Source: a virus
Direction: 5' to 3' (one strand)
DNA length: 64,000 bases
IMG/VR virus record: IMGVR_UViG_3300045988_174509
This document shows positions 1 through 64,000 of this stretch, in pieces. Positions within the stretch are counted from its first letter, which is position 1, and each line of letters begins with the position of its first letter. The notes below the pieces were generated by a model that was given only the letters and a program-made list of their open reading frames with translations, did not search any database and was not told where the DNA came from. The translations under genes were made by a program, and so were the position numbers.

Positions 1-470
1 ATGCCAAGGTGTACGGGAATGCCAAGGTGTCCGGTGATGCCGAGGTGTACGGTGATGCCGAGGTGTACGGGAATGCCAAGGTGTCCGGGAATGCCTGGGT
101 GTACGGGAATGCCAAGGTGTACGGGAATGCCAAGGTGTCCGGTGATGCCGAGGTGTACGGTGATGCCGAGGTGTACGGGAATGCCAAGGTGTCCGGGAAT
201 GCCTGGGTGTACGGGAATGCCAAGGTGTACGGGAATGCCAAGGTGTCCGGTGATGCCGAGGTGTACGGTGATGCCGAGGTGTACGGGAATGCCAAGGTGT
301 CCGGGAATGCCTGGGTGTACGGGAATGCCAAGGTGTCCGGTGATGCCAAGGTGTCCGGGAATGCCTGGGTGTCCGGGAATGCCTGGGTGTACGGTGATGC
401 CAAGGTGTCCGGTGATGCCAAGGTGTACGGTGATGCCAAGGTGTCCGGGAATGCCAAGGTGTACGGATGC
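1..470 (+). repeat. ~26 tandem near-identical 18-nt repeats (coding)
   Basis: Units such as atgccaaggtgtacggga, atgccaaggtgtccggtg and atgccgaggtgtacggtg repeat continuously. Confidence 0.9.
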
Positions 471-713
471 ACGATTCTGAGAACCGGGGTTACAAAAACT
501 TCAACGGATTTTGTGGTTATCGGGCCTCAAGGAAGCAGGAATTCTTTTGCTACTTACCATATTGAATCCAATACCATTTGCACTGGATGCTTCATGGGAA
601 GTCTCAATGCCTTTAGCGAAAAGGTAACTTTGGTGTATGGGGATAATGAATACAATGCCCAGTATCAAAGAGCCATTCAGGTTTTTGAAATGTATCAAAA
701 GAAGGGAAAATAA
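3..713 (+). CDS. 5'-truncated hexapeptide-repeat protein (beta-solenoid-like repeat region plus unique ~80-aa C-terminal domain); candidate tail fibre/spike
   Basis: The frame entering at nt 3 stays open to the stop at 713, directly before the next gene. It encodes ~26 tandem hexapeptides (G-[ND]-A-[KEW]-V-[YS]) from near-identical 18-nt DNA units, then a non-repetitive tail. The other two frames are also open only inside the repeats. Confidence 0.55.
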   Translation, partial: AKVYGNAKVSGDAEVYGDAEVYGNAKVSGNAWVYGNAKVYGNAKVSGDAEVYGDAEVYGNAKVSGNAWVYGNAKVYGNAKVSGDAEVYGDAEVYGNAKVSGNAWVYGNAKVSGDAKVSGNAWVSGNAWVYGDAKVSGDAKVYGDAKVSGNAKVYGCTILRTGVTKTSTDFVVIGPQGSRNSFATYHIESNTICTGCFMGSLNAFSEKVTLVYGDNEYNAQYQRAIQVFEMYQKKGK

Positions 714-719
714 AATAAA

Positions 720-944
720 ATGAAATGTATTTTTTGTGGAGGAAAAATTTGCTTCCTACATGATATGATGGCTGAATCATATTCCCGAGCTGAATTTATT
801 TTTGGTGCCTGCGGTAATTGTGGCTGGCGGACGCTTGGGGAATATGAGTCAGAGGAGTCTGTCAAAGAAGTGATTCATAAATGGTTTGCAAGCTTGAAAA
901 GCACTATCGGAGAGGAGAAATATAATGGAACTTATAAAGGTTGA
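720..944 (+). CDS. Small zinc-ribbon protein, Lar-like (restriction alleviation family) paralog
   Basis: 74 aa with CIFCGG ... ACGNCGW (two CxxC pairs) and a C-terminal acidic/aromatic tail. It resembles the Lar architecture and sits adjacent to a clearer Lar homolog. Confidence 0.4.
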   Translation: MKCIFCGGKICFLHDMMAESYSRAEFIFGACGNCGWRTLGEYESEESVKEVIHKWFASLKSTIGEEKYNGTYKG

Positions 945-1185
945 TCTGGGATTAAAAAAGAGTTTTTGCCCGATTTGCAAGGACCTTCCTCAAGTCTTTA
1001 ATCTTAATGAGTTGGGAATGGAACCCAATACAAAGTGCCCAGACGGAGCCTTTCAGGTTCAATGTTCTTGTGGTCTAGCCGCAGGAGATGAACTTGACGC
1101 CTTCTTTAGTACTCAAGACCAAGCAATAATAGCTTGGAACAGACTGGTAGTTAAGCTTCAGAAAGTAATTGAGGAAGGAGAATAA
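925..1185 (+). CDS. lar: Lar-family restriction alleviation protein (zinc ribbon)
   Basis: FCPICKD ... VQCSCGLAAG ... AIIAWNRL matches the CPFCG...C.NCGa....eeAIaAWNrR signature of Lar proteins recalled from memory. It overlaps the preceding gene by 20 nt. Confidence 0.55.
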   Translation: MELIKVDLGLKKSFCPICKDLPQVFNLNELGMEPNTKCPDGAFQVQCSCGLAAGDELDAFFSTQDQAIIAWNRLVVKLQKVIEEGE

Positions 1186-1189
1186 AAAG

Positions 1190-1486
1190 ATGACAGCGAG
1201 AAAAGTAACGATTCTAATCTACATTGTCCTGGGAGTTCTAGGTGCACTCTTCTTTACGCTATTATTTTTTGGCTCTTTAGAATCTTCTATTTCGTGGTAT
1301 GAAGAACCCGGAGCCCAGTATCAAACTACTGTGATTACTAAAGCCGGAACCTGGAAATATAGGACCGTGAAGCCTGTTGCCATGCGTCGGTATCCCCAAG
1401 GATTTATTTTCACGATAGGCTCTAAAATGGATATTTACTCGAACGAAGGACTCATTAAAATCTCAAGAATAAAATTAGAAAAATAA
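1190..1486 (+). CDS. Small membrane protein (single N-terminal TM helix)
   Basis: The ATG at 1190 lies 10 nt after a GAGGAAGGAG Shine-Dalgarno sequence; the track start at 1169 is a TTG. Hydrophobic segment ILIYIVLGVLGALFFTLLFFG. Confidence 0.5.
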   Translation: MTARKVTILIYIVLGVLGALFFTLLFFGSLESSISWYEEPGAQYQTTVITKAGTWKYRTVKPVAMRRYPQGFIFTIGSKMDIYSNEGLIKISRIKLEK

Positions 1487-1487
1487 T

Positions 1488-2468
1488 ATGAATAAGTTTA
1501 AAGTAGACTTGACAAGATCAGAAGAGGCTCTCATGGCCTATTGGATTGTAGGTATCATGAAGCTTAGCTCAGGGGAAGGGATCAGGGGGTCCATAAAGGG
1601 CATATGCGAAGCTTGGAAAGAAGAATTCAAGTTTCCTATTACTCCTAATCATGTGAACTCGGTTCTTTCCAGATATGCTCATCCCAAGTTTAAAGGTTTC
1701 CTTAAAGGGACTATACCTGAAAGGAACCATTCAAGAAAAATTCCTGTAATATTTGAAGCAATTAAGCTTGAAACGGCTTTTCATTTAGCCCAGTCTGATT
1801 TGGAAAGGCACGCAAAAGAATACTTGAATTGGAAATATAAGAATAGCCTTGAAGAGGGTCATTCAGATTTTTTAATCAAGGCTTCTCAAATGCCCGCCAA
1901 TAAAAAAGCAATGGCGGTCTTGTCAAAGTATCTCTCTAATGATTCCAATTTGGAATATAGTTATACCACACCGGAAGCAATGACGCTGGCCGTAAAGGAG
2001 GGGTGCTGGTTCTGCAACCCAGTGAATCTTCTTTTGAGGTCCGACCCCAAGAACCCCTTATGCGTTGTCTTCGATGTCTCAAAACTCCTTTCATCCGTTT
2101 CTTCTGAAGAAAGAAGACTATTGAAGGAACTTGTTAATAATCCGTTAGTTAAGCAATGGAAAAAAATCGGAGCTGAAACTCCCCTATTCGATATAGAAGC
2201 CCTTGAAGCCTTGAAATTTTTAAAAGAGAATCCTATGGTACCTCTAGTATTCAGAGGAGGAATGGGTCAAGGGTTTTGCTGGTACCTTCGTTTTAATAAC
2301 TCCTTGAGTCGGTTTGAGAACATCCATGATGGACTGATGGATTGGAGGCCCCGTGAGTTCTCAGCTTATTTTCTTAATACGATTTTCCGTTCCTGTACCG
2401 AAGGGGAGCTTAGAAAATACTTTGAAGGCTACCAGGGACCAGACCCTGAAGAAGATTGTTTTTGTTAA
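1488..2468 (+). CDS. Hypothetical protein (326 aa)
   Basis: Long ORF tightly packed after the previous stop; no recognisable motif. Confidence 0.5.
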   Translation: MNKFKVDLTRSEEALMAYWIVGIMKLSSGEGIRGSIKGICEAWKEEFKFPITPNHVNSVLSRYAHPKFKGFLKGTIPERNHSRKIPVIFEAIKLETAFHLAQSDLERHAKEYLNWKYKNSLEEGHSDFLIKASQMPANKKAMAVLSKYLSNDSNLEYSYTTPEAMTLAVKEGCWFCNPVNLLLRSDPKNPLCVVFDVSKLLSSVSSEERRLLKELVNNPLVKQWKKIGAETPLFDIEALEALKFLKENPMVPLVFRGGMGQGFCWYLRFNNSLSRFENIHDGLMDWRPREFSAYFLNTIFRSCTEGELRKYFEGYQGPDPEEDCFC

Positions 2469-2506
2469 TGGATTACAAGTGATAAAAATAAAACAAGATT
2501 AAAATT

Positions 2507-2770
2507 ATGGATTTAAATAATTTATTAGAAGACATAGATAATGGAGTAGAGGCTATGAAAAGGTCCGATTATGCTATTTCCGGATATATCGGACAGCTTC
2601 GGGGAGCCCGAACACTTGTGCTAAAATATCTTCCCGGGTCCATTGTAGCCCAAATGACAGATGATGAAGTATTAGGTACTTTGTTTGAAGACCGTAATTT
2701 AGCTCCAGTAGCCATTCATAAGGTGGATGGTGCAGATTGCAATAGAAAAGAAATTTATAAAAAGGTATGA
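2507..2770 (+). CDS. Hypothetical protein (87 aa)
   Basis: ORF in a co-directional operon. Confidence 0.4.
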   Translation: MDLNNLLEDIDNGVEAMKRSDYAISGYIGQLRGARTLVLKYLPGSIVAQMTDDEVLGTLFEDRNLAPVAIHKVDGADCNRKEIYKKV

Positions 2771-2824
2771 AAACATGTATTAACTGTATCTTTAGGGACC
2801 AAGAAGACGGCTGTTGCTGGTGTA

Positions 2825-3385
2825 GTGCCGGAGCCCATTATTCAGAAGAAGTGGACGAGACTACAAAAGCTTGCGGTGAATTTGAACCAGATGAAGACTG
2901 ATCCCATGTACGCTCAGCCTTTGCAGTCTGTTTTGGTCTCCATTAAAAATCCCTATTCGGATTTTATTTTGGCGGGACTAAAAAAGTTGAAGCTAAGAAA
3001 ATCAATTCCTCAGGCCTTTAAAAATGGGGAGCCTTGCATAGGTTGGATTTATAATAGTGGTAAAGATGGGTCACATTCTATTGTGGGTAAGTTTCTTGTG
3101 GGAGATTTTTTCAGATGTGACGTGATCTATGACTTCATGTATAATGATTTACCAAGGGTCCTCAAAGAATCTTGTCTTGACTTGAAGGGGTTGGTGGATT
3201 ATCTTCCATGCTACGCCTTGCAGGTACATAGTCCTAAGAGGTTTGCACCTGTTCATCTTTCCAGGATTGGTTTAAGTCGGCCTCCACAGTCCTGGCAGTA
3301 TTTAACCAGAGAGCAGGCCGCTATTTTATACGAGTATGAAAACATCCAAGACCCCCGATACCATTGTGAAGTCTCCGGCCATTAA
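2825..3385 (+). CDS. ASCH/PUA-like domain protein
   Basis: SIKNPYSDFILAGLKKLKLRKSIP resembles the ASCH beta-barrel core (..sIkp.y...I..G.K..E.R..). GTG start in the track. Confidence 0.4.
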   Translation: MPEPIIQKKWTRLQKLAVNLNQMKTDPMYAQPLQSVLVSIKNPYSDFILAGLKKLKLRKSIPQAFKNGEPCIGWIYNSGKDGSHSIVGKFLVGDFFRCDVIYDFMYNDLPRVLKESCLDLKGLVDYLPCYALQVHSPKRFAPVHLSRIGLSRPPQSWQYLTREQAAILYEYENIQDPRYHCEVSGH

Positions 3386-4100
3386 GCACACTCCGACACT
3401 GGCTTTGAAGTTCCAGGCCGCTTATGACTTTTTCAATGCGCGGCTATTTAGTTCGGAACTCCCGGATTGTATTATTGTATTGTGCAATAACAATAAAAGA
3501 ACCCTGGGGTATTACCATAAGGGGCAATACGTAGAGACTACCAAGGGAACCAGGCTGGATAAGATTTCTCTAAATCCCCAATGGTTTATAGAGCGTGGAA
3601 TTCGTTGCACCCTTTCCACTCTGGTTCATGAAATGTGCCATCTCTGGGCCTATAACTTCCTGACGCCGCCTCCCCGGGCCGGGTATCATTGCAGGAGGTG
3701 GGGGGCCAAAATGAAGGAGGTGGGCCTTTACCCTTCAACTACAGGGGAAGAAGGAGGAAAGGAAGTGGGACAGTCCTGCTCTCATTACATTATTAAAGGA
3801 GGCCCGTTCGATTTGGCTTGTGAAGATTTTCTTAGAGAGTCTCCCGGTTTGACCTACATTCATTCGATTCAGTTTGAAACAGGCTATGCGCCGCTGAAGA
3901 TTGCAGATTATGCAAAGGAGAACTCGAACCTGGAAGAAGCTTTCAGTACGGTTTCGCCCTATGCTTCCGGTGGTGTGAAGACCAATAAGTCAAACCGGAT
4001 AAAGTACTCCTGCCCAAATTGCAAGACTAATGTCTGGGGTAAAGAGGGCCTTTCCTTGAGATGCGGAGCTTGTGAATCACCTTTTATCATTGCTGACTAA
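3336..4100 (+). CDS. SprT-like zinc metalloprotease with C-terminal zinc ribbon
   Basis: The N-terminus has an AYDFFNARLF..L SprT-N-like pattern. An HEMCHLWAYNF HExxH motif follows and the C-terminus is a CPNCKTN...CGACESPF zinc ribbon. Confidence 0.65.
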   Translation: MKTSKTPDTIVKSPAIKHTPTLALKFQAAYDFFNARLFSSELPDCIIVLCNNNKRTLGYYHKGQYVETTKGTRLDKISLNPQWFIERGIRCTLSTLVHEMCHLWAYNFLTPPPRAGYHCRRWGAKMKEVGLYPSTTGEEGGKEVGQSCSHYIIKGGPFDLACEDFLRESPGLTYIHSIQFETGYAPLKIADYAKENSNLEEAFSTVSPYASGGVKTNKSNRIKYSCPNCKTNVWGKEGLSLRCGACESPFIIAD

Positions 4101-4714
4101 TGAGAAAAGAAGTTATCGCCATCATTCCAGCCAAGGGATTCTCTGACGCCCTGAAGCAGAAAAACCTGCAAGACTGGGGGGGGGCTCCATTGTTTTGGGA
4201 ATCCGTAAGGTACGCCAGGGCTGAGGGTGTTTTCCCGGTAGTTGTAACCCGTGATCCCCTGATTCACTTCTACGCTGAATCCCATGGGTGTGACGTAGTG
4301 GTTGAAGAAGGGGAGGGCATGATCCAGTGCATCCAGGAGTCCATGAAGCACTATCCGGCAAATCGGTACGTACTGCTTCAGCCTACCTCTCCCCTCCGCC
4401 AGCCGGGACTTCTCTCCCAGATTCTGAAAATCCCTCGCTCCTGTGTATTCACTGCGGAGCGGGTCAAAGTAGTAGGGGTTCTGGACGGGGAGGGAACAGT
4501 GTTTCAGGGGCCCAGGGAATCAGCTTCCCGCTTCCTTTGGAGGTTTGACGGGAACATGCTGACCGGGACCCGCGATTTGATAGGTCAGGGAATCCTTTTA
4601 CCGGATGACGCATATCCGGTAGAGCAAAGGCTTCCCTATACTCTCCAGATTGATTATCTGGAAGATTTAAACATTGTGAGAAAAATTTATGAAAGTATGT
4701 ATTATTGGAAATAA
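4100..4714 (+). CDS. CMP-sugar (acylneuraminate/Kdo-type) cytidylyltransferase, NeuA/KdsB family
   Basis: N-terminal AIIPAKGFSDALKQKNL matches the IIPARGGSKG.PrKNi motif. The internal LLQPTSPLRQ matches the conserved LQPTSPlR box of CMP-NeuAc/CMP-Kdo synthetases. Confidence 0.7.
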   Translation: MRKEVIAIIPAKGFSDALKQKNLQDWGGAPLFWESVRYARAEGVFPVVVTRDPLIHFYAESHGCDVVVEEGEGMIQCIQESMKHYPANRYVLLQPTSPLRQPGLLSQILKIPRSCVFTAERVKVVGVLDGEGTVFQGPRESASRFLWRFDGNMLTGTRDLIGQGILLPDDAYPVEQRLPYTLQIDYLEDLNIVRKIYESMYYWK

Positions 4715-5207
4715 GGAAAATCTTGACGAGGATTATTCTTCTCAAGTAGCTTCTGCTGACATTGTGGTTCGCATCTCCAAGATGTGCAACTATGACTCCG
4801 GGCTTGTCGGGTCCCATACCGACATCCTGTACTTGGAGCCTAACTGGCAGTGGGCTTGGTATTCGGAAAAACGCAGGCATATCCACCTGTTTAAAGACAT
4901 CCCTGTAATCATGATCAGGGAATCCTGGTGGGCCCGAGTAGGGTGCTTTCTTCTTGAGAATGGTTATGTGGAAGAAAGTCAGGTAGTAGTAATCCCGCAG
5001 GAGGTCGAATCGGCTTACCCTAATTTTTCAACCCTCGCGCTAGCAGTGGCTGATATGCACCAACGCTATCCAGGTGCGCAAATCAGTCTGGTTGCCGCTG
5101 ATGTGGGCGATGCCCGGCTGGAATTCCTGAAGGAGTCCCACCCCTTTTCCAAGGAGGTGCAGTATATAGAAGACCTTGCTGAAAAGGGAATTCTTGAAGC
5201 CCTATGA
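4689..5207 (+). CDS. Putative CstII/GT42-like (sialyl)transferase-related protein (short, divergent)
   Basis: N-terminus VCIIGNKENLDEDYSSQVASADIVVRISKMCNY aligns by eye to the CstII N-terminus VIIAGNGPSLKEIDYSRLPNDFDVFRCNQFY. The start overlaps the end of the cytidylyltransferase gene. Confidence 0.3.
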   Translation: MKVCIIGNKENLDEDYSSQVASADIVVRISKMCNYDSGLVGSHTDILYLEPNWQWAWYSEKRRHIHLFKDIPVIMIRESWWARVGCFLLENGYVEESQVVVIPQEVESAYPNFSTLALAVADMHQRYPGAQISLVAADVGDARLEFLKESHPFSKEVQYIEDLAEKGILEAL

Positions 5208-5527
5208 TTGAAGAGGCGCATTTGTTCAATGAACTGAGAGAGAGCAATCTCAATGTAAATAAGGCTTTGGTGCTTATGGCCGTAGCCGCTGGAAAGACTA
5301 CGACGACAGCCATCAGGGAGGAGTTCGGTATTCTTCCCTCCAATTCCCAGTATTGGCTTAAATCCCTGGTAGGCTTGGGGCTCCTGGTCCGCCATGTGCC
5401 TCAGCTTCCTCCTGGACAATGTAATTATTTCTGGAATTATTCATTGACGAAAAAGGGTGAGAAGGTAGTAGCCCTGCTAAAGGAGCGTCTCAGAAAAATA
5501 GCACTTGACGCGATCTCCAACTCCTGA
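5204..5527 (+). CDS. Winged-helix DNA-binding protein (MarR/TrmB-like)
   Basis: KALVLMAVAAGKTTTTAIREEFGILPSNSQYWLKSLVGLGLL reads as an HTH plus wing pattern. Confidence 0.45.
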   Translation: MIEEAHLFNELRESNLNVNKALVLMAVAAGKTTTTAIREEFGILPSNSQYWLKSLVGLGLLVRHVPQLPPGQCNYFWNYSLTKKGEKVVALLKERLRKIALDAISNS

Positions 5528-5539
5528 TACCTTTGACGC

Positions 5540-5962
5540 ATGGCTGATGATGAAAAAATTCTTGAGAACGCCAAGGCCCTCTACGGGCTTTCCGGGCAGG
5601 CGACTGCCTGGGACAAGCTGACCAAGGCCAAGCAAACTCCCTATGTCAACATTGCCCGCGGGCTGGCCGACAATAAGGATGCTATTTTAGCTGATCTTGT
5701 TTCCGACTATGCCGGATGCTTCGGGGCCTCCACCAAGACCCAGAAGATCATTCATACGGTTATCGGGATTATCCTTGGAGCCGCGGGTGCCCTTGGGCTC
5801 ATGGGCACTTCTGGTTGCGGCCACACGGTTGACGTTACGCCAGACCAGACCACTATCTGCAAGGACGGTTCCTGCCTCGTCATTGAGCAGGGCCATGTGT
5901 CCTTCAGGCAGAACGCGCCGGAGAACACCGCGCCTCCCATTATCGTACAAGATAAGAAGTAA
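5540..5962 (+). CDS. Membrane-anchored hypothetical protein
   Basis: Internal hydrophobic helix IIHTVIGIILGAAGALGLMG followed by a Cys-containing segment. Confidence 0.45.
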   Translation: MADDEKILENAKALYGLSGQATAWDKLTKAKQTPYVNIARGLADNKDAILADLVSDYAGCFGASTKTQKIIHTVIGIILGAAGALGLMGTSGCGHTVDVTPDQTTICKDGSCLVIEQGHVSFRQNAPENTAPPIIVQDKK

Positions 5963-5973
5963 TAGCTACGAAC

Positions 5974-6945
5974 ATGGCTGAAGGTACAGCATCAAGTCTC
6001 CCGCCGGAAATGCCTCCGCAGATGCCCTCTGGATTTGATGCCCCCGGATTTCCTGGGGGCATCTCTTCTACGGAGAATGAGATCAACCGTCTCTCTGTAC
6101 AGTTCCCGGAACCCGAGATTCCGGTTCCCCAGTACCATTCATCCGTGAACCAGTTCGCCGCGGCGGAGATGGTACCCGGGGAGGACTACCTGCGCCGCCC
6201 CAATTTCGGGCGCATGTTCTCCGTGGTGTATGATGTGAATGCGCAACGCGGGCCCGCCGTAAAATACACGGCGGGAATATTGATTGAAGGATCTACCATC
6301 CAGAATGTTCCGCCCGGCACTACTCCGGGAGAGCTTATTTCCATGACGCCCCGCCAGTCGGCACCGCTGGACAGCGATATAACTTGGTACCTGAATGTGG
6401 AACCCGTCCGGGATCTTTCCAAGGTGTCGGCTACAAAAAGCACTACTGCGGATTTAAGCATCCCCGTAGCCAGGATGACAAAGGGACGCAATGGATTTAT
6501 CCAGCAGTTGCATAGCGGGGCAGTATTTCTGGACGGCCTCTCTTTCGGATTTGAGGTGCAGATCAAAAGGGGTCCGGACGGGAGTCAGACCGGGATCAAG
6601 GTCCGTCCCGGAATGGTCATGCTCAACGGCTCCTATGTGGGAACCTATCCTGAGCCTAATGACACTACAGGCCAATGGCATGAGGTGGCGTTCGCCCAGG
6701 ACGGAGACGTGTATATCGCATTTACTTTCAATGACCATTCCGCCATTACCCGGGCCGCTATCGAATTTGAGCCGGGCCCTGTTGAGCCTTACTTCCTGGT
6801 AAAGGCACATCCGGAACCCGGGAAAACATTTTTCTACTCTTTCAAGCTGGCAATGCTCCGGAGCGAGCGCGTCACTCAATATATTCTTGGCACCATCCAA
6901 ATCCCGGTGGCGGGCGGAACCTTCTTCCCTTATGGTCCATCATGA
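5974..6945 (+). CDS. Hypothetical protein (323 aa), Pro/Gly-rich N-terminus
   Basis: ORF with ATGA stop/start coupling to the next gene. Confidence 0.5.
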   Translation: MAEGTASSLPPEMPPQMPSGFDAPGFPGGISSTENEINRLSVQFPEPEIPVPQYHSSVNQFAAAEMVPGEDYLRRPNFGRMFSVVYDVNAQRGPAVKYTAGILIEGSTIQNVPPGTTPGELISMTPRQSAPLDSDITWYLNVEPVRDLSKVSATKSTTADLSIPVARMTKGRNGFIQQLHSGAVFLDGLSFGFEVQIKRGPDGSQTGIKVRPGMVMLNGSYVGTYPEPNDTTGQWHEVAFAQDGDVYIAFTFNDHSAITRAAIEFEPGPVEPYFLVKAHPEPGKTFFYSFKLAMLRSERVTQYILGTIQIPVAGGTFFPYGPS

Positions 6946-7685
6946 TTAGAATTTATATTTTCACTTATGCCGGGGATCATCAGGAAGGCCTGGAATGCGT
7001 GCGCTGTGCGCGCCGGGCGTTGCCCGGGTCCCTTATCACAGTGGTGGATGACAAGCACCACCCGTGCCCGGACAATCCATGTATGCAGTTCATTGACGCC
7101 GGGGCTACGGGCTATGCTCAAAGCTCTTTTCCCCGCAATGGGAACCTCAATGGCCGCGACTGTGTTTTAGGCGTAGTCTCAACGCTGGCGAGGAATGCAA
7201 GGAAAAACGACATTGTGGTGAAGCTGGATTCCGATACCTGCCTTCTGGATGGAGGGTGGATTAAACGGATGCAGAGGAACCATTTGGCCCTGCATGCCTC
7301 GGGCTTCAAGATTCCTTCGGGTCATCTTAGACGGCAGATGTACGGTCTTTGCTACGCCTTGAAAGGTGAAGCACTGACGGACATATACAACCGCCTCCTG
7401 TCTGATGCCCATTTGATCCCGGAGAATGCGCCGGAAGACATAGCTATTTCCGAATGCGCCTTGGAGAATTTCCAACCCAGCTCCATTCAGCTGGACGAAC
7501 CCTGGAGTAAGGAGTGCCCTTCTTCCAAGTGGACTGCCTGGAACTGGTGGAGCTGTAGAGTATCCCTGGAAAAATATAAGGATTTTTCCGTAGTCACCTT
7601 TGGCTCACCGATGCCCACCAACCTGAGCCGTAGTCTCCGTGCCCTGAAGATGAGGGAGTTAAGACTTTGTAAATTTTCCTCTTGA
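6942..7685 (+). CDS. Putative GT-A fold glycosyltransferase
   Basis: N-terminal beta-strand/helix pattern IYIFTYAGD..LECVRCARRAL resembles the GT2 N-terminus. DxD-like KLDSDT is present. Confidence 0.35.
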   Translation: MIRIYIFTYAGDHQEGLECVRCARRALPGSLITVVDDKHHPCPDNPCMQFIDAGATGYAQSSFPRNGNLNGRDCVLGVVSTLARNARKNDIVVKLDSDTCLLDGGWIKRMQRNHLALHASGFKIPSGHLRRQMYGLCYALKGEALTDIYNRLLSDAHLIPENAPEDIAISECALENFQPSSIQLDEPWSKECPSSKWTAWNWWSCRVSLEKYKDFSVVTFGSPMPTNLSRSLRALKMRELRLCKFSS

Positions 7686-7715
7686 CTTTTCCACGCCAGA
7701 GTTGAAACTACGGGC

Positions 7716-8216
7716 ATGTTTGAAGACGATGTATTAACATATCCGCCCGATGTGGACTCATGGAAGAATCGGGCTGAAGAGCTACTTGAACTCTTGTCTA
7801 GACTTCCATTGGAAGTAGAGAAAGCTAATAGGAGGTATGGAAGAGATTCTATCAGTTTGTTATTGCGTACTGGAATTCTTATAACTACTAGAATACAAGG
7901 TACTAAGAACCTTACTTATTTTTTGTGCAGTACTGATAAAACAGCTCAACTGCTTTCTCAGCTTACCAAGGAAGTGGCAAAGATGAAGGCGGAAGAGGAG
8001 AAGCTGAAAAAAGAAATAGTGCTTGGAGAAAAGCTTAATCAGGAGCTTAGAGAATCTGAAACCCTCCAAGAGATTTATAATTTCATGAACTATCTCAAGA
8101 CTTCCGGCTACCCTGTTGTAGGGGTCTCCCTTACCGAGAGAGAGAAAGAAAGCTGGAAAAACTCAGCTATGAATGGGGCTGGACTACTCGCATTAACTTT
8201 GGTAGAAGTGTTTTAA
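7716..8216 (+). CDS. Coiled-coil hypothetical protein
   Basis: A weak TTGACT promoter-like element lies at 7683-7688. K/E-rich heptad region. Confidence 0.45.
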   Translation: MFEDDVLTYPPDVDSWKNRAEELLELLSRLPLEVEKANRRYGRDSISLLLRTGILITTRIQGTKNLTYFLCSTDKTAQLLSQLTKEVAKMKAEEEKLKKEIVLGEKLNQELRESETLQEIYNFMNYLKTSGYPVVGVSLTEREKESWKNSAMNGAGLLALTLVEVF

Positions 8217-8298
8217 AGAACACTGGTTACGTAGGTATTTGCATTACCCTGCAAGGAGCCCTCATGCTTGAAAATTTTTTAAAGACGCCAGAAAATAA

Positions 8299-9003
8299 AT
8301 GAAAACAAATATCCCGCATTACTGCATTGTAGTGGCCACGGTCAACCAGGACGGCCTTTTCCCGGACAAGACTCCGACTCTTTTTCATTATACACTGAAC
8401 TACCTGAAGAATGTCGGTGTGAAAAAAGAGGACATCCTGGTTCTTGGAGACGATGTTTCCTGCATTGCCTACGCGTCCTCCCTGGGACTTGCCTGCTCTC
8501 AGGTGGAATCCAAAGACATTATCAAGAAGTGTATTGAATCCGCGAGTCAGAGACTCAAGGAATCAGGGAATCCCTTTTCCCTGGTCCTTCTTCAACTTGA
8601 CAATCCTGCCCGGGAGCACGATCTGCTGGAGCAGGTCATCATTACCTCCAAGGCCAAGCCGGAGCAGGATATTGAGGTAGCCCATAAAAATCTTTATTCC
8701 GACGGCGAGCATGCTGATTGGAGGGCCCGTACGAGCGTGTCCCTGTACGCTGTCTGGTACACTCAGGACCTGGATGAATACTACAAAACTCAAGACGAAA
8801 TCATTGGCTTCCCAGCTCCTGCTTATTATGTATTTCAAAATACGTTTTGCGGAAGCTCCTACGTCCAGTCCGAGTACCATTTCAACAAGGCAGTGACGGA
8901 TACGATTGTGGAAGAAGCCTACAAAATGTCCGTCGTCACCGCCCTGGGGGATGAAAAGTATCCCCGAGTTGTTTTGATTGACACGGTTGAAAAATCCAAC
9001 TAA
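8299..9003 (+). CDS. Hypothetical protein, possible nucleotide-sugar transferase fold
   Basis: N-terminal CIVVATVNQDG..L pattern is reminiscent of the GT-A N-terminus (VIIPtYNe). Confidence 0.3.
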   Translation: MKTNIPHYCIVVATVNQDGLFPDKTPTLFHYTLNYLKNVGVKKEDILVLGDDVSCIAYASSLGLACSQVESKDIIKKCIESASQRLKESGNPFSLVLLQLDNPAREHDLLEQVIITSKAKPEQDIEVAHKNLYSDGEHADWRARTSVSLYAVWYTQDLDEYYKTQDEIIGFPAPAYYVFQNTFCGSSYVQSEYHFNKAVTDTIVEEAYKMSVVTALGDEKYPRVVLIDTVEKSN

Positions 9004-9011
9004 GCTCTCTT

Positions 9012-9536
9012 ATGCTTTTTCCTGTATCGCTATCAAATTTAACCTGGGACTGCAAGCAGAACGGGTGGGTGGATTCCGGTTTGGTTTCCAGCTACGCCCA
9101 GCAGTATCCCGAAGTTCCTTTCCCCACAGCGGTTTCTTCCCTCCCCCCGGTTGTTGTTGATCCCATGTCTTCCAACCTTCTGGGGTTGACGGTATATAAT
9201 CCGGATTTTGTATTCAATGACTTGGGGAAGAGTGTCTCCATTACTGCGGGAACCTACAAGCTCAATTCATTAGGGGTTCGGGGAGAAAAGCTTGCCGTGG
9301 CTCCCGGAATCACGGCGGCAGGGACTCTGGGTCAAGGGAACACCTTGAGCACAGTCTATAAGAACGTGGACATTTCTTCCGCGTTCTTCATGCGGGACTC
9401 CTCTTCCGTCAATCCGGGTCCGGGCACTACCCGGGATTTATCCCTGTATATCAGGCTTACTGAAAACTCTTCCGGCCAGCGCGTGCTGGAACTTCCACCC
9501 CTGATCTGCCGAGTTCTTTTTTCTGCCGAATTTTAA
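9012..9536 (+). CDS. Hypothetical beta-rich protein (174 aa)
   Basis: ORF with S/T/G-rich composition. Confidence 0.4.
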   Translation: MLFPVSLSNLTWDCKQNGWVDSGLVSSYAQQYPEVPFPTAVSSLPPVVVDPMSSNLLGLTVYNPDFVFNDLGKSVSITAGTYKLNSLGVRGEKLAVAPGITAAGTLGQGNTLSTVYKNVDISSAFFMRDSSSVNPGPGTTRDLSLYIRLTENSSGQRVLELPPLICRVLFSAEF

Positions 9537-9541
9537 AAACA

Positions 9542-9916
9542 ATGAATACATTAAATCTGATTGCACTATTGAGACCTTATGAAGTCTGCAAGCAATGCCA
9601 TTATCAAACTAAACGAGGCTTCCGTCATGGGCAATATGATGTTCTTGCCAAAGTTGTTCGTAAATATGGGGATGCTTTTATTGAGACCTTTATGTATTAT
9701 GAAGGAAAAACTGGGCTGGTTCCTCGTGATGTTCCCACACCTTTTCTCTATGGACAGGATGATGCCCAGGCGTGGAAAATAGCAGATGAATCTATTTCTG
9801 TAATGTACAATACAATGGCTAAGATAGCCAAAGGAAAGATTGACCTGGAAAAGCTGGTGCAGGATTTCATTCAGGAAGCCCATCAGATTCTAGCTCTCAT
9901 CAAAGAATACGAATAA
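9542..9916 (+). CDS. Hypothetical protein (124 aa)
   Basis: ORF. Confidence 0.4.
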   Translation: MNTLNLIALLRPYEVCKQCHYQTKRGFRHGQYDVLAKVVRKYGDAFIETFMYYEGKTGLVPRDVPTPFLYGQDDAQAWKIADESISVMYNTMAKIAKGKIDLEKLVQDFIQEAHQILALIKEYE

Positions 9917-9920
9917 AGCC

Positions 9921-10379
9921 ATGCCACTCGCCTATCAAGAACCTCATTTCTTTTTGTGCCTGGATGAAGTTTCTCGTCATAAGAAAATTCTCCAGAATGT
10001 TTTCCCGTTCTTGGAAAAAACTTTAAAAGAATGTCCAGACCTTCAATGGGGACAGATTGCATTTTGCAGGACCACGAAAATTCTTCCCTTCAGCAGTGCC
10101 ATCGAAGCCATGCGCATAGGCGGGGCGGCCCGCTTCGTAGCCAAGGATGGCACTGCTACTCCCTGGCATGTGCTGGTGGTTACGCCGTATGATGAAACAG
10201 ACCCGGAGTTGGGGATGGAATTTTCTTTTCACCATTTGGTCCCCCAGCTTCACCCTACCGAAGATTCTACCCAGATTATGGGAGTCCCCTATGTTTTAGA
10301 GGAGTCCCCCGTAACTATCCCAACCGACCTGATTGCTGGCTTTGGCTGGCAAGTATGGCTACCAAAAAATGAAAAGTAA
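9921..10379 (+). CDS. Hypothetical protein (152 aa)
   Basis: ORF. Confidence 0.4.
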   Translation: MPLAYQEPHFFLCLDEVSRHKKILQNVFPFLEKTLKECPDLQWGQIAFCRTTKILPFSSAIEAMRIGGAARFVAKDGTATPWHVLVVTPYDETDPELGMEFSFHHLVPQLHPTEDSTQIMGVPYVLEESPVTIPTDLIAGFGWQVWLPKNEK

Positions 10380-11085
10380 AATTATTGAAATACAACGACT
10401 TGTAGGAGTAACGCCTGACGGTGTTATTGGAGACAAAACTCTGAACGCTATTCTGGAAAAATTGCGCCCGGCCAGCTCTCAGGGAGAAACAGCCCCTGAT
10501 CAGGTGCGTTTCGACATGATGGCAACAATGTTGAACTTTGAGGATGACCGGATTACCGGGCCAGCTTCCCTCCGAGTGATGCGCTTGCCGGAAGGTGACG
10601 GAGGCGGGACCTACGAGATTGCTGGAATCTGTGATGGCATTGAGCCCAAGGTATTTAATTCCATCAAGGTTGAATTGGAAGCCGGGAACCGGGACAAAGC
10701 CTGGGACATGTGCATTGACTACGTGGAAAAGAAAACCCGAAACGGCCAAGTCTGGTCCCCAGAAAACCTCGCTATTGAATTCTTCTTGCGGGACATCATC
10801 TTCAATATGGGTGATGGCGGGTGCGTCAACGTGATGCAGAGGACTATCAATTATTATGGAGAGACCAAAGTAGTTGTGGACGGAGCCTGGGGGCCTAAAA
10901 CCAAGAAGGCTTGGGAAGAGCTTCTTTCTATTATCGTTCCTGTTAATCTTCTTTTGGCTCTTGCGCGATGCCGAGACCAACGCTACAAGGCTATCGCTAC
11001 TGCGAATTCCAAGAAGGAGAAATTCCTAGCTGGCTGGTATTCCCGTACTTTAAAAGCAAAAACTTACGCAAAGAAGCTACTGTAG
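10369..11085 (+). CDS. Endolysin-like: PG_binding_1 domain plus GH108-like/PG_binding_3 module
   Basis: IEIQRLVGVTPDGVIGDKTLNAI fits PG_binding_1 and EGDGGGTYEIAGI is GH108-like. NMGDGGCVNVMQRTINYYG..VDGAWGPKTKKAW....GWYSRT fits PG_binding_3. ATG at 10369 preferred over the TTG at 10333. Confidence 0.6.
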   Translation: MKSKIIEIQRLVGVTPDGVIGDKTLNAILEKLRPASSQGETAPDQVRFDMMATMLNFEDDRITGPASLRVMRLPEGDGGGTYEIAGICDGIEPKVFNSIKVELEAGNRDKAWDMCIDYVEKKTRNGQVWSPENLAIEFFLRDIIFNMGDGGCVNVMQRTINYYGETKVVVDGAWGPKTKKAWEELLSIIVPVNLLLALARCRDQRYKAIATANSKKEKFLAGWYSRTLKAKTYAKKLL

Positions 11086-11087
11086 GA

Positions 11088-11116
11088 TTGACAGAACTTT
11101 TGTGTTGTGATAGTAT
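11088..11116 (+). promoter_or_regulatory. sigma70-type promoter
   Basis: -35 TTGACA at 11088-11093, a 17-nt spacer, then -10 TAGTAT at 11111-11116. Confidence 0.55.
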
Positions 11117-11183
11117 CGCCACCAGAAGGGGCTAGGGGTTTATCTCCTAGCCCTTCCTCTTTCATGCGAGATACGTTAAACCT

Positions 11184-11543
11184 ATGTTCTTTTCTTCTTT
11201 CAACATTGCCTCAATCCTGGCTAGTGTCTACGGCTGTCTCGCAGTGGTGGATTGGACACGAGCTGTGGACCGCATCATTGACGAGATGTCCCCGGCCTAT
11301 CTCTTCGTCGTGCTTTTGATTGGCACCGGAGCTCGATTGGCCTATAGATATTTTGTCAAGAAAATTGATAGCATGGCTGACAAGGATGAGGCTTTTTTGA
11401 CGATCATTCAGGACTCTCTGAGCACCATTTCCCAGTTGGAGGATATGTTCAAATCCATCAATAAAAAACTTGACAAGTTGCTCAGGGAATTGGAAACTGG
11501 AAAGGAACGGAAGAACTCAGATAAAGATGATACTAGCAATTAA
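11184..11543 (+). CDS. Holin/spanin-like membrane protein (2 TM helices plus C-terminal coiled coil)
   Basis: Own sigma70 promoter at 11088-11116. Hydrophobic helices ASILASVYGCLAVV and YLFVVLLIGTGA, then a charged coiled coil. Lies immediately after the endolysin. Confidence 0.45.
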   Translation: MFFSSFNIASILASVYGCLAVVDWTRAVDRIIDEMSPAYLFVVLLIGTGARLAYRYFVKKIDSMADKDEAFLTIIQDSLSTISQLEDMFKSINKKLDKLLRELETGKERKNSDKDDTSN

Positions 11544-11982
11544 AGGAAGAAATAACGCGCTCAGGGCCAAGGCTACGAGCCTTCTCACCATGATGAAGGA
11601 GGCTCAGGAGCGGCTTAAAAATGTGTATAACTTCTACACTGAAATTCCTTTGTGGTCTCATGAGCCCCTTGAAAAACTCCCGCTCCATGAATGGTTTTAT
11701 GTGCTGGATGGGAAGGTTGGAATTTATTTTCTGGGCAATACTGTATATAGTACAATATGTCTTCTCCGTGCCGACGGGGATTTGCCTGAGAATTCCGATG
11801 CTTCCCGTTCACGGACAGTTCAAGTTTGCCAGGGCTATGTAGTAGATAAATCCACAGGCCAGAAATATTTCTACGGCGAAAGCTTTGGAGCGCGCCCGAA
11901 TGAATCCCTGTCCCTCTCCGTTCATGGGCTGGTTAAAATCTTCTGGGTTCCTTCTCTTCCGATTCAATCTTCTCTCAAATAA
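11527..11982 (+). CDS. Hypothetical protein (151 aa from the ATG at 11527)
   Basis: The track start at 11470 is a TTG overlapping the previous gene; the ATG at 11527 is in the same frame. Confidence 0.4.
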   Translation: MILAIKGRNNALRAKATSLLTMMKEAQERLKNVYNFYTEIPLWSHEPLEKLPLHEWFYVLDGKVGIYFLGNTVYSTICLLRADGDLPENSDASRSRTVQVCQGYVVDKSTGQKYFYGESFGARPNESLSLSVHGLVKIFWVPSLPIQSSLK

Positions 11983-11988
11983 TCCTTC

Positions 11989-14505
11989 ATGGCTTTTAAC
12001 TTCAATTCTCCGGCAGTTAATTTCGGAGGTTCCAGCATGCCCATCGGGCAGAGCTTGAACTCCGACAGACCTTTTGATCCGGACGTTCTTCTGGGGGTTC
12101 ATCCGGTACTGAACTGGGCAACCCCGATTGTGCGCAATGTCATGTTCTACATTGACCGCAGGCTCAAAGGAAACCATGAGCTGGACCAGTTTCCTATTGG
12201 TTCTCCCTGCAAATTCATTACGGGAACCCTGGTAACTGATGCCATGAAAGAGGCGGTGCTTACCCACATTGAACCCCTGCCTCAGTACGCCAAGGACAAC
12301 GTGTATCGGTTTTTCTATGTCGTGCCTCCCACGCTTCAGCACCTGTACAACATCCAGGACATGAAGAAGAATACGGACGGCTACACGCTGGAAAGCACCA
12401 AGGGTACCGGGAGGATGAATGAGCCTCCCAGTCCACCCGAGGACCGATTCAAGCAGTTCTACGAGATTCAACGGGTGTTTGTGTACCTGCGGGAGCGCGG
12501 GTATGCGCCCGCGGAAATCGGAAGCTTTGACCCCAGCAACGAGGACGTAACACCCGTGTTTGCAGAGGACCATGCTTACACTGGCTATGATGCCCAGCTT
12601 GTCAATGAGGAGGTAGTCCCCTTTGAGGAGGACTACATGAACAAGGTTTTTGTGCGGGTCATCCGGATTTACAAGACTCTCCCCGGCCCAGTAATCAAGG
12701 AGCTTCTTACCTATAATTCCTACGTCAACGGCCAGACTGTCTGGATTCAGGGAGCCCCGGATTCCGGGATTCAGGGAATCGCTGAAGTAGGGCAACGCTG
12801 GAGCCGTGAAGTGTGGGGGTTCCCCACCCCGACTGGGACTTCTAATACCTCGGCCGAAATTCCTACAATGCCCAAGGAGGCTCTTGAGGCTACGAGAATA
12901 AACAAAGGCTGGGACAAGGGGAGCTTTCCCTGCTTGCAGATGTACGTCATTACATCCATGTACAAGTCCAACAGCAATATCCCTCTGGATGAAAAAACGG
13001 ACAGCCTGTCCGGGAATTGCTGTAACCCGCCCCCGGCTTTTGTCCGGTGCGTCAATACCTCAACCACCAGAAGCGAGACTATTGACTGGTCTTCTTCCAG
13101 CACCCTCCCCCCGCTCAACCCCCCAGACCCCAGTGAAAACTGTAGCCAATGGCGCGTGGATGCGAGCGTCGTCGTGCGTGAAGGATACTCTCATAAGGAA
13201 ACGCGCAAAACTTGCACGACTTATGACATGGTAGAACACTACTTTGAGACTGAGATTGACAGCAAGACCGGGAATGAGATTGTGGTTCAATACACCCGGA
13301 TTGACAATCCTGCCCAGGACCCGGAAGGACCGGAATGGGTTGAAGTGACCGATAGCATTACCGGAGTTAAAACCTGGGTGCGGGATAATACGGCGAGTAC
13401 TAAAACAGACATTATGAATTGCGAGTCCCCGGAACTTATCCCGGGACTAGATGATAGGCGTTTTTTTGTTTTTGCCTGGGGGGACGACTCCCTTCTCACC
13501 CGGATTCAAACTACAGACCCCAAGTTCTACTCCAAAGGTTCTTGCAGGATTACTTCCGTCACACTCTACCTTGAGGACCCCAATTGGATTACAAGCTCTC
13601 CCGACAACATTGTCCGTCTATCCATGTTTATTTACAGGGCGGATGGAACCTTTCTTAGAAATTTTACTAGCAGTGAGGTAACTGTAGCCGAGAATGGTTA
13701 TGTCTCTTTTAATGGGCCTGCTAGCGGCTTTGAAGTAAATCCGGGAGAGCGAGTCTGTTTCTGTCTAATAGGGAGTACCTCGCAGGGCAGTACCAAAATC
13801 AGTAAGGGGCTTTGTGGTATTAACGGGAACCCTAATTCAGGCTGGTGTGATAGTGCCAAAGGGGCTCCAGACTATCCCAATTCTACTACAGCCCCCTACA
13901 TTTTTTTTAGAGTAACAAGCACCCTGTCGGAAACTCCAATTCCAACGGGCTACTTGAAATACAGGAAGTGGATCAATCCGTGCCATGCGGTAGAGATTCT
14001 TCGCCCGGTTCCCGGGCTTGGCTGGTACAAGAAATATACTACGGTTCAAAACTATTCCTTCCCGCCCATCCTGGGTAACTTCGGCTGGCAGGGATGGGAC
14101 ACGCGGCCAGACATTTCCGGGCGAGTGGGTGGACGCTACTTCCCCCAGATTTTCATGAACAAGGACGGCTACTCCGGCCCGTGCCAAGCACTCGTTGAGG
14201 AAATATTCTCACCTGACGGGACACTGCCCTCGGGCTGGAATTTGGGTGTGGACGTGCAATATGTGACAGCCTCCGCCTCTATCTCTACTCCCTTGGTCTC
14301 TTTCAACCTTCCTGCCTGCCTGCATACGTCCATAAACATTGTTGTCACGATCGGCACCAATGATGGCGTATGGCAATCGGGAAGTACTTCTTACAACCTT
14401 CCGGCTACCAAGCATACCACTTGGAAGAACGTAACGATGGTGCATGTCTTCCCATACCAGAAAGGGGCTTACATACGCAAGACAATCATCTACCCGCCCT
14501 CGTAA
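11989..14505 (+). CDS. Large virion protein, candidate tail fibre/receptor-binding protein (838 aa)
   Basis: S/T/N/G/W/C-rich and beta-rich; heads the structural block. Confidence 0.4.
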   Translation: MAFNFNSPAVNFGGSSMPIGQSLNSDRPFDPDVLLGVHPVLNWATPIVRNVMFYIDRRLKGNHELDQFPIGSPCKFITGTLVTDAMKEAVLTHIEPLPQYAKDNVYRFFYVVPPTLQHLYNIQDMKKNTDGYTLESTKGTGRMNEPPSPPEDRFKQFYEIQRVFVYLRERGYAPAEIGSFDPSNEDVTPVFAEDHAYTGYDAQLVNEEVVPFEEDYMNKVFVRVIRIYKTLPGPVIKELLTYNSYVNGQTVWIQGAPDSGIQGIAEVGQRWSREVWGFPTPTGTSNTSAEIPTMPKEALEATRINKGWDKGSFPCLQMYVITSMYKSNSNIPLDEKTDSLSGNCCNPPPAFVRCVNTSTTRSETIDWSSSSTLPPLNPPDPSENCSQWRVDASVVVREGYSHKETRKTCTTYDMVEHYFETEIDSKTGNEIVVQYTRIDNPAQDPEGPEWVEVTDSITGVKTWVRDNTASTKTDIMNCESPELIPGLDDRRFFVFAWGDDSLLTRIQTTDPKFYSKGSCRITSVTLYLEDPNWITSSPDNIVRLSMFIYRADGTFLRNFTSSEVTVAENGYVSFNGPASGFEVNPGERVCFCLIGSTSQGSTKISKGLCGINGNPNSGWCDSAKGAPDYPNSTTAPYIFFRVTSTLSETPIPTGYLKYRKWINPCHAVEILRPVPGLGWYKKYTTVQNYSFPPILGNFGWQGWDTRPDISGRVGGRYFPQIFMNKDGYSGPCQALVEEIFSPDGTLPSGWNLGVDVQYVTASASISTPLVSFNLPACLHTSINIVVTIGTNDGVWQSGSTSYNLPATKHTTWKNVTMVHVFPYQKGAYIRKTIIYPPS

Positions 14506-14553
14506 TTTCCAAGATTTATTTCCATATAATAATTTACTAATACTAAAGCTTTT

Positions 14554-15303
14554 ATGACTTTTACCACAACACCTTACCTGATCTACGGAAATCTCCGTGA
14601 CGAGCTCTCCATGCTCATCATGGGCAGGCCGCCCAAGGACAACGAGCCGGAGTTCCGACGTATCCTGAAAGAGGCCATATCCCAGCTGTTGAATGAAGCC
14701 GCCGCGTCCCCTGATTCTTTGACCGCATTGCAGTACAATGACCTGGACATTGGTGCCGTCATTTCCCTGCCGCCCCAGTATGGAAGCATCATTGACGCGT
14801 GGGCCGGAAACACCAGCAGGAAATACACCATCATTGACGCCCGGACTTTTGAAACCCTGTACCCCCGATCCCTGGATGCCACGACATACCAATTCCAGGC
14901 CCAGCCCCTTATGATTGATCTTGGCCTGAACCAGGAATCCGGGAGCCGGGAATACAAGGTAATCAGCGGGAATGGAAACCTTCCGCCCCAGGGCTCTCTT
15001 TCTCCCAAGATCACTGTGCAATGCCGGGTCAACCTTCGTCCGATCTATCAGAATATTTACGACGATGCGTCATGGCCGGACACGCTCCGCATTTATCCGG
15101 ATTGCCAGCCCGCTATCAAGGAGATGATGCTCTCCATTGTCTATGGGGAGACCGGGAATACGAACGCCCAGATTGACAAGTACACGCTGGCCGTCAAATA
15201 TCTCAATGACTACCTGCGCCGCTACAGGCAGGGCACCTTTACGGCTCCTAACTTCATTCATCAGGGCGGACTGAACATTGCCCCCAATCCGAACATTCTT
15301 TAA
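14554..15303 (+). CDS. Hypothetical structural protein (249 aa)
   Basis: ORF in the structural block. Confidence 0.4.
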   Translation: MTFTTTPYLIYGNLRDELSMLIMGRPPKDNEPEFRRILKEAISQLLNEAAASPDSLTALQYNDLDIGAVISLPPQYGSIIDAWAGNTSRKYTIIDARTFETLYPRSLDATTYQFQAQPLMIDLGLNQESGSREYKVISGNGNLPPQGSLSPKITVQCRVNLRPIYQNIYDDASWPDTLRIYPDCQPAIKEMMLSIVYGETGNTNAQIDKYTLAVKYLNDYLRRYRQGTFTAPNFIHQGGLNIAPNPNIL

Positions 15304-15306
15304 TAC

Positions 15307-16569
15307 ATGGCACAAAAACCTATTGACAAAGCAAGGAACCAGGGAACCGAGCGGGGGACAGCCCAGCAGAAAGTCCTGGATGAATTGAACACGGGGACCC
15401 CGGCGGGGATTCCCCAGCGCGTGGCCACCAATACTGACCCGACCAAGCCCGTTACCCCCCAGCAACTGGAACCGATTGCGGCGGCCAACAGCAATGAAGC
15501 CGTGAAGCCCCTGAACCAGGGAGCCCCAGCTACCCCCGCCAGCCAGCCCCAGGGCCTGCCCAACATTGCCGCAGGGAGGGTTGCTGATGGAGTAGTAGCC
15601 GCAACCTTCGATACGGCTGTAGCTCCTAATCCGGCAGAGATGACGAGAAGCGAGCTTGACGCCTACCGCCAGCAAAGAGGATTGACTCCCGAGCAGAAGA
15701 AGGAAGCGGATGCCATCGCCTTTAAATGGATGGAAGGAAGCATGCCCCAGCAGAAGGGGCAGTTCCCCGGAGCCGTGGACCCGAACAGCGCGCAGTACGC
15801 CCAGAACCAGCAGAGCACCTATCAAGCTCTTACCCAGCGGGCCGCAACCCAGGGGCTGACCACCTCGGAAAAAGCCAGCATGCTTGGGGGAGACTTTGCC
15901 TACAGGATCAGCCAGGGTACCCCCGGAATGCCTGGAGCAGTAGCTCCTGGGGCGTCTATCGCCTCCCGGCTGGCGGCCAGCTCTGCGGGTGCGGGGACCA
16001 AGGCGGCCACGGCCCTGGATACTCAGTTTCAAGAATACCTGGGGAACAACCTGGAAAAATTCAACCAGCTACCAGCGGAGAAACAGCAGGCTCTCAAATC
16101 CGCCTGGATGAAATCCGCAACCCAAGCCGGACTCCTGAATCAGGGAGCCCCGGATTCGGCTCCAGCCGTCGGTGGTTCCGGGCTTCAGGGACTCCCGGGA
16201 TCAGGGGCTCCTGCTCCGGCCAAAACCGTAAGTGGCGCGGCGGCGCGAGATGAGCAAATGCTGAAGCTTGCCCAGGATACCACAGCCTCCCCTCAAGCCA
16301 GGGAGCAGGCGGCGGCCTACGTCAATGTGAAGAGAATGTACGCCAATCCCAAATTCGCTGACGAAAGGAAAGCCTTCCAGCAAGCTGAACGGAACTGGGT
16401 TAAATCGGAAGCCAACTTCTTTAAAAATCATTTGAACAGGAAAGACCCCCGCTACAAGGATCGCTACCGGGACTACAAGAACTTCCAGAAGGGAGATGCC
16501 CGCACCAAGCTGATGGTCTATACCGAACTGCTGAAGCATCCGCGCTTCGCTTCTCTCGGGTACAAATAA
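15307..16569 (+). CDS. Q/A/P/G-rich low-complexity protein, candidate internal virion protein
   Basis: Composition; followed by a terminator at 16592-16628. Confidence 0.4.
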   Translation: MAQKPIDKARNQGTERGTAQQKVLDELNTGTPAGIPQRVATNTDPTKPVTPQQLEPIAAANSNEAVKPLNQGAPATPASQPQGLPNIAAGRVADGVVAATFDTAVAPNPAEMTRSELDAYRQQRGLTPEQKKEADAIAFKWMEGSMPQQKGQFPGAVDPNSAQYAQNQQSTYQALTQRAATQGLTTSEKASMLGGDFAYRISQGTPGMPGAVAPGASIASRLAASSAGAGTKAATALDTQFQEYLGNNLEKFNQLPAEKQQALKSAWMKSATQAGLLNQGAPDSAPAVGGSGLQGLPGSGAPAPAKTVSGAAARDEQMLKLAQDTTASPQAREQAAAYVNVKRMYANPKFADERKAFQQAERNWVKSEANFFKNHLNRKDPRYKDRYRDYKNFQKGDARTKLMVYTELLKHPRFASLGYK

Positions 16570-16591
16570 AAAAGCTTGAGAATTTACTCTT

Positions 16592-16628
16592 GCCTACCAT
16601 GCCTCGGTGTGGTAGGCTTTCTTGTATT
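16592..16628 (+). terminator. Intrinsic terminator
   Basis: Stem gcctacca/tggtaggc plus tttcttgtatt. Confidence 0.5.
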
Positions 16629-16675
16629 CGGAGCGCAACACAGCTCCAACCTGTTTACATACCTCATATTACATT

Positions 16676-19600
16676 ATGGCTATTGATTTTTCAACCTTGG
16701 GACCCATCCAGCCTGGGCTGGATGCGCGGCAGGAAAGCCAAGCACGAGCCCGTACCAATTTCGCCCAGCGTCAGGAAGACCGCGGCAGGACAAAAGCTGT
16801 AGAGCCTTTGAAAGCGATGGCGGATTTTGATTCCCTTCTTGCCAAGGAGCTTGGCTCTCTGGAAAAAACCCAGAAGACTGAAGCCCGGCAGGAGAAAACC
16901 GAAGCCCGGGCTGAGCGAAGCGAGGCTCGTGCCGAGCGGAGTGCCGAACGTGCGGAAACCTCCTTTGAGCAGGGACAGAAGAAATGGGACTGGGCACTGA
17001 ATGACCGTGCCCGGGAAGAAGCCAACCGCGATCTTGCCAAGATTACCAAGAGTTCTACCTCAGGCATTAACGCTCAAAGCATTGAGGAGCTGGAGGATTG
17101 GGTGAAAACCCCGGAGACCGAGCTCTATGATCTGAAGACGGCAAGCTCCGATGAGAATGCACTGGGGATTATTGCCAGCCGCCTGGGGGTTGAAAAAATT
17201 GAAGGAGCTCTCCCGACCCCGACCACCAGTGAGGATGTTGAAACTCCTCCCTACTTCCTTTCCCGGCAGGGTCTGGCCCTGCGGCCCGATGGTTCCTACA
17301 TTGTCACCAACAAATTCATTGATTCGGTAGCCCGGAGCAAAGCCGATTCTTCCAAGCTTGCCTCTGCCGTTTCCAAGCAGTTGAATGCTGGCGTCAAAGC
17401 CTCCAACCGTGATGGCCTGTCCTCTACTCCCATTACCGCCACGGCTACAGAAGAAGAAATTAAGGAGATGATCGACACTATTCGTAGTGGTGACAAGAAG
17501 GTCCATGCGGCAGTAAAAGCTATCTATGATAAGCACATACCAGAAGACAAGAAGACTCAAGCGTCTGAAGCTCAAACAGAGACTGAAACCCCTGAAGCCC
17601 AGGAAGGAAAGACCCCGGTGGGGGAGCCTGGAAGTGGCGGTTCCTCAGCCGATGAAACCCCTGGTAATTTTACCTCTACGGTTTTAGATGAAGCTGAGTG
17701 GCTTGCCACGAACCCGGCCAAGTTTACCGAGCTGACCCAGCAATATCTGAACTCCCTGGTAGAGCAGGGCATGAACGCCCCGGAAGTCCAGCGGGCCGAG
17801 CTTGCAGGCCAGCGGGCGGTAGCCAGGGAGAACTATATCCGTGGCGTTGAGACTCTGCTGGAGCGCACCTTCCAGGATGTGGACCCAAAGGAAGCAGGGG
17901 AAGCTCTCCGAAATGAGGCCCGCGTGGCTGAGAAAGTGCTTGACATGTACGGCGGCGCACCCGCAGAGGCTCTGGCCCAGATTGAACGCAGGACCGAGGA
18001 GCTGGCCAAGGCACACCCCGGCAATGAAAGCCTAAGAAATCAGGACAAGGCCAAGGCTATTTACGAATACCTTGACTCCGTGATTCCCGGATTCAATGCT
18101 TCAGGGGCAGAGGCCGACGCGCTTCAGCAAATCGTGGAGGAGAATATCGTCGGGGCTACGAAAACCCCCAGCCTTAACGATGCCGCGACGGCGGCCATGC
18201 GCCACTACCGCAGTAGCCTGGGGCAGGTATCCGACATGACGGGCACCGTGATGGAAGGAGCCACGCGCTTCAACATCCCCGGGCTCCGCTATGAAAACAA
18301 ATCCGATGACGAAGCTACCCGGAATCCCCTGGAAAAAATGACCTGGGAACCCGGGAAGGGGGGCTGGAAGTTTGGCTTCAAGCGCAGTAACGGGAGCATG
18401 GAGGATTCTTTTTCCATCAGCTATGAAGGCCTGCGCTCCTACATGGCCGAGCACAAGCTCAACCAGCAGGACGCACTGAACTCCATTGCCTTCCCCACTA
18501 CCCTGGGGGATGTGGCCTACGCCAAGGACGGGCTCCTCTTTGCCAGGAACCCCTACACCGGGGAGGTGGAAGAGAATGCCACGCTGGCGATGAACCCGAC
18601 GGCTCTGTATGATAACTCCCTGTACCAGAAAAGCCTGGAGGGCCTGCGCTCTTCGGGAATGAGCGATGAAGAGATCGCGGCTGTTGACAAGAAGTATCAG
18701 GATGCCAAGGCGCGATCCGCCGCTGAGACCGTACAGGGCCTGCTCCAGACCTATTCTGAAATGCAGAGCATGGCGGAACTGACTGGCAGTGAAACGCTTG
18801 GAAAGATTCTGGAACCTGATTCCAGCGTGGACTTCCGCATTTTCCATGCCCGCATGAAGCGGGACAGGATGAGCGACACTTTTATCCTGGAGCAATGGAA
18901 CGACAAGGAAGAGCAATGGGACAGACAGGTCCAGCGTGTCATCCAGGGAACCCAGCGCAAGGCCGTTGACATGGGGGTCACTGCCGGGCTGGCGATTGCC
19001 CAGCAACTCAATGGGGTTCTGGGCCCCAGGGATTCCGCCGCGACTCTGAGCAACCAATGGAAGATTGTAAATGAATCGCGCGAAGCCGCAACCCGGGTAA
19101 CGCAAAGCAACCTGTTTACCGAATGGGGTACCGAGCTGGCATTCCTGGCTGTCCAAATGGCGGGCACCGGAGCGGCGGGTATTGCTGGCCGCACCGCAGG
19201 GGAGGCTCTTGCTACCCAGGGAATCCGCCGGGTAGCCGCGGGGATGGCCCTGCGCTCCCAGGCCGCCGCTACAGTAGCCCGCCCCGGCATTGCGCAAAGT
19301 GCGGAAGTTGCTTTCTCCCGCACGATGGAGGGGATTGTCCATGGGGCCACGCGCTCCTGGGGTGCCACTGCCGGGACCCAGGCGGCTATCTTTTCCCAGG
19401 TAGCCCCCTATGCCTATGGTGATATTTTCTCCACCCAGCTGGACCGGGCTATCAAGCACGCGGAAACCCTGCCACAAGATCAACGCGGCGCATACCTCAG
19501 TGATGCCCAGAACCTTGCCAACCTTCGCGCCACGGCGGGTGCCGTCATCGTAGGGATGGCCTCTATGGCAATCAACTCCCGCGCTGGTATGAACACATTC

Positions 19601-22600
19601 ATTACCAAGAGCGTAGGAGGTAAGACCTGGGTGCCTGAAAGCATTAAGAAATTCCGGCAGGGGAGCTCCACGATTGCCAGCAAGGTGACGGGGAACACCA
19701 CGCGGGAAAGGCTTTCCAGTTTTGGCGCGCTCTCTACCAAGGAGAAAGTGCTCTACATGGGCAACAAGCTCTACCAGGGCGGGAAGCTGGCCGTGGAAGG
19801 CGCGGCTGAAGAACTGACGGATGAATTTTCCGAATGGCTCTGGACCTCGCTGGTGAAGGATGGCTACATTGCCGAGGACCAGATCGGGACTACTGCCGAG
19901 ATTGCCGCCGCCGCCGTCAAGATTGCCGTGCTTGGTGCCATCGGTGAAGTCACGGCATCCCGGCTTCCGGGAGCCAGGGAATCCGTGCCTCCGGAAATCC
20001 TGGCACAGGCACAGCGGGCGGATGTAGGCATCAAGCCCGAAGAAACCCTGCATGCGCTCAATGCAATCTCCATAGACATGCGGACGGAACTGGAAACCAA
20101 GCAGGGTACGCTGGCCCAGACCATCGCCACTGCGGGGGACAGCGCAGTAGAAGTGCTCAATACCAACCTCTCCGAGCCAGTGAAAGCTGAATACGTGGAG
20201 GGCAACAAAGCCGTAGCCGCCAAGGCCGGGGAGATCGTGGACAACATCAGCAATGCTCCGGTTTATGTCAACGAGCTGGCCGCTGAGGTGGGAGGGGAAG
20301 CCCTGACTCCCGGAGTCCTGGAAGCATGGACTCAAAACAGCATCGTCCTCGGAGCCCAGAACGTAACCCTGCTGAGAAGCTTTGCCCAGAATCTCAAGGA
20401 AGAGATAGCCACGGCGAGCCCGGAAGGGAGGGCCCGGCTGGTAGAGAACGCCCTCTCCAACATCACGGAGCGGATGATCAACCCCACCCCGGAGAAGAAG
20501 GAAATCATGCGAAGCATGGTGGACCAGATTGCGGAGATTTACAACGAGGCTCCGGTAGAGCTTACGCAAGTGGATGACTCTCTTAACTTTATGCCCACTG
20601 GCAATGAGACGGTGGACGTAATTGGGGAAGTAGCCAGCATGGCTGGACCTGCCGCGGTGACTACTGGAGTAGCTACCGAAGCTCCGGCTCCTCCCATTCA
20701 GATTCCCCAGCTTCCCGGAGCTTCTGCCCTGGATACAAATGCCGAGGTAGAAGTATTGGGAACCCGGATGCCTGTGCGAGACATCGCCCCCGTCAAGCCG
20801 GAGCCCCTGGAATCTCCTACGGCTCCGCCTCTTGCCGAGCTGACTGATGCCTCCCTTTCCGGTCCCCTTGATTCCGCCAGCCCGGAAGCCAGGGAGTGGG
20901 CAACCCAGGTAATCACTGGCCTGGAATCCTTCGACCCGGAAACCGCGCAATGGATTACCAAGGGGCGGGAAGCCACGACCTTGACGGATGCCGAGGTTGC
21001 CCGCATGGTGACGCTGAACCAGCTTACCGGGCCTGCGGCCCCCCTTACTGTAGATGATACAGGAAGAACGCTTGTCACAGAACCTAATGCTATCCGGTAT
21101 AACAATCGCGCGCCTGCCGAAATCGCAGGTGAGCTGAACGATTACCAAAGTCAAGTTCTTTCTTTCATGCCGGAGAAATCCGGAGACGGTCTTGCCCTGG
21201 TGGATCGGTTCCTCAGCACCCAGGAAATCACGCCCCAGGAGCGCAGAGTCCTTGAGTCCGTGAGGGAGTATCTGAGAAAAAACAATCTGGGATTCGGGGT
21301 TTCACGGATTCATACCGACATGATTGAAAGCTGGAATGCTCCGGCCCTGGTTGACTTTGCCGACCCGGACTCTCCGCTCATGGTTGTCAACACTTTATTT
21401 GCCCCGGTTGCCGGGGACTTCAAAAACACCTTCATCCATGAGGCCGTGCATTTGGTGGACCAGCACCAGCGGATGACCAACCCTGACTACGGGAACCAGC
21501 TTCGCAGTATGAAGCTGGCTCTCCGGGAAAACTGGAACGAGCTGGTGGGCATCCTGGAAAAGGAAAGCCAACAGGCCCCGGATAATGAGAGCAGGCTGGC
21601 GATAGAAACAGCGATCGAAGACATGGCCTATGGCCTTGACATCAGTGAGGCCCAGGCCGTGGCGAACAACGACAATGAATTCGCCTCCGTGCTTCTGAGC
21701 AACCCGGTGTTCCGCCATCTTGCAAGTCAGATGAAAGAAGGAGGAGAATCAATTACATTTGAAGACCTTTCCTCCCCGGCTACCCTGGCGGCCCTGGCGG
21801 AGTCAGTAACCCCTCCGTCTTCTTTCCTTGGCCGGGTATTTGAAAGCCTGAAGAATGTCTTCAATAAAATCCTTGGCCGCTACAAGAACCTGGAAAAGGA
21901 TAACTTCTCCCTGCTGAAAGACATGGGCGAAGAGTGGACGGCATGGAAGGAGCGGCATTCCGAGGCCGCGCGCAAGCTGGATGAGGCGGCACCCTTGGAT
22001 GGGAGCCGCTGGCTGATACCGGATGATCCCACAGCCATGAAGAACACCGGGTATCAAGATGCCGGATTGATCCTTCGCACGCAGGGCCAGCAAATCCCCA
22101 CTCCTACCGCAGACACAGGAACCGCCTTCTCCCCTACCCGCTACGGATTCATGGGGGAAGTGGGAGGCAACCTGGGTGAGAACTGGTTTAACCTCACCAT
22201 GGCTGGGGCGCGGCAAGCCGCTACATGGTTCAACATGGGCGCGGCCAAGTTCGGCTATCAGAAAGCGATCAACAAGCTGGACTCCCAGCAGGTGCCTGTC
22301 TTTACTGAGCAGGATTCCCTGCGGGTGCGGGAGCAGATGACGGCCCAGGACATGGGCCAGCGTTATGTCATCCAGCAGGTGCACCAGATTGCCAACTGGG
22401 TCAATGCCATGAAGCTCAAGCCTGAAGAGCAGAAGTCCCTGGCTATTGCTATCCGGGACTACGTGGGCAACACGGACAACCTTGCTCGGCCCAAGGAAAT
22501 CCAGCGCATTTATGCGGACACCCAGACCCAGCTTCAGCAGGCCGCCGTGGACCGGGACCGGGCCGTGGCCGCCGCCAAGGAGGGGGTTGTCAGGACCAAG

Positions 22601-25600
22601 GCCGCCTATGAGAAAGAGCTTGCCGCCATTGTGGGGCGCATCCGTGAGAGCACCAGCGAAGGAGTGATCCTTGGCCTGCGCTCTGGGCTGGACACTGCGC
22701 GGAGATTCATCCGCGACAAGTCCATGCCGCCCAAGAACGATGCGCTGGCCCAGATGCAGGCTCTGATGATAGCACGCCAGCAGGAAGTGAACCAGATCAA
22801 CGAGCAGGTCAAGGCATTCAAGGCCGCTTCACCCGAGTTTGCCGATGGAGTGGACTTGCTCCGCCGCGAAGTAATTGCGAACCTTAACGAGGCTCTGGCC
22901 GGGGAGCTTGACCTTGCCGCTCGCCAGATTTCCCGTGACCTTGCCGAGGGGGAAACCTCTCCGGTAGAACTCCTGAAGGAAATCCGCAACAGCCTCGGGC
23001 TCAAGGATATAGGGAAGCTCGGAGACATGGGTTCCGCCATAGAAAAGGCCGTGAAGAATTACCGCAAGCTGGCCCTGGCCTCCGCTCCTGAAGCGGCGAA
23101 TGCTTTGCACAATATAGCACTGGCCCAGGAACGCGCAGGCCGGGAGATCGCCCAGGCGAACGCCGTCTATGAGGGACGCACCCGCCGTGCTGGCTATGAC
23201 AGCAAGGGGATTTACCATCCTGCCGGGACCATCTACCAGAACCGGGACTTCCGCATTGAGCAGGAACAGCGGCACATGCAGGCCGAGTACCTCAAGAGGA
23301 GGGAGCGCGCCAGCGAATTGCTGAACCAGTATCCGGCCATCAAGCAGAGGCTCACCCGCGCCCGCAAGCAGATTGCCCAGAACCAGTATGACATCTACAG
23401 CTTCCTGGGGAGCGAAGCCGGAAGGCTGAGCGCGGCGGACATGAACTGGCTCCATCGCACCTACCTTGCCGTAGGCGCGGGGAATGCTGACGCTTACCGA
23501 AAGGCCATGATGGAAGCCCTGGAAAATCCTCAAGGCAAGAAGGTTTCCGAGTACCAGCTTGCCCGGATTTACAGTGCCACCCGTGCCTACATTGAAGAAA
23601 ATAATTCCAAGGTGAACGGGTATATCAGCACCGTGGTGGACCGGATGAAGAACTATGCCGCCCTGTATGACCGACTCACTGATTCCGGGATTCAGGTTGA
23701 CGGGAAGCCCTCCACCTACTCCGACCTGTTTAAGGGAATCCCCGGCGTGGAATCCTTACAGCAGGGAATCCTGAAATTCCTGAATGAGAATTACAGTGAA
23801 ATGCAAATCTTGTCGGACCTGAAGCACGGGGACAACATGGTGGAAATCGTGGACAAAGCCCTGGCGGTATCCCGGTATCTGGGAGACCAGCATCCCGGGG
23901 AAAGAAAGAAGCTGAGGGACCAGCTCAACCAGATCAAAAGGCATCAGGCCGACTACGCCAGGGACGCCTTCCTGCTGGAGAGCATGGGGGTAGAAGAGCA
24001 TGACCTCCGGGGGTTTATCACCAGTGCCGAAGACACAGCGGAGCTTGCCGCCCGGCTGGAACAAACCGGATGGGTGGATTCCCGGACGGTCAAGACAATC
24101 ATGGATGCTCCCGAGGCTACCATGAGCCAGCGGGTGACAGCGTTGATAGACTACCTTCGCGCCAAGGCGGACCTTCAGATGCAACGCCTGGGTCTTGGCT
24201 ATACCATTGACCCTGAAAAGCTTACGTCGATGAACCGGACAAGCCTCCGAAAAGGGATGGTAGAACTGGCAAACCAAGCCTTCGCCTCCACCCTCAGCAA
24301 GAAGAGGAGCACGGAGAACCCGCTGGCCCTTCGGAAAAACCTGCCGCTCTCCGAGCGCATCATCCTGGGTGAGCTGGGTGATGCCAGCGTGTCGGAAGCT
24401 ACCGGATTGATTGAAGCATCCCTGTCCTACCAGAAGGATACGCTGGTCAACACCGTCATGAGCGATGAAGCGGCCAACACCTTCCTGAAGCTGGGACTGG
24501 TGACGGCCCGGCCCAAAGGTGATGAGGATGTCCTTCTCTCCTTCAAGAATTCCCACAGCAAGCTCAATGGGACGTATGCCAGCCATGAACTGGCGGACTC
24601 CCTTTACCGAATCTTCAGGCCTACAGATGACGTGATGGCAAACGAAAGCACATGGCCCGGCATCAAGAAATACTGGAGCACCAACTCGGTGGGCACGATC
24701 CAGAAGCTGGGAGGCATGGCGAACATCGCCGTGCTGATCAAGTCCCCGGCTTCCACGCTTCGCAACCTCTATGGTACAGCGATGCAGGGGATCAACTCCG
24801 GCATTTGGTTCCCGGCTTATGGGCTCAAAGAGGTAAGCGGGATGGCCGTTGATCTGGTCCGCATGTGGAAACTGGAAAGGGCGGCCAAGGATAATACGCT
24901 GGCCGGAAGGGAAGCCCAGGAAAAACTCCTGGAAGCTGAAGAACGGTGGTCAAAAAAAATCAAGCACTACTATGACCTTGGCTTGCTGGACAATGATACC
25001 ATGCAGGTGTTCCGCAATCTCTGGAAGAGTGAAGAATTCCAAAAGGCCATAGAAGGAAAGATTGATCTGACCCTGGATGAATCCGATGGGCTTACAGACA
25101 TTGTGGTAGGGGACCGGAAAGAAAGGACGCTGGCAAACCGGACGTTCCGGTTCCTCACTACAGGGATCATGAAGGGGGCGACCGTGGCCTACAGCATCCC
25201 GGATGCCATGGCAAAGATTGCCAACTACACCCATGAGGTACGCAACAGCAGGAACCTGATGGCCGTGCAACTTGAGCGCGCCAAGCTGACGGAAGAAAGC
25301 AAGCGCACCCCATGGCAGAAGGAGCTGGTAGAAGCCAGCGCGGACGAGAATAAATGGAACGCACTGGTGGAACACACCGCGGCGGACCGGACGAAGAACC
25401 TGTTCCCTACGGGGACGCGCACTCCGAAATGGGTGAAGACCGTGGGGCTTGTCGCCCTTCCCTTCTTCATGTTCCAGTATCACACCGCCAACTCGGTGGC
25501 CTACAACCTGGGCTACATGGTGCAGGAATTGCAGGAAGGAACCTGGGCTCTCCGAAATGGGATGACCAAGGAGGGGAGCAAGCTGATGGCCAAGGCTTTG

Positions 25601-26845
25601 AGCCGGGCGGCGGGGACTGCCGCCGCCGTGGTAGCCCAGGAAGAAATCCTCCGCTTCCTCTTCCAGTTCATGGCCCAGGGTGCCCTCAAGCTTCTGGATA
25701 AGGACGATCAGGTCCAGCTGATTACCAACGCAGAAGTCATGAAGACCGCATCCAGGCTCGGACTGATCCCGGACTACGACAAGTTCGGCACCAACCTGGG
25801 GTTCTTCAACAAGGGCACGGGGCGGTGGAGCTACATGAACCTGGAGTATGCCGCTCCGTTTAAGAACGTAGCCTCCCTGGTCAGCAGTGCCTGGAAGATG
25901 GCAACGGCGGAAGATGAAGGAAAGAAAGAAGGCTGGGATGAAATGGAGAACCTGATGGAGAGCACCATAGGGAGCCCCTCCATGCTCCTGTCTCTGATGA
26001 ACACCTACCTATTCGACCCGAACGACAAGTTCAACTACAAGGCCGCGCCGGAAAAATCAGGGAACATCAGCCTTGCGGATGCCGTGGGGAATGCCGCCCT
26101 GATTTCCTTCGGGTTCCAGCCAAGCCTGGGACATGGCTACACCTACAAGCCCCTGGAGCGGATCGCTACGGCGATCAACAAGGAGACTCCCGTCTGGTCT
26201 GCGGTTTCTTCCATCCTCCACCAGAGCTTTGAGGATGATCCCAACAACGTGTGGTATGAAACAGCCCTGAAGCATGCGGGGTTTGGCATGCGCCATGGCA
26301 AGTCCTTTGTGGATGCCGCCGCCAACGGGGTGAAGACCGCCAAGGTTTCCGACAACCACGCCAAGCGGCTCCGTGTTCTCAGTGAAAGGTATCTGGATAT
26401 TCCTATTGACACCCTGAAAGAGTTCACTACCTTTGACATAGCCCAGAGGAAGGAAGCCTATGCAGACCTGGGGAGTACGCTTAACGGGATCAAGGCCCTG
26501 ACTGAAACACTGTACGGAACCACCGCCGGGCGCACTGCCTTCCGGGATATTCTTGACCGGAGCAATGTCAGCCTGAAGACTGCGCGCTGGGCCATGCGCG
26601 GAGTCATGCCGGAGGTGATCACCAAGGACGCAGTAGTGAGTGCCTTTGAACGGCTGGACCGTGAAGCCCGGAAGCCGGGAACCAGTGAAGCCCGGAAGCC
26701 GGGAACCAGTGAAGCCCGGAAGCAGAGAATCCAGGAGCAGAAGAAACTCATCCGCCGGGTTTACCGGGAACGGGGAGTCAAGGTAACAGACCAGATGGAA
26801 TCTGCAAGTACGTATAAAACGTTATTTAAAAATCTGGAGCAATAA
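16676..26845 (+). CDS. Giant (~3,390 aa) Ala-rich coiled-coil protein with an internal HExxH motif; candidate virion-packaged/ejected or tape-measure-like protein
   Basis: Single uninterrupted ORF. N-terminal EAR(A/Q)E(R/K) repeats, a central FIHEAVHLVDQH motif and C-terminal EARKPGTS x2.6 repeats. The ATG at 16676 is preferred over the track's TTG at 16622, which lies inside the upstream terminator. Confidence 0.6.
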   Translation: MAIDFSTLGPIQPGLDARQESQARARTNFAQRQEDRGRTKAVEPLKAMADFDSLLAKELGSLEKTQKTEARQEKTEARAERSEARAERSAERAETSFEQGQKKWDWALNDRAREEANRDLAKITKSSTSGINAQSIEELEDWVKTPETELYDLKTASSDENALGIIASRLGVEKIEGALPTPTTSEDVETPPYFLSRQGLALRPDGSYIVTNKFIDSVARSKADSSKLASAVSKQLNAGVKASNRDGLSSTPITATATEEEIKEMIDTIRSGDKKVHAAVKAIYDKHIPEDKKTQASEAQTETETPEAQEGKTPVGEPGSGGSSADETPGNFTSTVLDEAEWLATNPAKFTELTQQYLNSLVEQGMNAPEVQRAELAGQRAVARENYIRGVETLLERTFQDVDPKEAGEALRNEARVAEKVLDMYGGAPAEALAQIERRTEELAKAHPGNESLRNQDKAKAIYEYLDSVIPGFNASGAEADALQQIVEENIVGATKTPSLNDAATAAMRHYRSSLGQVSDMTGTVMEGATRFNIPGLRYENKSDDEATRNPLEKMTWEPGKGGWKFGFKRSNGSMEDSFSISYEGLRSYMAEHKLNQQDALNSIAFPTTLGDVAYAKDGLLFARNPYTGEVEENATLAMNPTALYDNSLYQKSLEGLRSSGMSDEEIAAVDKKYQDAKARSAAETVQGLLQTYSEMQSMAELTGSETLGKILEPDSSVDFRIFHARMKRDRMSDTFILEQWNDKEEQWDRQVQRVIQGTQRKAVDMGVTAGLAIAQQLNGVLGPRDSAATLSNQWKIVNESREAATRVTQSNLFTEWGTELAFLAVQMAGTGAAGIAGRTAGEALATQGIRRVAAGMALRSQAAATVARPGIAQSAEVAFSRTMEGIVHGATRSWGATAGTQAAIFSQVAPYAYGDIFSTQLDRAIKHAETLPQDQRGAYLSDAQNLANLRATAGAVIVGMASMAINSRAGMNTFITKSVGGKTWVPESIKKFRQGSSTIASKVTGNTTRERLSSFGALSTKEKVLYMGNKLYQGGKLAVEGAAEELTDEFSEWLWTSLVKDGYIAEDQIGTTAEIAAAAVKIAVLGAIGEVTASRLPGARESVPPEILAQAQRADVGIKPEETLHALNAISIDMRTELETKQGTLAQTIATAGDSAVEVLNTNLSEPVKAEYVEGNKAVAAKAGEIVDNISNAPVYVNELAAEVGGEALTPGVLEAWTQNSIVLGAQNVTLLRSFAQNLKEEIATASPEGRARLVENALSNITERMINPTPEKKEIMRSMVDQIAEIYNEAPVELTQVDDSLNFMPTGNETVDVIGEVASMAGPAAVTTGVATEAPAPPIQIPQLPGASALDTNAEVEVLGTRMPVRDIAPVKPEPLESPTAPPLAELTDASLSGPLDSASPEAREWATQVITGLESFDPETAQWITKGREATTLTDAEVARMVTLNQLTGPAAPLTVDDTGRTLVTEPNAIRYNNRAPAEIAGELNDYQSQVLSFMPEKSGDGLALVDRFLSTQEITPQERRVLESVREYLRKNNLGFGVSRIHTDMIESWNAPALVDFADPDSPLMVVNTLFAPVAGDFKNTFIHEAVHLVDQHQRMTNPDYGNQLRSMKLALRENWNELVGILEKESQQAPDNESRLAIETAIEDMAYGLDISEAQAVANNDNEFASVLLSNPVFRHLASQMKEGGESITFEDLSSPATLAALAESVTPPSSFLGRVFESLKNVFNKILGRYKNLEKDNFSLLKDMGEEWTAWKERHSEAARKLDEAAPLDGSRWLIPDDPTAMKNTGYQDAGLILRTQGQQIPTPTADTGTAFSPTRYGFMGEVGGNLGENWFNLTMAGARQAATWFNMGAAKFGYQKAINKLDSQQVPVFTEQDSLRVREQMTAQDMGQRYVIQQVHQIANWVNAMKLKPEEQKSLAIAIRDYVGNTDNLARPKEIQRIYADTQTQLQQAAVDRDRAVAAAKEGVVRTKAAYEKELAAIVGRIRESTSEGVILGLRSGLDTARRFIRDKSMPPKNDALAQMQALMIARQQEVNQINEQVKAFKAASPEFADGVDLLRREVIANLNEALAGELDLAARQISRDLAEGETSPVELLKEIRNSLGLKDIGKLGDMGSAIEKAVKNYRKLALASAPEAANALHNIALAQERAGREIAQANAVYEGRTRRAGYDSKGIYHPAGTIYQNRDFRIEQEQRHMQAEYLKRRERASELLNQYPAIKQRLTRARKQIAQNQYDIYSFLGSEAGRLSAADMNWLHRTYLAVGAGNADAYRKAMMEALENPQGKKVSEYQLARIYSATRAYIEENNSKVNGYISTVVDRMKNYAALYDRLTDSGIQVDGKPSTYSDLFKGIPGVESLQQGILKFLNENYSEMQILSDLKHGDNMVEIVDKALAVSRYLGDQHPGERKKLRDQLNQIKRHQADYARDAFLLESMGVEEHDLRGFITSAEDTAELAARLEQTGWVDSRTVKTIMDAPEATMSQRVTALIDYLRAKADLQMQRLGLGYTIDPEKLTSMNRTSLRKGMVELANQAFASTLSKKRSTENPLALRKNLPLSERIILGELGDASVSEATGLIEASLSYQKDTLVNTVMSDEAANTFLKLGLVTARPKGDEDVLLSFKNSHSKLNGTYASHELADSLYRIFRPTDDVMANESTWPGIKKYWSTNSVGTIQKLGGMANIAVLIKSPASTLRNLYGTAMQGINSGIWFPAYGLKEVSGMAVDLVRMWKLERAAKDNTLAGREAQEKLLEAEERWSKKIKHYYDLGLLDNDTMQVFRNLWKSEEFQKAIEGKIDLTLDESDGLTDIVVGDRKERTLANRTFRFLTTGIMKGATVAYSIPDAMAKIANYTHEVRNSRNLMAVQLERAKLTEESKRTPWQKELVEASADENKWNALVEHTAADRTKNLFPTGTRTPKWVKTVGLVALPFFMFQYHTANSVAYNLGYMVQELQEGTWALRNGMTKEGSKLMAKALSRAAGTAAAVVAQEEILRFLFQFMAQGALKLLDKDDQVQLITNAEVMKTASRLGLIPDYDKFGTNLGFFNKGTGRWSYMNLEYAAPFKNVASLVSSAWKMATAEDEGKKEGWDEMENLMESTIGSPSMLLSLMNTYLFDPNDKFNYKAAPEKSGNISLADAVGNAALISFGFQPSLGHGYTYKPLERIATAINKETPVWSAVSSILHQSFEDDPNNVWYETALKHAGFGMRHGKSFVDAAANGVKTAKVSDNHAKRLRVLSERYLDIPIDTLKEFTTFDIAQRKEAYADLGSTLNGIKALTETLYGTTAGRTAFRDILDRSNVSLKTARWAMRGVMPEVITKDAVVSAFERLDREARKPGTSEARKPGTSEARKQRIQEQKKLIRRVYRERGVKVTDQMESASTYKTLFKNLEQ

Positions 26846-26863
26846 ATCCTTTACAAGGACAGG

Positions 26864-26902
26864 CGGCTTGGTATCCTTCGGGGTATCAAGCCGTTTTTAT
26901 TA
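26864..26902 (+). terminator. Intrinsic terminator after the giant gene
   Basis: 13-bp stem cggcttggtatcc/gggtatcaagccg with a UUCG tetraloop, then TTTTTATTA. Confidence 0.7.
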
Positions 26903-27417
26903 TGCACGAACGAGAAGTAATCCAGGAAATTGTTGAGGCACAGAACCGACCAGGGTTCAGGGACGTGGAAAGCATCCTGAGTCAGGAAGAAAAAAAAACC
27001 GAGGATGTAGTCAACCATCCTTCCCACTACACCAGCCATCCCTCTGGCATTGAATGCCTGGAGATTACCCGGCACCTTCCCTTCTCTCTGGGAAATGCCG
27101 TCAAGTATTTATGGCGCGCGGGATTAAAAGGGGGAGAGGAAAAAAGAATAGAGGACTGGAAGAAAGCCGGATTCTATTTGCAGGATCATCAGAATAATAT
27201 CGGCAAGGTCTTTGAAACATTCAACCTGCACCTGATCATAGCCCGCTTTCATTCCTGGGTGAAGACCGCAAGGGAGGGAGTAACCTGGGAGGATCGCGTT
27301 ATCGACTTGGTTCTCTCCCTCTATGATGGAAGTGATCTGGTAACCATTCGCAGAGACCTGATCCTCATCAAGGCAATTGGAATTGTCAACGAAAAAATTG
27401 TTGACGCTGAGAAATAA
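26902..27417 (+). CDS. DUF3310-like phage protein
   Basis: HPSHYTSHPSGIECLEI...LGNAVKYLWRAGLKG...EDWKKAGFYL matches the HPsHY...iE...gNaiKY..Rag.K...dl.KA.wYl signature recalled for DUF3310. Confidence 0.55.
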   Translation: MHEREVIQEIVEAQNRPGFRDVESILSQEEKKTEDVVNHPSHYTSHPSGIECLEITRHLPFSLGNAVKYLWRAGLKGGEEKRIEDWKKAGFYLQDHQNNIGKVFETFNLHLIIARFHSWVKTAREGVTWEDRVIDLVLSLYDGSDLVTIRRDLILIKAIGIVNEKIVDAEK

Positions 27418-27434
27418 ATAAGGTATATACAATG

Positions 27435-27514
27435 CAGGGAGACCTAAAGCCTCCCTGATGAAAGAAAAGGTATGAGGGCCGGGAAGAATTTCTTCCTGGC
27501 TCTCCCTTTTTACA
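27435..27514. terminator. Convergent-gene terminator region (two hairpins)
   Basis: First hairpin cagggag...ctccctg. Second hairpin ccgggaag/cttcctgg followed by ctctcccttttt. Confidence 0.45.
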
Positions 27515-27995
27515 GGAATGATCCCTCAGCAAAAAGCTGGTAGGCCCGGGCATACTTCCCGCCCCACCCAATTTCGATATGGGATTTCCCATATCGGTAG
27601 AGCTCTTCCTTCTCCATGCCAGTGAAAAGGATTTTATATTTCAGCAGGTCATCCCGAAGATAAAGCTTGACAGGCTTCCCATTGGCCGGGGAAATTCCCG
27701 GGAGGTGGAAGGAACCAATGGGGCTCCGGGCAATGAGCCTGCGCCAGAGCTGGCGGTCAATGCCGGATTGAAGAAAATCTTCCTCATGCTCCATGAAAAA
27801 AGTGTAAAGGGAAACATGGGTTCCCTCATAGTCCCCGCAATACCTGGGCTTATAGGAAAAAATTCTTGCATGAATTGATCCGCGTTTGCAGGGAATGCAC
27901 TGAGCGCGGGCTATGCGATAGACCTGGGAGCGGGAAAGCTTCAGCCGGGAGGCCGCTTCAGATACCAACACAAATTCTTCCTTCATTTCCAGCAC
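27510..27995 (-). CDS. HTH (excisionase/MerR-like N-terminus) protein
   Basis: FVLVSEAASRLKLSRSQVYRIARAQ reads as an HTH. Last gene of the leftward block. Confidence 0.45.
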   Translation of the reverse strand: MLEMKEEFVLVSEAASRLKLSRSQVYRIARAQCIPCKRGSIHARIFSYKPRYCGDYEGTHVSLYTFFMEHEEDFLQSGIDRQLWRRLIARSPIGSFHLPGISPANGKPVKLYLRDDLLKYKILFTGMEKEELYRYGKSHIEIGWGGKYARAYQLFAEGSFL

Positions 27996-28582
27996 GCGGA
28001 TTTAATATCAAAGTGGCACTTGACGGAGAGATCACATCCGCATAATGTGCAATACAAAACAGGGCGACCTTCAGCCAGACTTCCCCGTTCCTTCACCAGC
28101 TCATGCAAAAACTTGCGGGCCGAGCCCCCGGCTCCGCATGATTCGCATCCCTCCTTCTCCATGTCCGGCGGAGGTACAGGCGTGGACTTGGGGCACCGGG
28201 AGCAAATCTCATAGCGGCGGCGGGCTTCGGATATATCTACGAACCTGTGCCCTCTGCGGTACCAAAGGATCATGGTGAGAAAAAAGCCCAGCACTTTCCT
28301 GGCTGTCATCGGCTGGTGCTCCGGCCAGGAGATTCCTTCATCCCCGCAGGATTCACAGTATCCTTCCGGGAGCTGGAGACACAGGGCCTGATGGAAAGCA
28401 TCTTCGTCATAGGTCTCATCGTTGTTGCGGAGAATGGAAGCCATTTGATTCCGCAGTTCCACCAGCGTGGGTGCCGTAATCAAGGTTCCCTGGAGTCTGG
28501 GGCTCAGGGCTTCAGGGATTCGGAACTTCCACCCGCCCGGGGGCGTGACATGCAGATTGGGATGAGCTAAAATTTTAGGCAT
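27983..28582 (-). CDS. Cys-rich putative metal-binding protein (199 aa, five CxxC pairs)
   Basis: YCESCGDE, ICSRCPK, GCESCGAG, YCTLCGCD. Confidence 0.45.
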   Translation of the reverse strand: MPKILAHPNLHVTPPGGWKFRIPEALSPRLQGTLITAPTLVELRNQMASILRNNDETYDEDAFHQALCLQLPEGYCESCGDEGISWPEHQPMTARKVLGFFLTMILWYRRGHRFVDISEARRRYEICSRCPKSTPVPPPDMEKEGCESCGAGGSARKFLHELVKERGSLAEGRPVLYCTLCGCDLSVKCHFDIKSACWK

Positions 28583-28607
28583 GCCCTGATGATAGAGGCA
28601 TGCCTAA
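28575..28607 (-). terminator. Intergenic hairpin
   Basis: Stem ttaggcatgcc / ggcatgcctaa (11 bp) with a 12-nt loop; flanked by an A/T run on the - strand. Confidence 0.35.
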
Positions 28608-28637
28608 AGAAAAGCAAGACGGAAAATGGGAAGCCTT

Positions 28638-28916
28638 CTACTTCAGATAAAGATCAGCATCCTTTTCCGAGATGGGGTAAGCACAGGCATCATTCAGACC
28701 AGCACTTATATCATAGAGACAGGAAGTCAGCTCCTGGTTTTCAGCGGCAACAATGCCCAGCCTGTATTGTATAAATTCCTTTTTTTTCTGAAGAGTCTTG
28801 AACCAGTTGCGCCATGCCTCCAACTCCTTTGCTACTGCATAAGAATCAGAAAGCAAGGTATCCAAAGAAGGAGGGGTGTCCTCTAAATTTTTTATGTACT
28901 TTTCTAATGTTGACAT
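28638..28916 (-). CDS. Hypothetical protein (92 aa)
   Basis: ORF. Confidence 0.4.
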   Translation of the reverse strand: MSTLEKYIKNLEDTPPSLDTLLSDSYAVAKELEAWRNWFKTLQKKKEFIQYRLGIVAAENQELTSCLYDISAGLNDACAYPISEKDADLYLK

Positions 28917-29455
28917 GTTTTTGAACGGTAAACTTGAGCCCAGTAGAACCGGGCTATTTTGTTTTTAATATCCACCACAACAAATTCAGAAAGGGTGAAG
29001 GGAGAATTCCATCGGAAGAAAAACCGAAGACATCTTATCGTGTATTGGGCCACCTTCAAGGCAACCTGATAGGCTTCCTCCGGGGAACGGAAGTCTTGAA
29101 TGTATATGGTTCTGTAAAACGTCTGGGACTTTAAGGGAGTCCTAACAAGCACATTGAAATTATTATCACTGAATGCTACCAGACTTGACGGGTCTTTAAA
29201 CTTTTCCCGGTAGGATTCTTCCCGAACCCTCTTGGCATCATCCCCGAATACATATCTTGTCCTGCTTACAATAAGAGAAGCCTCCTCATAATTAAACTGG
29301 CTCTCCAGTTCAGGGTTATGCTTCTTTGGATTCTGAAGCCGGGGGATAACTTCCCCCGGCTCTCCTCCATCCAGAGTGCTGACATCATACCGGATGCCCC
29401 TCCGTGGCATGCGGAGGCTCCGGTATGAGGGACTAAATCTTTTCTTCTTGATCAT
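28904..29455 (-). CDS. Hypothetical protein (183 aa)
   Basis: ORF. Confidence 0.4.
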   Translation of the reverse strand: MIKKKRFSPSYRSLRMPRRGIRYDVSTLDGGEPGEVIPRLQNPKKHNPELESQFNYEEASLIVSRTRYVFGDDAKRVREESYREKFKDPSSLVAFSDNNFNVLVRTPLKSQTFYRTIYIQDFRSPEEAYQVALKVAQYTIRCLRFFFRWNSPFTLSEFVVVDIKNKIARFYWAQVYRSKTCQH

Positions 29456-30014
29456 CTATTTTAACAGCCTCAAAAAATTCATAGTCAAGCAGTTCAGATA
29501 GAGGAAGGCTCCCACATTCTAAAGGTTCGTCAAATCCATTGATATTCTTCCAGTAATAGTGGCCTGAAACTTTTAGAAGTTTAAGAAGCGAAGTAGTTCC
29601 AGTCTGGGGGTTTTTTAGTTTGACAAACTTGCCAGACATCATCAAGTCAATAGCTTTTCCTATTGTGATGGACCTCTCATATTGAATCTCTGCTTTTAAA
29701 TGGAATCCATTTTTAATAGTTTCAGGAGCCCAGTTAAGAAAGGTTTGTAATTCTGAAAAATATACTGGGTTTTCCTCTGAATCTTTCATGACGCTGACTA
29801 TGACCTGTACAAACTGGTTCTTACAGTTGCGTTTTATTTTTCTTAGCTTCCCATTAAAGAACTGATACAGAAATTGATCCCCAGGCTTATGAGTAAACAG
29901 GATTTCCAGACCCTCCTTAAATGAAACAGGGTTGGACAAGTAAACTCCAAAATTTTTACATTGAAAATATTCTTTAAGAGAATTCATAAAAATTATAGTT
30001 GTTAAATTTCTCAC
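29433..30014 (-). CDS. Hypothetical protein (193 aa)
   Basis: ORF. Confidence 0.4.
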   Translation of the reverse strand: MRNLTTIIFMNSLKEYFQCKNFGVYLSNPVSFKEGLEILFTHKPGDQFLYQFFNGKLRKIKRNCKNQFVQVIVSVMKDSEENPVYFSELQTFLNWAPETIKNGFHLKAEIQYERSITIGKAIDLMMSGKFVKLKNPQTGTTSLLKLLKVSGHYYWKNINGFDEPLECGSLPLSELLDYEFFEAVKIDDQEEKI

Positions 30015-30426
30015 GAGTTGCCATTATATCATAGGAGTCAGTTTCTATAATGAGTCCTTTCAAGGCATCACAAATTCTAATATCTTTGAACCTATGAGAA
30101 TAGATTGCCAGCCTCTTCCCTGTCACTAGCTTTTCAACAGCCGCGTCAAAGGCAAGAGCCTTGGCCAATGGAAGGACAGTATCCAAAACAAATCCTTCTT
30201 CCTTTAGTTGAGGATCAAACTTGGCCGGGGCTACCTGAGAATAGAGAACCGAACCATTAGGGAGTCTTGCACACTTTCTTTCCATGAGGGCCCCTTCATC
30301 GTAATCAAAAATGTAGCGGACCGCATAGGAATCTTTTTCCGCGACATGTCGATAAAGGCAATGCACGCCGTTCGGGTTAGTCAGGGCGCAAAGACCCTCT
30401 TTAAATGTATAATGTTTAGTGTCCAT
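29974..30426 (-). CDS. Hypothetical protein (150 aa)
   Basis: ORF. Confidence 0.4.
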   Translation of the reverse strand: MDTKHYTFKEGLCALTNPNGVHCLYRHVAEKDSYAVRYIFDYDEGALMERKCARLPNGSVLYSQVAPAKFDPQLKEEGFVLDTVLPLAKALAFDAAVEKLVTGKRLAIYSHRFKDIRICDALKGLIIETDSYDIMATREKFNNYNFYEFS

Positions 30427-30766
30427 CAGGGTTACGGGTTAGGTTGTCAAAGTATTTTATTCCATCATCAGAAATTATGTAGGCTTTAGGAAAGGTATCA
30501 GGAACTAAAAGGACAAGACCAATGCGCCTCAATGAGCTCAGATACTTTCCAATGCTTGCCCGGTCAACCAGATTGGCCGCGGCAATTTCTTTTACAGTCA
30601 CAGCGGCAGGCTGGAGAAGGATAAAGCAAAGCAGTTTCACTTCCTTGTGCCGGAGTATGCAGTTACGGTCGTAATGGGCAAAGTAATTAAACAGCAGGCG
30701 AGCCTTCGGTTTCACCCGCTCCATTAGGTCCTTCTTTTTTCTCTTCCAGTTTAGCATATGTTTCAA
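30416..30766 (-). CDS. Winged-helix DNA-binding protein
   Basis: AVTVKEIAAANLVDRASIGKYLSSLRRIGLV reads as HTH plus wing. The true start may be the internal Met at 30724. Confidence 0.4.
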   Translation of the reverse strand: MKHMLNWKRKKKDLMERVKPKARLLFNYFAHYDRNCILRHKEVKLLCFILLQPAAVTVKEIAAANLVDRASIGKYLSSLRRIGLVLLVPDTFPKAYIISDDGIKYFDNLTRNPDGH

Positions 30767-31244
30767 TAATTTTTTGTTTAGATATGACCCCCTTCATCAG
30801 CAGGAGAGGAATGGCGTAATTTGTGCATTCAGTAATGTGCTTCTTCTTCTCTTCCGGATTCCCGGTCAGCTTGTATAGCTGACATCCGAGGAGCAGAACG
30901 ATTGCGTTGACGAGGATATTAGGGGGACAGATTAAATCAGTTTTCCCCCAGTCCTCTTCCAGCACCTTGACAGATTGCTCTACCAAATCACACCCGGCAT
31001 TCAGGCAGGCATTCAGGAGTCCGTTCACTTCCTCCTCATGGAAGACTTCCCCCTCCCCAAAACTGTAGAGAGCCATGGCATTTTTCTTAATGCCCTCTAT
31101 GTCCTCGGGCCCCTGGATAGGAGGAAGGGAGTTGACCAGGGTGCTGAGGAGCAGAGCCTGATCATTCACTTTCTTTTTTCTGTCCGCTTCCATTTTTTCA
31201 CAGGTGTGATCCAACTTCTTCTGGAGTTTTGTTTTCTTTTTCAT
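30687..31244 (-). CDS. Hypothetical protein (185 aa)
   Basis: ORF. Confidence 0.4.
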   Translation of the reverse strand: MKKKTKLQKKLDHTCEKMEADRKKKVNDQALLLSTLVNSLPPIQGPEDIEGIKKNAMALYSFGEGEVFHEEEVNGLLNACLNAGCDLVEQSVKVLEEDWGKTDLICPPNILVNAIVLLLGCQLYKLTGNPEEKKKHITECTNYAIPLLLMKGVISKQKIIETYAKLEEKKEGPNGAGETEGSPAV

Positions 31245-31885
31245 TTAATAGGTCTTTGAAAATGAGCGCATAGACGTTCCGCCAGGAACATGGGGATTCT
31301 AAAAAGAACCTCCACCAAACCTTTGGTAAATTCCTTAACCCTTTCTTCCTTTCCTTCCTGGTCATTGCCCTCCGTATCAAACAAATTTTCGACATGGCAG
31401 GTATTAACAAAACCAACATGGATCAAATAAATTGAAAGAAGAAGAGTCATCTTTATCACTTTGGGAGGTATTGAACCCTCCCCTCTACTCATGGTCTGAT
31501 GAAGTTCAATAAGAGACATAAGCTGGGAAATTTTAGGAAGCCTGAGAATAAACTCAAGCAAATCTATGCTCGCCATGAAAACTTTTTCCCTCATGTAATC
31601 AGGTCCGAGAACCTTGACTTCAAGATCGTATTCCTCAAGGATCGAATTCAAAGTAGAACACCAGACTTCCTCTATCTTGATCTGGTTTTCTTTGACCCTT
31701 AGATCAAAGTCCTTCTCAGTGCAATTCTCTTTTGACTCCCTTAAAGATTTTATATCTTTGAAAAACTTTCCGAATCCGGAATTAAAATCTTCCATGCTGA
31801 AAGCCAGACCTTTACGGAAGACCAGATTAAGCAGATCATCATTGATCTCGCCCCATGTAATAGCAGTTTTTTCTGTTGTATTCAT
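31241..31885 (-). CDS. Hypothetical protein (214 aa)
   Basis: ORF. A 31-aa mini-ORF (31886-31981, -) sits between it and the upstream conserved element. Confidence 0.4.
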   Translation of the reverse strand: MNTTEKTAITWGEINDDLLNLVFRKGLAFSMEDFNSGFGKFFKDIKSLRESKENCTEKDFDLRVKENQIKIEEVWCSTLNSILEEYDLEVKVLGPDYMREKVFMASIDLLEFILRLPKISQLMSLIELHQTMSRGEGSIPPKVIKMTLLLSIYLIHVGFVNTCHVENLFDTEGNDQEGKEERVKEFTKGLVEVLFRIPMFLAERLCAHFQRPIK

Positions 31886-31997
31886 ATTGTACTAATGGTT
31901 AATAACGTCAAGGAATCCGGGAATCTGGAATTCACGGAACCAGGAGGTCAAAAACTCCTTGGCTTGCATTAAGGTAAGTAACTTCATGATGATTTAT

Positions 31998-32010
31998 GTT
32001 GAGGTTCTAA
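31998..32010 (-). promoter_or_regulatory. Conserved element, variant TTAGAACCTCAAC (- strand)
   Basis: Lies 10 nt upstream of a 31-aa mini-ORF ATG. Confidence 0.4.
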
Positions 32011-32024
32011 CAAGTTCTAGTGGT

Positions 32025-32597
32025 TTATCGCAAGAAGTAGATAGTACATGGGGAACCCGGAATCAGGGAATCAGGGCGCGTCCAGACCTTCAAAGGCTTT
32101 AATACCGAATAGGCGGACCGGACATCGTAAAGCATTTGAGAAAGATACAGGAGCACCTTTTCAAAACTGCTCACTTGAGCGGCCCCGATTACAACATTGC
32201 GGTTCTGGCTTGAGACTTCAATGAAATAACATCCCCGCTCTTCCATCTTGTACACGTCCGCTTTGATCACTTCCTTGAGAGGGAGAGCCAGCTCATTCTT
32301 CTGGGGCTTCCCCGCCCATCTAAGGCCAAGGATATGGGAGGCATGCGGACCAAGAACCTTATCAACCTCCTTCTTTATAAGCTTTGACACTGCATCCATC
32401 ACGATCGTAAGGTCTTCATCCGTGTCAGATGGGGCCGGAGTAATGAATTGATCTATGGCAAGATAATTGGTAGGGGCCTGAAAGGTGCCGGAGAAATGAA
32501 TCCTCGCTTCATATCCCGGCAGGTCTTTGGTGATCTTCTTCCATGCCCCCAAAGCTGCCCGAAGGAATTTCCAATCGGCATCATTAAATTTAATCAT
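32025..32597 (-). CDS. Hypothetical protein (190 aa)
   Basis: ORF preceded (- strand) by the TTAGAATCTCAAC element. Confidence 0.45.
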   Translation of the reverse strand: MIKFNDADWKFLRAALGAWKKITKDLPGYEARIHFSGTFQAPTNYLAIDQFITPAPSDTDEDLTIVMDAVSKLIKKEVDKVLGPHASHILGLRWAGKPQKNELALPLKEVIKADVYKMEERGCYFIEVSSQNRNVVIGAAQVSSFEKVLLYLSQMLYDVRSAYSVLKPLKVWTRPDSLIPGSPCTIYFLR

Positions 32598-32988
32598 GAT
32601 TTTTAATGGCTGTTTTACGTTGAGATTCTAAAGACAGCATTTCTTTTACAAGTTGCCAGCAAGAAAACAGGTATTGAACTACCCTGTCCATCATCTTGAC
32701 TGCTGATAAAAGAAGATGGCTTACAGATACATAAACGAAGAACACGGCAAGCACATTTAAAAGCAGGGCCATTAGCTTGTCTTCGTTGATCAGGTGATGA
32801 ATGCTAAACCCAAAAACACTTCCTTCAATGGCGGCTAGAATCCAGCACCATGATATCCATAATTCAAGAGTCTTGTGAAGGAAATCTCTGAGTTTCCCTG
32901 CCTTCAGGTACAGGCCAAGACAAGCGTTCGCCCGTTCGGGCAATGGAAATCTCAGAAGATACTTGCTCAGAAGTTTATGCGGTTTCAT
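32590..32988 (-). CDS. Membrane protein (132 aa, 3 predicted TM helices)
   Basis: Hydrophobic helices. ATG directly abuts the TTAGAATCTCAAC element. Confidence 0.45.
   Translation of the reverse strand: MKPHKLLSKYLLRFPLPERANACLGLYLKAGKLRDFLHKTLELWISWCWILAAIEGSVFGFSIHHLINEDKLMALLLNVLAVFFVYVSVSHLLLSAVKMMDRVVQYLFSCWQLVKEMLSLESQRKTAIKNHD
32619..32631 (-). promoter_or_regulatory. Conserved element TTAGAATCTCAAC (- strand)
   Basis: Lies 22 nt upstream of the ATG of gene 32025-32597. Confidence 0.45.
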
Positions 32989-33250
32989 GTTGAGATTCTA
33001 AAGGGGTTAAGCACACGTGGATATGCCGGGCGGTTCCCGGGGCTTTGAGCTCCAGCTCAAAGCCCCCTGCCAGTAGCTTGCGGTTTGCTTTCCGCAAGTC
33101 GGCAAGAAGGAACCTGCTGTTTTCTACCAGGATTTTTCTTCTCCCATCAGAAAAAATTTCAATGGCCCCCATGGTGTGATGCGCCTGAAAGAATTCGTTT
33201 AGGATTTCTTTCACTTCCTGTTCTGTCAGTTTATTTGAATGGTAAAGCAT
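32975..33250 (-). CDS. Hypothetical protein (91 aa)
   Basis: ORF. Confidence 0.4.
   Translation of the reverse strand: MLYHSNKLTEQEVKEILNEFFQAHHTMGAIEIFSDGRRKILVENSRFLLADLRKANRKLLAGGFELELKAPGTARHIHVCLTPLESQHETA
32989..33001 (-). promoter_or_regulatory. Conserved element TTAGAATCTCAAC (- strand)
   Basis: Directly abuts the ATG of gene 32590-32988. Confidence 0.45.
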
Positions 33251-33584
33251 GACTCTTTGATCATCTGTAGGGTTGGAATAATTTACAGGGGCTCATAGTG
33301 GTCCCTAAAATAGAACCGCCTGCCCTGAAAGAATCATTCAAAAGATTATCCATGATCTGCTGGCTCTTGATAAAATTGATATGACTCCTTATCAACTTTT
33401 GGGACTCCATTGAAAGGATTCTTGAGCGTAGAATGTGGAAGTTCCCGGCTTAAATGGGTTTTTGGTATTCATGATTATGATTTCTTTCTATTTAGTATTG
33501 GTTAGCGCGGCGATCTTGCCGCATGTCTTCACTGTAGTAAACTGATCTGTTTTTACAAGATATTTTTCAAAAAAATTTTCTTAC

Positions 33585-33599
33585 GTTGAGCTTCTATAA
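33585..33599 (-). promoter_or_regulatory. Conserved element, variant TTATAGAAGCTCAAC (- strand)
   Basis: Lies downstream of gene 33611-34597. Confidence 0.35.
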
Positions 33600-33610
33600 G
33601 TTATGCAATT

Positions 33611-34597
33611 CTATTTCATGTAGAATTTGAATTTTGTCTCACCCTTTTCAGAATCTTCCGTCACTCGGATGCGCTTCAGAAGGAACGGGAAAACTTCGTT
33701 GCACTTGGCTTCCACCTTGTCGAGAATTTCCGTTGGAACTTCAGGCATTTCAGGACTGGGAGATTTCCAGACAAGATAGCCGTAATATTGTGTGAAGGGA
33801 ACAAAGGAAGCACTTGCTCCAACTTCCTTTCCGAGCTCCTCGAATATTGCATTCACGTCCTGACTAAGCACAGAATAAAATTCCTGCATTTTTTCAAGGG
33901 CGTCATCCAAGCAAAGATTCTCTACTTTATGGAACACGTACTGGGAAAGGTTCCCCTTCTCATTTACCACAAGATTTTTATTCAGGGATCGCCACACACA
34001 CACCTTATATTTTCCCGGTGCACTGTCTTCCATGTGCTGAACCGTAAGGAAGAAGGGAGCGGAAGGAATCCTGATTGCCAAGTCACTTTCCAGAATCCGG
34101 GAAGCATGAAGCCTTTCAATGGGAATCCGGGGAACAGAAGTCAGGGGACCAAGGGAGAGAACAATAGAAAGGTTCCGTTTATAATTGTTAAACTTCTCTC
34201 TTGGAGAATTTTCTTGGTAGAACTCTTCTATTTTTTCAATCTCTCCTTCCCGGGAGAAGAACGCAAGCACTCTTTCATGGTCATTTGTTATTTGAGCATG
34301 CGCCTTGCGTGTCTCGAGAGTTGGATTGAAACAATGCGATTCAACCCATACCGAATATTCTCTTGGCTTTTTTAGCCGGAGAATGAGACGGATAGCTCTT
34401 TCATTAGGTTCAAACAAGCCATAGTAGCGAAGTGACAAGGTTTTCATTTCTCCTTCCCGCGGATTTTTCCGCTTAAAGGTGACGCGGAACAACTTTCTAG
34501 GATTGGCTTCAGGGATTCCATAAGGCTTTACGCCGTTCTTCTCCCATTTAACGCTGAAAGAAATATCCATGCCTTCGAGTAATGATTCAGTTTCCAT
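33611..34597 (-). CDS. Hypothetical protein (328 aa)
   Basis: ORF. Confidence 0.45.
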   Translation of the reverse strand: METESLLEGMDISFSVKWEKNGVKPYGIPEANPRKLFRVTFKRKNPREGEMKTLSLRYYGLFEPNERAIRLILRLKKPREYSVWVESHCFNPTLETRKAHAQITNDHERVLAFFSREGEIEKIEEFYQENSPREKFNNYKRNLSIVLSLGPLTSVPRIPIERLHASRILESDLAIRIPSAPFFLTVQHMEDSAPGKYKVCVWRSLNKNLVVNEKGNLSQYVFHKVENLCLDDALEKMQEFYSVLSQDVNAIFEELGKEVGASASFVPFTQYYGYLVWKSPSPEMPEVPTEILDKVEAKCNEVFPFLLKRIRVTEDSEKGETKFKFYMK

Positions 34598-34637
34598 ATT
34601 ATTTTTAGGTTCTATATATTAGAGGTTCTTTTATTTA

Positions 34638-35087
34638 TTAGCGTTCTTCTCTTTCAGTTTTGATCTTTATGCTACCTTCGGAAGGAATTTTAGCGATTCT
34701 AAACGCAAAATAATAGCCTTTATCCGCATCATGGTAAGAAAAGTAATCCTCCAAGCTACTGGTGAAGACCTTTTCCATATTCTCCGTATGTAGCAGGGGG
34801 AGAATGCCCTCTCCTATATAAAACTGAAGAGATTGAACGCCTGCCATTAAATCCGTTTCAGCTATCACCTGATCTTCAATCACTTTCCCGGTTCGTTCTT
34901 CAACAATTTTCCTTAAATTGCATTCAAGAAGATAGCCAAACCATTCCAAAGGATCAGTAAAATATTCATCCGTAGCCGTTTCATTGGCAAGCTTCAAGCA
35001 ATAATCTCTTACATGCTCCGATTTGCTTTGCCTTGCCATGTCAATCAGCTTCCTAATGGCGGCAAGCCTGTATTCATTTATGTTCAT
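34638..35087 (-). CDS. Hypothetical protein (149 aa)
   Basis: ORF. The 5' region carries the conserved element plus a perfect 24-bp palindrome. Confidence 0.45.
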   Translation of the reverse strand: MNINEYRLAAIRKLIDMARQSKSEHVRDYCLKLANETATDEYFTDPLEWFGYLLECNLRKIVEERTGKVIEDQVIAETDLMAGVQSLQFYIGEGILPLLHTENMEKVFTSSLEDYFSYHDADKGYYFAFRIAKIPSEGSIKIKTEREER

Positions 35088-35123
35088 TATATTTAGTCCC
35101 TTTCTACTTGTTTTTTGATTCCG

Positions 35124-35147
35124 GCGGGCAGGAAATTTCCTGCCCGC
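35124..35147. promoter_or_regulatory. Perfect 24-bp palindrome GCGGGCAGGAAATTTCCTGCCCGC
   Basis: Self-complementary sequence in the 5' region of gene 34638-35087. Confidence 0.6.
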
Positions 35148-35162
35148 ATAGAGATTCTAAAA
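35148..35162 (-). promoter_or_regulatory. Conserved element, variant TTTTAGAATCTCTAT (- strand)
   Basis: Lies upstream of the palindrome and gene 34638-35087. Confidence 0.4.
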
Positions 35163-35201
35163 GGAAATGCGTGAGAAAATGCACTGAACTTAAAAACTCC
35201 T

Positions 35202-35426
35202 TCACAAAAGGCGGGCGTTATGCTCTACATACCATTCGGCAGGATAAAGGTCCACACCTCCCCTGACTCCCGGATTCTGTGACTCCCGGAATCCCTGAAG
35301 CAGGGATACAAACATTTCTGGATCACTCATTTCGTGAGTCAATACGGCGGGCGCGGCTTTTTCTTCTATACTAGTGTTCATTTTATGTCTTCTTTCTACT
35401 TGTTTTTTGTTTTTTGATCCGCCCAT
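35202..35426 (-). CDS. Hypothetical small protein (74 aa)
   Basis: ORF. Confidence 0.3.
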   Translation of the reverse strand: MGGSKNKKQVERRHKMNTSIEEKAAPAVLTHEMSDPEMFVSLLQGFRESQNPGVRGGVDLYPAEWYVEHNARLL

Positions 35427-35505
35427 GGGGGCGGGGGCATGAATTTAGATTAGCTTAGTGATTGTATTGTACAATAAAAATAGTAAAGATTTTTGTCATA
35501 CACGT

Positions 35506-35967
35506 TTACAAGTCATCGAACATGGCGGAAAGGCAGGCGTAATTCCTTGAGGGATAAAGGCATTCAAACCCTTGCAAGGGGTAGGTGATTTTGATTCCTT
35601 TGCAATATATGTTTGCACTGCACGACGGAATGTTCAGCATGCGCAACTCCGAAAGAACGGAATTTTTAGCTTGCCTTGCGGCCATTTGCAAGGATGAATC
35701 TGAAAAACTGAAAGGGAACTCCCTGATAAATGACGTTTTGTATCCGGAGTTCTCCAATTCAATGATGATCACCAGCCGGAATTGCGCGCCTTTGGCGTCA
35801 TGATACTCTAGCGGAAGAAACTCCCGGCAATTTTGTGTCATGTTCCACACGTCCAATGCTCCTCTATTCATAAGACTTTGAATCACGGAGGAAGGGGAAC
35901 AGGAAGCAGGGAAAGACTTGGAACGGTGCTTTTCCTTTGTAATGTATGCGTATTCAATAAGTTCCAT
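35506..35967 (-). CDS. Hypothetical protein (153 aa from the ATG at 35967)
   Basis: The track start at 35988 is a TTG lying inside the conserved element. The ATG at 35967 directly follows the element. Confidence 0.45.
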   Translation of the reverse strand: MELIEYAYITKEKHRSKSFPASCSPSSVIQSLMNRGALDVWNMTQNCREFLPLEYHDAKGAQFRLVIIIELENSGYKTSFIREFPFSFSDSSLQMAARQAKNSVLSELRMLNIPSCSANIYCKGIKITYPLQGFECLYPSRNYACLSAMFDDL

Positions 35968-35969
35968 AT

Positions 35970-35984
35970 ATTGAGATTCTATAA
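35970..35984 (-). promoter_or_regulatory. Conserved element, variant TTATAGAATCTCAAT (- strand)
   Basis: Directly abuts the ATG at 35967. Confidence 0.45.
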
Positions 35985-37280
35985 TCAAGATTGTTTCTTT
36001 GTAGACCGCCCCCTTGTATCAAACGCCGGGATATTTAATTTTCTCCTTGCTTTTCCGATAACTTGTATTGATTTGCCTGTTTTATTAGCGACTTCTTTAT
36101 CAGTCATTGTGCCCAGCAGGGATTTAATGTATTCGTCCCCTTCTATTGTTTCTTGCAAGCTTTTTTCCTCACGTAATGCCGGAACATTCAATTTCTGTCT
36201 AATTCTTCTTACTGCCTCGTCATCAATATTAAATTTTTCGGCTATTACTCTATCATAAACTTTCCCAAGCATAGATAAGAGTTTTTTACGTTGGTCCGGT
36301 GAAAATCTTTCTAAAATGCTTTTACTGAAAGGCTTAATTTTGTTCTGTTCTCTAAATTTTTTAATTACATATACGCTGTACCCTGTTTTTTTTGCAATTT
36401 TTAAATCTGATACTCTTCCCAATAAATTAAGAATTATATCCTTGTCCGCATCCTTAATGGGAGCTGGAGCAATTTTTAATTTTCTACGGTTCCGCGCTAC
36501 AACATTAAGCGATATTCCAAGCCTTTCAGCAATTTCGCTATCAGGAATTTTCCCAAGCATGGATAGCATTTCTTCGCGTTTCTCTTCGGGGATTTTAGTA
36601 TCAGATAATGATAGAATGCCCATCTTTTTTCTAATAAGCGCAATTCCTGCCTTGGAATAACCGAATTTTTTAGCAATTTCATCATCCGGGGTCTTTCCAA
36701 GCATGTTAATTAACTCTTCGGGATACTCTTTTTTCTTGTGTGGTTTATTTGGGTCTCGTGGCTGACGGGGTTTACGCGGCCCCCTATATGACTTAATCCC
36801 TAATTTCTTTCTAAGGTAGGCTACTCTGGAATTTGAGTATCCAAACTTCTTGGCACACTCCGAGTCAGGAATTTTTCCGAGCACTGCAATAAGCTCTTCA
36901 TCGTGTTGGATGCGGATTGCTTCAGGGCTGCAATACTTTTTGATACCTAATTTATAGCGTTCAGTCTGGACCGTGACGCGCGCTATTCCGAGTAGCTCGG
37001 CGATTTCCAGGTCAGGTTTTTTGCCCAACATGGACCGCATTTCTTCACGCTGTTCGTGAGAAAGAATGCGGTGAAACCTCTTTTCTCGGTATTTTTCATG
37101 CAATAACTCCATGAGCAATTGCATGTATTCAGGCGTGGGATGTGGTTTTTTAGTATTTAGCCACTTCCAAACAGCATCTTCCGTCACCCGCATCATCTGC
37201 GCGGCCCTTTTTACAGCTTGGGTAGGACTTGGGAGATTGTTGGCCGTTTGAAGCCAGTCGATAAATTCTTGTGCGGTCAT
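35985..37280 (-). CDS. Protein with ~85-aa N-terminal domain plus seven tandem ~46-aa sigma-region-4-like HTH repeats
   Basis: Seven copies of the pattern LG(K/R)xPDxEIAxKxGxSxxxVxxxRxKLxI: ELLGIARVTVQTERYKLGI, KKFGYSNSRVAYLRKKLGI, KKFGYSKAGIALIRKKMGI, ERLGISLNVVARNRRKLKI, KKTGYSVYVIKKFREQNKI, EKFNIDDEAVRRIRQKLNV, NKTGKSIQVIGKARRKLNI. Confidence 0.6.
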   Translation of the reverse strand: MTAQEFIDWLQTANNLPSPTQAVKRAAQMMRVTEDAVWKWLNTKKPHPTPEYMQLLMELLHEKYREKRFHRILSHEQREEMRSMLGKKPDLEIAELLGIARVTVQTERYKLGIKKYCSPEAIRIQHDEELIAVLGKIPDSECAKKFGYSNSRVAYLRKKLGIKSYRGPRKPRQPRDPNKPHKKKEYPEELINMLGKTPDDEIAKKFGYSKAGIALIRKKMGILSLSDTKIPEEKREEMLSMLGKIPDSEIAERLGISLNVVARNRRKLKIAPAPIKDADKDIILNLLGRVSDLKIAKKTGYSVYVIKKFREQNKIKPFSKSILERFSPDQRKKLLSMLGKVYDRVIAEKFNIDDEAVRRIRQKLNVPALREEKSLQETIEGDEYIKSLLGTMTDKEVANKTGKSIQVIGKARRKLNIPAFDTRGRSTKKQS

Positions 37281-37321
37281 GGTGAGAAAGGAGGGGCGGC
37301 AATGCCGCCCCTGGGGGTTAT

Positions 37322-37648
37322 TTAGTGAGCTTCAACGCGGGAAGCGTCCTGCGTCCAGTTGAGGTTTTCTCCTTCAATTTCTTCGCCCGTCATTTGTTCA
37401 AAGACCATGTAGATTTCAACCTTGTTCCCTTCTGCATCATAGCCGGGAGCAGACCATTCTTCCATATAACTGCCGTCTTCGTATTTGTCCGCATAGGAGC
37501 CAGGGAAAACCCTGTTGGTGTATTCCATCTGGCGCGCTGCATAGTAGGTCTTGCCTTCGAACTTGTAGCTGCCAAATTCACGTTCAAGAGCGGTCAGGTT
37601 GATTTCTTCTCCGTCTTCCGTGGTGATGATTTTGTTATCGTTCATCAT
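37322..37648 (-). CDS. Small highly acidic, Tyr-rich protein (108 aa, net charge about -15); candidate DNA-mimic/anti-restriction early protein
   Basis: 24 D/E against 9 K/R. It is the first gene downstream of the strong leftward promoter and has an AAAGGAA Shine-Dalgarno sequence. Confidence 0.45.
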   Translation of the reverse strand: MMNDNKIITTEDGEEINLTALEREFGSYKFEGKTYYAARQMEYTNRVFPGSYADKYEDGSYMEEWSAPGYDAEGNKVEIYMVFEQMTGEEIEGENLNWTQDASRVEAH

Positions 37649-37782
37649 TTTTGTAATTCCTTTCTTTCAGGTTTTATTCTTGGCAGGGCGTTGCGCCCTT
37701 GCATGATTTTTTGATAGCATTACGGAGGGTTCCGTTCAACCGATTTTTTGCAGGGAGCCGGCAAGTGATTTAAAATGAAAGG

Positions 37783-37810
37783 ATTATAATTGTGTCATAC
37801 AAGGTGTAAA
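37783..37810 (-). promoter_or_regulatory. Strong sigma70-type leftward promoter
   Basis: On the - strand: -35 TTTACA, a 16-nt spacer, then a perfect -10 TATAAT. It lies ~125 nt upstream of the acidic-protein gene. Confidence 0.55.
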
Positions 37811-38570
37811 AAAGTGTGAAAAGGTGCTTGCAATGTAAAAATCCGGCATTTGCGGCACAAAAATCCAGCGTCAAAATCAGGCATGGGGGAGTATCGTAAA
37901 AAGTACAATAAGCCATGAAGCCGGGAAACCCGGGTTCCGGGTTCCGGGTTTGGAGGATTAGGCAATAATTGAGGCAGGTGCAAAAGCAGGAATGATTCAT
38001 AAAATTTTATGGCTGGTGTCCCATATTTGAGCCGGATTCCATAAAATTTTATGGAACTTTGGACAGTTTCAGGGTGTCAGGTATAAAATTTTGTAAAAGC
38101 AGGGAGAGGCGGGTGCAGGGCGTCAGGGTAACTTAGAATCAGGGAGTCAGGGGATCAGTTTGGAGGATTAGGCAAGAATTTGAGAAGAAAGGAAGGCCCT
38201 TCTTTTCTTCTCATATCATCAACGTATCATGATATGTTGATATGTTATGATTCACAAGCAAGCCCGCAATTTATACAGGCGTATAAATATGCACCCCTGA
38301 ACCCCTGATTCCGCCCTTCCCTGCACCCCGCTTCACACGTCAAAAAATACAATAACCCCCCTATTTCCGGCTATGGAAAAATTCAAACGTAACATAATGG
38401 ATTGAATCTTAACGTCTAGCACGTTCATACTTCGCATAATATGTGTAATGCAAAATCGGAAGCACGATTCAGGCATAACAAGAAAATACATAAGAAGTTA
38501 TGAAGGAAATTACCCTGAAATTGGAAGCCGATTTCCGCCATACGGGAGGTTTACAGGGCCAGGGGTTCAA

Positions 38571-38613
38571 GGTTAGAGTGGCTCAAAGGTTCAGGGTTCG
38601 AGCAACTCTAACC
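38571..38613. other. Imperfect hairpin
   Basis: Stems ggttagagtggctc / gagcaactctaacc with one mismatch and a 15-nt loop. Confidence 0.4.
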
Positions 38614-38625
38614 CGGAATCAGGAA

Positions 38626-39100
38626 ACATACCACCACGGTTGAGGGGGCTCACGGGTTCAGCGAGTGGAGGTATAAATCTTTGGGTCGGGAATGCCCTGG
38701 AGGAACCATTTTTGGAGAAAGGGGGATGTATGGACCTAGAAGGCGGGTTTACCCCCAGTTGGGTACTCTGTACCGGACCTACCCCAAAACACAGTTTTAG
38801 GCGACCACCCTACATGAAAAAACCGTATTCTGGCATGAGCATGGTTCCCAGGCATGCGTAAAGGGCGGATACCACCACGGGGGAAGGGGTGGAACTTGGG
38901 AACCGGAAAGGGCGGGATCAGGGGTTCAGGGGGTCGGAAAAAATCGGTGAAAACGGAAAAATGGGAGGTATGGACCTAGAAGGCGGGTTTACCCTCTTTC
39001 CGCTACAGAGTACTGGACCGACCCCAAAACGCAGTTTTAGGCGACCACCCTACATGAAAAAACCGTATTCTGGCATGAGCATGGTTCCCAGGCATCCTCG
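38626..39100. repeat. Two tandem ~240-bp degenerate direct repeats
   Basis: Both copies start ATACCACCACGG. They share ggtatggacctagaaggcgggtttaccc and a 75-bp core (ccccaaaac[a/g]cagttttaggcgaccaccctacatgaaaaaaccgtattctggcatgagcatggttcccaggcat) identical except one base. Confidence 0.8.
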
Positions 39101-39298
39101 CGTGCGCATGCGCGTAGGCATGGGCATGGGCTGGCAGGGGTCGGCATACATGTCGGAAGAAAGGTCGGAAAAAGGGTCGGCATGAGCGGGGCTCGCCTAC
39201 GCATACGCGTACGTACGCGCACATGGCCCGCGTCACCCGCGCATGTGTGGGCATGTGCAGGCGTATGCGCTCGCCCGCCTCAGCGCGCCCAGGAAACT
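39100..39298. repeat. GC-rich GCATG-laden imperfect inverted-repeat block containing 4x GTCGG at exact 12-bp phasing
   Basis: cgcgtgcgcatgcgcgtaggcatgggcatgg at 39100-39130 is inverted relative to cgcctacgcatacgcgtacgtacgcgcacatgg at 39193-39225. GTCGG occurs at 39140, 39152, 39164 and 39176. Confidence 0.6.
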
Positions 39299-39400
39299 TT
39301 TATAATTCAATATTATAATAAAACCCATATATATATATATAGTATTTTTTAACTTTTTTATTTTTAGGGTTCTTGTATTGATTTTTAACGAGTTATGAAG
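39299..39400. other. AT-rich block with a (TA)7-8 run; candidate DNA-unwinding element
   Basis: Contains ttttataattcaatattataataaaacccatatatatatatatagtattttttaactttttta. Confidence 0.45.
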
Positions 39401-39495
39401 ACGGATTTTGTGAAGTGAAAAGTCAGAGCCCCTTTTCACATGCCTTGACAAAAATGGAAATATGTATGAATTTGGTCTTTTTTATACTTTAGAAA

Positions 39496-39510
39496 TTAGA
39501 ATGATTCTAA
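39496..39510. promoter_or_regulatory. 15-bp palindrome TTAGAATgATTCTAA (inverted pair of the TTAGAAT half-site)
   Basis: Arms ttagaat/attctaa are perfectly complementary. Confidence 0.5.
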
Positions 39511-39532
39511 AAACTTTTACATACTTTTTTTA

Positions 39533-39735
39533 TCGACATTTTTACGACATTTTTACGACGTTTTTTTGACCCCATTTTTGACCCCATTTTTGACCCCATT
39601 TTTGACCCCATTTTTGACCCCATTTTTGACCCCATTTTTGACCCCATTTTTGACCCCATTTTTGACCCCCTGAATCCGTGATTCCGCCCTCCCGTTCCAC
39701 CTCCATTTTTGACCCCCTGAATCCGTGATTCCGGA
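39533..39735. repeat. Iteron array: 3 x cgacattttta (11 bp), 9 x gaccccattttt (12 bp) and 2 x ccctgaatccgtgattccg (25-bp-class direct repeat)
   Basis: Direct reading. gacccc occurs at 39568, 39580, 39592, 39604, 39616, 39628, 39640, 39652 and 39664, with a tenth copy at 39711. Confidence 0.85.
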
Positions 39736-39779
39736 TACCTCCGGACCCCCGTCACCGGAAACCCCTTTTTATTTTTCTC

Positions 39780-39807
39780 TTGACAGGATTTCCGTCCGGA
39801 TTATCCT
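39780..39807 (+). promoter_or_regulatory. sigma70-type promoter for the primase gene
   Basis: -35 TTGACA at 39780-39785, a 16-nt spacer, then -10 TATCCT. The ~15-nt leader has no Shine-Dalgarno sequence. Confidence 0.45.
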
Positions 39808-39828
39808 GGCTCCACATTAATACATCCC

Positions 39829-42800
39829 ATGACACCCCTATATATCGACGACATTCATATCTCTATTGCCGCCCCATCCGCCCCGCAGTGGCTCACTGCC
39901 ATGGACGTAAACAAAAGGTTCTACCATGTCGGTCATTGCAATAATGCCTTTAATGCGGGGCTGAAGGCTATTGCCCTTGGCTGGATGAAATTTGAGGACG
40001 CAGAAGGCTTTCCGCTCACTCCCGATTTGCGCAGATGCGGCTATATGTGCGACGCCTATGCAATGGACAAGGGCGTGAAACTTCCCGCCCTCCTGCCTGA
40101 TGCCTATATAGATAGTATTTCCAAATGGCGGGAAATCTCCCCCGAGGCGGGCATCCCCAAATCCGTGCTCCCAGCCTTCGTGCCGTCAGTCTCCTTCAAT
40201 TACAAGTTCATTCGCAAATGGCAGAAGGACAACCAGGATGACCGGAAGAAGTACCTGAGCGCGAAAGCCTTGGCCGGACGCGATCCCCGGGCGTGGAGCC
40301 ATACGGGCCTGTTCTGCATTGACATTGACGCCGGGCACGACGGAAACCCTGAAGCCCCTGACGCCCTGTACGCCCAGGCCCATGCCAATGGCGCCTTCTC
40401 CCTGATGCCCGGATTCCTTTTTTCCTTTGCATCCCCGAATCAGGGAATCAAGCTGATGTTTAAAGTGGACCCGGTTCTGCTCGCGCTTCTCAATACCCCG
40501 GAAGGATGCGGAGATGCGGACCTGGAATCCCCGGAAGTATCGGGGGAAGCCCTCGCCCGGGTGCAGTCTTTGCGCGAGAAGAACCACGCCATATGCTTTT
40601 ACGCTATCGCCGCGATGGTTTCCCGCCATACCGGGCTTGCCGTGGATTTATCCTGCTCCGATCCCTGCCGCCTCCAGTTCATGTTCCGGGCCCATGCCTC
40701 CCGGTATGAGCTCAATCCCTGTCTCCTTGATTCCGAAGTCCCGGATTCCCTGCTTCCTGGGTTCAGCATCGACGGAGCCGATGCATGGAGGGAGTATGAG
40801 GAGACAGCCGCCCGCCGCGGAGCCGGAGGCTCCGCTGTGCAACCCCGGAATTTTGAGCCCGGAAAAGACAATAAGCCCGACAGTATTTTGAGGTTTGCCG
40901 ACTGGCTCAAATCCAGGGGGTGGCTGAAGGAAGCCCAGCACGTTTTGGACATGACTCCCGGACCCCGGGGCTATTATTCGTTCTGCCTCCAGTGCCGGGA
41001 TGTAAGCAGTACGCCTTCCGGACCTCGTGACTTGCTCCTGTGGCTTGACAGGGATTCCCCCGGGAGGTTCGGCTTCAAGTGCCTGCATGAATCCTGCCAG
41101 AGCCGGGCCAAGGTCAAGTACCCGTTCTGGTATCTGGCAAAGCTCTACCATGAGGAGCAGGAGGCGTTGAAGATTGCCCATGAGGCATCCAATTCCTATC
41201 AGGTGCCTGAGCCCATCCGCAAGTTCATCCGCACCAGAAGCGAGCTCTCCGAGCACAAGATCATCATTGGGAACATCGGGATGGTCCAGTCCTCCTTCAA
41301 GACTCCCGATGCCCTGCCGAACCTGTTCGAGTGGGATGAGAAGACCGGAGCCCTGCTTACTACGGCCCTGAATGTGTCGGGCTATGTGCGCCACTGCATG
41401 GGATTGTATCCCGTATATAACAAGGACCTGTGCTGTAACGAGTTCATTTCTCCGGATACGGGCATGTGCTTCCCGTTTGACGCGGTGCGCAAGGCCGTCC
41501 TCGGCTACTTCATGACCCGGTGCAACAAGGACGTGTCCAAGCAGTTTCTTTTTACCTCCCTGCATGAGGCCCAGGGCCTTTCCTATTCGCCGCTGTTTGC
41601 GCTGGGGTACTGGGAGGAGTGGGACGGAGTTCCCCGGGTGGACCAGTATATCGACCTGCTGGAGTGGGACCCGGCCCACCAGCCGCCTAAAATCTTAAAG
41701 GAGGATGGCACGCCCATGTCGGGGCAGGAGTGGAAGCGGCATGCCCTGCGCTCCTGGCTGGTGAATTGCTGGGAGCGCACCGTCTGCTCGGTGATCGGCT
41801 CGGACAAGGTGCCGACCTTCGGTGGCCGCCCCTCGCACCTGATGCCGGAAAACAAGATGATCATCCTCTGCTCGGAGACCCAGGGGGTGGGCAAGACCCA
41901 GTGGGTGAAGGGGCTGGTGGGGAGCAAGGCCCAGGAGTCGCTGGTCATTGCCGATAAGCTGGAGCAGAGCAAGGACCATGACAAGATTTCGGCCATCAAG
42001 CCGATCTTTTTCCTTGACGAGATGGAGAAGACTACGAAGAACGAGGAGATGAACTCGCATCTCAAGATGGTGCTGACCCGGAGCCACATTGACATTCGTG
42101 ATCCCTATGAGAAGGACATCATGCACAGGAAGGTGGTGACTTCCTTCATCGGGGCGACCAACGAGCCAAAGCCTTTGAGTGATGCCGATGGAAGCCGCAG
42201 GCTTGTGTTGCTTTATGTGAGGAGGCCCGCCGATAAGATGGGCAGTGTAGGCAATTGCCCCGAGCATGTGAAGGAGATGCAGTCGCTCAATGTCGCCCAG
42301 TTCTGGGCCGAGATCAAGTACCTGTCCGAAACGGCCAAGCCCGGGGAGTATGCGCTGACGCCCCAGGAGACCAATCTTGTGCATTACAACCAGACCACGG
42401 CTTTGGAGAACGGGGAGTTCAACCACCTCGTATCCTACCTCCGCTTCATTCCCTCAAACTACCCGGCGGCGGACGGGAAACAGCTCCGCAAGATGATCAA
42501 CGGGGCGTACAACGATCCGGCCAATATCATCAATTCGGTCCGCAGGTATCTCGGGGAGCGGGAGATCAAGGTCTCCTGGCGCGGGAGCAAGCAGTTCCGC
42601 CAGCATCTTCTGGCCCAGGTGCCCGAGGGGTGCTCTCCCACCTACTATACAGGCAAGCGCGGGTCTCCCCGTGTCGCCCTGTACCCGGTTATGCTTGAAT
42701 CCGAGTTCGAGCTTCTGGCCTCCGATACAGCCAGGAAATCCTGGGCTCGGGACAACCCGGAGGAGGCGGCGAAGTATTACAAGCGGATCAAGTTCGGCCT

Positions 42801-42915
42801 GGGAGATGGTTCCCTGGTTGACGTGGACCCGGCGCAGGCCGAGAAGCTGGACATCTACAAGCCCTACTATGACCAGTATATGGAGGACAGTCTGGAAAAT
42901 GAGGACGAGGAGTAA
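39829..42915 (+). CDS. Primase-polymerase (AEP/PrimPol-like) fused to a D5-like P-loop helicase (1,028 aa)
   Basis: LFCIDIDAGHDG matches the AEP hhhDhD motif. Walker A is SETQGVGKTQW and Walker B is IFFLDEMEK. Confidence 0.6.
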   Translation: MTPLYIDDIHISIAAPSAPQWLTAMDVNKRFYHVGHCNNAFNAGLKAIALGWMKFEDAEGFPLTPDLRRCGYMCDAYAMDKGVKLPALLPDAYIDSISKWREISPEAGIPKSVLPAFVPSVSFNYKFIRKWQKDNQDDRKKYLSAKALAGRDPRAWSHTGLFCIDIDAGHDGNPEAPDALYAQAHANGAFSLMPGFLFSFASPNQGIKLMFKVDPVLLALLNTPEGCGDADLESPEVSGEALARVQSLREKNHAICFYAIAAMVSRHTGLAVDLSCSDPCRLQFMFRAHASRYELNPCLLDSEVPDSLLPGFSIDGADAWREYEETAARRGAGGSAVQPRNFEPGKDNKPDSILRFADWLKSRGWLKEAQHVLDMTPGPRGYYSFCLQCRDVSSTPSGPRDLLLWLDRDSPGRFGFKCLHESCQSRAKVKYPFWYLAKLYHEEQEALKIAHEASNSYQVPEPIRKFIRTRSELSEHKIIIGNIGMVQSSFKTPDALPNLFEWDEKTGALLTTALNVSGYVRHCMGLYPVYNKDLCCNEFISPDTGMCFPFDAVRKAVLGYFMTRCNKDVSKQFLFTSLHEAQGLSYSPLFALGYWEEWDGVPRVDQYIDLLEWDPAHQPPKILKEDGTPMSGQEWKRHALRSWLVNCWERTVCSVIGSDKVPTFGGRPSHLMPENKMIILCSETQGVGKTQWVKGLVGSKAQESLVIADKLEQSKDHDKISAIKPIFFLDEMEKTTKNEEMNSHLKMVLTRSHIDIRDPYEKDIMHRKVVTSFIGATNEPKPLSDADGSRRLVLLYVRRPADKMGSVGNCPEHVKEMQSLNVAQFWAEIKYLSETAKPGEYALTPQETNLVHYNQTTALENGEFNHLVSYLRFIPSNYPAADGKQLRKMINGAYNDPANIINSVRRYLGEREIKVSWRGSKQFRQHLLAQVPEGCSPTYYTGKRGSPRVALYPVMLESEFELLASDTARKSWARDNPEEAAKYYKRIKFGLGDGSLVDVDPAQAEKLDIYKPYYDQYMEDSLENEDEE

Positions 42916-42923
42916 AAAATCTC

Positions 42924-43052
42924 TTGACATTTTCCCCTGATATTGTAGGATTCTCCTGATTTGAGGCTTTTCGGTGTCGGCTTCATGTCTTCATTCTATG
43001 TATTGGGAAAGCCCCGGAGCAGAAAGATTTGCTCCGGGGCTTTTTTTTTTTG
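42924..43052 (+). ncRNA. Short promoter-terminator unit A (weak promoter); sRNA candidate
   Basis: -35 TTGACA at 42924-42929. Terminator hairpin aaagccccggagc...gctccggggcttt followed by a T11 run at 43008-43052. Confidence 0.3.
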
Positions 43053-43234
43053 TTGACAATCTCCCTCCCCTGATGCTATGTTTCACGTTGTCGGGGCTCC
43101 GGGATGCAGGGAATCATGGACGATGAAAGACTCGTAGGAACTTGGATTCCCTTTCCCACCCGCCCCCAGCCCAAATCGCTCCCATGGTAGAGAACCCGCA
43201 TGGTTAAACGCGCCATGCGGGTTCTTTTTATTTT
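43053..43234 (+). ncRNA. Short promoter-terminator unit B; sRNA candidate
   Basis: -35 TTGACA at 43053-43058 with a -10 TATGTT-like hexamer. Terminator cccgcatgg...ccatgcggg followed by TTCTTTTTATTTT at 43195-43234. Confidence 0.35.
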
Positions 43235-43240
43235 CTTCTC

Positions 43241-43497
43241 TTGACATTCCGCCCCAAATGTGATAGATATGGCGCATGCAGTTGGGGGAAGTCCTTCCCG
43301 GGCTTCCGTCCGAGCACGCCTTCAGGTGTGCCGCCCAAAGGCTAGGAACCTGATACAGTAATGGCACTGTGGATGTTTATTCATTTCAGGTTTCGTCTCC
43401 TTTCTACTCCCGACATTTGCTGTACTGCTCAATCAGTTTTTGTTGTATTAGCATAAGAATCTCCCCTGGTTCATTCCGGGGGAGATTTTTTTCTTTA
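43241..43497 (+). ncRNA. Short promoter-terminator unit C (~215 nt); sRNA candidate
   Basis: -35 TTGACA at 43241-43246 and -10 TAGATA. Terminator atctcccctgg / ccgggggagat followed by a T7 run at 43458-43497. Confidence 0.35.
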
Positions 43498-43528
43498 CTT
43501 ATTAGCTCCATTTGGCATATTCCAGCAC

Positions 43529-43924
43529 ATGAAGTATTTAAAAACTGGATCTACTCGCAGGGTTTTTCTCATAGGGAGGCATGCTTTTAAGGTTCCCTTT
43601 GCATGGCCTGGAACCGGGAATGCTTTTTGTGGAATCTTCAGGCGGCTTCGTGATGGCCTCTTTGCAAATTGTTGTGAGATGGTTTACTCCGGAACTAGTT
43701 TCTCAGGAAATGGCGCAGGTTTTGTTTGCAATCCCGTTGTGTTTGCTCTCCCCTGGGGCCTTCTTGTAGTTCAGCGCAGGGCATTGCCTATTGATAATGA
43801 TACCTTTGATACTCTTGAGGAAGCTTGTGCGTGGAGCCCTGTGGAGTATAAGCCGGATAGTTTTGGCTTTGTGGATGGAGAGCTTGTGGCTGTAGATTAT
43901 GGGGCTGGAAGTTTTTATGATTGA
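43529..43924 (+). CDS. Hypothetical protein (131 aa)
   Basis: ORF. Confidence 0.35.
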   Translation: MKYLKTGSTRRVFLIGRHAFKVPFAWPGTGNAFCGIFRRLRDGLFANCCEMVYSGTSFSGNGAGFVCNPVVFALPWGLLVVQRRALPIDNDTFDTLEEACAWSPVEYKPDSFGFVDGELVAVDYGAGSFYD

Positions 43925-43957
43925 CATCCCGCTTCCGGATGGTAGGTTTCCTTTGCT

Positions 43958-44263
43958 ATGAAGACACGCGACATACGCTGGGAAAGGACTATGGAGCGGA
44001 TTATCGCCCGATGGCTTAAAAGAGCCATGCAGTCATTAACAAGCCAGAGGGGGCAAATGTATGAAACTGTTTATATTATACATGATAAAATTCCTCTTTT
44101 CATCAATGTCAACAAGTATGATTACCAAAATTCTCTTCGGTATTTCGACTTGCTTGATTCAGCATTTTTAGTGGACGGCAAGCTTGTAGCCTGCACCCAC
44201 GTATCCCAGACCATACCTCAAACCATTTACATGTCATGCACCTCGAACACGATAACTCAATAG
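43958..44263 (+). CDS. Hypothetical protein (101 aa)
   Basis: ORF. Confidence 0.35.
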   Translation: MKTRDIRWERTMERIIARWLKRAMQSLTSQRGQMYETVYIIHDKIPLFINVNKYDYQNSLRYFDLLDSAFLVDGKLVACTHVSQTIPQTIYMSCTSNTITQ

Positions 44264-44829
44264 CCCGGGACCCGGAAAGAGTCCAGCAGGCCAGCCTTCT
44301 GCTGAGGGAGATTCTTAAAAGGAAGCATGTCAAGATTGAAGAAGTACCAATTTATTACGGAGAGGAGTCAAGATTTGAAATAAGGTTCGGCTGGTTTTAT
44401 TCCAGGAGAATTCTCTTGAGGATAGAGAAGCGTCGGGGAACCGAAGATGGTCCCGATCTGGATCGTATCTATGCGGGAGAACCAAATGACCTTGATGTTT
44501 TTATGTACGTTGGCTGGCGGGAGGCTTTTTATTGCCGGGTTCCTAATTTTTTGCTCCAGCGTTTCCTGAATAGGATGGCCTATGAGGCAGATAAAGGATT
44601 GAAAAAAGAGGACGAAAAAGAGATAAAGGTCGCTAAAAGGGTTTTTGGAATTTATTCCAGGAAGCTTCGCTTGCCTGATTTGTATTTTGCAGAGAACACA
44701 GAGGCCGCATGGGATTTTATTTTTAAAAATAATTACGATACCAGCAAGCTTTCCAAATGGGATATAAAAAAGATGCACCAGGAATATCTTGAATTGAAAA
44801 AATTCAAAAAAGAACATACTAATGACTAA
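44236..44829 (+). CDS. Hypothetical protein (197 aa)
   Basis: ORF. Confidence 0.4.
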   Translation: MHLEHDNSIARDPERVQQASLLLREILKRKHVKIEEVPIYYGEESRFEIRFGWFYSRRILLRIEKRRGTEDGPDLDRIYAGEPNDLDVFMYVGWREAFYCRVPNFLLQRFLNRMAYEADKGLKKEDEKEIKVAKRVFGIYSRKLRLPDLYFAENTEAAWDFIFKNNYDTSKLSKWDIKKMHQEYLELKKFKKEHTND

Positions 44830-46684
44830 TACAAGAGAGACGATTGAGACAATTCCGGGTCTCTGCATGGAGATTGTGGAAGATTGTCACGAGATTGATG
44901 GAGACGTTATTTTCTGGGACACGGAAACTTTCTACAGCAAGGAATATTCCGTCGAGAATACCGATGCCCGGACTTACTGTGCGGACCCCCGCGGCTATTG
45001 CTACATTATTTCCGTGACGGATGGCAAGCGGGTCTGGTCCGGAACTCCGAAGGATTTTGACTGGGAGATTGTCCGGGGCAAGAAGCTCTGCGCCTTCAAC
45101 CAGAACTTCGACGCCGCTGTTTATTACTTCATGCTGGGAGCCCCCGGGGATTCTCCCATGAGTGGCTGGCTCTGCGCCAAGGCCGCCTGCAATTACCTGG
45201 GACTTTACGGTTCCCTGGCCGAGCTCATTGAGAAATGCTTTGGAGTTCAGGTCAGCAAGGATGTCCGTGATGCCGCCGAGGGCGTGGACTTCAGCAAGCT
45301 GGACAGCATTCCGGTTGACATGATCCGCTATGTGTGCATGGACTCCTATTATGGCTGGGCTCTGTGGGACCGTTTCGGCAAGTATTGGCCGGAGGACGAG
45401 AGGGAGCTCTGGTGGGCTACGGTAGAGATGTCCTGGAAGGGCTCTCCTACCTCCCTGGAGTTCCTGGACAAGGGGCTTGCGGTGATGGAGAAGGCGCGTG
45501 ATGCCTACAAGGAATCCATCCCGCTGGAGGAGACTCTTTCCCTTCCCCAGCTTAAAGCCAAGTGCGTGGAAGCTGGAGTCCCTGCTCCTGAGTCCACGGC
45601 CAAGACCAGCAAGGTCTGGCAGGATTGGCTGGATGAATATGGAGAGCAGGTTCCCTGGGTCCGCAATATTGCCCGGTACCGGAGTGCCAACCGTCTCCTT
45701 TCCCAGTTCCATCAGATTCGCCCCCGGGTGTACATGAGCGACGAAGGGTTTGAGCGGCTTCCGGCTACACTCACCTATTGTGGGGCCACTACGGGACGTT
45801 GGACGAGCGGTGGGGATCATTTCAATGTCCAGCAGTTGAACCGCAATGAGGTTGAAGGGTTTGACATTCGCGGCATCATCCGGGCCCCGGAAGGTTATTC
45901 CCTGGTGTTCTGTGACTGGGCCCAGATTGAGGCGCGCATCATTGCGTGGTATGTGGGCCAGGACGAGATTCTGGTCCCACTTCGTGAGGGGGCTTCCGAC
46001 CTCTACGCCCTGTATGCGAAAGCCTGGAACCTTCTCCCCCAGGAGGTGGAGCACTTTGAAGAGTGGTGCAAGCTTCCCGGCAATGATCCCATGCTCCGGC
46101 AAGTGGTGAAGGCTGGTGCCCTGGCTTGCGGATTCGGCCAGCGGGCTGCGGGGCTCCATGCTAAAAATCCCCATATGACCATGGAGCAGTGTGAGTTTAT
46201 TGTGGATACATACCATCAGAAGAATCCCAAGGTGCTGGCTTGGTGGGAAACCCTGAAGGAAAAAATCCGCAGGGGGGCCCTCTCTTCCAGCAAGTCCTTC
46301 TCCATTCAGCTTCCCTCGGGGCGCACCCTGTATTACCGGGGCCTGTTCAAAAAGCTCTGCCAGTCCTCCAAGGGCAAGCCCTACTGGGCCTGGGCCTACA
46401 AGCCAAACAAGTTTTCTACCCGGGTTGTCAATGTCTCCCTGCTGTCAAACAATGTCGTCCAGGGCATTGCCCGCGACCTGATGAAGAATACGGTGCTTGA
46501 AATGCGCAGGCAGGGATGCCCTGCATTCGTGATCATCCATGACGAAGGCGGCTTCCTGGTGAAGGACGAAGACCTGGATCACATGGTCCCCCTGATTAAG
46601 GGAGTCATGGAATCCGTGCCTCCGTGGGCCGAAGGTCTCCCTCTTCTGGCTGAACCTAAAGTGCTCAAAGTGTACAAGAAATGA
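44822..46684 (+). CDS. DNA polymerase, family A, with 3'-5' proofreading exonuclease
   Basis: Exo motifs: I FWDTETF, II FNQNFDAAV, III YVCMDSYYGWALWD. Pol motifs: A DWAQIEARIIAW, B RQVVKAGALACGFG, C VIIHDEGGF. Confidence 0.85.
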   Translation: MTNTRETIETIPGLCMEIVEDCHEIDGDVIFWDTETFYSKEYSVENTDARTYCADPRGYCYIISVTDGKRVWSGTPKDFDWEIVRGKKLCAFNQNFDAAVYYFMLGAPGDSPMSGWLCAKAACNYLGLYGSLAELIEKCFGVQVSKDVRDAAEGVDFSKLDSIPVDMIRYVCMDSYYGWALWDRFGKYWPEDERELWWATVEMSWKGSPTSLEFLDKGLAVMEKARDAYKESIPLEETLSLPQLKAKCVEAGVPAPESTAKTSKVWQDWLDEYGEQVPWVRNIARYRSANRLLSQFHQIRPRVYMSDEGFERLPATLTYCGATTGRWTSGGDHFNVQQLNRNEVEGFDIRGIIRAPEGYSLVFCDWAQIEARIIAWYVGQDEILVPLREGASDLYALYAKAWNLLPQEVEHFEEWCKLPGNDPMLRQVVKAGALACGFGQRAAGLHAKNPHMTMEQCEFIVDTYHQKNPKVLAWWETLKEKIRRGALSSSKSFSIQLPSGRTLYYRGLFKKLCQSSKGKPYWAWAYKPNKFSTRVVNVSLLSNNVVQGIARDLMKNTVLEMRRQGCPAFVIIHDEGGFLVKDEDLDHMVPLIKGVMESVPPWAEGLPLLAEPKVLKVYKK

Positions 46685-48027
46685 GACTGGTTCCTTTCAA
46701 ATCCCAGCAGGATTGCATCTCCCGGATGGTATCCGCCATCCGGGAGAACGGGGCCGTGCTGAACAATTCGGGGACCGGAGCCGGGAAAACGCTTCAGGCG
46801 ATTGAGGCGTGTCGGGAGCTTGGACTACATCCCATAGTGGTCACGACGGCTACGACCACAGTCTCTTGGACACGCGCCATGCTTCAGCAGGAGCTGGACT
46901 GGTATGATGTTTTAAGCTGGGAAAAGATCAAGAACGGCTCTACGGAGTGGTATCAGGTCCGCAAGTCCGGCAGGTATGCCTACAGGAATTGGAAGGCACC
47001 CAAGGATGCCATTCTGATTTTTGACGAGTCCCAGAAGTGCATGAAGCTGGATACTCAGAATGCCAAGATGGTCCTCCAGGCCCTCTCTCAGAAGATTCCG
47101 CTCATGTTCCTTTCCGCCACCCCCTTCATTGACCCCCTGACGATGGGAGTCTATGCCGTGGCTTTCCGGCTTATTCCCTCCTCGCTCCAGTTTATCCGCT
47201 GGGCCAAGTCCATGGGAGCCCAGAAAAACTTCTGGGGGAGCTATGAGTACAAGGATACGCCGGAGAACATGGCCCGGATTGCGGCTTTGAACGCGGCTCT
47301 GACGGAAAAGAATCTTCTGGTCAAGGCCGACCCGGTAGAGATTGCCTCCCACTTCCCGGAGAATGCCGTGCATACCAAGCTGATTGAGGTGGACAAGAAG
47401 ACAGCCGCCCAGGTCAATGCCGTGGCCGCCCTGTTCGTCAAGCAGGAGGGACTGCGCGAAGACGACATCAAGCGCGCCCAGCTGAAGAAGCGCGACATCC
47501 AGGCCATCACCGACATGCTTCGGGCCCGTCAGATGGTGGAGGCCATGAAGATTCCCTATATTGTTGAAACTGCCAGGAATATGCTTGACAGCGGCAATAG
47601 CGTGGTGGTATTCGTTTCGTTTACTGACACGATTGATGCCATCCGGGAGCTCTTTTCCGGCACTCCTTGCTGTGAAATCAGTGGGAGAGTGACTGGGAAG
47701 AAGCGGCAGGAAGCCATTGACAGGTTCCAGAATGACGAGGCCCATCTCTGTATTGTGCAAATTGCAAGCGGAGGAGCCGGGATTTCTCTTCACGACACCC
47801 GGGGGGTCCGCCCCCGCGTAGCCTTGCTCAATGTCACCTACAGCTTTGTAGAAATGGAGCAGGCCCTGGGCCGGATTCACCGCCTGGGAGGGAAGACGCC
47901 CGCCATCCAGTACCTGCTGGTGGCCGCCAATACGATTGAGGAAACCGTGGCGGACCAGCTCCGCAAGAAATATAAAACAGCAACCACATTATTGAACGGT
48001 GAAGAAGATACCACAAGAATACAGTAG
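46681..48027 (+). CDS. SF2 (DEAD/SNF2-like) helicase
   Basis: Motif I NSGTGAGKT, motif II LIFDESQ, motif VI QALGRIHRLGG. Confidence 0.7.
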   Translation: MRLVPFKSQQDCISRMVSAIRENGAVLNNSGTGAGKTLQAIEACRELGLHPIVVTTATTTVSWTRAMLQQELDWYDVLSWEKIKNGSTEWYQVRKSGRYAYRNWKAPKDAILIFDESQKCMKLDTQNAKMVLQALSQKIPLMFLSATPFIDPLTMGVYAVAFRLIPSSLQFIRWAKSMGAQKNFWGSYEYKDTPENMARIAALNAALTEKNLLVKADPVEIASHFPENAVHTKLIEVDKKTAAQVNAVAALFVKQEGLREDDIKRAQLKKRDIQAITDMLRARQMVEAMKIPYIVETARNMLDSGNSVVVFVSFTDTIDAIRELFSGTPCCEISGRVTGKKRQEAIDRFQNDEAHLCIVQIASGGAGISLHDTRGVRPRVALLNVTYSFVEMEQALGRIHRLGGKTPAIQYLLVAANTIEETVADQLRKKYKTATTLLNGEEDTTRIQ

Positions 48028-48292
48028 GACCGGATTTGAATATAAGCTGGTGGAACGGGATGGCGATTTTGCCATTTATTCTGTCATGAAAGACTCTTTT
48101 AAGAATTATGAGCTTGTCTTGGTCCGGAGATATAAGGAGGATAATGATTTTGTCAAGGTGAAAGCCGGGGATGAATACCTCCCGGGGTCTTCGGAATGGG
48201 GGTCCTACGGCTGGACCCTTCCCACATTGGCCGCCTGCCATTCTAAAATTAAGACCCTTAAAGAAAAATATGAAGCCCAAAACCAAAACTGA
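47999..48292 (+). CDS. Hypothetical small protein (97 aa)
   Basis: ORF. Confidence 0.35.
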   Translation: MKKIPQEYSRTGFEYKLVERDGDFAIYSVMKDSFKNYELVLVRRYKEDNDFVKVKAGDEYLPGSSEWGSYGWTLPTLAACHSKIKTLKEKYEAQNQN

Positions 48293-49502
48293 CAACAGCA
48301 CGGGAACTCATTCCAAGTACAGCCCTTCGGGGCTGGCAATGTTTGCAACCTGCCCCGGCTATGTAGCCGCCCAGGATCAGCAGGATGAAGAGGAAGTGGA
48401 GGATGAGTTCTCCCCCTCGTCCATTGGCACCCGGATTCACGCCGCCCTGGAAGCGGGAGACCCCCGGTCCCTGCTCTCTGCCCACGAGCTATCTATCTAC
48501 GACAGTGCCCAGAAGATGCTGGATGATGCGTGGACGGAGTTTACCATGAAGACAGAGATAGAACGAGCGTACCAGGAGTTCCTTCCAGAACACAAGTTCC
48601 GTGGGATTGTGTTTGACCCTGCTGAAGAGGCCCAGACGGGGACTGCCGACGTGCTCATCCGGGCAAATTGCTTTTCTTTGATTGCCGACTATAAGACGGG
48701 GATCAACGCTGTGACTCATCCGAAAGACAATGCCCAGTTTATTTCCTATGGGCTTCTGGAGATGGAAGAGAATCCTGATTGTGAAGCGGTTGTTTTGGTT
48801 CTTATCCAGCCAACAGTGGCCGATGGGTTCAAGATGGCGGTGATGTATCGGAACGAAAAGGCCCCTCGTTTGGACTATGCTGAGAAAGTTGAAGGTGATT
48901 TCAAGTACAATTTGAACCGGGTAGCTTCTATCATTCTTTCCCATAAAGCCAACAGGGACAATCCGTATGCCTACCATGCAAGTCCGTTTACCTGTGCTTA
49001 TTGTACCAAGTCCAATAAGTGCTCACGTATTTTTGAGCTGGCCCGGACTCTTGGAAAGCGGACATTGGATGCAGACGTGTTGACAGTCAATCCGGTGAAT
49101 GAAGTGATGGATGGATTTGATTCCCCGGAGACGGTTTCCCAGGTCCTTGACTTCTGTTTCATCATGGAAAAGGTCCAGGCTCGTGTGAAGGAGATTGCCA
49201 AGACAATGTTCTCAGCCGGAGTGGAAGTTCCCGGGTACAAGTTTGCTTCCCGCGGCACTACGGTCCATGTCAATGCAAGCCAGTTCCGCGAGTATATTCT
49301 CTCCCGAATGAGCCTTGAAGAGATTGTCGGTTCCCTCACGACCTTCCCTGCTTCCAAGCTTTTGAAGTTTGTCATGGCCCGAGAGACCGAGGGGATGAGC
49401 CAAGAAGAAGAAGAAGAATTCCGTTTGGGATTTTTAGAAGACCTTGAGGATATGGGGGTTATTAAAGAGGTGAAAGCCAGAGTCGCACTTTTGAAAAAAT
49501 AA
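48270..49502 (+). CDS. PD-(D/E)XK nuclease, Cas4/RecB-like with a 4-Cys Fe-S cluster motif
   Basis: N-terminal SPSGLAMFATCPGY and C-terminal CAYCTKSNKC give the C...CxxCx5C pattern. ATG at 48270 preferred. Confidence 0.55.
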   Translation: MKPKTKTDNSTGTHSKYSPSGLAMFATCPGYVAAQDQQDEEEVEDEFSPSSIGTRIHAALEAGDPRSLLSAHELSIYDSAQKMLDDAWTEFTMKTEIERAYQEFLPEHKFRGIVFDPAEEAQTGTADVLIRANCFSLIADYKTGINAVTHPKDNAQFISYGLLEMEENPDCEAVVLVLIQPTVADGFKMAVMYRNEKAPRLDYAEKVEGDFKYNLNRVASIILSHKANRDNPYAYHASPFTCAYCTKSNKCSRIFELARTLGKRTLDADVLTVNPVNEVMDGFDSPETVSQVLDFCFIMEKVQARVKEIAKTMFSAGVEVPGYKFASRGTTVHVNASQFREYILSRMSLEEIVGSLTTFPASKLLKFVMARETEGMSQEEEEEFRLGFLEDLEDMGVIKEVKARVALLKK

Positions 49503-49581
49503 TGGTTGACGATGGCGTCTGTTTTTCTATAGTGAGGTCCACTTCGGGGGAGTAAATCCCCTTACAAACTGAATTAAGATT

Positions 49582-50322
49582 ATGGCTGAAATTGAAAAAA
49601 GTGAAGACAAGAATGTGCAAGATGATTTGCTGAATGTCGGTACTGACCCCAATGCGCTTGCGAAACCGGACCAGTATTGCGCTGTTGACGGTGATGTTGA
49701 TTCCTCTGACTTGAGGATGCCTGTCATGAACGCCTGGAGTGCTTCCAGTCAGGCATTCATCAATGACGGAGTAGGAGCCCAGGGGGATATTCTCTTCCGC
49801 GGTTTTGTTGTAGGGAACGTAAGCAATCCGGTTGAAATCATCGTGCTGAAGGTGAAGAAATACTTCAAGGAGAATCTTCCTTACGGCAGTGATGAACGTC
49901 CCCAGATTTTCAACTCTGTTCAGGAGTATGTCAATGCCGGATTTGTCAAGAAGGATATTGTCCGTGTGGCCGACATCCTGTTTTTGGCGAAGCGTCCTGA
50001 GAAACCTTGCTCTGCTTCTACGACGGATGAAGACCTGGATATGCTTTTCGGAATTGACTTCATGGGCGGCAAGTGGGCCGCTGGCAAGATTATTGCCCAG
50101 AAGTCCAATTACAATTCCTGTGCAATTCCTCTCTTTACTTTTTATGGGATTGCCAATCCTCCTAACGGATTCCTGGAACACAGGATCAGGATTGGTTCTG
50201 ATGTCCTGACGAACCAGAAGAACAAGTACACAGTCCTTAAATCCATGGTTCAGTCCAAGAAGGTTGAAGGTCAGCTTGAAGAATTGAAGAGTTCCGGTCT
50301 TCTGAGCCTGATCCAAGGCTAA
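49582..50322 (+). CDS. Hypothetical protein (246 aa)
   Basis: ORF in the replication/recombination block. Confidence 0.45.
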   Translation: MAEIEKSEDKNVQDDLLNVGTDPNALAKPDQYCAVDGDVDSSDLRMPVMNAWSASSQAFINDGVGAQGDILFRGFVVGNVSNPVEIIVLKVKKYFKENLPYGSDERPQIFNSVQEYVNAGFVKKDIVRVADILFLAKRPEKPCSASTTDEDLDMLFGIDFMGGKWAAGKIIAQKSNYNSCAIPLFTFYGIANPPNGFLEHRIRIGSDVLTNQKNKYTVLKSMVQSKKVEGQLEELKSSGLLSLIQG

Positions 50323-50327
50323 TTTTC

Positions 50328-50356
50328 TTGACGGTATAAAACATAAACGATATAGT
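50328..50356 (+). promoter_or_regulatory. sigma70-type promoter
   Basis: -35 TTGACG at 50328-50333, a 17-nt spacer, then -10 TATAGT at 50351-50356. Confidence 0.5.
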
Positions 50357-50358
50357 GT

Positions 50359-50393
50359 GGGAGTCCTCTTTGGGTGAGAGGACTCCCTTTTTT
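50359..50393 (+). promoter_or_regulatory. Leader hairpin plus U6 immediately before the RuvC ATG
   Basis: Stem gggagtcctc ... gaggactccc (10 bp), then tttttt, then the ATG. Confidence 0.5.
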
Positions 50394-50951
50394 ATGAAAA
50401 AACTGCCTGCGACTGTGATACTTGGTGTGGACCCTGGTGTGAGTGGAGGACTCGCTCTGGCGGACACAAAAAAAAAGGTGGTGTATTATACCAATATGCC
50501 TAAGAAGATGGAGAACTTCGGGTACTTTTGCAATGCGTTGTGCACCATAAAGAACCGGAAGATGTTCATTGAGCACATGAGCTATGCTCAGGGGGGACGG
50601 AAAGATGAGTCCGGGAAGTTCATCCGCATCAGCAATCCCAGGTCCATGGGTATTCTTGGTCAGAATGCCGGGTATTTGATGGGAAGTGCGGAAGCGATGG
50701 GGTACAAGATTGAAGAAGTCTGGCCCCAGCAATGGATGGGAAGGATGGGAGTCCATGACACCGGGTTGTCTTGTAACGATAAAGGCTGGAAGAACAACCT
50801 CAAGCGGCTGGCTTCCGAAGCTTTCCCGAAAGCCAAAGTCACATTGAAGACGGCGGATGCCCTCCTCATTCTTCTGGATGCCTACCGCCGTCTTACGGAG
50901 GACCCGGAAGCCTCGCTGGCTGACTGGGATATGTACCAGATCAAGTTCTAA
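50394..50951 (+). CDS. RuvC-like Holliday junction resolvase
   Basis: VILGVDPGVSGGLALAD fits the RuvC motif I (ilGiDPG). The ATG at 50394 follows a promoter and leader hairpin; the track's GTG start lies inside the promoter. Confidence 0.65.
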   Translation: MKKLPATVILGVDPGVSGGLALADTKKKVVYYTNMPKKMENFGYFCNALCTIKNRKMFIEHMSYAQGGRKDESGKFIRISNPRSMGILGQNAGYLMGSAEAMGYKIEEVWPQQWMGRMGVHDTGLSCNDKGWKNNLKRLASEAFPKAKVTLKTADALLILLDAYRRLTEDPEASLADWDMYQIKF

Positions 50952-52789
50952 TGGCTGTTTCTCGACAGTTTATACGCTATGGCCGGAAGTGGCCGATGGA
51001 TGCCTCAGAGATCGACATCGAACTCTGGTGCTTCAAGTATGCGTGGCCTAAGGAAAAGGGGGGCCTTGGCCGCTATGGTCATGCAGTCAAATGTATTGAT
51101 CTCCTTTGGAATTATAAGGGCAGTCCCTCCCCGGTAATTTGGACTCCCTGGGTGGAGTATGGCCTGAGGCATGCCTGTGAGAACAATGTCTGCATCATGG
51201 GCGGCGGTTCTTCCTGCGGGAAGTCCATGATCATGGCCTTGATGGCCCTTCTTTTCTATTTGTCTGACCCCAGGCATACCATGTGCCTTATCACTTCGAC
51301 CACGATTGAAGGTGCCAAGAAGCGTATCTTCAAGGATGTCAAGAGATTTTGGCGTTCATATTTTCCTGGGAAGCTGGTGGATGGCCAGGGTAAGATCAAG
51401 GGTATCAATGAGGAGGATGAGATTGATGATTCCCAGGGCATTGTCATTATTCCCTGCGCCAATGTAGGAGACCCTACAAGCCGATTCATCGGGATCAAGG
51501 CCCCCAACATGCACGTTTTCTATGATGAGCTTTCCGAGCTTCCCATTGAGCTTGTTGATGTTTGGAGGACCAACCTGAACACGAACGCTATTGATACTCC
51601 TCCGACACTCATGGCGGCTTCCAACCCCAAGAGCCGGACTGATGCGTTCGGTATTATGGCGATGCCCAAGGACGGTTGGAATAGCGTGGACATTTTCACC
51701 GAGGAGACCTGGAGGACCCAGGATGGGATTTATATCCGGTTTGACAATACCAAGAATCCTCGTATTGCTTTAAACCGGGAAGACTGGTCCTTCTACGTCA
51801 GCCGACCCATTATTGAAGAAGCCATTCGTCAGTATGGGGCAGACTCCGCTTTCATCCAGCGATTCCATAAAGCCACGTTTTCTGACGACATCGAAGAGGG
51901 AGCCCTGCTTTCTGAAGCCGAAATTTATGCGGCAGGGGCGGACGGCATGCCCGTATTTGGCCCCAAGCCCATCATTAAGATTGCGAGTCTTGACCCGGCC
52001 TATACCAATGGCGGGGACCAGTCTGTCGTCCGTTGCGCCAAGGTGGGCTATGATCTGAATGACAATCTGTGCATGTTCGTTTATGCACGCTTTGCTCTCA
52101 AGTCCACCAAGAACAAGGAGGATTTAAAATCACGCAACTTCGATATTGCCAAGCAGGTTTATGATATTCTTCAGCAGGAAGAGATTTCTCCGGACAACTT
52201 TGTTGTGGATATTACTGGCGGCGCGGCGTTTGCCGACATTCTGGCCTCGTATCTAGGCCCAAAATTTGAGGCGATCAGTTTTTCCGGGAACGCCAGTAGC
52301 ACGCCCATTTCAGCCTCTACTCCTGAACTGGCTTGCAAGATGTATGCCAACAAGGTCTCCGAGCTCTGGGGCGTGATGAAGCTGGCGATTGCTTCCCAGC
52401 AGTTGTATGGCCTGGATTCCAAGGACATCCTGGAAATGAAGTCCAGGCTTTACACCTCGGAAAACGGAAAGATCAAGGTAGAGCCAAAGAGATTGATGAA
52501 GAAGAGAATTCGTCATTCTCCCGACGATGCTGACGCTATCGCTCTTCTGGTGCATATGGTGAGAAAGAAGTTCGGCATGGCTTTTGCCAGGATGCCGGAC
52601 AAGGCCCCTACGGCCCAGAATAGGCCCAGATATAAATTTGAGCTTGACAGCAAAGGGAACCCCATTCTACACTCCCGGGATATTAAGGCTTACCTGCATG
52701 ATCCCGATCAGGCGGCCAAACAGCCGCCGCCTGAGGTTCGTACTTTTCAACGTCAGGTACAGAAGCTGGGGTCGTTGCTCTGGAAGTAA
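50951..52789 (+). CDS. terL: Terminase large subunit
   Basis: Walker A GGGSSCGKS and Walker B VFYDELSE. C-terminal nuclease motif IASLDPAYTNGGDQSVV. Confidence 0.8.
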   Translation: MAVSRQFIRYGRKWPMDASEIDIELWCFKYAWPKEKGGLGRYGHAVKCIDLLWNYKGSPSPVIWTPWVEYGLRHACENNVCIMGGGSSCGKSMIMALMALLFYLSDPRHTMCLITSTTIEGAKKRIFKDVKRFWRSYFPGKLVDGQGKIKGINEEDEIDDSQGIVIIPCANVGDPTSRFIGIKAPNMHVFYDELSELPIELVDVWRTNLNTNAIDTPPTLMAASNPKSRTDAFGIMAMPKDGWNSVDIFTEETWRTQDGIYIRFDNTKNPRIALNREDWSFYVSRPIIEEAIRQYGADSAFIQRFHKATFSDDIEEGALLSEAEIYAAGADGMPVFGPKPIIKIASLDPAYTNGGDQSVVRCAKVGYDLNDNLCMFVYARFALKSTKNKEDLKSRNFDIAKQVYDILQQEEISPDNFVVDITGGAAFADILASYLGPKFEAISFSGNASSTPISASTPELACKMYANKVSELWGVMKLAIASQQLYGLDSKDILEMKSRLYTSENGKIKVEPKRLMKKRIRHSPDDADAIALLVHMVRKKFGMAFARMPDKAPTAQNRPRYKFELDSKGNPILHSRDIKAYLHDPDQAAKQPPPEVRTFQRQVQKLGSLLWK

Positions 52790-52821
52790 GAATAAAATCA
52801 GTAGCGTAACTTATTGATACT

Positions 52822-53409
52822 ATGGCATATGTGGATAAAGAGCTTGTAAAGAAAGCTATCAAGTTTTATCGGGATGGACTCCCGATTGAAGTGATTGAAA
52901 ACCTCACCCGGATTCCCAAACCCCGTTTGGAATCTATTCTTGGTGAAGTAGAGCTGACGAAAGACGAACTGCTGGCCCGCAAGGAGTCTCTTGAAATTTT
53001 TTCCCAGTCCATCCAGGAGAAAGTCATTGAGAGAAGGACCAGGAGAACCGAAGTGGAATCCGAGATTCTTGGAAGCATTGAATCCAATTTTTCTACTTTC
53101 ATGAAGCAATCTTTTGAGAGGCTTTGCAGGGCTTCCGGCACGTTGCCTTTGGATAGCTTCAAGGATGTCGCATCCCTTGTAGGAGCTATGGGGAAAGCCA
53201 GTGAAATCTGGGAGCGGTTCAACGATGCCGTAGCCAAGCGAGACCTCAAAGCCATGCAGGACATCATGGCAACGATGGAGCTTGAGGTGACGAATATTAC
53301 AGTGCAGACAGCGGTTGATTCCGAGGGGCGTATTAAGCTTGATGCTGATGGGAAACGAGTTGTGACGGAAGAGGCCCAGGCCAGGAAAATTACTTTGAAG
53401 CCTCTTTAA
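52822..53409 (+). CDS. Hypothetical HTH/coiled-coil protein (low-confidence terminase small subunit candidate)
   Basis: N-terminal LPIEVIENLTRIPKPRLESIL HTH-like segment. Confidence 0.3.
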   Translation: MAYVDKELVKKAIKFYRDGLPIEVIENLTRIPKPRLESILGEVELTKDELLARKESLEIFSQSIQEKVIERRTRRTEVESEILGSIESNFSTFMKQSFERLCRASGTLPLDSFKDVASLVGAMGKASEIWERFNDAVAKRDLKAMQDIMATMELEVTNITVQTAVDSEGRIKLDADGKRVVTEEAQARKITLKPL

Positions 53410-53417
53410 TTTTTTCC

Positions 53418-53445
53418 TTGACGTGAACGTGCCAAATGTTATGTT
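53418..53445 (+). promoter_or_regulatory. sigma70-type promoter giving a near-leaderless mRNA
   Basis: -35 TTGACG, a 16-nt spacer, then -10 TATGTT at 53440-53445. The ATG is at 53455. Confidence 0.45.
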
Positions 53446-53454
53446 CATGTCGCT

Positions 53455-53745
53455 ATGAGCAACAAAGATATTATTAACTGGATTTCCCTAGAAAAGCTAT
53501 CGTTGATAGTCTCTCTGGGATCAATAGGGTTCCTTTATTTAACAGCCTGTAGTCAGTTGGCCGAATTTCTTAATCAGGATCATAGGGTTCCTTTACTCAT
53601 GAGCTGGGGAATTGCCCTTTTCACAGGTCTTCTTGTTTTAACAATTCCTTTGGGAGTACTTTTTTGTTTGCTTAGAGGAACTTTCATGTACGTTTTTTAT
53701 CCTTTTTATTGGATTGCGGGCCATTTTAATACCAAAAATAAATGA
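53455..53745 (+). CDS. Small membrane protein (3 TM helices)
   Basis: Hydrophobic helices. The promoter at 53418-53445 would give a leaderless mRNA. Confidence 0.45.
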   Translation: MSNKDIINWISLEKLSLIVSLGSIGFLYLTACSQLAEFLNQDHRVPLLMSWGIALFTGLLVLTIPLGVLFCLLRGTFMYVFYPFYWIAGHFNTKNK

Positions 53746-54035
53746 AAGTCCTTGATGTTATAAGCAGATTTACGAGAAACCTTAGAGGATGCTTTCTTCA
53801 TTTAAGTAGTGCTCAGGTTCTTATTTCGGTTGCAAAGGGGAAAGTATTCCATAAGGACATTGTTGAGGACACCAATCTTCACTGCAATACTGTCACCAAT
53901 ATCTTGAGAGATTTGGTTGAGCAGGGATTGGTTTCCTGCACGGAGTTCAAACGTCCCAGGAAATATTCCCTCACAAAAGATGGAGAAATAGTGGTAAAGC
54001 GACTTTTAACTATGAAGGATAACGATGAGGACTGA
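53742..54035 (+). CDS. Winged-helix transcription regulator (MarR/ArsR-like)
   Basis: DIVEDTNLHCNTVTNILRDLVEQGLVS...YSLTKDG reads as HTH plus wing. Confidence 0.45.
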   Translation: MKVLDVISRFTRNLRGCFLHLSSAQVLISVAKGKVFHKDIVEDTNLHCNTVTNILRDLVEQGLVSCTEFKRPRKYSLTKDGEIVVKRLLTMKDNDED

Positions 54036-54807
54036 AGAATGCGAAAAGTTTTTTGACCTCTTGAAGAGGTGGATGCCTGCTACCTTCACTAATTCGGAGC
54101 TTCATGAGGAATATGAATTCTCTGAGGTTTTTGTTGGACGTGAAAAGAATCCGCTTCCTGTTGGGTTCACTCATGGCGGCCTGACTATCGAAGGCTACTC
54201 AAAAGCTGTCGATGCTCCTTACATTGTCTCCTGTCTCTGCGGGCATACGCTTCAATCCGAACGATCCCGGATTGAGAATAACATGACTTGCGGATGCTGG
54301 GACCGTGCTGTCCGGACTGCCTATCTGATTCGCATGCGAATTGAAGCTCTTCGCGTCTGGATGGGGCATATGAAGGAGTGGCTGAAGGACCTGGAAAGCA
54401 TTAAGCAGTTTTCCATGGACTACCTTTCCAAGGTCGGTGCTCCGAGCACCTATGAAAAGAGCCTTGTCCAGATAGAGACCGGACCTTTCCATCCAGCATT
54501 GAAGCGGAATGGTACTCCTCCTGAGCAGTTGGAATTCCTGGACTTCTTTTATGTGGTTCTCCCCCCTCCTTTCTATATGGATTGGCTCCGGGACCTTGCA
54601 ACCCATGCCCTGGAAGACCATCCCTTATGGGAGGCCATGCCGATGAATTCGCTTGCTGGCTATGAGGATGCAAAAACGGAACTGCCCGAGTTCGATGCGA
54701 ATTGTTTCATTTCTCTGGTAAACTTCTTGACAGAGAATGAAAAAAGGTTTTATGATGGGAAGAACAGGCTTAAAAAGCCTCTGGATGGTGAGCCCGTTAA
54801 TAGATAG
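54025..54807 (+). CDS. Hypothetical protein (260 aa)
   Basis: ORF. Confidence 0.45.
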   Translation: MRTEECEKFFDLLKRWMPATFTNSELHEEYEFSEVFVGREKNPLPVGFTHGGLTIEGYSKAVDAPYIVSCLCGHTLQSERSRIENNMTCGCWDRAVRTAYLIRMRIEALRVWMGHMKEWLKDLESIKQFSMDYLSKVGAPSTYEKSLVQIETGPFHPALKRNGTPPEQLEFLDFFYVVLPPPFYMDWLRDLATHALEDHPLWEAMPMNSLAGYEDAKTELPEFDANCFISLVNFLTENEKRFYDGKNRLKKPLDGEPVNR

Positions 54808-54809
54808 CC

Positions 54810-55274
54810 ATGTCCGTTATTCCTAAACCTCCTCGCCGTTCCAAAGCCCTTTGGGGATCGGCATTTGATTTCGGGGATGCTTTTGATTTTATTCGAGGGC
54901 ATCAAAGGCCGAAGTCTTATGTTTCCCCCCTTCCGGGAGAGATACTACGTTCAAATCCCGAGGTGAGGAACATCCGGTATTTCTTTTCACTGAAGACCCA
55001 GCACTTTCACCCCTTTGTGTATTCTTATGCTTTGCATCATACACAACCTCATCGTCGAACAAAATCTCCTAATTTCAATTCACTGGGGGGAGTTGTTCCT
55101 ATTATAACTCTTTACCATACAACGGTTTCTTCTCAATTTTTCTGGCGGTATTATATGTTTTTCTACCTAATGACCGATCGGGCTTTTTGCTTCTCCCCTT
55201 TCCAGGCGGTGTATGCAGATCAAAGATTGTACTTCAGGAATGTAGATAAACGATATACCGGAAGACTCATATAA
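54810..55274 (+). CDS. Questionable ORF (154 aa; odd composition)
   Basis: F/Y/H/P-rich and low-complexity; may be noncoding spacer. Confidence 0.2.
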   Translation: MSVIPKPPRRSKALWGSAFDFGDAFDFIRGHQRPKSYVSPLPGEILRSNPEVRNIRYFFSLKTQHFHPFVYSYALHHTQPHRRTKSPNFNSLGGVVPIITLYHTTVSSQFFWRYYMFFYLMTDRAFCFSPFQAVYADQRLYFRNVDKRYTGRLI

Positions 55275-55289
55275 CAACCAAAAAATACT

Positions 55290-56441
55290 ATGCTGTTAGT
55301 TATTCCATGTGAACCCCGAGTTCAAAAAAATGCCAGGGCTATTGCCACCTCCCTTGTAGAGAACACTGCTCCTGAAGACCTTCTGACGGTTGATCTTCTC
55401 TGCATCACTCCTTATCAAAATCTTACCGCGGCCAATGATTTCATTGAAGTCCTCAAGGGCCGTTGCAATTCGTTCAATGTCAAGTGCATTGATACTCCCT
55501 CCGCGTCTTTGTACGACATGGTGAACAAGATGTGGGCCAAGTGCCTTCAAATCCTTGCGATTGAAGCGGCTCCGAACGGTCTGGATATTCCTGTTCTCTG
55601 GTATTCAGAACGCGGGAACCAGTTCTTCAAGCAGGATGCCATTGCTACTTTGGACGGGTACTACACCAAGCGGAAGGCCAAGGTCATCTTTGGACCGCGG
55701 TTCCACATTCCGGCCCGTACTATTACGGCAGACCATGTGGACCCGGCCCGCGATACCGTCGAAGGTTCCTTCGTGTTCTCTTCTCAGATTTCTGCGGCCT
55801 ATCCTCAAACGGTTCCTCTGTCTGTTTCCCTTCAGCCTGCCGACCATTTCCGGGTATTCCTTTCTGGAGTATTCATTGGAGACCAGAGTGAAGAGTATGC
55901 CAAGTGGGACAACCTGTTTTCTACGGAGGTTGAACCCAAAGTAGAAGCGACAGTCGTCGCTACTCAGGTTTTCTCCCAGGCTGTCAATACCCCCCAGTCT
56001 CTTCCTGTGGCCGCCTTCGGGGCCTCCGGGGCCTCCCCCGATGGGCAGACCCTTGATGTGGACGGAGGAATGACGCTGGCACAGAAACGCGCAATGCTTG
56101 CCATGTGCAGTACGCGATCCCCCTTGAAGCCTGAGGAAGTCACTTACTCTGCCCCCAGCGTTGCTGGCGTGACCAGTGAGGTCGATGTTCAGGCTCAAGT
56201 CTCGGGCTTCCATATCCAGGCCAGTGAAGGTACGGTTATGGGAAATCCTGAGGCCATAGAGGAGCACAATAAAAGAGTGGTCGGGAAAAAGAAGAAAAAG
56301 TCCGCTCCGGAGTCCGAGGATTCAGAATTAGAAACTGCTTCGGAAACTTTAGAGGTTGACAAAGAGCCGAAGGAAGGCGATATTGAACCAGCCTCTGGGG
56401 TTGAATTTCCGGAGGACGGCAAAGACCCTGATTTCGTATGA
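55290..56441 (+). CDS. Hypothetical protein with acidic C-terminus (383 aa)
   Basis: ORF with ATGA coupling to the portal gene. Confidence 0.45.
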   Translation: MLLVIPCEPRVQKNARAIATSLVENTAPEDLLTVDLLCITPYQNLTAANDFIEVLKGRCNSFNVKCIDTPSASLYDMVNKMWAKCLQILAIEAAPNGLDIPVLWYSERGNQFFKQDAIATLDGYYTKRKAKVIFGPRFHIPARTITADHVDPARDTVEGSFVFSSQISAAYPQTVPLSVSLQPADHFRVFLSGVFIGDQSEEYAKWDNLFSTEVEPKVEATVVATQVFSQAVNTPQSLPVAAFGASGASPDGQTLDVDGGMTLAQKRAMLAMCSTRSPLKPEEVTYSAPSVAGVTSEVDVQAQVSGFHIQASEGTVMGNPEAIEEHNKRVVGKKKKKSAPESEDSELETASETLEVDKEPKEGDIEPASGVEFPEDGKDPDFV

Positions 56442-58732
56442 TTAAGACTCCTCCCAAGTCCTTTACCTCTTCTCCCAACACTACGGCAGGTTCGCTTGCC
56501 GTAGTGGACGGGGACGGAGAGTTCCTGAAAGACCGCGTGCCTGATGTGTTCACGGCGCGCAGTCTCCTTTTTCTTGCCCTTCAAGCGGACATGGGCTCCG
56601 CTATTGCCCGTGTAGAAGCCCAGCGTGAGCTGGACGGGATTGAACCCTTCAACCCTGATTCCCTGTCTCAGGCAGGCCAAGCTTACCGGACGAACAGCAA
56701 CTTCCGTTTCATGACGGTGGCCCATCTTAAAACGATGGCGAGCCTTCGTGACGCCATTTCTTCCAATCCGTTCCTGGTCTCGGTGGAAACCAAGTATGGG
56801 TCTTCGCAACAGCAGGCTCTTTCCTCGGTTCTTCTCTCCCAGCTCATGACGGACATGGTGAAGAGCATGCCCGGGTATCAGTCCACGATGGACGATCTCC
56901 TGCATAACTTTGCTTTCCACGGCTTTGGCCTGACCTATTTTGACGACACGGAATCCTGGTTCTTTAATTCCGGGGGCCTGGATGACTTTGCCTTTGAACG
57001 CTATACCAAGGCGGACCCCAGGAACCTGGAGCTTGTGTTCGCTACCCGCATGCTCCGGGCGCATGAACTCATGGCCTATATCAAGGATGAAGAGATTGCC
57101 CGGATCGCCGGATGGGATGTTGAAGCGGTAAAAGCTGTAGTGAAGTATGCGTCCTACAACATGCCTAATCCCTATAAGGCTCCGGAGAATATCACTCGGA
57201 TGGAGAAGAACCATGACTTCACGATTGGTGATGTGGTTGGTACGGCCATTCCGATTTCTCACGTCTGGATCAAGCAGTTGGATGGAACGGTCTCTCATAA
57301 GATTTTCTTTGTAGATAATCAGAGCAAGACTGCCGAGGGCGGAGATTTCCGGCTGGATAATCCGGAGTTCAACGAGTTCCTGTTTGTCAAGGAAAAAGCC
57401 TATGACTCCATGGAGCAGGCTTTCACGATGTTCCCCTTCGGGGTTTCCTCTTCCGGGGACATTCATGCCCTGCGTGGCTTTGGCAACACGTTGCTGGCCC
57501 ACGTTCAGCAACTTAACCGCTTTACTAACTCGGCTCTTGACATTGCCAAAATTGGGATGTCGGTTACAGTCCAGCCTAAAAATGAAATGGACAGGCTGGA
57601 ATCTTCCGTCAACCCCCTGGGCCCCTACACCATTATTGCCCCCGGGATTGATGTTACTCCGGTCAAGGTTCCTGATTTGAATGCTGTGTCCGCTCCTATC
57701 GGTGCTCTTCAGGGCATCATGAACTCGGTTCTCGGTGAGCTGGATGTGACTACGGATGGGTCCATGGGCCGAACCCAGTTTGAAGCTGAAGTGCGCCTGA
57801 GCAATGCTTCTCGTCTTTCCACCCATGTGATTGACCGCTTGATGGAATGCCTTTCCCGTCTCTTCAAGGAGATTGTAAGGCGTGTTTCTGTCCGGAATTA
57901 CGATGAGAATCTTGCAGGGTACAAGGAACGCCAGCGACTCCTGGAGAAGATGCAGGAGTACGGGATTCCGGAAGAAGCCTTGTATGAACTTGACGTGGAT
58001 GCTACGGTGGCTACCCCGCCTATTGGCAATGGTTCCCCTGTGAAGAGGACGCTTGCTCTCCGGGCGTGCATGAACTACATTCAGTTCTACAGTGAAAAAG
58101 GCCAGAAGGCTCTCATACGTGCCCTCACTATCAATGAGGTAGGAAAGAAGTGGGCTGACATGTTCATCCCGGAAACCAATCAGGAGTACGCAAACGCCAA
58201 TGCTCAGAGCGTTGCGGCCCTTCAGAACCTGTGGCTGATGCAGGGGATGGACGTTCCTGTTCTTCCGGATGAGGATCACCGCGCCCATGCCGAGATTCAT
58301 GCCAATTACATTATCCAGCTCATTCCTTCTGAAAAGCTTGAGAAGGAGCAGATGGCCCGGCTCGCCCCTGGCTTGCAGAAGCTGGTGGCCCAGCTCGCCG
58401 GGCACCTTCAGTATCTCCAGGCCCGCAAGGAATTTATTCCTGCTTTCTCTCAATGGGAGAAGCTTATCGCCAGATGCAATGAAATTATTGTCAACGGCAT
58501 GCGCGCCCTTGAAAAGATGCAACAGGAAACCCAGGCCCAGCAGGAGGCTCAAGGAGCCGCCCAAGGCGGCGAGCAGGTGGACCCTGAAGTTCTCAAGGTC
58601 CAGCAAGAGATGGCCTTGAAGGAGCAGGAAACGCAGGCCCGGATTGCTATTGAACAGCAGAAGGCGGAAGCAGAGATTGCCAGAAAGGCTCTTGAAGCTA
58701 ATACAAAGGCAGTAGAAGCCGCAAACTCTTAA
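56438..58732 (+). CDS. Portal protein (764 aa) with Q/A/E-rich C-terminal coiled coil
   Basis: Size and position between terminase large subunit and scaffold/capsid genes; no diagnostic motif. Confidence 0.5.
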   Translation: MIKTPPKSFTSSPNTTAGSLAVVDGDGEFLKDRVPDVFTARSLLFLALQADMGSAIARVEAQRELDGIEPFNPDSLSQAGQAYRTNSNFRFMTVAHLKTMASLRDAISSNPFLVSVETKYGSSQQQALSSVLLSQLMTDMVKSMPGYQSTMDDLLHNFAFHGFGLTYFDDTESWFFNSGGLDDFAFERYTKADPRNLELVFATRMLRAHELMAYIKDEEIARIAGWDVEAVKAVVKYASYNMPNPYKAPENITRMEKNHDFTIGDVVGTAIPISHVWIKQLDGTVSHKIFFVDNQSKTAEGGDFRLDNPEFNEFLFVKEKAYDSMEQAFTMFPFGVSSSGDIHALRGFGNTLLAHVQQLNRFTNSALDIAKIGMSVTVQPKNEMDRLESSVNPLGPYTIIAPGIDVTPVKVPDLNAVSAPIGALQGIMNSVLGELDVTTDGSMGRTQFEAEVRLSNASRLSTHVIDRLMECLSRLFKEIVRRVSVRNYDENLAGYKERQRLLEKMQEYGIPEEALYELDVDATVATPPIGNGSPVKRTLALRACMNYIQFYSEKGQKALIRALTINEVGKKWADMFIPETNQEYANANAQSVAALQNLWLMQGMDVPVLPDEDHRAHAEIHANYIIQLIPSEKLEKEQMARLAPGLQKLVAQLAGHLQYLQARKEFIPAFSQWEKLIARCNEIIVNGMRALEKMQQETQAQQEAQGAAQGGEQVDPEVLKVQQEMALKEQETQARIAIEQQKAEAEIARKALEANTKAVEAANS

Positions 58733-58738
58733 TACATT

Positions 58739-59056
58739 ATGAATAAACTTACTGTTGATGAATTCATTGCTCAAGAGAGAAATCGTGTTCGTCTCTATGA
58801 AATCCTCAATGACCCCGTGTTTCAGGAAGCCGCTGAAATCGTACTCACGCCTTTGAACGCCGTGCCTCCTACGACCACTGAAGCGGCGGCGATCTCCGGA
58901 GCCTTTGCTTCCGGAGCCCGCCATTTGGTGGCTGGGCTTCACCTGCTTACCAAGGCACCCAAGAAACAGGAAATCAAAGACACCCCCAAGCCCCTTCCTT
59001 CGGCTCATGATATTTTCCTGAGCCGTCTGGACAACCCGAATAATACAGCTATTTAA
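58739..59056 (+). CDS. Hypothetical head-associated protein (105 aa)
   Basis: ORF between portal and scaffold. Confidence 0.4.
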   Translation: MNKLTVDEFIAQERNRVRLYEILNDPVFQEAAEIVLTPLNAVPPTTTEAAAISGAFASGARHLVAGLHLLTKAPKKQEIKDTPKPLPSAHDIFLSRLDNPNNTAI

Positions 59057-59059
59057 TTT

Positions 59060-60259
59060 ATGCTTAACGATATTGCGTTAACACCTACTCCTTCTGATCC
59101 GGCTATTTCTAATCTGGTCCAGGGCATCTTTACCTCTACGGAGCAAATTGTCCAGGACCAGATGCCTCAGTCTAGCGAGGTACCCCAGGGAGTGATTCCT
59201 GAAAATCAGAACTATGTCCCGAATGATTCTACTCCTAGTCCAACGCCAGTTGAAGATGAAAACTCGGAGCCCGAGAATGAAAACCCGAATCCTGATGAGG
59301 ATGGAAAAAAGGATGACGAGGAGGAAACGAAGGGGGATGTAGAGAAGGAAAAAGAAAAGGAGAAGAACGACTCCGAGCAGAAGCAGACTCTGGCCATGGC
59401 CAAGAAGTTTGCCCAGATGCGGAAAGACCTCTCCTCCTACAAGACGACTGTCAAGGAGCTCCAGGAAAAGATTGCCCAGCTGGAAGCTGATGGAGCTGGA
59501 GCCGAAGGTCTTGACGAACTGAAGGCCCAGAACGAAAAGCTCTCTGCGGTGGTCAATTCCTTTGCCTTTACCCAGACGGAAGAATACCAGAAGGAAGTAA
59601 CTAACCCGTACAACAAGGCTCAGGACAAGCTGATGAAGCTGGCTGAAGCCAACGGGATGGAGCTCACCTATGACTCCCTGAACCAGATAGCCACGAATCC
59701 GGATTTCGATGAAATGGATCGCCAGGAAGCCTACGAAGACCTTGCCCGGGATGCCGGGATGGGTGATCTGGATGTCTCCCGGTTTTCCAACTACGCGATG
59801 CTTCGGGACCGCGCTGTCCAGAAGCACCTTGCCATGTCGGTCAAAGCCGAGGAGTACAAGAAGGAATTCCTGGAGAAGCTCGGTGATGGAAAAGTCAAGC
59901 CGTATGAGGTCAATCTGGATAACTACACCCAGAAGCACATCCAGGATCGGGCAAAGGAGCTGGGACTCTCCGGCGAGGTGACGGAAGAGACGGTGAAAGC
60001 CGCCCGCCATTTGGCTCATAAGATAGACAATAGTGCGTTTATGGACGCAGTTCTGCTGTCTAAGGCCCTGGAAGAGATGGCCGAGCTGAAGGAGCAGAAC
60101 AAGAGTCTTCATGCCAAGATCACCAAGCTTCGCGGTGCCAATCCTTCTCCGGGAACGGGCAATCCGAAGGGGGCTCCTCCCCCCAGCAAGCCCAAGCTTG
60201 AAGAGACGTTGAAGACAGCTGGCGATGTCGTTGACGCTTTTCTTAGCGGGCAAATTTAA
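59060..60259 (+). CDS. Scaffolding protein (acidic N-terminus plus long coiled coil)
   Basis: DENSEPENENPNPDEDGKKDDEEE stretch followed by heptad-rich helices. Lies immediately upstream of the capsid gene and has a terminator after it. Confidence 0.5.
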   Translation: MLNDIALTPTPSDPAISNLVQGIFTSTEQIVQDQMPQSSEVPQGVIPENQNYVPNDSTPSPTPVEDENSEPENENPNPDEDGKKDDEEETKGDVEKEKEKEKNDSEQKQTLAMAKKFAQMRKDLSSYKTTVKELQEKIAQLEADGAGAEGLDELKAQNEKLSAVVNSFAFTQTEEYQKEVTNPYNKAQDKLMKLAEANGMELTYDSLNQIATNPDFDEMDRQEAYEDLARDAGMGDLDVSRFSNYAMLRDRAVQKHLAMSVKAEEYKKEFLEKLGDGKVKPYEVNLDNYTQKHIQDRAKELGLSGEVTEETVKAARHLAHKIDNSAFMDAVLLSKALEEMAELKEQNKSLHAKITKLRGANPSPGTGNPKGAPPPSKPKLEETLKTAGDVVDAFLSGQI

Positions 60260-60285
60260 AAAGTGTTGACAGCACTCTAAAAAAA

Positions 60286-60330
60286 GGGTACAACCGTTTT
60301 ATCAAATAGCGGTTGTACCCTTTTGCTTTT
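60286..60330 (+). terminator. Intrinsic terminator after the scaffold gene
   Basis: Stem gggtacaaccg / cggttgtaccc followed by ttttgctttt. A TTGACA hexamer at 60266-60271 precedes it. Confidence 0.6.
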
Positions 60331-60457
60331 CCTCCGCGAGCCCCCTTTTTTATTTGGATGTGTATAGAGGTCTTCCATCCTGGCCGAAAAACCTTTTCTT
60401 TTTCTTTCCGTCGGGACCTTTTCTTTCCTCTTTAACTTTCATTTTACATTCAAATCT

Positions 60458-61723
60458 ATGGCTCAAAATCCCAGTGAATTGGACGCAATCAATCTGCGTC
60501 TGACTACGATGACCAACCTCATCCAGGAAAAGATGTATGCGAATTTTATTCGCCGCTCTCCCTGGAACGTGGCAATGCTGAACTCCGCTGAATGGGTTGA
60601 TGGTATCGGTGATACGGGGCGTACCAACGTCTTCCAGCCGACCTACATGAACCCGGACTGGCAGAACGTCCAGCTTAGTTCTCTGTCCACCGATCCTGCC
60701 CTGAACGTCAATGCTACTGGCGGCCAGGAATATTCCTTCTCCCGCCAGATTGTCCGTCTGAGCTCCGAGCTCATTGACGTGACTCGTCTGCGTCAGGCTT
60801 GGCAGTATGGCGATCAGCTCAAGAACATTGTTGAACAGCTTATCCGCAACGTCGGCAATGTCTGGTCCGAACGGTATCGTAAGCAGTACCTTGACTGTGC
60901 TTCCTACAAGATCATCCCCACGGCTAACGGTCTCTTCGGTATGGACCTGACCAATGGGGATATTACGACCATGCCGGAAATCCGTCCGGCGGCGGCTCTG
61001 AACTCTGCCATTATGGACCAGATGTACGAACTGCTTGAGTTTGAATCCGCGCAGGAATCCTCCGCAGGCTCTGCCAACGGTGCTCCGGTTTACCTCTGCA
61101 TTACGTCCCGCAACACGATTGACTTCATCCTTCAGGGTGATGGCAATATCCGTCAGGACTACCGCTTCGCGGAAGCTACCTGGGGCCAGAAGGAATCCAC
61201 CCTGATGAACCAGTATGGTCTTCAGAAGGTTTATCGTGGGTTCTCCTACCTGATGGACCCGATGAACCCGCGCTACGACTTTGTGGAATCCAATCCGGCA
61301 GGCCAGAAGTGGGTGCGCATCGAACCCTATATCAAACAGCCTGCGACCACGGGCTTCCGCTATGTGCAGAATCCGGCTTACACGAACGCACCCTATGAAG
61401 ATACCTATATCTTCGTCAAGGACGTGTACCGCAACTTGGTTCCCCGTCCGGTGTCTTCCGTCGGTCAGGCCAAGTTCAACCCGGAAACCTTCGGTGGTGA
61501 AGTGCGCTGGATCAACAACGCGGACATGAACGCGAACTTCCTGGGAACCCAGGGCTTCTTTGTGGCTTCCCTGTCCAACGGTGCCCAGCCCATTCAGCCC
61601 CGTCACGGTATTGTGATCCGTCACATTCGTACCCGGTTCAACGTGGCCCTGGTGGGTGCTGACGGCAAGCCTGTCGGCTCTCTGCTGACGACTCCGGCCA
61701 ACGTGGCTGTTGCTGGTCTGTAA
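60458..61723 (+). CDS. Major capsid protein (421 aa)
   Basis: Position after the scaffold gene. A strong hairpin-plus-U terminator follows directly at 61744-61778. Size is typical of an HK97-fold capsid protein. Confidence 0.55.
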   Translation: MAQNPSELDAINLRLTTMTNLIQEKMYANFIRRSPWNVAMLNSAEWVDGIGDTGRTNVFQPTYMNPDWQNVQLSSLSTDPALNVNATGGQEYSFSRQIVRLSSELIDVTRLRQAWQYGDQLKNIVEQLIRNVGNVWSERYRKQYLDCASYKIIPTANGLFGMDLTNGDITTMPEIRPAAALNSAIMDQMYELLEFESAQESSAGSANGAPVYLCITSRNTIDFILQGDGNIRQDYRFAEATWGQKESTLMNQYGLQKVYRGFSYLMDPMNPRYDFVESNPAGQKWVRIEPYIKQPATTGFRYVQNPAYTNAPYEDTYIFVKDVYRNLVPRPVSSVGQAKFNPETFGGEVRWINNADMNANFLGTQGFFVASLSNGAQPIQPRHGIVIRHIRTRFNVALVGADGKPVGSLLTTPANVAVAGL

Positions 61724-61743
61724 CCCTCACAAACAATCAACCC

Positions 61744-61778
61744 AGGGGCAGGTAGGGCAAATCCTGCCTGCCCCATTT
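61744..61778 (+). terminator. Strong intrinsic terminator after the major capsid gene
   Basis: Stem ggggcagg / cctgcccc followed by atttttatt. Confidence 0.7.
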
Positions 61779-61783
61779 TTATT

Positions 61784-62098
61784 ATGAAATTTTCTATTCC
61801 ATTTGATACTGAAACCTTTGGCAATGTAGCCCCTGGTGAAACCGTAACCGTGACGGGTGAAGCCGTGCTTTCTGATGACGGAAATGTTCTTGAGCTTGTC
61901 TCTGTTGAGGGAGTCCCCTTTGAGGAGGACGACCACGATGATGACGAGGATGAGGATGATGACGAAAAGAAGAAAGAGAAAAAGAAGGAGAAGAAGGAAG
62001 AAAAGGAAGAGCGGAAAGAAGAACGCACCCTGGAAAAGGACGTAGCCAGAGCTGAAGAAGCGACGGACGCGATGGGGGTGCTTAACGCCATGCTTTAA
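61784..62098 (+). CDS. Small protein with a poly-acidic/KE low-complexity centre (104 aa)
   Basis: EEDDHDDDEDEDDDEKKKEKKKEKKEEKEERKEER stretch. Confidence 0.4.
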   Translation: MKFSIPFDTETFGNVAPGETVTVTGEAVLSDDGNVLELVSVEGVPFEEDDHDDDEDEDDDEKKKEKKKEKKEEKEERKEERTLEKDVARAEEATDAMGVLNAML

Positions 62099-62104
62099 AC
62101 GACC

Positions 62105-62662
62105 ATGCCTCAGACCATTACTTTTCCCACTACTTCCCCTGTCTCCGTGATTCCCGGAGATGTTGTAACCGTATCCACGGCTACCGGGTCTTTCCTTGTG
62201 CATATCTCTTGCGACAAGCCTTCCAGTATTCTGTTCCAGGATGCTGATGCTGGTGTGCTGGCCCATGGCGATATTGCCAATGGCGACTTCATTGTCACTC
62301 TTCCCAAGGCCAACTCCAACGTGGTTGTCGATAGCTATACCTCTGCTACCATCACCCTTGCGGCAGTGGCTGTTCCGGATTCCGGGATTAAGGATGTCCC
62401 TATTTTAGGGCCTACTGGAGAATTGGGAGCCTTTTCTCCGGGTTCACTGTATCAAGTGAACATTCAGTCCAAGTCTCCCTACACCTGCATCCTCTACAGC
62501 ATGCCGAACACCGGGGATGAGCCTCTGGGTACCTTCCCCGTAGTGCATGGAGATGTTATTTCCTTGCCTGCTCCGAAAGTTACGGGCAGACTTGTTTCCG
62601 CTGATGCGGACGCTACTGTCTGTCTCCAGCTCGTTATTACCAACCCTAAAGCTGTTTCCTAA
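62105..62662 (+). CDS. Beta-rich structural protein (185 aa)
   Basis: T/S/V-rich and Ig-like in composition. Confidence 0.4.
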   Translation: MPQTITFPTTSPVSVIPGDVVTVSTATGSFLVHISCDKPSSILFQDADAGVLAHGDIANGDFIVTLPKANSNVVVDSYTSATITLAAVAVPDSGIKDVPILGPTGELGAFSPGSLYQVNIQSKSPYTCILYSMPNTGDEPLGTFPVVHGDVISLPAPKVTGRLVSADADATVCLQLVITNPKAVS

Positions 62663-62665
62663 TTT

Positions 62666-63643
62666 ATGGCTATTCAAATTCCTATTGCAACTCTTGCTAA
62701 TCCGGTCCTCCTTCAAACGGACACGATCTATCAGGTCACTGACCTCACGGCTAGTACCTCCTATGACTTCGTGCTGACCGAAGACTCCGGCAAGTTCCTT
62801 CATGTCACCATCGCCAAGGAAGAAGCGATGACTACTATCCTGTTTGACCATGATCCGGCCAACGGGACTGTGCTTGACTTCCTCAATCCTGCGGGTTCCA
62901 CCTCGGTCTTCCTCAAGGTCACCGCAGTAACGGGTGCCAGCCCGTATCTAGTGATGAAGGCTACCGCCGCTGTCACGGATACTCCCCTTGTTGTCCCCGC
63001 CTTTCCGGGCAAATGGTACAAGAAGGATGGCCTGACGGCTGGCAAGGTGTACGAAGTCAAGGTTTCCTCTGAGGTTCCCGTCACGATCTTCTCCGGTTTC
63101 AGTGCGGCATTTAACCTGAATGCCCTCCAATACAATCCGGTGCAGACCTTGCAGACTGGCTCCTTCCTGGTAACCGCTACTGCGGCCAACATGTGGCTGT
63201 ACGTCGATGGTGCTGATCCTGCCAACATTTCTGTGACGGAAGCTGTCCCGGTTGTGGGTATGCAACCTGTCCAGGTTACTCTGTTCACTCAGACAGGTGC
63301 CACCGTCAACATTCCGGCAGGTTCCCCTGCGGGTATCTACCGATTGGACTTTGTGGCAAACGATCCTGCCGATGCTACTACGTTTGATGCCAAGGTAGAA
63401 CTGCAAATGGTTCCTCTGATGTCAGAAGGGACTGGAAAGCTGGCCGCAGGTTTTGGGCCGGTTCAGCCTGCGAATGGTCGAATCTTTACGGGCAACAGCC
63501 TGCGAGGCATGGCCATCTTCCGAGTCCCGGATAAACAAACCTCTCCTCTTGCGGTAGCTTCCTACACCAAGGGCACTACGGGTACTGGCACTCAGATTAA
63601 CGGGGCCTTTGCGGTTTCCTACATTGGTAACCTCTCCGCCTAA
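62666..63643 (+). CDS. Beta-rich structural protein (325 aa), candidate major tail/tube or capsid-associated protein
   Basis: Followed by a terminator at 63649-63690. Confidence 0.4.
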   Translation: MAIQIPIATLANPVLLQTDTIYQVTDLTASTSYDFVLTEDSGKFLHVTIAKEEAMTTILFDHDPANGTVLDFLNPAGSTSVFLKVTAVTGASPYLVMKATAAVTDTPLVVPAFPGKWYKKDGLTAGKVYEVKVSSEVPVTIFSGFSAAFNLNALQYNPVQTLQTGSFLVTATAANMWLYVDGADPANISVTEAVPVVGMQPVQVTLFTQTGATVNIPAGSPAGIYRLDFVANDPADATTFDAKVELQMVPLMSEGTGKLAAGFGPVQPANGRIFTGNSLRGMAIFRVPDKQTSPLAVASYTKGTTGTGTQINGAFAVSYIGNLSA

Positions 63644-63648
63644 CTTAC

Positions 63649-63690
63649 CGGGGCCAGGGTAACTCCTGGCCCCCTATCCCTTTCCTTTAC
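63649..63690 (+). terminator. Terminator-like hairpin after gene 62666-63643
   Basis: Stem cggggccagg / cctggcccc followed by a pyrimidine/T-rich tail. Confidence 0.45.
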
Positions 63691-63695
63691 TGAAT

Positions 63696-64000
63696 ATGGC
63701 TCTTTCTTTTACAGACTATACGTTGGGGACTCCCATCACGCCTAATGTTAATTACAAGGTGGCCCTGTCCAAAGCTGGCGACCATGCTTACCTTCTTACC
63801 AGTGCCATTGCGGAGGCTACTCTTCAACTGACGCTGACGGCTCCTACTGATGAGGAGTGGAGCAATGTTGAAACCTATGTGGCTAATGGTCCCATTGCTG
63901 GCCGCATCTTCCCGCTCAGTGCCAATACCTATTATTTCCGTGTGGTTGGGCCACCTTCCCTGGCCTATGATTCTACGCTGGCTATTAAGGATTTGGATTT
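63696..64000 (+). CDS. 3'-truncated structural gene
   Basis: ATG at 63696; the ORF runs off the window end. Confidence 0.35.
   Translation, partial: MALSFTDYTLGTPITPNVNYKVALSKAGDHAYLLTSAIAEATLQLTLTAPTDEEWSNVETYVANGPIAGRIFPLSANTYYFRVVGPPSLAYDSTLAIKDLD

Follow-up and report, generated by a model that had tools for sequence, protein, structure and literature searches.

A repeat-dense noncoding region with a putative iteron-type origin beside a helicase gene in a phage

Results

Coding status and repeat density

The window is the whole stretch of viral DNA that was analysed (64 kb). In it, a noncoding region lies between a 108-aa gene and the gene for a 1028-aa putative primase-helicase, the presumed initiator (Table 1). 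In agreement with the preliminary description, the region stands between small genes in a leftward block and a rightward replication module, which encodes the putative primase-helicase, a family A DNA polymerase, a helicase, an exonuclease and a resolvase. A multi-HTH regulator gene adjoins the region. Most likely, an uncultured human-gut phage of virulent type and roughly 68 kb has its central noncoding control region here.

The earlier view that the region is noncoding was borne out. No ORF longer than 98 aa was found between the two genes, and the eight ORFs of the region tested against PHROG had no credible match; the sole matches were low-complexity ones to the translated iteron array. 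A 47-aa ORF reported by gene callers (38,500-38,643) was rejected because the protein is not conserved. Owing to 1-nt indels, the conserved blocks ATTTyCGCCATACGG and CATACCACCACGGT fall into one reading frame in lineage A and another in lineage B. Therefore, they are conserved at the nucleotide level.

Nowhere else in the 64 kb are repeats as dense as in this region. Repeated 11-mers cover 546 of its positions in direct and 143 in inverted orientation, compared with means of 46 +/- 48 and 31 +/- 32 in other 2.2-kb windows. When the iteron array is left out, 349 (direct) and 118 (inverted) positions are still covered. All the repeat classes named in the preliminary description were found, some of them 1-10 nt away from where they had been placed. 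Their density had been read as the signature of an origin. This seems appropriate for ~39,140-39,720 but not for the whole region, which, judging from sequence comparisons, is a patchwork of at least four modules exchanged separately among related phages by recombination.

Table 1. Features of the noncoding region and its borders
Feature	Position	Strand	Remarks
108-aa gene	37,322-37,648	minus	left border of noncoding region
Noncoding control region	37,649-39,828		between 108-aa and 1028-aa genes
Leftward operon 5′ leader	37,649-37,782	minus	contains GC hairpin 37,683-37,702
Module M1	37,650-38,425		divergent promoter and operator-like module
Leftward promoter TTTACA-16-TATAAT	37,810-37,783	minus	11/12 consensus matches
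AAAATCMRGC x3	37,838, 37,860, 37,873 (to 37,882)	plus	
23-nt direct repeat GTTTGGAGGATTAGGCAATAATT, copy 1	37,948-37,970	plus	
23-nt direct repeat, copy 2	38,158-38,180	plus	
Palindromic boxes ATAAAATTTTAT x3	37,998, 38,040, 38,081 (37,998-38,093)		operator-like; ~42 bp apart
Candidate rightward promoter TGGACA-18-TAAAAT	38,060-38,089	plus	-10 overlapped by third palindromic box
15-bp polypurine/polypyrimidine hairpin	38,181-38,213	plus	z = -4.1
24-nt near-perfect palindrome ATCAACGTATCATGATATGTTGAT	38,218-38,241		identical in L014 and L021
Module M2	38,426-38,687		262-nt core, present in 4/4 lineages found
13-bp hairpin or inverted repeat	38,571-38,614		within M2; z = -4.2
Module M3	38,628-39,290		two ~240-bp tandem units and GC-rich alternating purine/pyrimidine tract; specific to lineage type
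Tandem units, ~240 bp x2	38,628-38,868 and 38,869-39,095	plus	limits drawn by weaker similarity
GC-rich tract	39,096-39,290		68% GC; alternating purine/pyrimidine runs, palindrome, inverted iteron-like units
Alternating purine/pyrimidine runs	39,099-39,116 (18 nt); 39,198-39,225 (28 nt); 39,238-39,249		
Inverted iteron-like units GTCGGAAAAA	39,152-39,173		inside GC-rich tract
Imperfect inverted repeat	39,200-39,269		24-nt arms, 75% complementary; DNA fold z = -2.3
Module M4	39,291-39,807		least stable duplex of window, then iterons, then helicase gene promoter
AT-rich segment	39,291-39,526		candidate unwinding element, 236 bp
(AT)7	39,326-39,341		inside AT-rich segment
Conserved box TTGATTTTTAACGAGTTATGAAG	~39,376-39,400		inside AT-rich segment
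Inverted repeat GTGAAAAG/CTTTTCAC	39,415-39,439		inside AT-rich segment
Class-2 iterons TTTTTACGACA x3.5	39,527-39,565	plus	TTTTT(A)TCGACA / TTTTTACGAC
Class-1 iteron array TTTTTGACCCCA x8.9	39,563-39,670	plus	9 units, 100% identical
31-nt repeat CCATTTTTGACCCCCTGAATCCGTGATTCCG x2	39,656 and 39,703 (39,656-39,733)	plus	inverted relative to 38,909-38,940
Primase-helicase gene promoter TTGACA-16-TATCCT	39,780-39,807	plus	T-rich tract upstream
1028-aa putative primase-helicase gene	39,829-42,915	plus	presumed initiator

Promoters and operator-like sites

The strong leftward promoter proposed earlier is present, with a sigma-70-like consensus. The same site is found in L021, and the block is kept in L014. 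In the leader, the block ATGATTnTnTGATAGC is kept in L014, L021 and L024, and the GC hairpin (DNA fold z = -2.9) is followed by a T-run when read on the plus strand. Three copies of AAAATCCrGC had been described at 37,830-37,870; the copies exist, although their positions had to be corrected (Table 1). The form AAAATCMRGC has four matches in the window, where 1.2 are expected. In L014, the homologous place is occupied by TGGGGTCAAAAA, which is the iteron unit of the window in reverse complement.

Two other pairs of repeats were likewise real but displaced. The pair assigned to 37,938 and 38,159 starts at 37,948 and 38,158 (motif GTTTGGAGGATTAGGCAA(T/G)AATT); L014 and L021 have two copies as well, and L024 has two in inverted orientation. 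The pair assigned to ~38,007 and ~38,044 (CATAAAATTTTATGG) lies at 37,998 and 38,040, and a degenerate third copy is present at ~38,081. ATAAAATTTT occurs three times in the window, always among these palindromic boxes, and three equally spaced boxes are also found in L014 and L021. The single G-T pair of the hairpin at 38,181-38,213 is a wobble on the plus strand only. Its counterpart in L014 is an 11-bp stem of different sequence (z = -3.7). M1 would set early transcription, by the strong sigma-70-type leftward promoter for the small genes and the candidate rightward promoter. The three palindromic boxes, the 24-nt palindrome and the two 23-nt repeats may serve as operator sites.

The conserved block M2-M3

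On the plus strand, M2 opens with an invariant box, CATACTTCGCATAATATGTGTAATGC, which is unique in the window. Lineages A and B are 74% identical in this module. The 240-bp tandem repeats reported earlier are there, with 138-nt cores (38,718-38,855 and 38,958-39,095) that are 89% identical at a spacing of 240. Each core encloses a hypervariable quasi-palindrome of ~30 nt, whose orientation in one unit is opposite to that in the other. L014 carries both units. What had been called a GC palindrome is an inverted repeat, but an imperfect one (39,200-39,269). Four of the six alternating purine/pyrimidine runs of at least 12 nt in the window fall in 39,099-39,341.

The block 38,426-39,290 would be functional, most likely as an origin-auxiliary or a transcribed element. 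It comprises ~40% of the region and falls outside the origin model. The 240-bp units and the 262-nt core had been counted in the origin signature; they form a distinct conserved block that the origin reading does not explain.

The AT-rich element, the iterons and the helicase promoter

The AT-rich DUE of the preliminary description corresponds to 39,291-39,526, where duplex stability is lowest in the window. This segment is the AT-richest of the 64 kb at 100, 200 and 300 bp (17% GC over 100 bp), and its duplex stability, ~4 SD away from the average, is the minimum at both 100 and 200 bp. It is 99% identical to L014. Its (AT)n run and the box TTGATTTTTAACGAGTTATGAAG are kept in four lineages.

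The iterons were also recovered, both the 3.5 class-2 units and the nine perfect class-1 units. The class-2 iterons at 39,527-39,565 have the opposite orientation to the copies at 38,933, 39,152 and 39,164, and their copy number differs in L045 and L014. All ten perfect TTTTTGACCCC copies in the window are located at 39,563-39,716. The four perfect TTTTTMCGAC copies in the window all lie in the region and flank the AT-rich element in inverted orientation, with minus-strand copies on the left and plus-strand copies on the right. The rightward promoter attributed to the primase gene exists and is conserved in relatives: it is kept as TTGAC(A/T)-16..18-TATnnT in L001, L019, L021, L024 and L023. 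This pattern occurs five times in the window (0.7 expected), always on the plus strand. Neither DnaA boxes nor exact IHF consensus sites were found in the region.

The neighboring helicase gene

The 1028-aa protein matched VapE-like_dom (4e-18) and DUF5906 in Pfam, and its PHROG matches are helicase and primase families. Calling the protein a primase, as was done earlier, depends on these family names and on a conserved DxD...H motif and a Cys/His cluster in the N-terminal half. However, the profiles detect an SF3-type helicase domain only. No Pfam match was found outside residues 676-855, and a DNA-binding domain was not recognised. Searches of the PDB by sequence and by profile gave no match, including the solved Rep structures. 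The AlphaFold model had a mean pLDDT of 37 and was unusable.

Comparison with related phages

In five lineages (helicases 98, 93, 88 and 62-64% identical), repeats and a TTGAC(A/T)...TATnnT promoter lie directly upstream of the helicase gene. Contigs that extend far enough upstream show an AT-rich segment, led by (AT)n, before these elements, and the order of M4 is kept. The iteron unit varies by helicase lineage, being ATTTTTGACCCC, TTTTTTGACCCC (the array unit in L014) or TGTTTTTGCCCC (that in L019). In the distant lineages, an AT-rich spacer lies between oppositely oriented sets of GACAC or GACAT. The array has nine copies in the window and five in L027, in strains otherwise identical over 2.8 kb; it is internally perfect despite this change in copy number. 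Sequence anatomy, statistical exceptionality, and conservation and co-variation across the relatives are matters of observation.

Discussion

We consider it probable (roughly 0.6) that the region is composed of exchanged modules, namely an iteron origin with a self-loading helicase, an early-transcription module and a conserved block. From its sequence features, the origin would be located at ~39,140-39,720. An iteron origin is suggested because the order of M4 is kept, the repeat unit tracks the helicase lineage and the copy number of the array varies. Protein binding, melting, priming and regulation are what we infer. The 1028-aa SF3 helicase would bind repeats made of a T-tract and GAC, that is, the inverted TTTTTMCGAC copies and the one-sided nine-unit TTTTTGACCCCA array. 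The bound helicase would oligomerise and then melt the 236-bp AT-rich element from its (AT)7 edge. It would load itself and prime synthesis, as SaPI Rep and P4 alpha do. Binding would also feed back on transcription of the helicase gene, since the array is located 64-250 bp upstream of that gene's promoter. GC skew is uninformative on the origin because it follows gene orientation and is confounded with the direction of transcription. Overall, an element of this kind is ordinary; the intriguing part is one noncoding module that is exchanged, M2-M3.

That module, as 38,426-39,290 (type A) or its ~615-nt counterpart (type B), might be a discrete noncoding RNA gene transcribed rightward. Its product would be a structured RNA of large size, or else a G-rich transcript that activates the adjacent origin as a primer or by forming an R-loop; parallels are ColE1 RNA II, T4 oriF/oriG and the T7 primary origin. 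We regard this as rather unlikely. The 262-nt core is present in all lineages while its flanks are unalignable, and the frame differences noted above point to nucleotide-level conservation. Between L021 and L024, M2-M3 is ~99% identical over ~615 nt despite helicase genes that are only 57-81% identical, but this identity may reflect recent recombination or chimeric assembly rather than constraint. The M2 hairpin has one compensatory change (G-C to A-T, or A-U in RNA), a pattern that palindromic protein sites would also yield. The two unrelated versions both have a purine- and G-rich plus strand (purines 0.57-0.60, GC skew +0.12 to +0.20), and G-T wobbles of two stems are tolerated on this strand only; however, consensus folds are equally good on both strands (-38 vs -39 kcal/mol). 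The plus-strand MFE z-score is -3.3 in L021 and just -1.1 in the window itself. No Rfam family matched M2-M3 even at E <= 10, and the block has no convincing bounding promoter or terminator. With ~4 independent sequences, covariation has no power for M2-M3 and does not suffice to identify the block as an RNA.

Two further readings concern the whole region, and both appear improbable. One is a DNA-level terminus or entry signal, namely an injection-stop-like site, or else a region of packaging or terminal repeats. Its precedent is the iss of phage T5, a large untranslated region full of repeats, inverted repeats and palindromes (bioRxiv 10.1101/866236). The region adjoins a 10-kb block of small unknown genes, possibly pre-early genes, and contigs of many independent assemblies end in the iteron array (39,603-39,730), at 38,752 (first 240-bp unit) or at ~39,392 (AT-rich). 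However, short-read assembly fails in any case at exact repeats and at extreme AT content, and this is where the breaks fall. The region is crossed cleanly in the window itself and in a second contig, NODE_54 (L027 and L033), and a scaffold runs through it with a gap of Ns in the array. The eight ordered DnaA boxes that define the T5 iss, in a 10-kb terminal repeat, have no counterpart here: the region has none, a terminal repeat is not evidenced, terminal overlap between contig ends was not seen, and the terminase gene is 11 kb off. The other is that the region is purely transcriptional control DNA with a neutral minisatellite, its repeats binding regulators only, and that replication begins at another place, or is started by recombination or transcription. 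The conserved promoters, the palindromic operator-like boxes, the adjacent multi-HTH regulator gene, the -35 core TTGAC in the array unit and the unstable, VNTR-like copy number would fit. Nevertheless, a promoter needs no inverted flanking repeats, the position of the array and its 12-bp period persist in three lineages with different units, and the global stability minimum beside the array is 99% conserved.

For the preferred reading, an iteron origin, the SaPI origin offers one design: inverted iterons around an AT-rich centre, beside a self-loading Rep helicase, with an iteron sequence specific to each Rep variant (PMC9371898). As in SaPI/PICI elements (Staphylococcus aureus, Pri-Rep), short opposed repeats here lie on both sides of an AT-rich centre, directly beside the initiator-helicase gene; the SaPI helicase is sometimes fused to a primase. 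In contrast, SaPI iterons are 5-6 nt long, number 6-12 and lie downstream of rep in an origin of ~100-200 bp, whereas the units here are 10-12 nt, all upstream of the helicase gene and embedded in 2.2 kb. No sequence similarity was detected between the 1028-aa helicase and the solved Rep structures. The main 12-bp array, a perfect tandem of nine, is one-sided and upstream of the initiator gene, which counts against the preferred reading.

In P4 ori/crr, alpha is a multidomain primase-helicase-origin-binding protein, and short sites of one type, which occur in either orientation, form two clusters separated by more than 1 kb. Similarly, inverted iteron-like copies are found here at 37,868-38,345 and 38,933-39,173, as opposed to 39,527-39,716. 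However, the P4 octamer and the alpha primase domain are unrelated, and P4 ori is not beside an AT-rich global stability minimum of such size. Iteron plasmids (pSC101, R6K, RK2) and lambda ori (O-some) have iterons of 17-22 bp at a spacing close to the helical repeat of DNA, and initiators other than helicases; lambda ori sits inside gene O, and DnaA boxes, absent here, are usual. Shared with them are direct repeats next to an AT-rich unwinding element and, in lineages B, B' and C here, an IHF-type box inside the AT-rich region. As there, the initiator may regulate its own gene by binding close to the promoter.

A noncoding region in a rare phage family

The window represents most of a ~68-kb phage genome from human-gut metagenomes. 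Genes for a helicase (VapE-like and DUF5906 domains), a family A DNA polymerase, a second helicase, an exonuclease, a resolvase and the large terminase lie on the right side of the region, and a 10-kb block of small genes of no known families lies on the left. Relatives were sought in IMG/VR, which gave two contigs, and in JGI/ENA metagenomes, which gave three more, all truncated at the iteron array. Searches of the GTDB genomes by protein and by DNA pattern found no relatives. Similarity searches against GenBank phages returned no DNA match and, at the protein level, only distant VapE-domain proteins. The helicase family comprised only four 90% clusters in a collection of 5.8 billion proteins. 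The phage family is rare and is without a cultured or GenBank relative. We defined lineage A as the window with its many near-identical strains and lineage A' as IMG/VR contig 175860, whose helicase is 93% identical. An 88% lineage is represented by the truncated contig L019, and the helicases of lineages B (L021 and L022), B' (L024) and C (L023) are 62-64% identical.

The starts of the leftward 108-aa gene and of the rightward 1028-aa gene (the helicase, a putative primase-helicase) are separated by 2,180 bp, and this stretch contains no ORF longer than 98 aa. The ORFs inside the region had no credible PHROG match; the sole matches (E 0.001-0.009) were of low complexity and came from the translated iteron array. 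A 47-aa ORF was reported by some gene callers, and its start codon is kept in distant relatives. It was rejected as a real gene because it fails frame conservation. Conservation there is at the nucleotide level: owing to 1-nt indels, lineages A and B read two of its conserved blocks in different frames. Two further ORFs, of 137 and 147 aa and called in L021 and L024, were also rejected as hidden genes, as they could be aligned only with large gaps. The preliminary description was thus right in calling the region noncoding.

Repeat tools recovered every repeat class that had been described, with small coordinate corrections, and added several more (see table). Repeated 11-mers occupied 546 direct and 143 inverted positions in the region, compared with 46 ± 48 and 31 ± 32 in other 2.2-kb windows. 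The excess remained after the iteron array was removed; therefore, the richness in repeats is real and far beyond chance. The GC-rich tract is adjoined by a fourth alternating run, (AT)7.

Features of the control region and the two genes that bound it (positions in the window)
Feature	Position	Remarks
108-aa gene	37,322-37,648 (-)	
M1	37,703-38,425	promoters and predicted operator sites
AAAATCMRGC, three copies	37,838-37,882	
23-nt repeat pair	37,948 and 38,158	
Palindromic CATAAAATTTTATGG	37,998 and 38,040	third, degenerate copy near 38,081
15-bp polypurine/polypyrimidine hairpin	38,181-38,213	
24-nt palindrome	38,218-38,241	
M2	38,426-38,687	262-nt core, opened by the invariant 26-nt box CATACTTCGCATAATATGTGTAATGC
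47-aa ORF	38,500-38,643	rejected as a gene
Tandem duplication	38,628-39,095 (extent of weaker similarity)	138-nt core, 89% identical, spacing 240
Quasi-palindrome, ~30 nt	38,755-38,785 and 38,995-39,025	centre of each 240-bp unit
68%-GC tract		of the six alternating purine/pyrimidine runs (≥12 nt) in the window, three are here, among them the two longest (28 and 18 nt)
AT-rich segment	39,291-39,526	236 bp
Class-2 iterons	39,527-39,565	TTTTTACGACA, 3.5 copies
Class-1 iterons	39,563-39,670	nine perfect TTTTTGACCCCA units; array of 8.9 copies at 100% identity
1028-aa (helicase) gene	39,829-42,915 (+)	

The quasi-palindrome is hypervariable. It is reverse-complemented in unit 1 relative to unit 2, and it showed 5-10 differences in ~30 nt from a relative with identical flanks. 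The pattern resembles template-switch mutation at a hairpin. A diversity-generating retroelement (DGR), a CRISPR-like array and a retron were each rejected on sequence grounds as readings of the repeat pairs: the copies do not differ specifically at adenines, regular spacers are absent, and neither a reverse transcriptase nor a cas gene is among the annotated genes.

Promoters and operator-like sites

Divergent promoters had been proposed for the region, and both are conserved across relatives. The leftward promoter, TTTACA-16-TATAAT, has 11 of 12 consensus matches and is conserved in A' and B. The helicase promoter, TTGAC(A/T)-16..18-TATnnT, is conserved in all lineages. The pattern TTGACW-N15-18-TATNNT occurs five times in the window, all on the plus strand, against 0.7 expected. 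Because of this enrichment, these phages appear to use the host sigma-70-type polymerase. Three palindromic boxes (42-bp spacing), the 24-nt palindrome and the 23-nt pair are conserved as sets and are best read as predicted operator sites. We considered whether the giant 3407-aa ORF (window 16,622-26,845, a sixth of the genome) encodes a virion RNA polymerase, in which case early promoters in the region would be specific to the phage. This reading was rejected: the ORF matched nothing in Pfam, PHROGs, NCBIfam or PDB, and sigma-70-type promoters are enriched.

In one strain (contig L034, 853-2,667), a 1.8-kb AT-rich cassette transcribed rightward is inserted at window 37,901-37,908. It carries 4-5 small genes (157, 96, 80, 63 and 36 aa) with one weak NikA-like match, is flanked by duplicated GTACAA and ends in a clear terminator (hairpin+T7). 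Thus, M1, the module of promoters and operator-like sites, tolerates insertions and probably also drives rightward transcription. Another cassette lies at window 35,984-37,645 and consists of two genes, for a 431-aa multi-HTH protein and a 108-aa protein. It is 96-99% identical in ~10 IMG/VR contigs with which the window has nothing else in common, and its boundaries are sharp at both gene ends. The close relative 175860 lacks it and has a different ~600-bp gene there. It resembles a regulatory module that is mobile or has been exchanged recently.

Modules with different histories

Alignment of the lineages indicated that the region is a mosaic of four modules. M1 was 88-97% identical to lineage B, despite helicases that are only 62% identical, and only 47-75% identical to A'. 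M2, a core of 262 nt, was the sole part that could be aligned across all lineages, with 74% identity between A and B; the box that opens it is unique in the window. M3 has two unrelated versions: type A consists of the two 240-bp units plus the GC-rich tract, and type B measures ~350 nt. Between A and A', type A was 85-97% identical in 150-nt windows, the adjoining AT-rich element 99% and the helicase gene 89-98%. M2 and the type-B M3 were ~99% identical over ~615 nt between L021 and L024, with one difference in 364 aligned nucleotides, although the helicase genes of these two contigs were only 57-81% identical and their left modules unrelated. M4, which comprises the AT-rich element, the repeats and the promoter, travels together with the helicase gene. 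The preliminary reading of a noncoding stretch with divergent promoters and an origin beside the helicase gene is right in outline, but it over-unified the mosaic, of which only the right ~550 bp are origin-like. Elements of this kind are well known, and the region adds a new member from a phage family that is rare and uncultured; what is novel is the exchanged, conserved noncoding block M2-M3.

A predicted initiator and its iterons

All 10 perfect copies of TTTTTGACCCC and all four perfect copies of TTTTTMCGAC in the 64-kb window fall within 38,933-39,716. Duplex stability in the window reaches its minimum in the AT-rich segment, whether taken over 100 bp (~4 SD from the mean) or over 200 bp; this segment is also the AT-richest stretch at 100, 200 and 300 bp. 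TTTTTMCGAC copies on the minus strand lie to its left (38,933, 39,152 with one mismatch, and 39,164) and those on the plus strand to its right (39,539 and 39,550). In the origins of SaPIs, iterons arranged head-to-head on either side of an AT-rich centre are bound by a self-loading Rep helicase (PMC9371898). The oppositely oriented copies that flank the AT-rich element here resemble that arrangement; those on the left stand 120-350 bp away from its edge, and the dominant 12-bp array is present on one side only.

The order (AT)4-7, AT-rich spacer with a conserved box, T-tract+GAC repeats, promoter and helicase gene is kept in every lineage. In B, B' and C the spacer box reads TCAATTATCAATrrGTTAyG, and in A it reads TTGATTTTTAACGAGTTATG. 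The repeat unit varies with the helicase, being ATTTTTGACCCC, TTTTTTGACCCC or TGTTTTTGCCCC across the 98%, 93% and 88% lineages. Inverted GACAC or GACAT repeat sets are found instead in the lineages with 62-64% identical helicases, with position and order kept. We propose TTTTTGACCCCA, TTTTTTGACCCC, TGTTTTTGCCCC and TTTTTACGAC as candidate helicase-binding sequences. The array is internally perfect while its copy number varies between strains: L027 (3,757-3,850) has five units of TTTTTGACCCCA rather than nine and is otherwise identical to the window over 2.8 kb. L045 (4,630-4,845) has extra class-2 units (four against three) and a 100-N gap inside the array.

The stability minimum, the confinement and orientation of the repeats, the conserved order and the perfect array of variable copy number provide good circumstantial evidence for a predicted initiator-iteron pair. 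The co-variation of its two partners (three 12-bp units that differ by 1-3 bases, with helicases 88-98% identical) offers a natural experiment on what makes an origin specific. Once mapped, the origin and early promoters would also help in building replicons, finding the host and reading the infection programme. GC skew was uninformative on the origin, being confounded with gene orientation. No DnaA box matching TTWTNCACA and no exact IHF consensus were found in 37,650-39,830; an IHF-consensus box was seen only in lineages B, B' and C. Elsewhere (window 52,807-52,838), 11 bp separate a perfect DnaA box (TTATCCACA) from a perfect IHF consensus (TATCAATAAGTTA), which is also the box in the AT-rich spacer of the predicted lineage-C origin. 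The two sites closely follow the terminase gene, where a 195-aa ORF begins, and may be due to chance.

By its domains, the 1028-aa protein is a helicase of the SF3/D5 type: it matched VapE-like_dom (4e-18) and DUF5906 (4e-7), both at residues 676-855, and also helicase and primase families of PHROGs. No origin-binding domain, winged-helix or other, was matched by Pfam in residues 1-674 or 858-1028. Sequence and profile searches of the PDB were empty, and NCBIfam gave no match. An AlphaFold model built from a 5-sequence alignment had a mean pLDDT of 36.8, too low for a fold search. No Shine-Dalgarno-like sequence precedes the helicase ATG (39,811-39,828) in the window or its relatives; the leftward 108-aa gene has AAGGAA. 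In the lineage-B contig L021, a gene of the IS605 OrfB/TnpB type (13,837-15,033; Cas12f-like TNB domain) lies directly downstream of the replication helicase.

The exchanged block and alternative readings of the region

The stretch from the invariant box (38,426) to ~39,290 might be a self-contained noncoding gene that is exchanged horizontally and encodes a large phage RNA of a new kind, such as a transcript that activates the origin, forms an R-loop or serves as a primer. We give this reading a probability of about 0.2. In such an RNA, the 262-nt 5′ domain would be common to all versions, and the 3′ domain would be either of type A (two 240-bp units) or of type B (~350 nt). This would account for the transfer of the block in one piece between phages with replication genes diverged to 57-81% identity. 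A function of its own is suggested by conservation across all lineages irrespective of frame, by a hairpin with a compensatory change, by a plus strand that is purine/G-rich in both unrelated versions and by near-identity between otherwise diverged phages. However, the near-identity may record recent recombination or even chimeric assembly, and palindromic protein-binding sites would give the same compensatory pattern. The block lacks a bounding promoter or terminator. It had no Rfam match even at permissive thresholds: with Rfam 15, nothing reached the gathering score in the whole window, and only chance-level miRNA-type hairpins (E 0.5-10) appeared in the window region and in L021. The window also contains no tRNA or tmRNA. 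MFE z-scores were weak and similar on both strands. RNAalifold of the 262-nt core gave equal consensus energies for the two strands (-38 and -39 kcal/mol) with 4-5 'compensatory' pairs each, covariation being testable on only ~4 independent sequences; the four copies of the 240-bp unit were too alike to inform on RNA structure. As the folding evidence is weak and strand-symmetric and the units are uninformative, we do not claim that M2-M3 is an RNA. If it is an RNA or an origin enhancer, this near-invariant block would be a new class of phage noncoding element.

A DNA terminus, or an entry signal like the iss of phage T5, was also considered instead of an origin. Many assemblies do end in the array, the first 240-bp unit or the AT-rich segment, but such spots are where short-read assemblers fail, and two contigs span the region intact. 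No terminal repeat was detectable. The iss region of T5 is a good formal analogue, which differs by its series of DnaA boxes in fixed arrangement in a long terminal repeat; these defining boxes are absent here, with no match to TTWTNCACA. We consider this alternative improbable and prefer the predicted origin.

Contig ends were found at 38,752 (240-bp unit), 39,392 (AT-rich segment) and 39,603-39,730 (iteron array) in more than 15 independent assemblies, so that near-complete genomes appear as 64-68-kb linear contigs broken here. The iteron array and the 240-bp units explain the assembly breaks at this locus. At the start of the window (1-466), and running off it, is an 18-bp tandem repeat of ~26 copies with 86% matches and higher-order periods of 54 and 108 bp. 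Since it lies inside an ORF, it probably encodes a hexapeptide-repeat protein.

Follow-up and report, generated by a model that had tools for sequence, protein, structure and literature searches.

We propose, with a confidence that is about even, that the two tandem repeats at positions 38628-39100 of the window (the whole 64,000-nucleotide stretch of phage DNA analyzed here) contain an orphan micro-gene that was duplicated in tandem, is homogenized by gene conversion, and is embedded in an origin/control region. According to this proposal, the conserved 138-bp core of each repeat would be a very small protein-coding gene, present twice in a gene-poor replication/control region. The main alternative, that the cores act in cis as DNA, has in our estimation a minor but real probability, and the two roles could hold together.

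The repeats sit in a 2.2-kb stretch without convincing genes (37650-39829), located between divergent operons. Among the products of the leftward block is a 431-aa multi-HTH protein belonging to the T5 D5-like regulator family, and the rightward replication block consists of a VapE-type primase-helicase gene at 39829 followed by PolA, helicase, and exonuclease genes. To the right of copy B lie, in order, a GC-rich inverted repeat, an AT-rich stretch, and two tandem arrays. The landmarks around the repeats are as follows.

38566-38618, no strand assigned: conserved hairpin upstream of copy A (pair I6; z=-4.8), present in the distant relative L021 with a G-C to A-T swap
39290-39669, no strand assigned: probable origin proper, an AT-rich stretch followed by 3.5 copies of TTTTTACGACA and nine copies of TTTTTGACCCCA
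39829-42915, + strand: 1028-aa primase-helicase gene (VapE-like/DUF5906; Pfam E=4e-18)

The probable origin diverged at only 3/237 positions between the window and the related L001 lineage, and a like architecture was recognizable in the distant relatives L021 and L024. GRWTCAGG octamers number 32 in the window, where 12.9 would be expected; this region contains 10 of the 32, in both orientations. By its sequence organization, the region looks like a replication origin together with its control region; the sequence-only reading had listed origin auxiliary elements among its candidates, and the repeats do fall within this apparent origin/control region. Sigma-70-like promoters (TTGAC-N16-TAnnnT) precede genes of this phage, which also encodes a 3407-aa protein; an AEP-like primase motif, FCIDID, is readable by eye in a neighboring gene. 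No tRNA or tmRNA was found.

Each repeat consists of a diverged 5′ part and a core, and both copies, A (38628-38866) and B (38869-39100), open with ATACCACCACGG (at 38628 and 38869; these copy starts were grouped as repeat family D7).

38628-38717, + strand: 5′ part of copy A (unit 1), starting with ATACCACCACGG; aligns with 4934-5076 of L021 and with L024
38718-38855, + strand: core A, 138 nt, repeat family D2; profile match E=1.5e-48; absent from L021-L024
38869-38957, + strand: 5′ part of copy B (unit 2), with weak homology to 5067-5170 of L021; composite motif I1-I3
38958-39095, + strand: core B, 138 nt, repeat family D2; profile match

The two cores are 89% identical at an exact spacing of 240. 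They are composed of a 5′ block of 27 bases that is the same in A and B (GTATGGACCTAGAAGGCGGGTTTACCC), a middle zone of about 30 nt with 11-12 mismatches and no indel (38755-38784 versus 38995-39024), and a 3′ block of 71 bases that match save for one A/G (38791 versus 39031). The 5′ parts of about 90 nt are only about 55% alike; that of copy A displayed no coding signature (frame-0 substitutions, 1 synonymous to 4 nonsynonymous), and that of copy B contains two tandem GRWTCAGG octamers at 38915-38930. A profile search with the core across 258 kb, comprising the window and the recovered loci, detected exactly two copies per genome and no other match. Some details of the earlier description had to be amended. 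The shared 28-mer starting with "gg" is copy B's version, copy A reading "tg" there, and the perfectly conserved 75-bp core is borne out in the window by 71 near-identical bases, but the L001 cores differ at four positions there.

The phage is uncultured, and its relatives derive from human-gut metagenomes. No GenBank phage matched it at the DNA level, its proteins match deposited phages only weakly, and there is no annotated relative because its PolA is <30% identical to that of any deposited phage. In addition, no prophage relative was found in the genome collection scanned with the primase. Using pattern and protein searches, we recovered the locus from a dozen short contigs and from the following long ones.

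L001: IMG/VR, 66.8 kb, two copies
L016: ENA, 60.6 kb, sequence same as L001, two copies
L017: 39.5 kb, two copies
L025: 70.5 kb, two copies, with the repeat region internal to the contig

Exact-pattern scans of IMG/VR with three core patterns returned only L001, and with a 17-mer taken from the conserved hairpin upstream, 23 loci were obtained in IMG/VR, the 22 new ones all being unrelated. Ten further loci (L004-L013) have the 431-aa and 108-aa genes in common with the window, but their phage type is a different one, its portal being Mu-like and its upstream region unlike that of the window; they were set aside as uninformative for the repeat.

Two copies were thus present in 5/5 long sequences, the window counted, confirming that the two tandem ~240-bp repeats are real. 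The possibility that the duplication was assembly-derived, which had been named as a refuter, was checked through the flanks: the same distinct flanks were found in the window and in the four independent contigs L001, L016, L017, and L025, and the duplication is not an artefact. One-copy forms were seen in seven or more contigs. Since every one of these is short (≤5.1 kb) whereas all long sequences have two copies, they are probably assembly collapses, and we left them out as evidence of copy-number variation.

Three distant relatives (L021, L022, and L024), whose primases are 62-64% identical to that of the window, retain the region's left part as far as window position 38708, the hairpin at 38566-38618, the two ACCACCACGG units (at a distance of 85 nt), and the layout of AT-rich stretch plus iterons. 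The core was absent from L021-L024 in both the profile search and alignments; a 17-nt likeness of the core to L021/L024 picked out by eye was not significant in either orientation and was discarded. Because these relatives have the 5′ units without the core, the 240-bp unit is best described as a mosaic of old, diverged 5′ units and a lineage-specific 138-nt core that was copied.

Next to this mosaic history, the degree of constraint was gauged against the four-fold degenerate sites of the primase gene, 13% of which differ between the window and the L001 lineage. The conserved core blocks differed at only 10/216 positions (4.6%; P=3e-5 against the four-fold sites), and the right half of the region, with the variable zones left out, at 33/895 (3.7%). 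The variable zones differed at 9/30 positions in copy A and 4/30 in copy B, and the left half of the region was 30% divergent (recombinant). Since their divergence lies below the four-fold yardstick, the conserved blocks are, on these comparisons, evidently under purifying selection, the variable zone being free or faster than neutral. The selection on the blocks that had been suspected from the window is upheld by this comparison across related genomes.

These data bear on whether the duplication has any function at all. A recent neutral tandem copy, its apparent conservation due to recombination or to hitch-hiking with the adjacent origin, would suit a lineage-specific core, a mosaic region, and the single-copy forms of the short contigs. 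We nevertheless consider it improbable, because two copies occur in 5/5 long contigs whose lineages are about 5% apart, the split between the two forms of the middle zone (alpha and beta, see below) is older than those lineages, and the synonymous excess described below is left over. Furthermore, the conserved blocks abut a freely diverging 30-nt zone, ruling out simple recent ancestry.

The likeness of the two cores within a genome has a separate origin. In L025, both cores are identical and have three private substitutions in common (columns 63, 75, and 123); the middle segments are alpha+alpha in L017 and beta+beta in L025, the window and L001 having alpha then beta; and one lineage has A at column 121 in each of its two copies, the other lineage G in each of its two. 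From the private changes of L025, the alpha form in both slots of L017, and the column 121 pattern, we conclude that gene conversion evidently keeps the two cores alike within a genome. The earlier view that identity reflects selection on the core rather than a recent duplication is accordingly right as regards purifying selection, but within-genome likeness is due to gene conversion.

We then considered the reading frames across the cores. The sequence-only reading had held that the ORFs predicted there merely translate the repeat. The ORFs in question, taken from the ATG within the core, are given below.

38730-38861, + strand: predicted micro-ORF A, 43 aa, ATG to TAA (MDLEGGFTPSWVLCTGPTPKHSFRRPPYMKKPYSGMSMVPRHA); the only frame open in all units
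38970-39185, + strand: predicted micro-ORF B, 71 aa, ATG to TGA, with a beta middle; protein variants P0002-P0019

Frame 0 of the + strand was the only one of six frames open in 14/14 distinct units, each of the other five having 1-3 stops among these units. Ten columns of the 71-nt 3′ block vary among the 14 units, seven by synonymous third-position changes (CGC>CGA, AGG>AGA, CCA>CCG, CCG>CCA, GGC>GGA, AGC>AGT, and GTT>GTC) and three by nonsynonymous ones; the coding test is thus based on only 10 substitutions, one of which is a singleton from one contig. With an expected synonymous fraction of 0.21-0.24, the binomial P value was 0.0014-0.0025, and a permutation that kept the mutation types gave P=0.004, frames 1 and 2 scoring 0/10 and 2/10. 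Control ORF segments around the core, listed below, gave a pooled synonymous:nonsynonymous ratio of 13:48 (Fisher P=0.004 versus the 3′ block).

Upstream 47-aa ORF: 10:23, even across codon positions
Unit-1 part of ORF A: 1:4
Tail of ORF B: 2:9
ORF 39182-39352: 0:12

The variable zone, with 5 synonymous and 16 nonsynonymous changes, was neutral. Between the window and the L001 lineage, the 3′ block has three synonymous and four nonsynonymous differences, which by a hand estimate corresponds to a divergence of ~12% per synonymous and 3.4% per nonsynonymous site; the primase gene behaves likewise, with 13% divergence at four-fold sites and 3.4% at the first and second codon positions. No unit contains an indel, and the 240-nt period is divisible by three. 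The 3′ block therefore bears the signature of a sequence that evolves as coding under purifying selection, and the synonymous excess in the only open frame suggests that the predicted ORFs of 43 and 71 aa are probably real micro-genes. The claim that they merely translate the repeat is contradicted by these substitutions.

The predicted peptide consists of an invariant acidic start (MDLEGGFT), a 10-residue middle, and a conserved basic, proline-rich end (PKRSFRRPPYMKKPYSGMSMVPRH), and is of low complexity. ORF A stops two residues past PKRSFRRPPYMKKPYSGMSMVPRH, and ORF B adds 28 poorly conserved residues. The stops themselves are not stable: the TAA of ORF A is TAC in L001/L016, yielding a 147-aa fusion of both ORFs (P0009), and the TGA of ORF B is lost in L020 (P0002). 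The ATG is invariant and preceded by AAAGGGGGA, a start context unlike the A/T-rich one that the majority of this phage's genes have. Over its first 25 nt, the ORF showed zero changes, synonymous ones included, which hints at an additional constraint at the nucleotide level. No homologue outside the phage clade was found among 5.8 billion clustered proteins or among 1.84 billion representatives, the peptide had no match in Pfam, PHROG, or PDB, and a scan for sigma-70-type patterns identified no promoter for the micro-ORFs.

As for function, both predicted ORFs might be translated from a rightward transcript running toward the primase-helicase operon, and the basic C-terminal half of the peptide might bind nucleic acid or a host factor early in infection. 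We also considered, as a distinctly improbable variant, that the micro-ORFs act by their translation, through a ribosome pause, or that the basic proline-rich peptide targets a host machine. In the former case, the conserved RRPPY...KKPY segment would make ribosomes pause, like RAPP-type arrest peptides and polyproline stalls; translation would thereby be linked to transcriptional read-through or to R-loops forming across the G-rich stretch before the origin, so that host translational capacity would tune origin firing. In the latter case, a free middle and two gene-converting copies would provide rapidly exchangeable variants.

The middle of the core takes two forms.

38755-38784, no strand assigned: variable zone A (alpha), with the quasi-palindrome GTTGGGTAC-TCT-GTACCGGAC at 38758-38778
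38995-39024, no strand assigned: variable zone B (beta), with TTCCGCTAC-AGA-GTACTGGAC at 38998-39018; inverted pair I17

Every variant is a quasi-palindrome with a 3-nt loop (TCT, TCG, CCA, or AGA) at a fixed place, in which the upper stem (TAC/GTA) never changes but the lower stem does. TCT, the loop of the alpha form, is the exact reverse complement of AGA, the loop of the beta form, which accounts for the inverted match I17 and indicates that the alpha and beta forms were probably related by hairpin inversion. In the alpha series, the 5′ arm reads TTGGG, TCTGG, or TCCGG, the last forming a perfect 9-bp palindrome. The free energy of the hairpin as DNA ranged from 0 to -9.3 kcal/mol across the variants, with 0 to -2.1 kcal/mol for the beta forms (-1.4 kcal/mol for zone B of the window), and no pairing covariation beyond column shuffles was seen in the variable zone. 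Given this range of stability and the covariation result, the hairpin is not maintained by selection and is a mutable, decaying stretch rather than a conserved signal. The ~30-nt zone would thus be the unconstrained middle of the predicted peptide.

The behavior of this zone also enters into the proposal that the cores are two small non-coding RNA genes, or domains of a long replication-control or primer RNA, with the variable hairpin as the specificity determinant. A duplicated sRNA gene was among the candidates put forward from the sequence, and we regard an RNA of either kind as unlikely. The variable zone can pair in most variants (85% of cells versus 36-51% in slid controls), its wobble pairs are mostly G-U on the + strand, and shuffled sequences fold somewhat less well than the 741-nt region (z=-2.3 and -3.2). 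However, the cores themselves had no folding advantage over shuffles for either strand (z=+0.7 to -0.45), matched no Rfam family (whole window at gathering scores; region at E<=10), and had no flanking promoter or terminator in a scan for sigma-70-type promoter patterns. Moreover, the covariation analysis that had been suggested as a check gave nothing beyond column shuffles, half of the changes in Watson-Crick pairs of the RNAalifold model break the pair, which is the chance level, the stability of the hairpin spans 0 to -9.3 kcal/mol, and nothing in the window but the other copy is complementary to the variable segment. Concerning the small hairpins noted earlier, AAAAC-NNN-GTTTT is real, its stem being invariant in 11 units and two of its three loop positions varying among them, a pattern that an RNA would also explain, but CATGAGCATG is implausible as a hairpin, having a 2-nt loop and varying freely.

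Alternatively, the quasi-palindrome could be a strand-specific hairpin signal, single-stranded or cruciform, like the early promoters of the N4 virion RNA polymerase or the priming sites ssiA/ssiB of RSF1010. N4-type promoters have a 5-7 bp stem and a 3-nt loop, conserve the stem only in part (PMC4496689), and the alpha/beta inversion would move such a signal between strands. The 3-nt loops, the invariant TAC/GTA top above a variable lower stem, and the exact TCT/AGA loop inversion are all in keeping with this idea, as are the size of the 3407-aa protein, which is near that of the N4 virion polymerase, and the AEP-like motif in the neighboring gene. This protein, however, had no match in Pfam, PHROG, or PDB sequences and no T7-like motif B or DxDxD, and the phage genes carry sigma-70-like promoters. 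In addition, the beta hairpins are barely stable, the loops are not of the GNA type, the flanks are direct rather than inverted repeats, and alpha+alpha and beta+beta genomes exist, so that we rate a hairpin signal as very improbable.

Three further candidates for the core were rejected. For a DGR with a TR/VR pair, the 11-12 differences would have to lie at the adenines of one copy, whereas they involve all four bases on both copies; no reverse transcriptase was found among the proteins scanned, which were part of the ORF set. A mini-CRISPR would need copies of one repeat on both sides of the variable zone, but AGGCG and ACCC are all that the 27-nt 5′ block has in common with the beginning of the 3′ block. 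Finally, a sigma-54-like TGGCAT-N5-TGGTT in the core is without the -12 GC.

The alternative that carries most weight beside the micro-gene is that the cores act in cis, as DNA belonging to the replication origin or its control region, the blocks serving as protein-binding sites at a fixed spacing across a spacer that is free to vary; this we hold to be a tentative possibility of some substance. Duplication would then concentrate an initiator or regulator locally, close to the origin. The location is suitable, since the cores lie 200-600 bp from the AT-rich stretch and the 12-bp iterons and adjoin the primase-helicase gene. The constraint extends over the whole right half of the region (3.7% versus the neutral 13%), the octamers are enriched there, the spacer does not vary in length, the 5′ block shows no variation, would-be synonymous sites included, and the crr (cis replication region) of satellite phage P4 has a similar gross layout. 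Conversely, the conserved cores contain neither GRWTCAGG octamers nor 12-bp iterons (TTTTTGACCCCA), DNA binding does not predict the period-three synonymous pattern (P=0.004), and there are relatives that keep the same origin architecture without the core.

A pac site for the small terminase subunit, another of the roles first suggested, seems barely credible. Several public contigs end about 470 bp rightward, in the 12-bp iteron array, but short-read assemblies are expected to break at a perfect tandem array of 108 bp, and L025 has the region internal to the contig. Furthermore, the large terminase gene (50951-52789) is 12 kb away from the repeats, with the replication module between.

If the micro-gene reading is true, what looks like a non-coding repeat in a phage origin region would be a pair of micro-genes, and a synonymous/nonsynonymous count on a dozen metagenomic haplotypes would be able to separate a coding from a non-coding reading. 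Such a count is useful for annotating gene-free regions of uncultured gut phages. The locus is a modest curiosity that opens no new class of system; it offers a compact natural example of concerted evolution of tandem paralogs together with quasi-palindrome inversion inside a reading frame.

Inversions of hairpin loops by template switching occur in chloroplast non-coding DNA and at bacterial quasi-palindrome mutation hotspots. As in the known loop inversions, a 3-nt loop is swapped here for its exact reverse complement while the stems stay similar, and, as at the hotspots, clustered multi-base changes raise or lower the perfection of the palindrome. Unlike the known cases, the inversion lies within what is probably coding sequence, and its two orientations are both found segregating at a pair of paralogous slots.

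The layout of the region can be compared with that of P4 crr, for which we used the annotated record NC_001609. There, two 120-bp direct repeats lie next to the alpha primase-helicase gene; both systems have two direct repeats (100-250 bp) beside a primase-helicase gene and 8-bp motifs in both orientations, and an annotated hypothetical ORF overlaps the first P4 repeat, as ORFs do here. Each P4 repeat, however, has five octamer iterons that are also present at ori, whereas here the cores have none, the octamers being confined to the diverged 5′ parts and to other sites of the region. The primase-helicases of P4 and the window are not detectably similar (BLASTP E=0.22), and the P4 repeats are not known for a coding signature such as that of the 3′ block.

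With the N4 promoters P1-P3 (PMC4496689), the locus has in common a small hairpin whose loop is 3 nt long and which recurs in one orientation within conserved surroundings, in a phage with a ~3400-aa protein. It differs in that neither the stability nor the loop sequence of the hairpin is conserved, no polymerase is recognizable, and the promoters are sigma-70-like.

The closest parallel to the proposed micro-gene is provided by phage ORFans that exist as gene-converted tandem paralogs. Like these, each core contains a short, lineage-restricted ORF with no homologue, part of the peptide is apparently under purifying selection, and the two tandem copies evolve in concert. Whereas such ORFans lie in early gene clusters, the pair described here is inside a 2.2-kb, otherwise gene-free origin/control region, its stop codons are unstable, and the middle of its predicted peptide coincides with a loop-flipping quasi-palindrome.

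Directly upstream of the primase-helicase gene (39829..42915, plus strand) lies a tandem array, which is preceded by an AT-rich stretch.
39527-39669: tandem array of 3.5 copies of TTTTTACGACA, then nine exact copies of TTTTTGACCCCA
39290-39526: AT-rich stretch
Only five TTTTTGACCCCA copies were present in L025, a long metagenome contig of the same lineage, whereas the window has nine, and four public contigs terminate within the TTTTTGACCCCA array. The TTTTTGACCCCA and TTTTTACGACA arrays are probably the initiator-binding iterons of the phage origin. In the AT-rich stretch, 3 of 237 positions differed between lineages with 13% neutral divergence; this stretch probably serves as the DNA-unwinding element and possibly contains promoters as well.

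Symmetrical elements lie on either side of the tandem ~240-bp repeats.
38181-38213: strong hairpin or palindrome (z=-3.8)
38566-38618: strong hairpin or palindrome (z=-4.8)
39096-39289: GC-rich inverted repeat with alternating purine/pyrimidine runs (CGCATACGCGTACGTACGCGCACATG ...)
Relatives with 62% primase identity retained the hairpin at 38566-38618, one G-C pair having been swapped for A-T. In place of the one at 38181-38213, L001, another contig of the lineage, carries a palindrome of other sequence but equal free energy. The GC-rich inverted repeat is Z-DNA- or cruciform-prone and contains GGCATG hexamer repeats and the 12-mer GTCGGAARAAGG, the copy number of which varies among relatives.

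The octamer GRWTCAGG was enriched in the window (32 occurrences; 12.9 expected), with 10 falling within the 1.7 kb at 38064-39733; both orientations were represented, and the octamers were often in phase. A composite motif of ~30 nt, GGGARGGGCGGRATCAGGGGTTCAGGGG, occurred in four copies.
38294-38328, minus strand
38898-38932, plus strand
39659-39690, minus strand
39706-39733, minus strand

A putative promoter pattern, a T-rich run followed by TTGAC-N16-TAnnnT, recurred 30-45 nt before start codons.
Upstream of the genes at 5540, 7716, 39829, 43958, 49582 and 53455, and at 31885 on the minus strand
Its TTGAC is similar to TTTTTGACC of the iterons. Shine-Dalgarno sequences were found in few window genes.

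Elsewhere, an 18-bp tandem repeat (ATGCCAAGGTGTACGGGA) occurs in 26 copies at the start of the window (1-466) and shows higher-order periodicities of 54 and 108. The ORF that contains it is truncated by the window start and presumably encodes a hexapeptide-repeat structural protein.
16622-26845: ORF of 3407 aa
Searches of Pfam, PHROG and PDB sequences returned no match for this ORF, whose GC content exceeds that of its surroundings and which has a HEAVH (zincin-like) motif near residue 1606. In L021, a more distant relative, an IS605 OrfB/TnpB (Cas12f-like) gene (13837-15033) immediately follows the helicase gene, a place occupied in the window by an exonuclease gene.

A regulatory gene and its neighbor were shared with another type of phage.
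35985-37648, minus strand: 431-aa protein, classed by PHROG as 'transcriptional regulator, D5-like' and made up of some eight HTH repeats, and an adjacent 108-aa gene
Both were 98% identical to their counterparts in contigs L004-L013, which belong to another type of phage whose portal is Mu-like, and the start codon of the 108-aa gene marks the precise point where homology ends. The two genes are a mobile mosaic module.

Follow-up and report, generated by a model that had tools for sequence, protein, structure and literature searches.

At the origins of phage phi29 the p6 complex contacts the DNA with a 12-bp periodicity and wraps it in a right-handed path, and it has been proposed to help in DNA opening. 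The parC centromere of plasmid R1 is made up of ten 11-bp iterons that lie around the par promoter and are bound by ParR, and phage P4 has an ori and a crr that function with the alpha primase-helicase and contain octamer repeats. The origins of lambda and the Stx phages combine 19-bp iterons, the sites of the O protein, with an AT-rich region (PMC7466680), and those of the SaPI/PICI elements combine short iterons, an AT-rich region and a neighbouring gene for a self-loading helicase initiator, Rep or Pri-Rep (PMC9371898). Repeats of a different kind are found at the ends of TIRYT/TIRtron elements, whose terminal-repeat motif is GGGGWSAS (Di Nocera 2013, PMC3733652). A TIRYT protein joins a Y1 HUH transposase to a DnaA-domain-IV-like helix-turn-helix, and for the DnaA-like domain of the TnpA-REP subclass 2.1 no DNA target has been recognised (Quentin 2018, PMC6006769).

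Here we describe an array of tandem 12-bp repeats in an uncultivated gut phage with a genome of about 68 kb, found in a 64-kb stretch of its DNA that was analysed in full and is referred to as the window. We tentatively propose, with somewhat less than even confidence, that the array is the recognition part of a replication origin, the binding sites of which would have been amplified recently by slippage; it would add a new member to the repeat arrays already known next to the initiator genes of phages. An origin here would offer a way into the replication of a gut phage family without a cultured member. No similar phage has been deposited, as megablast against 50,697 phage records gave zero matches, and no close relative of the putative primase described below was found among deposited phage genomes. 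A helicase-profile search of genome contigs produced zero further relatives, and contig 175860 was the sole match in a search with a conserved 23-mer.

The array lies at the right edge of an ORF-poor stretch of about 2.2 kb (37650-39828), which separates a leftward block of genes (27510-37648, minus strand) from a rightward block, the two being divergent transcription units. The rightward block begins with the gene for a 1028-aa protein, downstream of which are genes for PolA, a second helicase, an exonuclease, a resolvase and the terminase, the last of these 11 kb away from the array. Shine-Dalgarno sequences are absent from the phage genes. No origin signal was seen in the GC skew, which tracks gene orientation and transcription only, and an Rfam search of positions 37400-40000 (E<=1) returned nothing beyond two chance-level matches. 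The ParR/ParM and ParA/ParB families are absent from Pfam and PHROG scans of 30 window ORFs, although this is a weak negative since many of the ORFs are matchless.

The core of the array (39563-39669, plus strand) consists of nine perfect tandem copies of TTTTTGACCCC(A) with a period of 12 bp; TRF reports this interval as 8.9 copies of period 12 with 100% matches and a score of 214. In the TTTTTGACCCC register all nine tandem copies are exact and another exact copy follows at 39706, bringing the total in the 64-kb window to ten. When up to one mismatch is allowed there are 13 matches in the window, compared with 2.8 +/- 1.8 in shuffled sequences, and 0 of 100 shuffles reach 13; the 12-bp repeats are real and beyond chance. 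They are preceded by a set of 11-bp units (39534-39566, plus strand), in which CGACATTTTTA is present exactly at 39534 and 39545 and is followed at 39556 by the degenerate CGACGTTTTTT. They are followed by an exact 31-bp duplication, CCATTTTTGACCCCCTGAATCCGTGATTCCG (39656-39733, plus strand; repeat family D3), with copies at 39656-39686 and 39703-39733 that are 47 bp apart, the first overlapping the right end of the 12-mer array. The 31-bp element contains the tenth TTTTTGACCCC, each copy has two TGAWTCC motifs, and copies of a related sequence, CCCCTGAAyCC..TGATyCCGCCCT, are located at 38294 (plus strand) and 38898-38932 (minus strand).

All of the elements named in the original prediction are present where it had placed them, although some of its lengths and counts require revision. 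The perfectly regular 12-bp series at 39568 + 12n is there with eight full GACCCCATTTTT units, but the predicted ninth is the start of the next element; two of the three proposed 11-bp units are exact but the third has two mismatches; and the element following the 12-bp series is indeed duplicated, with an exact length of 31 bp and not 25 bp.

All 13 of the T-tracts in 39525-39663 are on one strand at a spacing of 11-14 bp, the plus strand is 74% pyrimidine, and the array strand has no self-complementarity and does not fold. The direct repeats (nine plus one copies of TTTTTGACCCC, two plus one of CGACATTTTTA) are in a single orientation. A weak array in the opposite orientation, with GGTCGGAAAAAG-like units of period 12 in about 2.4-3 copies, is located to the left of the AT-rich block described below (39135-39185, minus strand; TRF 39152-39180, score 44); since it is poorly conserved and is one unit shorter in 175860, its membership is doubtful. 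The repeats were also considered as coding DNA, on account of a minus-strand ORF (39507-39755, GTG start) that reads as (GSKM)n, and this was rejected; the ORF has no true homologue and no exact record.

A perfect 7-1-7 palindrome, TTAGAATgATTCTAA (39496-39510), stands at the left end of the region and is a candidate site for a dimeric protein; each of its arms is also a -10-like TAGAAT. There are 11 perfect 7-1-7 palindromes in the window compared with 3.3 +/- 1.7 in shuffles, so a palindrome alone is not rare. The sequence is identical in 175860 and has a flipped central base in L022 (TTAGAATcATTCTAA), and other palindromes are present in L024 (TTCAAAAcacTTTTGAA) and L025 (TCGAGAgTCTCGA); in all three of these lineages the palindrome precedes the -35 by about 85-105 bp. 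It had been predicted that the palindrome reuses the half-site of an element conserved in the leftward block, and at the level of sequence this is borne out: TTAGAAT occurs seven times on the minus strand of that block with 1.1 expected (0 of 2000 shuffles reach 7), at positions 7-99 nt upstream of gene starts, and five of the sites read TTAGAATC. The TTAGAAT element may be a -10-like part of a promoter or, alternatively, the half-site of a regulator.

Two blocks of unusual composition lie further to the left. The G+C-rich block (39099-39275), which is near-identical in 175860, contains the alternating purine/pyrimidine tracts CGCGTGCGCATGCGCGTA (39099-39116) and TACGCATACGCGTACGTACGCGCACATG (39198-39225), and the three longest alternating runs of the 64-kb window are all within 39099-39341. 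Alternating tracts of this type are prone to supercoil-driven structural change. The adjacent AT-rich block (39290-39420), with (TA)7 at 39327-39341, is a candidate DNA-unwinding element, and the most AT-rich 100 bp of the window are at 39298-39397 (84% AT). An AT-rich block is present in all lineages examined, and in L022, L024 and L025 it is centred on (TA)n and is in the same place.

To the right of the array there is a T-rich stretch and a sigma-70-like promoter (39766-39807, plus strand), with a -35 hexamer TTGACA (39780-39785), a 16-nt spacer and a -10 hexamer TATCCT (39802-39807); it has 10 of 12 matches in a promoter consensus scan. Both hexamers are kept in L001, L018, L019, L021, L022, L024 and L025 with variable spacer sequences, and the arrangement TTGAC(A/T)-N16-18-TAT(C/T/G)(C/T/G)T is kept across eight loci, including lineages whose surroundings are unalignable, which makes the predicted primase promoter credible. 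The proposed distance of 45 bp between the array end and this TTGACA (39735 to 39780-39785) is also correct.

The gene that begins 96 bp past the last repeat (39829-42915, plus strand), a matter of adjacency only, is predicted from Pfam and PHROG to encode a 1028-aa VapE/D5-type (SF3) helicase that is a putative primase and a candidate initiator. It matches Pfam PF05272 (4e-18) and PF19263 as well as DNA helicase/primase families of PHROG, and its invariant motifs include CIDID..GH, a Cys/His cluster, Walker A GVGKT and Walker B DEME. Neither the N-terminal 620 aa nor the C-terminal 169 aa has a match in Pfam and, with the N-terminal 620 residues lacking a family match, 'primase' is only an annotation-level guess. 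Pfam identified no DNA-binding domain in the helicase, winged-helix domains included, and the AlphaFold2 model is unusable (mean pLDDT 36.8); there is no sequence match in the PDB, and no hypervariable domain that tracks the change of repeat unit between lineages was found in the helicase.

Every close lineage sampled has an array, always with a period of 12 and a T5 tract, and the homogeneous unit differs in each lineage. The unit is GACCCCATTTTT in the window, 169882 and L021; it is GACCCCTTTTTT in 175860 (helicase 93% identical), where there are at least nine copies together with a single CGACATTTTT; and it is GCCCCTGTTTTT in L019 (helicase 88% identical). The neighbouring elements also vary: 175860 has only one 11-bp unit and L022 a single TTTTCGACAT; the 31-bp element is present in one copy in 169882, before GGATACC; and L021 has at least the final copy as well as a distinct 24-bp tandem duplication just downstream. 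These lineage-specific units and varying duplications mark the stretch as a hot spot of tandem duplication with concerted turnover.

The tandem array is absent from L022, L024 and L025, whose helicases are 62-64% identical to that of the window. The three loci share the same order of parts—AT-rich block, palindrome, T-tract+GAC motifs (with none on the same strand in L025), promoter, helicase gene—and a conserved box, CAATTATCAATnrGTTAyG. The T-tract+GAC motifs of L022 are scattered (TTTTTGACCTCC, TTTTTTTGACCCCGAC and TTTTCGACATCC), and the pattern TTTT-N0-2-GAC occurs on the same strand at three sites in L022 and three in L024, with 0.08 expected in each. These spaced counterparts, which exist in distant relatives for both unit types of the window, suggest that the perfect array is a recent amplification of older, imperfect motifs.

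The repeat unit was also found in bacteria. A pattern scan for three tandem copies of GACCCCNTTTTT, using one genome per bacterial species, identified 12 bacterial contigs, from Chlamydiales, Gamma- and Deltaproteobacteria, Campylobacterota, Nitrospirae, Clostridia and Verrucomicrobiota. Four of the 12 matches are 25-350 bp from genes for homologous Y1_Tnp proteins of about 320 aa (one of 261 aa); all four proteins have an IS200-like Y1 transposase domain, three have a Bac_DnaA_C helix-turn-helix, and at all four loci TGACCCC heptamer repeats flank the gene on both sides. Several of the other matches have hairpins, with arms ending in GGGGTCAG/CTGACCCC, that are followed by exactly three units. 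On sequence grounds these bacterial loci are of the TIRYT/TIRtron class, which corresponds to TnpA-REP subclass 2.1. Four of the bacterial arrays (L031, L032, L035 and L038) are 100% identical to the window unit over 35-39 nt, two others (L033 and L036) have 6-8 copies, and nothing is shared between the window and the bacterial loci outside of the array. The phage unit is likewise a tandem 12-mer, and its TGACCCC core fits GGGGWSAS. No ORF like a Y1 transposase, TIRYT or DnaA_C was found among the six-frame ORFs of the window or of nine related loci; the array has neither a hairpin nor an inverted GGGGTCA partner in its vicinity, the sole GGGGTCA of the window being at 18974; and no comparable array was found in other IMG/VR contigs. 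The MAG match L038 was considered as a pointer to an Akkermansia host and rejected as a weak lead, with only 36 nt of array shared and a contig of 64% G+C.

The copy number of the 12-mer is unstable. The 68,154-bp assembly L041, found by an exact look-up of the helicase protein, has five tandem units compared with nine in the window, and the two assemblies are 100% identical over the 2782 bp that precede the array and the 6246 bp that follow it. The ordered counts of three, nine and two units in the original prediction are assembly-dependent. The window and L041 are the two assemblies that read through the array, and nine others break inside or adjoining it (169882, 175860 at both ends, L018, L019, L021 and four more). 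Four contigs with identical downstream sequence end in the array with stubs of 61, 49, 49 and 16 nt, and the 49-nt stub at two contig ends (55 nt with the next GACCCC) fits an assembler using k=55. The variable break points and the fit of the 49-nt stubs to k=55 point to repeat-induced assembly breaks and not to a physical terminus. The array accounts for the common site at which assemblies of this phage fail, and the copy number given for it should not be relied on: nine copies are best taken as a minimum or as a single allele. That the contigs stop at a physical genome end or packaging (pac) site of the virion DNA is highly improbable. Although nine of the 11 assemblies stop in the 250 bp or so before the helicase gene, they have no fixed shared coordinate, as the scatter of the four stubs illustrates; two assemblies cross the array unbroken, a circular assembly graph opened at a repeat would be expected to place both ends of 175860 here, and the terminase gene is far away. 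Unstable copy number would also be expected of a neutral minisatellite, in which replication slippage multiplied a short motif where non-coding DNA tolerates it; the array would then lack a function, and its main effect would be to break assemblies. The perfect identity of the units, the homogenised unit particular to each close lineage, the other tandem duplications nearby (the 31-mer with its 47-bp spacing and the 24-bp duplication in L021) and the lack of a tandem array in distant relatives are all consistent with such neutrality, as is the difference of five and nine copies between identical flanks. We consider it unlikely nonetheless, because an array with a constant period of 12 and a T5 tract is present in all close lineages sampled, its seed motifs predate it and are enriched in distant relatives, and it always lies between the AT-rich block and the promoter.

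Two further explanations would give the array a function or an ancestry of another kind. It could control transcription, either as a series of sites for RNA polymerase or a regulator or by bending the DNA in phase ahead of the helicase/primase promoter, the palindrome serving as operator, and would then set early expression without starting replication. Every unit is a T-run plus TTGACC in the layout of the conserved promoter (TTTTTCTCTTGACA), the 31-mer resembles the promoter region of L022 (TTGACTTCGACCCCTGAACCCCTG), the palindrome arms are the -10-like TTAGAAT(C) that recurs upstream of the leftward genes, and the location between divergent transcription units is suitable. However, the repeated TTGACC is not followed by a -10 element, and the 45-110 bp between the end of the array and the -35 are a long distance for a UP-type effect; a planar bend would not be expected with a 12-bp phasing that is off the helical repeat, and the genes have no Shine-Dalgarno sequences, so that sigma-70-type promoters like those of E. 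coli may not be in use in the host. Control of transcription is thus possible but on the doubtful side. The bacterial matches raise the alternative that the array is a transposon-end relic or mimic, either derived from a TIRYT/TIRtron element, the ends of which have three tandem TGACCCCnTTTT, or bound by the protein of one. The distribution of tripled GACCCCNTTTTT over many phyla in 12 contigs, the four matches near Y1_Tnp genes (three also with Bac_DnaA_C), the hairpins plus three units that fit the published GGGGWSAS (PMC3733652; PMC6006769), the four arrays identical to the window unit over 35-39 nt and the 6-8-copy arrays of L033 and L036 argue for a connection. Such a relic or mimic is distinctly unlikely all the same: neither the window nor its relatives have a TIRYT/DnaA_C-like ORF, an inverted partner or hairpin is absent near the array, only the array itself is common to the phage and bacterial loci, and arrays of this type are absent from other IMG/VR phages. 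Moreover, T-tract+GACC(C/T)C is already present at 62% helicase identity, which makes a recent insertion unlikely, and the L019 unit (GCCCCTG) is without the TGACCCC core.

We return to the origin reading, for which several observations were counted. Exact copies of the unit are confined to one cluster in the window, and the cluster adjoins both the most AT-rich 100 bp and the three longest purine/pyrimidine runs; it is located at the point of divergence between the leftward and rightward blocks, directly upstream of the first replication gene. The order of the parts is kept at 62-64% helicase identity where the DNA is otherwise unalignable, the 12-bp period is kept in three close lineages despite the change of unit, and the T-tracts recur at 11-14 bp on one strand, with TTTT-N0-2-GAC enriched in L022 and L024. 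The layout also follows the logic of known origins of self-loading helicase initiators such as SaPI Rep (PMC9371898). Counted against an origin are the GC skew without a signal and the lack of a T-tract+GAC site in L025; the perfect, spacer-less and lineage-specific units, which are not tandem in distant relatives and so show the pattern of a young minisatellite; the one-sided placement of the repeats with respect to the AT-rich block, the set in the other orientation being weak and not conserved; a helicase without a unit-tracking hypervariable domain or an identifiable DNA-binding domain; and two features that fit other readings, namely the -35-like TTGACC in each unit and the identity of the unit with a TIRYT-flanking repeat. 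The iteron-origin architecture of the original prediction is therefore retained in part: the direct repeats in one orientation, next to the most AT-rich DNA and upstream of the helicase gene, agree with it, but perfect spacer-less 12-bp units that are lineage-specific and absent from distant relatives are unlike classical imperfect iterons.

As we envisage it, the array would be a set of candidate protein-binding repeats in one orientation, each with a T-tract and a GAC(C/A) core, and the initiator that binds them might be the adjacent VapE/D5-type helicase/putative primase or another phage protein. A 431-aa protein with multiple HTH motifs (35985-37280) was considered as a necessary binder and rejected, as 175860 has the array but has an unrelated 204-aa gene instead. 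Because the sites and their T5 tracts are repeated every 12 bp, and not every 10.5 bp, we infer that the bound protein and the bent DNA would follow a helical path. This helical complex could then assist the melting of the AT-rich block, which is prone to structural change and lies 150-250 bp to the left, and the helicase would load there. The perfect tandem form would be a recent and unstable slippage product of older, imperfect and spaced repeats.

A variety of likenesses and differences emerge when the locus is set beside the described systems. It resembles the SaPI origins in its multi-copy short motifs (6-12 in SaPIs), AT-rich region and adjacent helicase-initiator gene (primase-fused in SaPI5), and in both SaPIs and the phage the iteron sequence is lineage-specific. 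The SaPI iterons, however, are 5-6 nt long, are downstream of rep and bracket the AT-rich region, with opposite orientations at its two sides (PMC9371898), whereas the perfect 12-bp tandems of the phage precede the gene and are confined to a single side and orientation, and no winged-helix domain was identified in the phage protein. Repeats flanking the AT-rich region in opposite orientations, as in SaPIs, were looked for at the phage locus, and only the weak 2.4-copy set at 39152-39180 was found. With the lambda/Stx and P4 origins the phage has in common direct repeats—bound by the initiator in those systems—with an AT-rich neighbour and a number of iterons that varies between relatives, and A/T-tract bending is part of the lambda origin. 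The lambda iterons differ in being imperfect, internally palindromic, spaced and inside the O gene, and neither lambda nor P4 has a perfect 12-bp tandem. R1 parC likewise has about ten head-to-tail repeats of 11-12 bp beside a promoter, and in R1 they are expected to build a helical protein-DNA filament, although no partition gene is recognised in the window and there is no sign of plasmid-like maintenance. Phi29 shares the 12-bp periodicity of bendable tracts near a replication start, but its replication is protein-primed and begins at the genome ends, and p6 recognises bendability and not a repeated sequence.

The tandem 12-mer TGACCCCnTTTT is identical in the phage and the TIRtron/TIRYT elements, as are the 12-bp period and a core that fits GGGGWSAS. 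The bacterial elements typically have three copies, preceded by CC, together with a hairpin or an inverted partner, and a gene for a Y1 transposase/DnaA_C protein is often nearby, whereas the phage has 5-9 or more copies and neither the partner nor such a gene. It is conceivable, if improbable, that the phage recruits a host Y1-HUH nuclease to the 12-mers, where it would nick and prime or where the phage would be targeted, or that the phage has domesticated a transposon terminal repeat, and that the 12-mer is the long-sought target of the DnaA-like domain of TIRYT. In the bacterial loci themselves, the tandem TGACCCCnTTTT triplet beside TIRYT genes is a concrete candidate binding site for the DnaA-like domain, a side result that may matter more than the origin, and the shared phage unit suggests a link between the two that is testable.

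At window positions 38426–38700, in the ORF-poor stretch to the left of the array of nine tandem 12-bp repeats, lies a candidate for a phage non-coding RNA that has a promoter of its own. A 27-nt block, CATACTTCGCATAATATGTGTAATGC, is present here with no variation across four sequences from three lineages, and it is followed by a conserved stretch of approximately 250 nt that includes a long hairpin (38564–38620), in which a compensatory change from G-C to A-U is observed. The element has an RNA folding z-score of −2.7, and it has no match in Rfam. Immediately to its right are two direct repeats of 138 bp each (38718–38855 and 38958–39095), which are 89% identical and 240 bp apart; the pair is likewise found in the close relative 175860, and the repeats do not fold better than shuffled sequences. 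The three longest alternating purine/pyrimidine runs in the window (28, 18, and 16 nt) are grouped at 39099–39341, immediately to the left of an AT-rich block; tracts of this type are able to form Z-DNA or cruciforms.

Two short motifs recur throughout the window, TGAnTCC with 77 occurrences (30 expected) and GAWTC with 208 (120 expected), where the expectations are from mononucleotide shuffles that leave codon bias uncontrolled. Tandems of the TGAnTCC/GAWTC motif with an 8-bp period are frequent in both orientations, with examples at 18073, 32059, 38136–38158, 38914–38932, and 39671–39733, and the motif is present at very high density in the non-coding regions of two distant relatives, L022 and L024. 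A separate element, TTTAGAATC, occurs seven times on the minus strand between 29516 and 35160, mostly 50–70 nt upstream of leftward gene starts; it probably serves the leftward gene block as a promoter or regulatory element.

Two genes at 35985–37648, one for a multi-HTH protein of 431 aa and the other for a product of 108 aa, have 98% identical counterparts on at least ten other viral contigs (L004–L013). The similarity of the window to these contigs ends abruptly at 37645, both genes are absent from the close relatives 175860 and 169882, and the pair looks like a mobile gene cassette.

Duplications are also seen in the relatives. In two distant relatives, a gene downstream of the helicase gene carries a second copy, 74–77% identical, of a helicase-gene segment of roughly 190 bp (L024:6111–6285 and L025:4138–4336, matching window 41582–41780). 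L021, a 98%-identical relative, has a 24-bp tandem duplication (GGATACCTCCGGCCCCCCGTCTCC twice, at L021:28–75) between the array and the promoter; this duplication is not in the window.

In bacteria of many phyla, three tandem TGACCCCnTTTT units lie beside or on both sides of genes encoding TIRYT, a Y1 transposase fused to a DnaA_C-like domain (L029–L040; for example, L029:5569–7150, L035:6500–7547, L037:5712–7125, and L034:7462–7590). Such triplets are also found among these loci in hairpin-plus-triplet elements of bacteria from many phyla, and arrays of six to eight copies are present in L033 and L036. The DnaA-like domain of TIRYT may have these triplets as its DNA target, which had gone unrecognised.

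Elsewhere, some 26 tandem copies of an 18-bp unit at the window edge (1–466; ORF 9–713) code for hexapeptide repeats (VYGNAK/VSGDAE and similar) typical of a beta-helix protein. A 3407-aa ORF (16622–26845) has neither a Pfam nor a PHROG match, and its coding strand has a strong A>T skew. Among all of the gene starts in the window, almost none has a Shine-Dalgarno sequence, and the upstream regions are A/T-rich; this pattern hints at a host in which initiation is not dependent on Shine-Dalgarno sequences.
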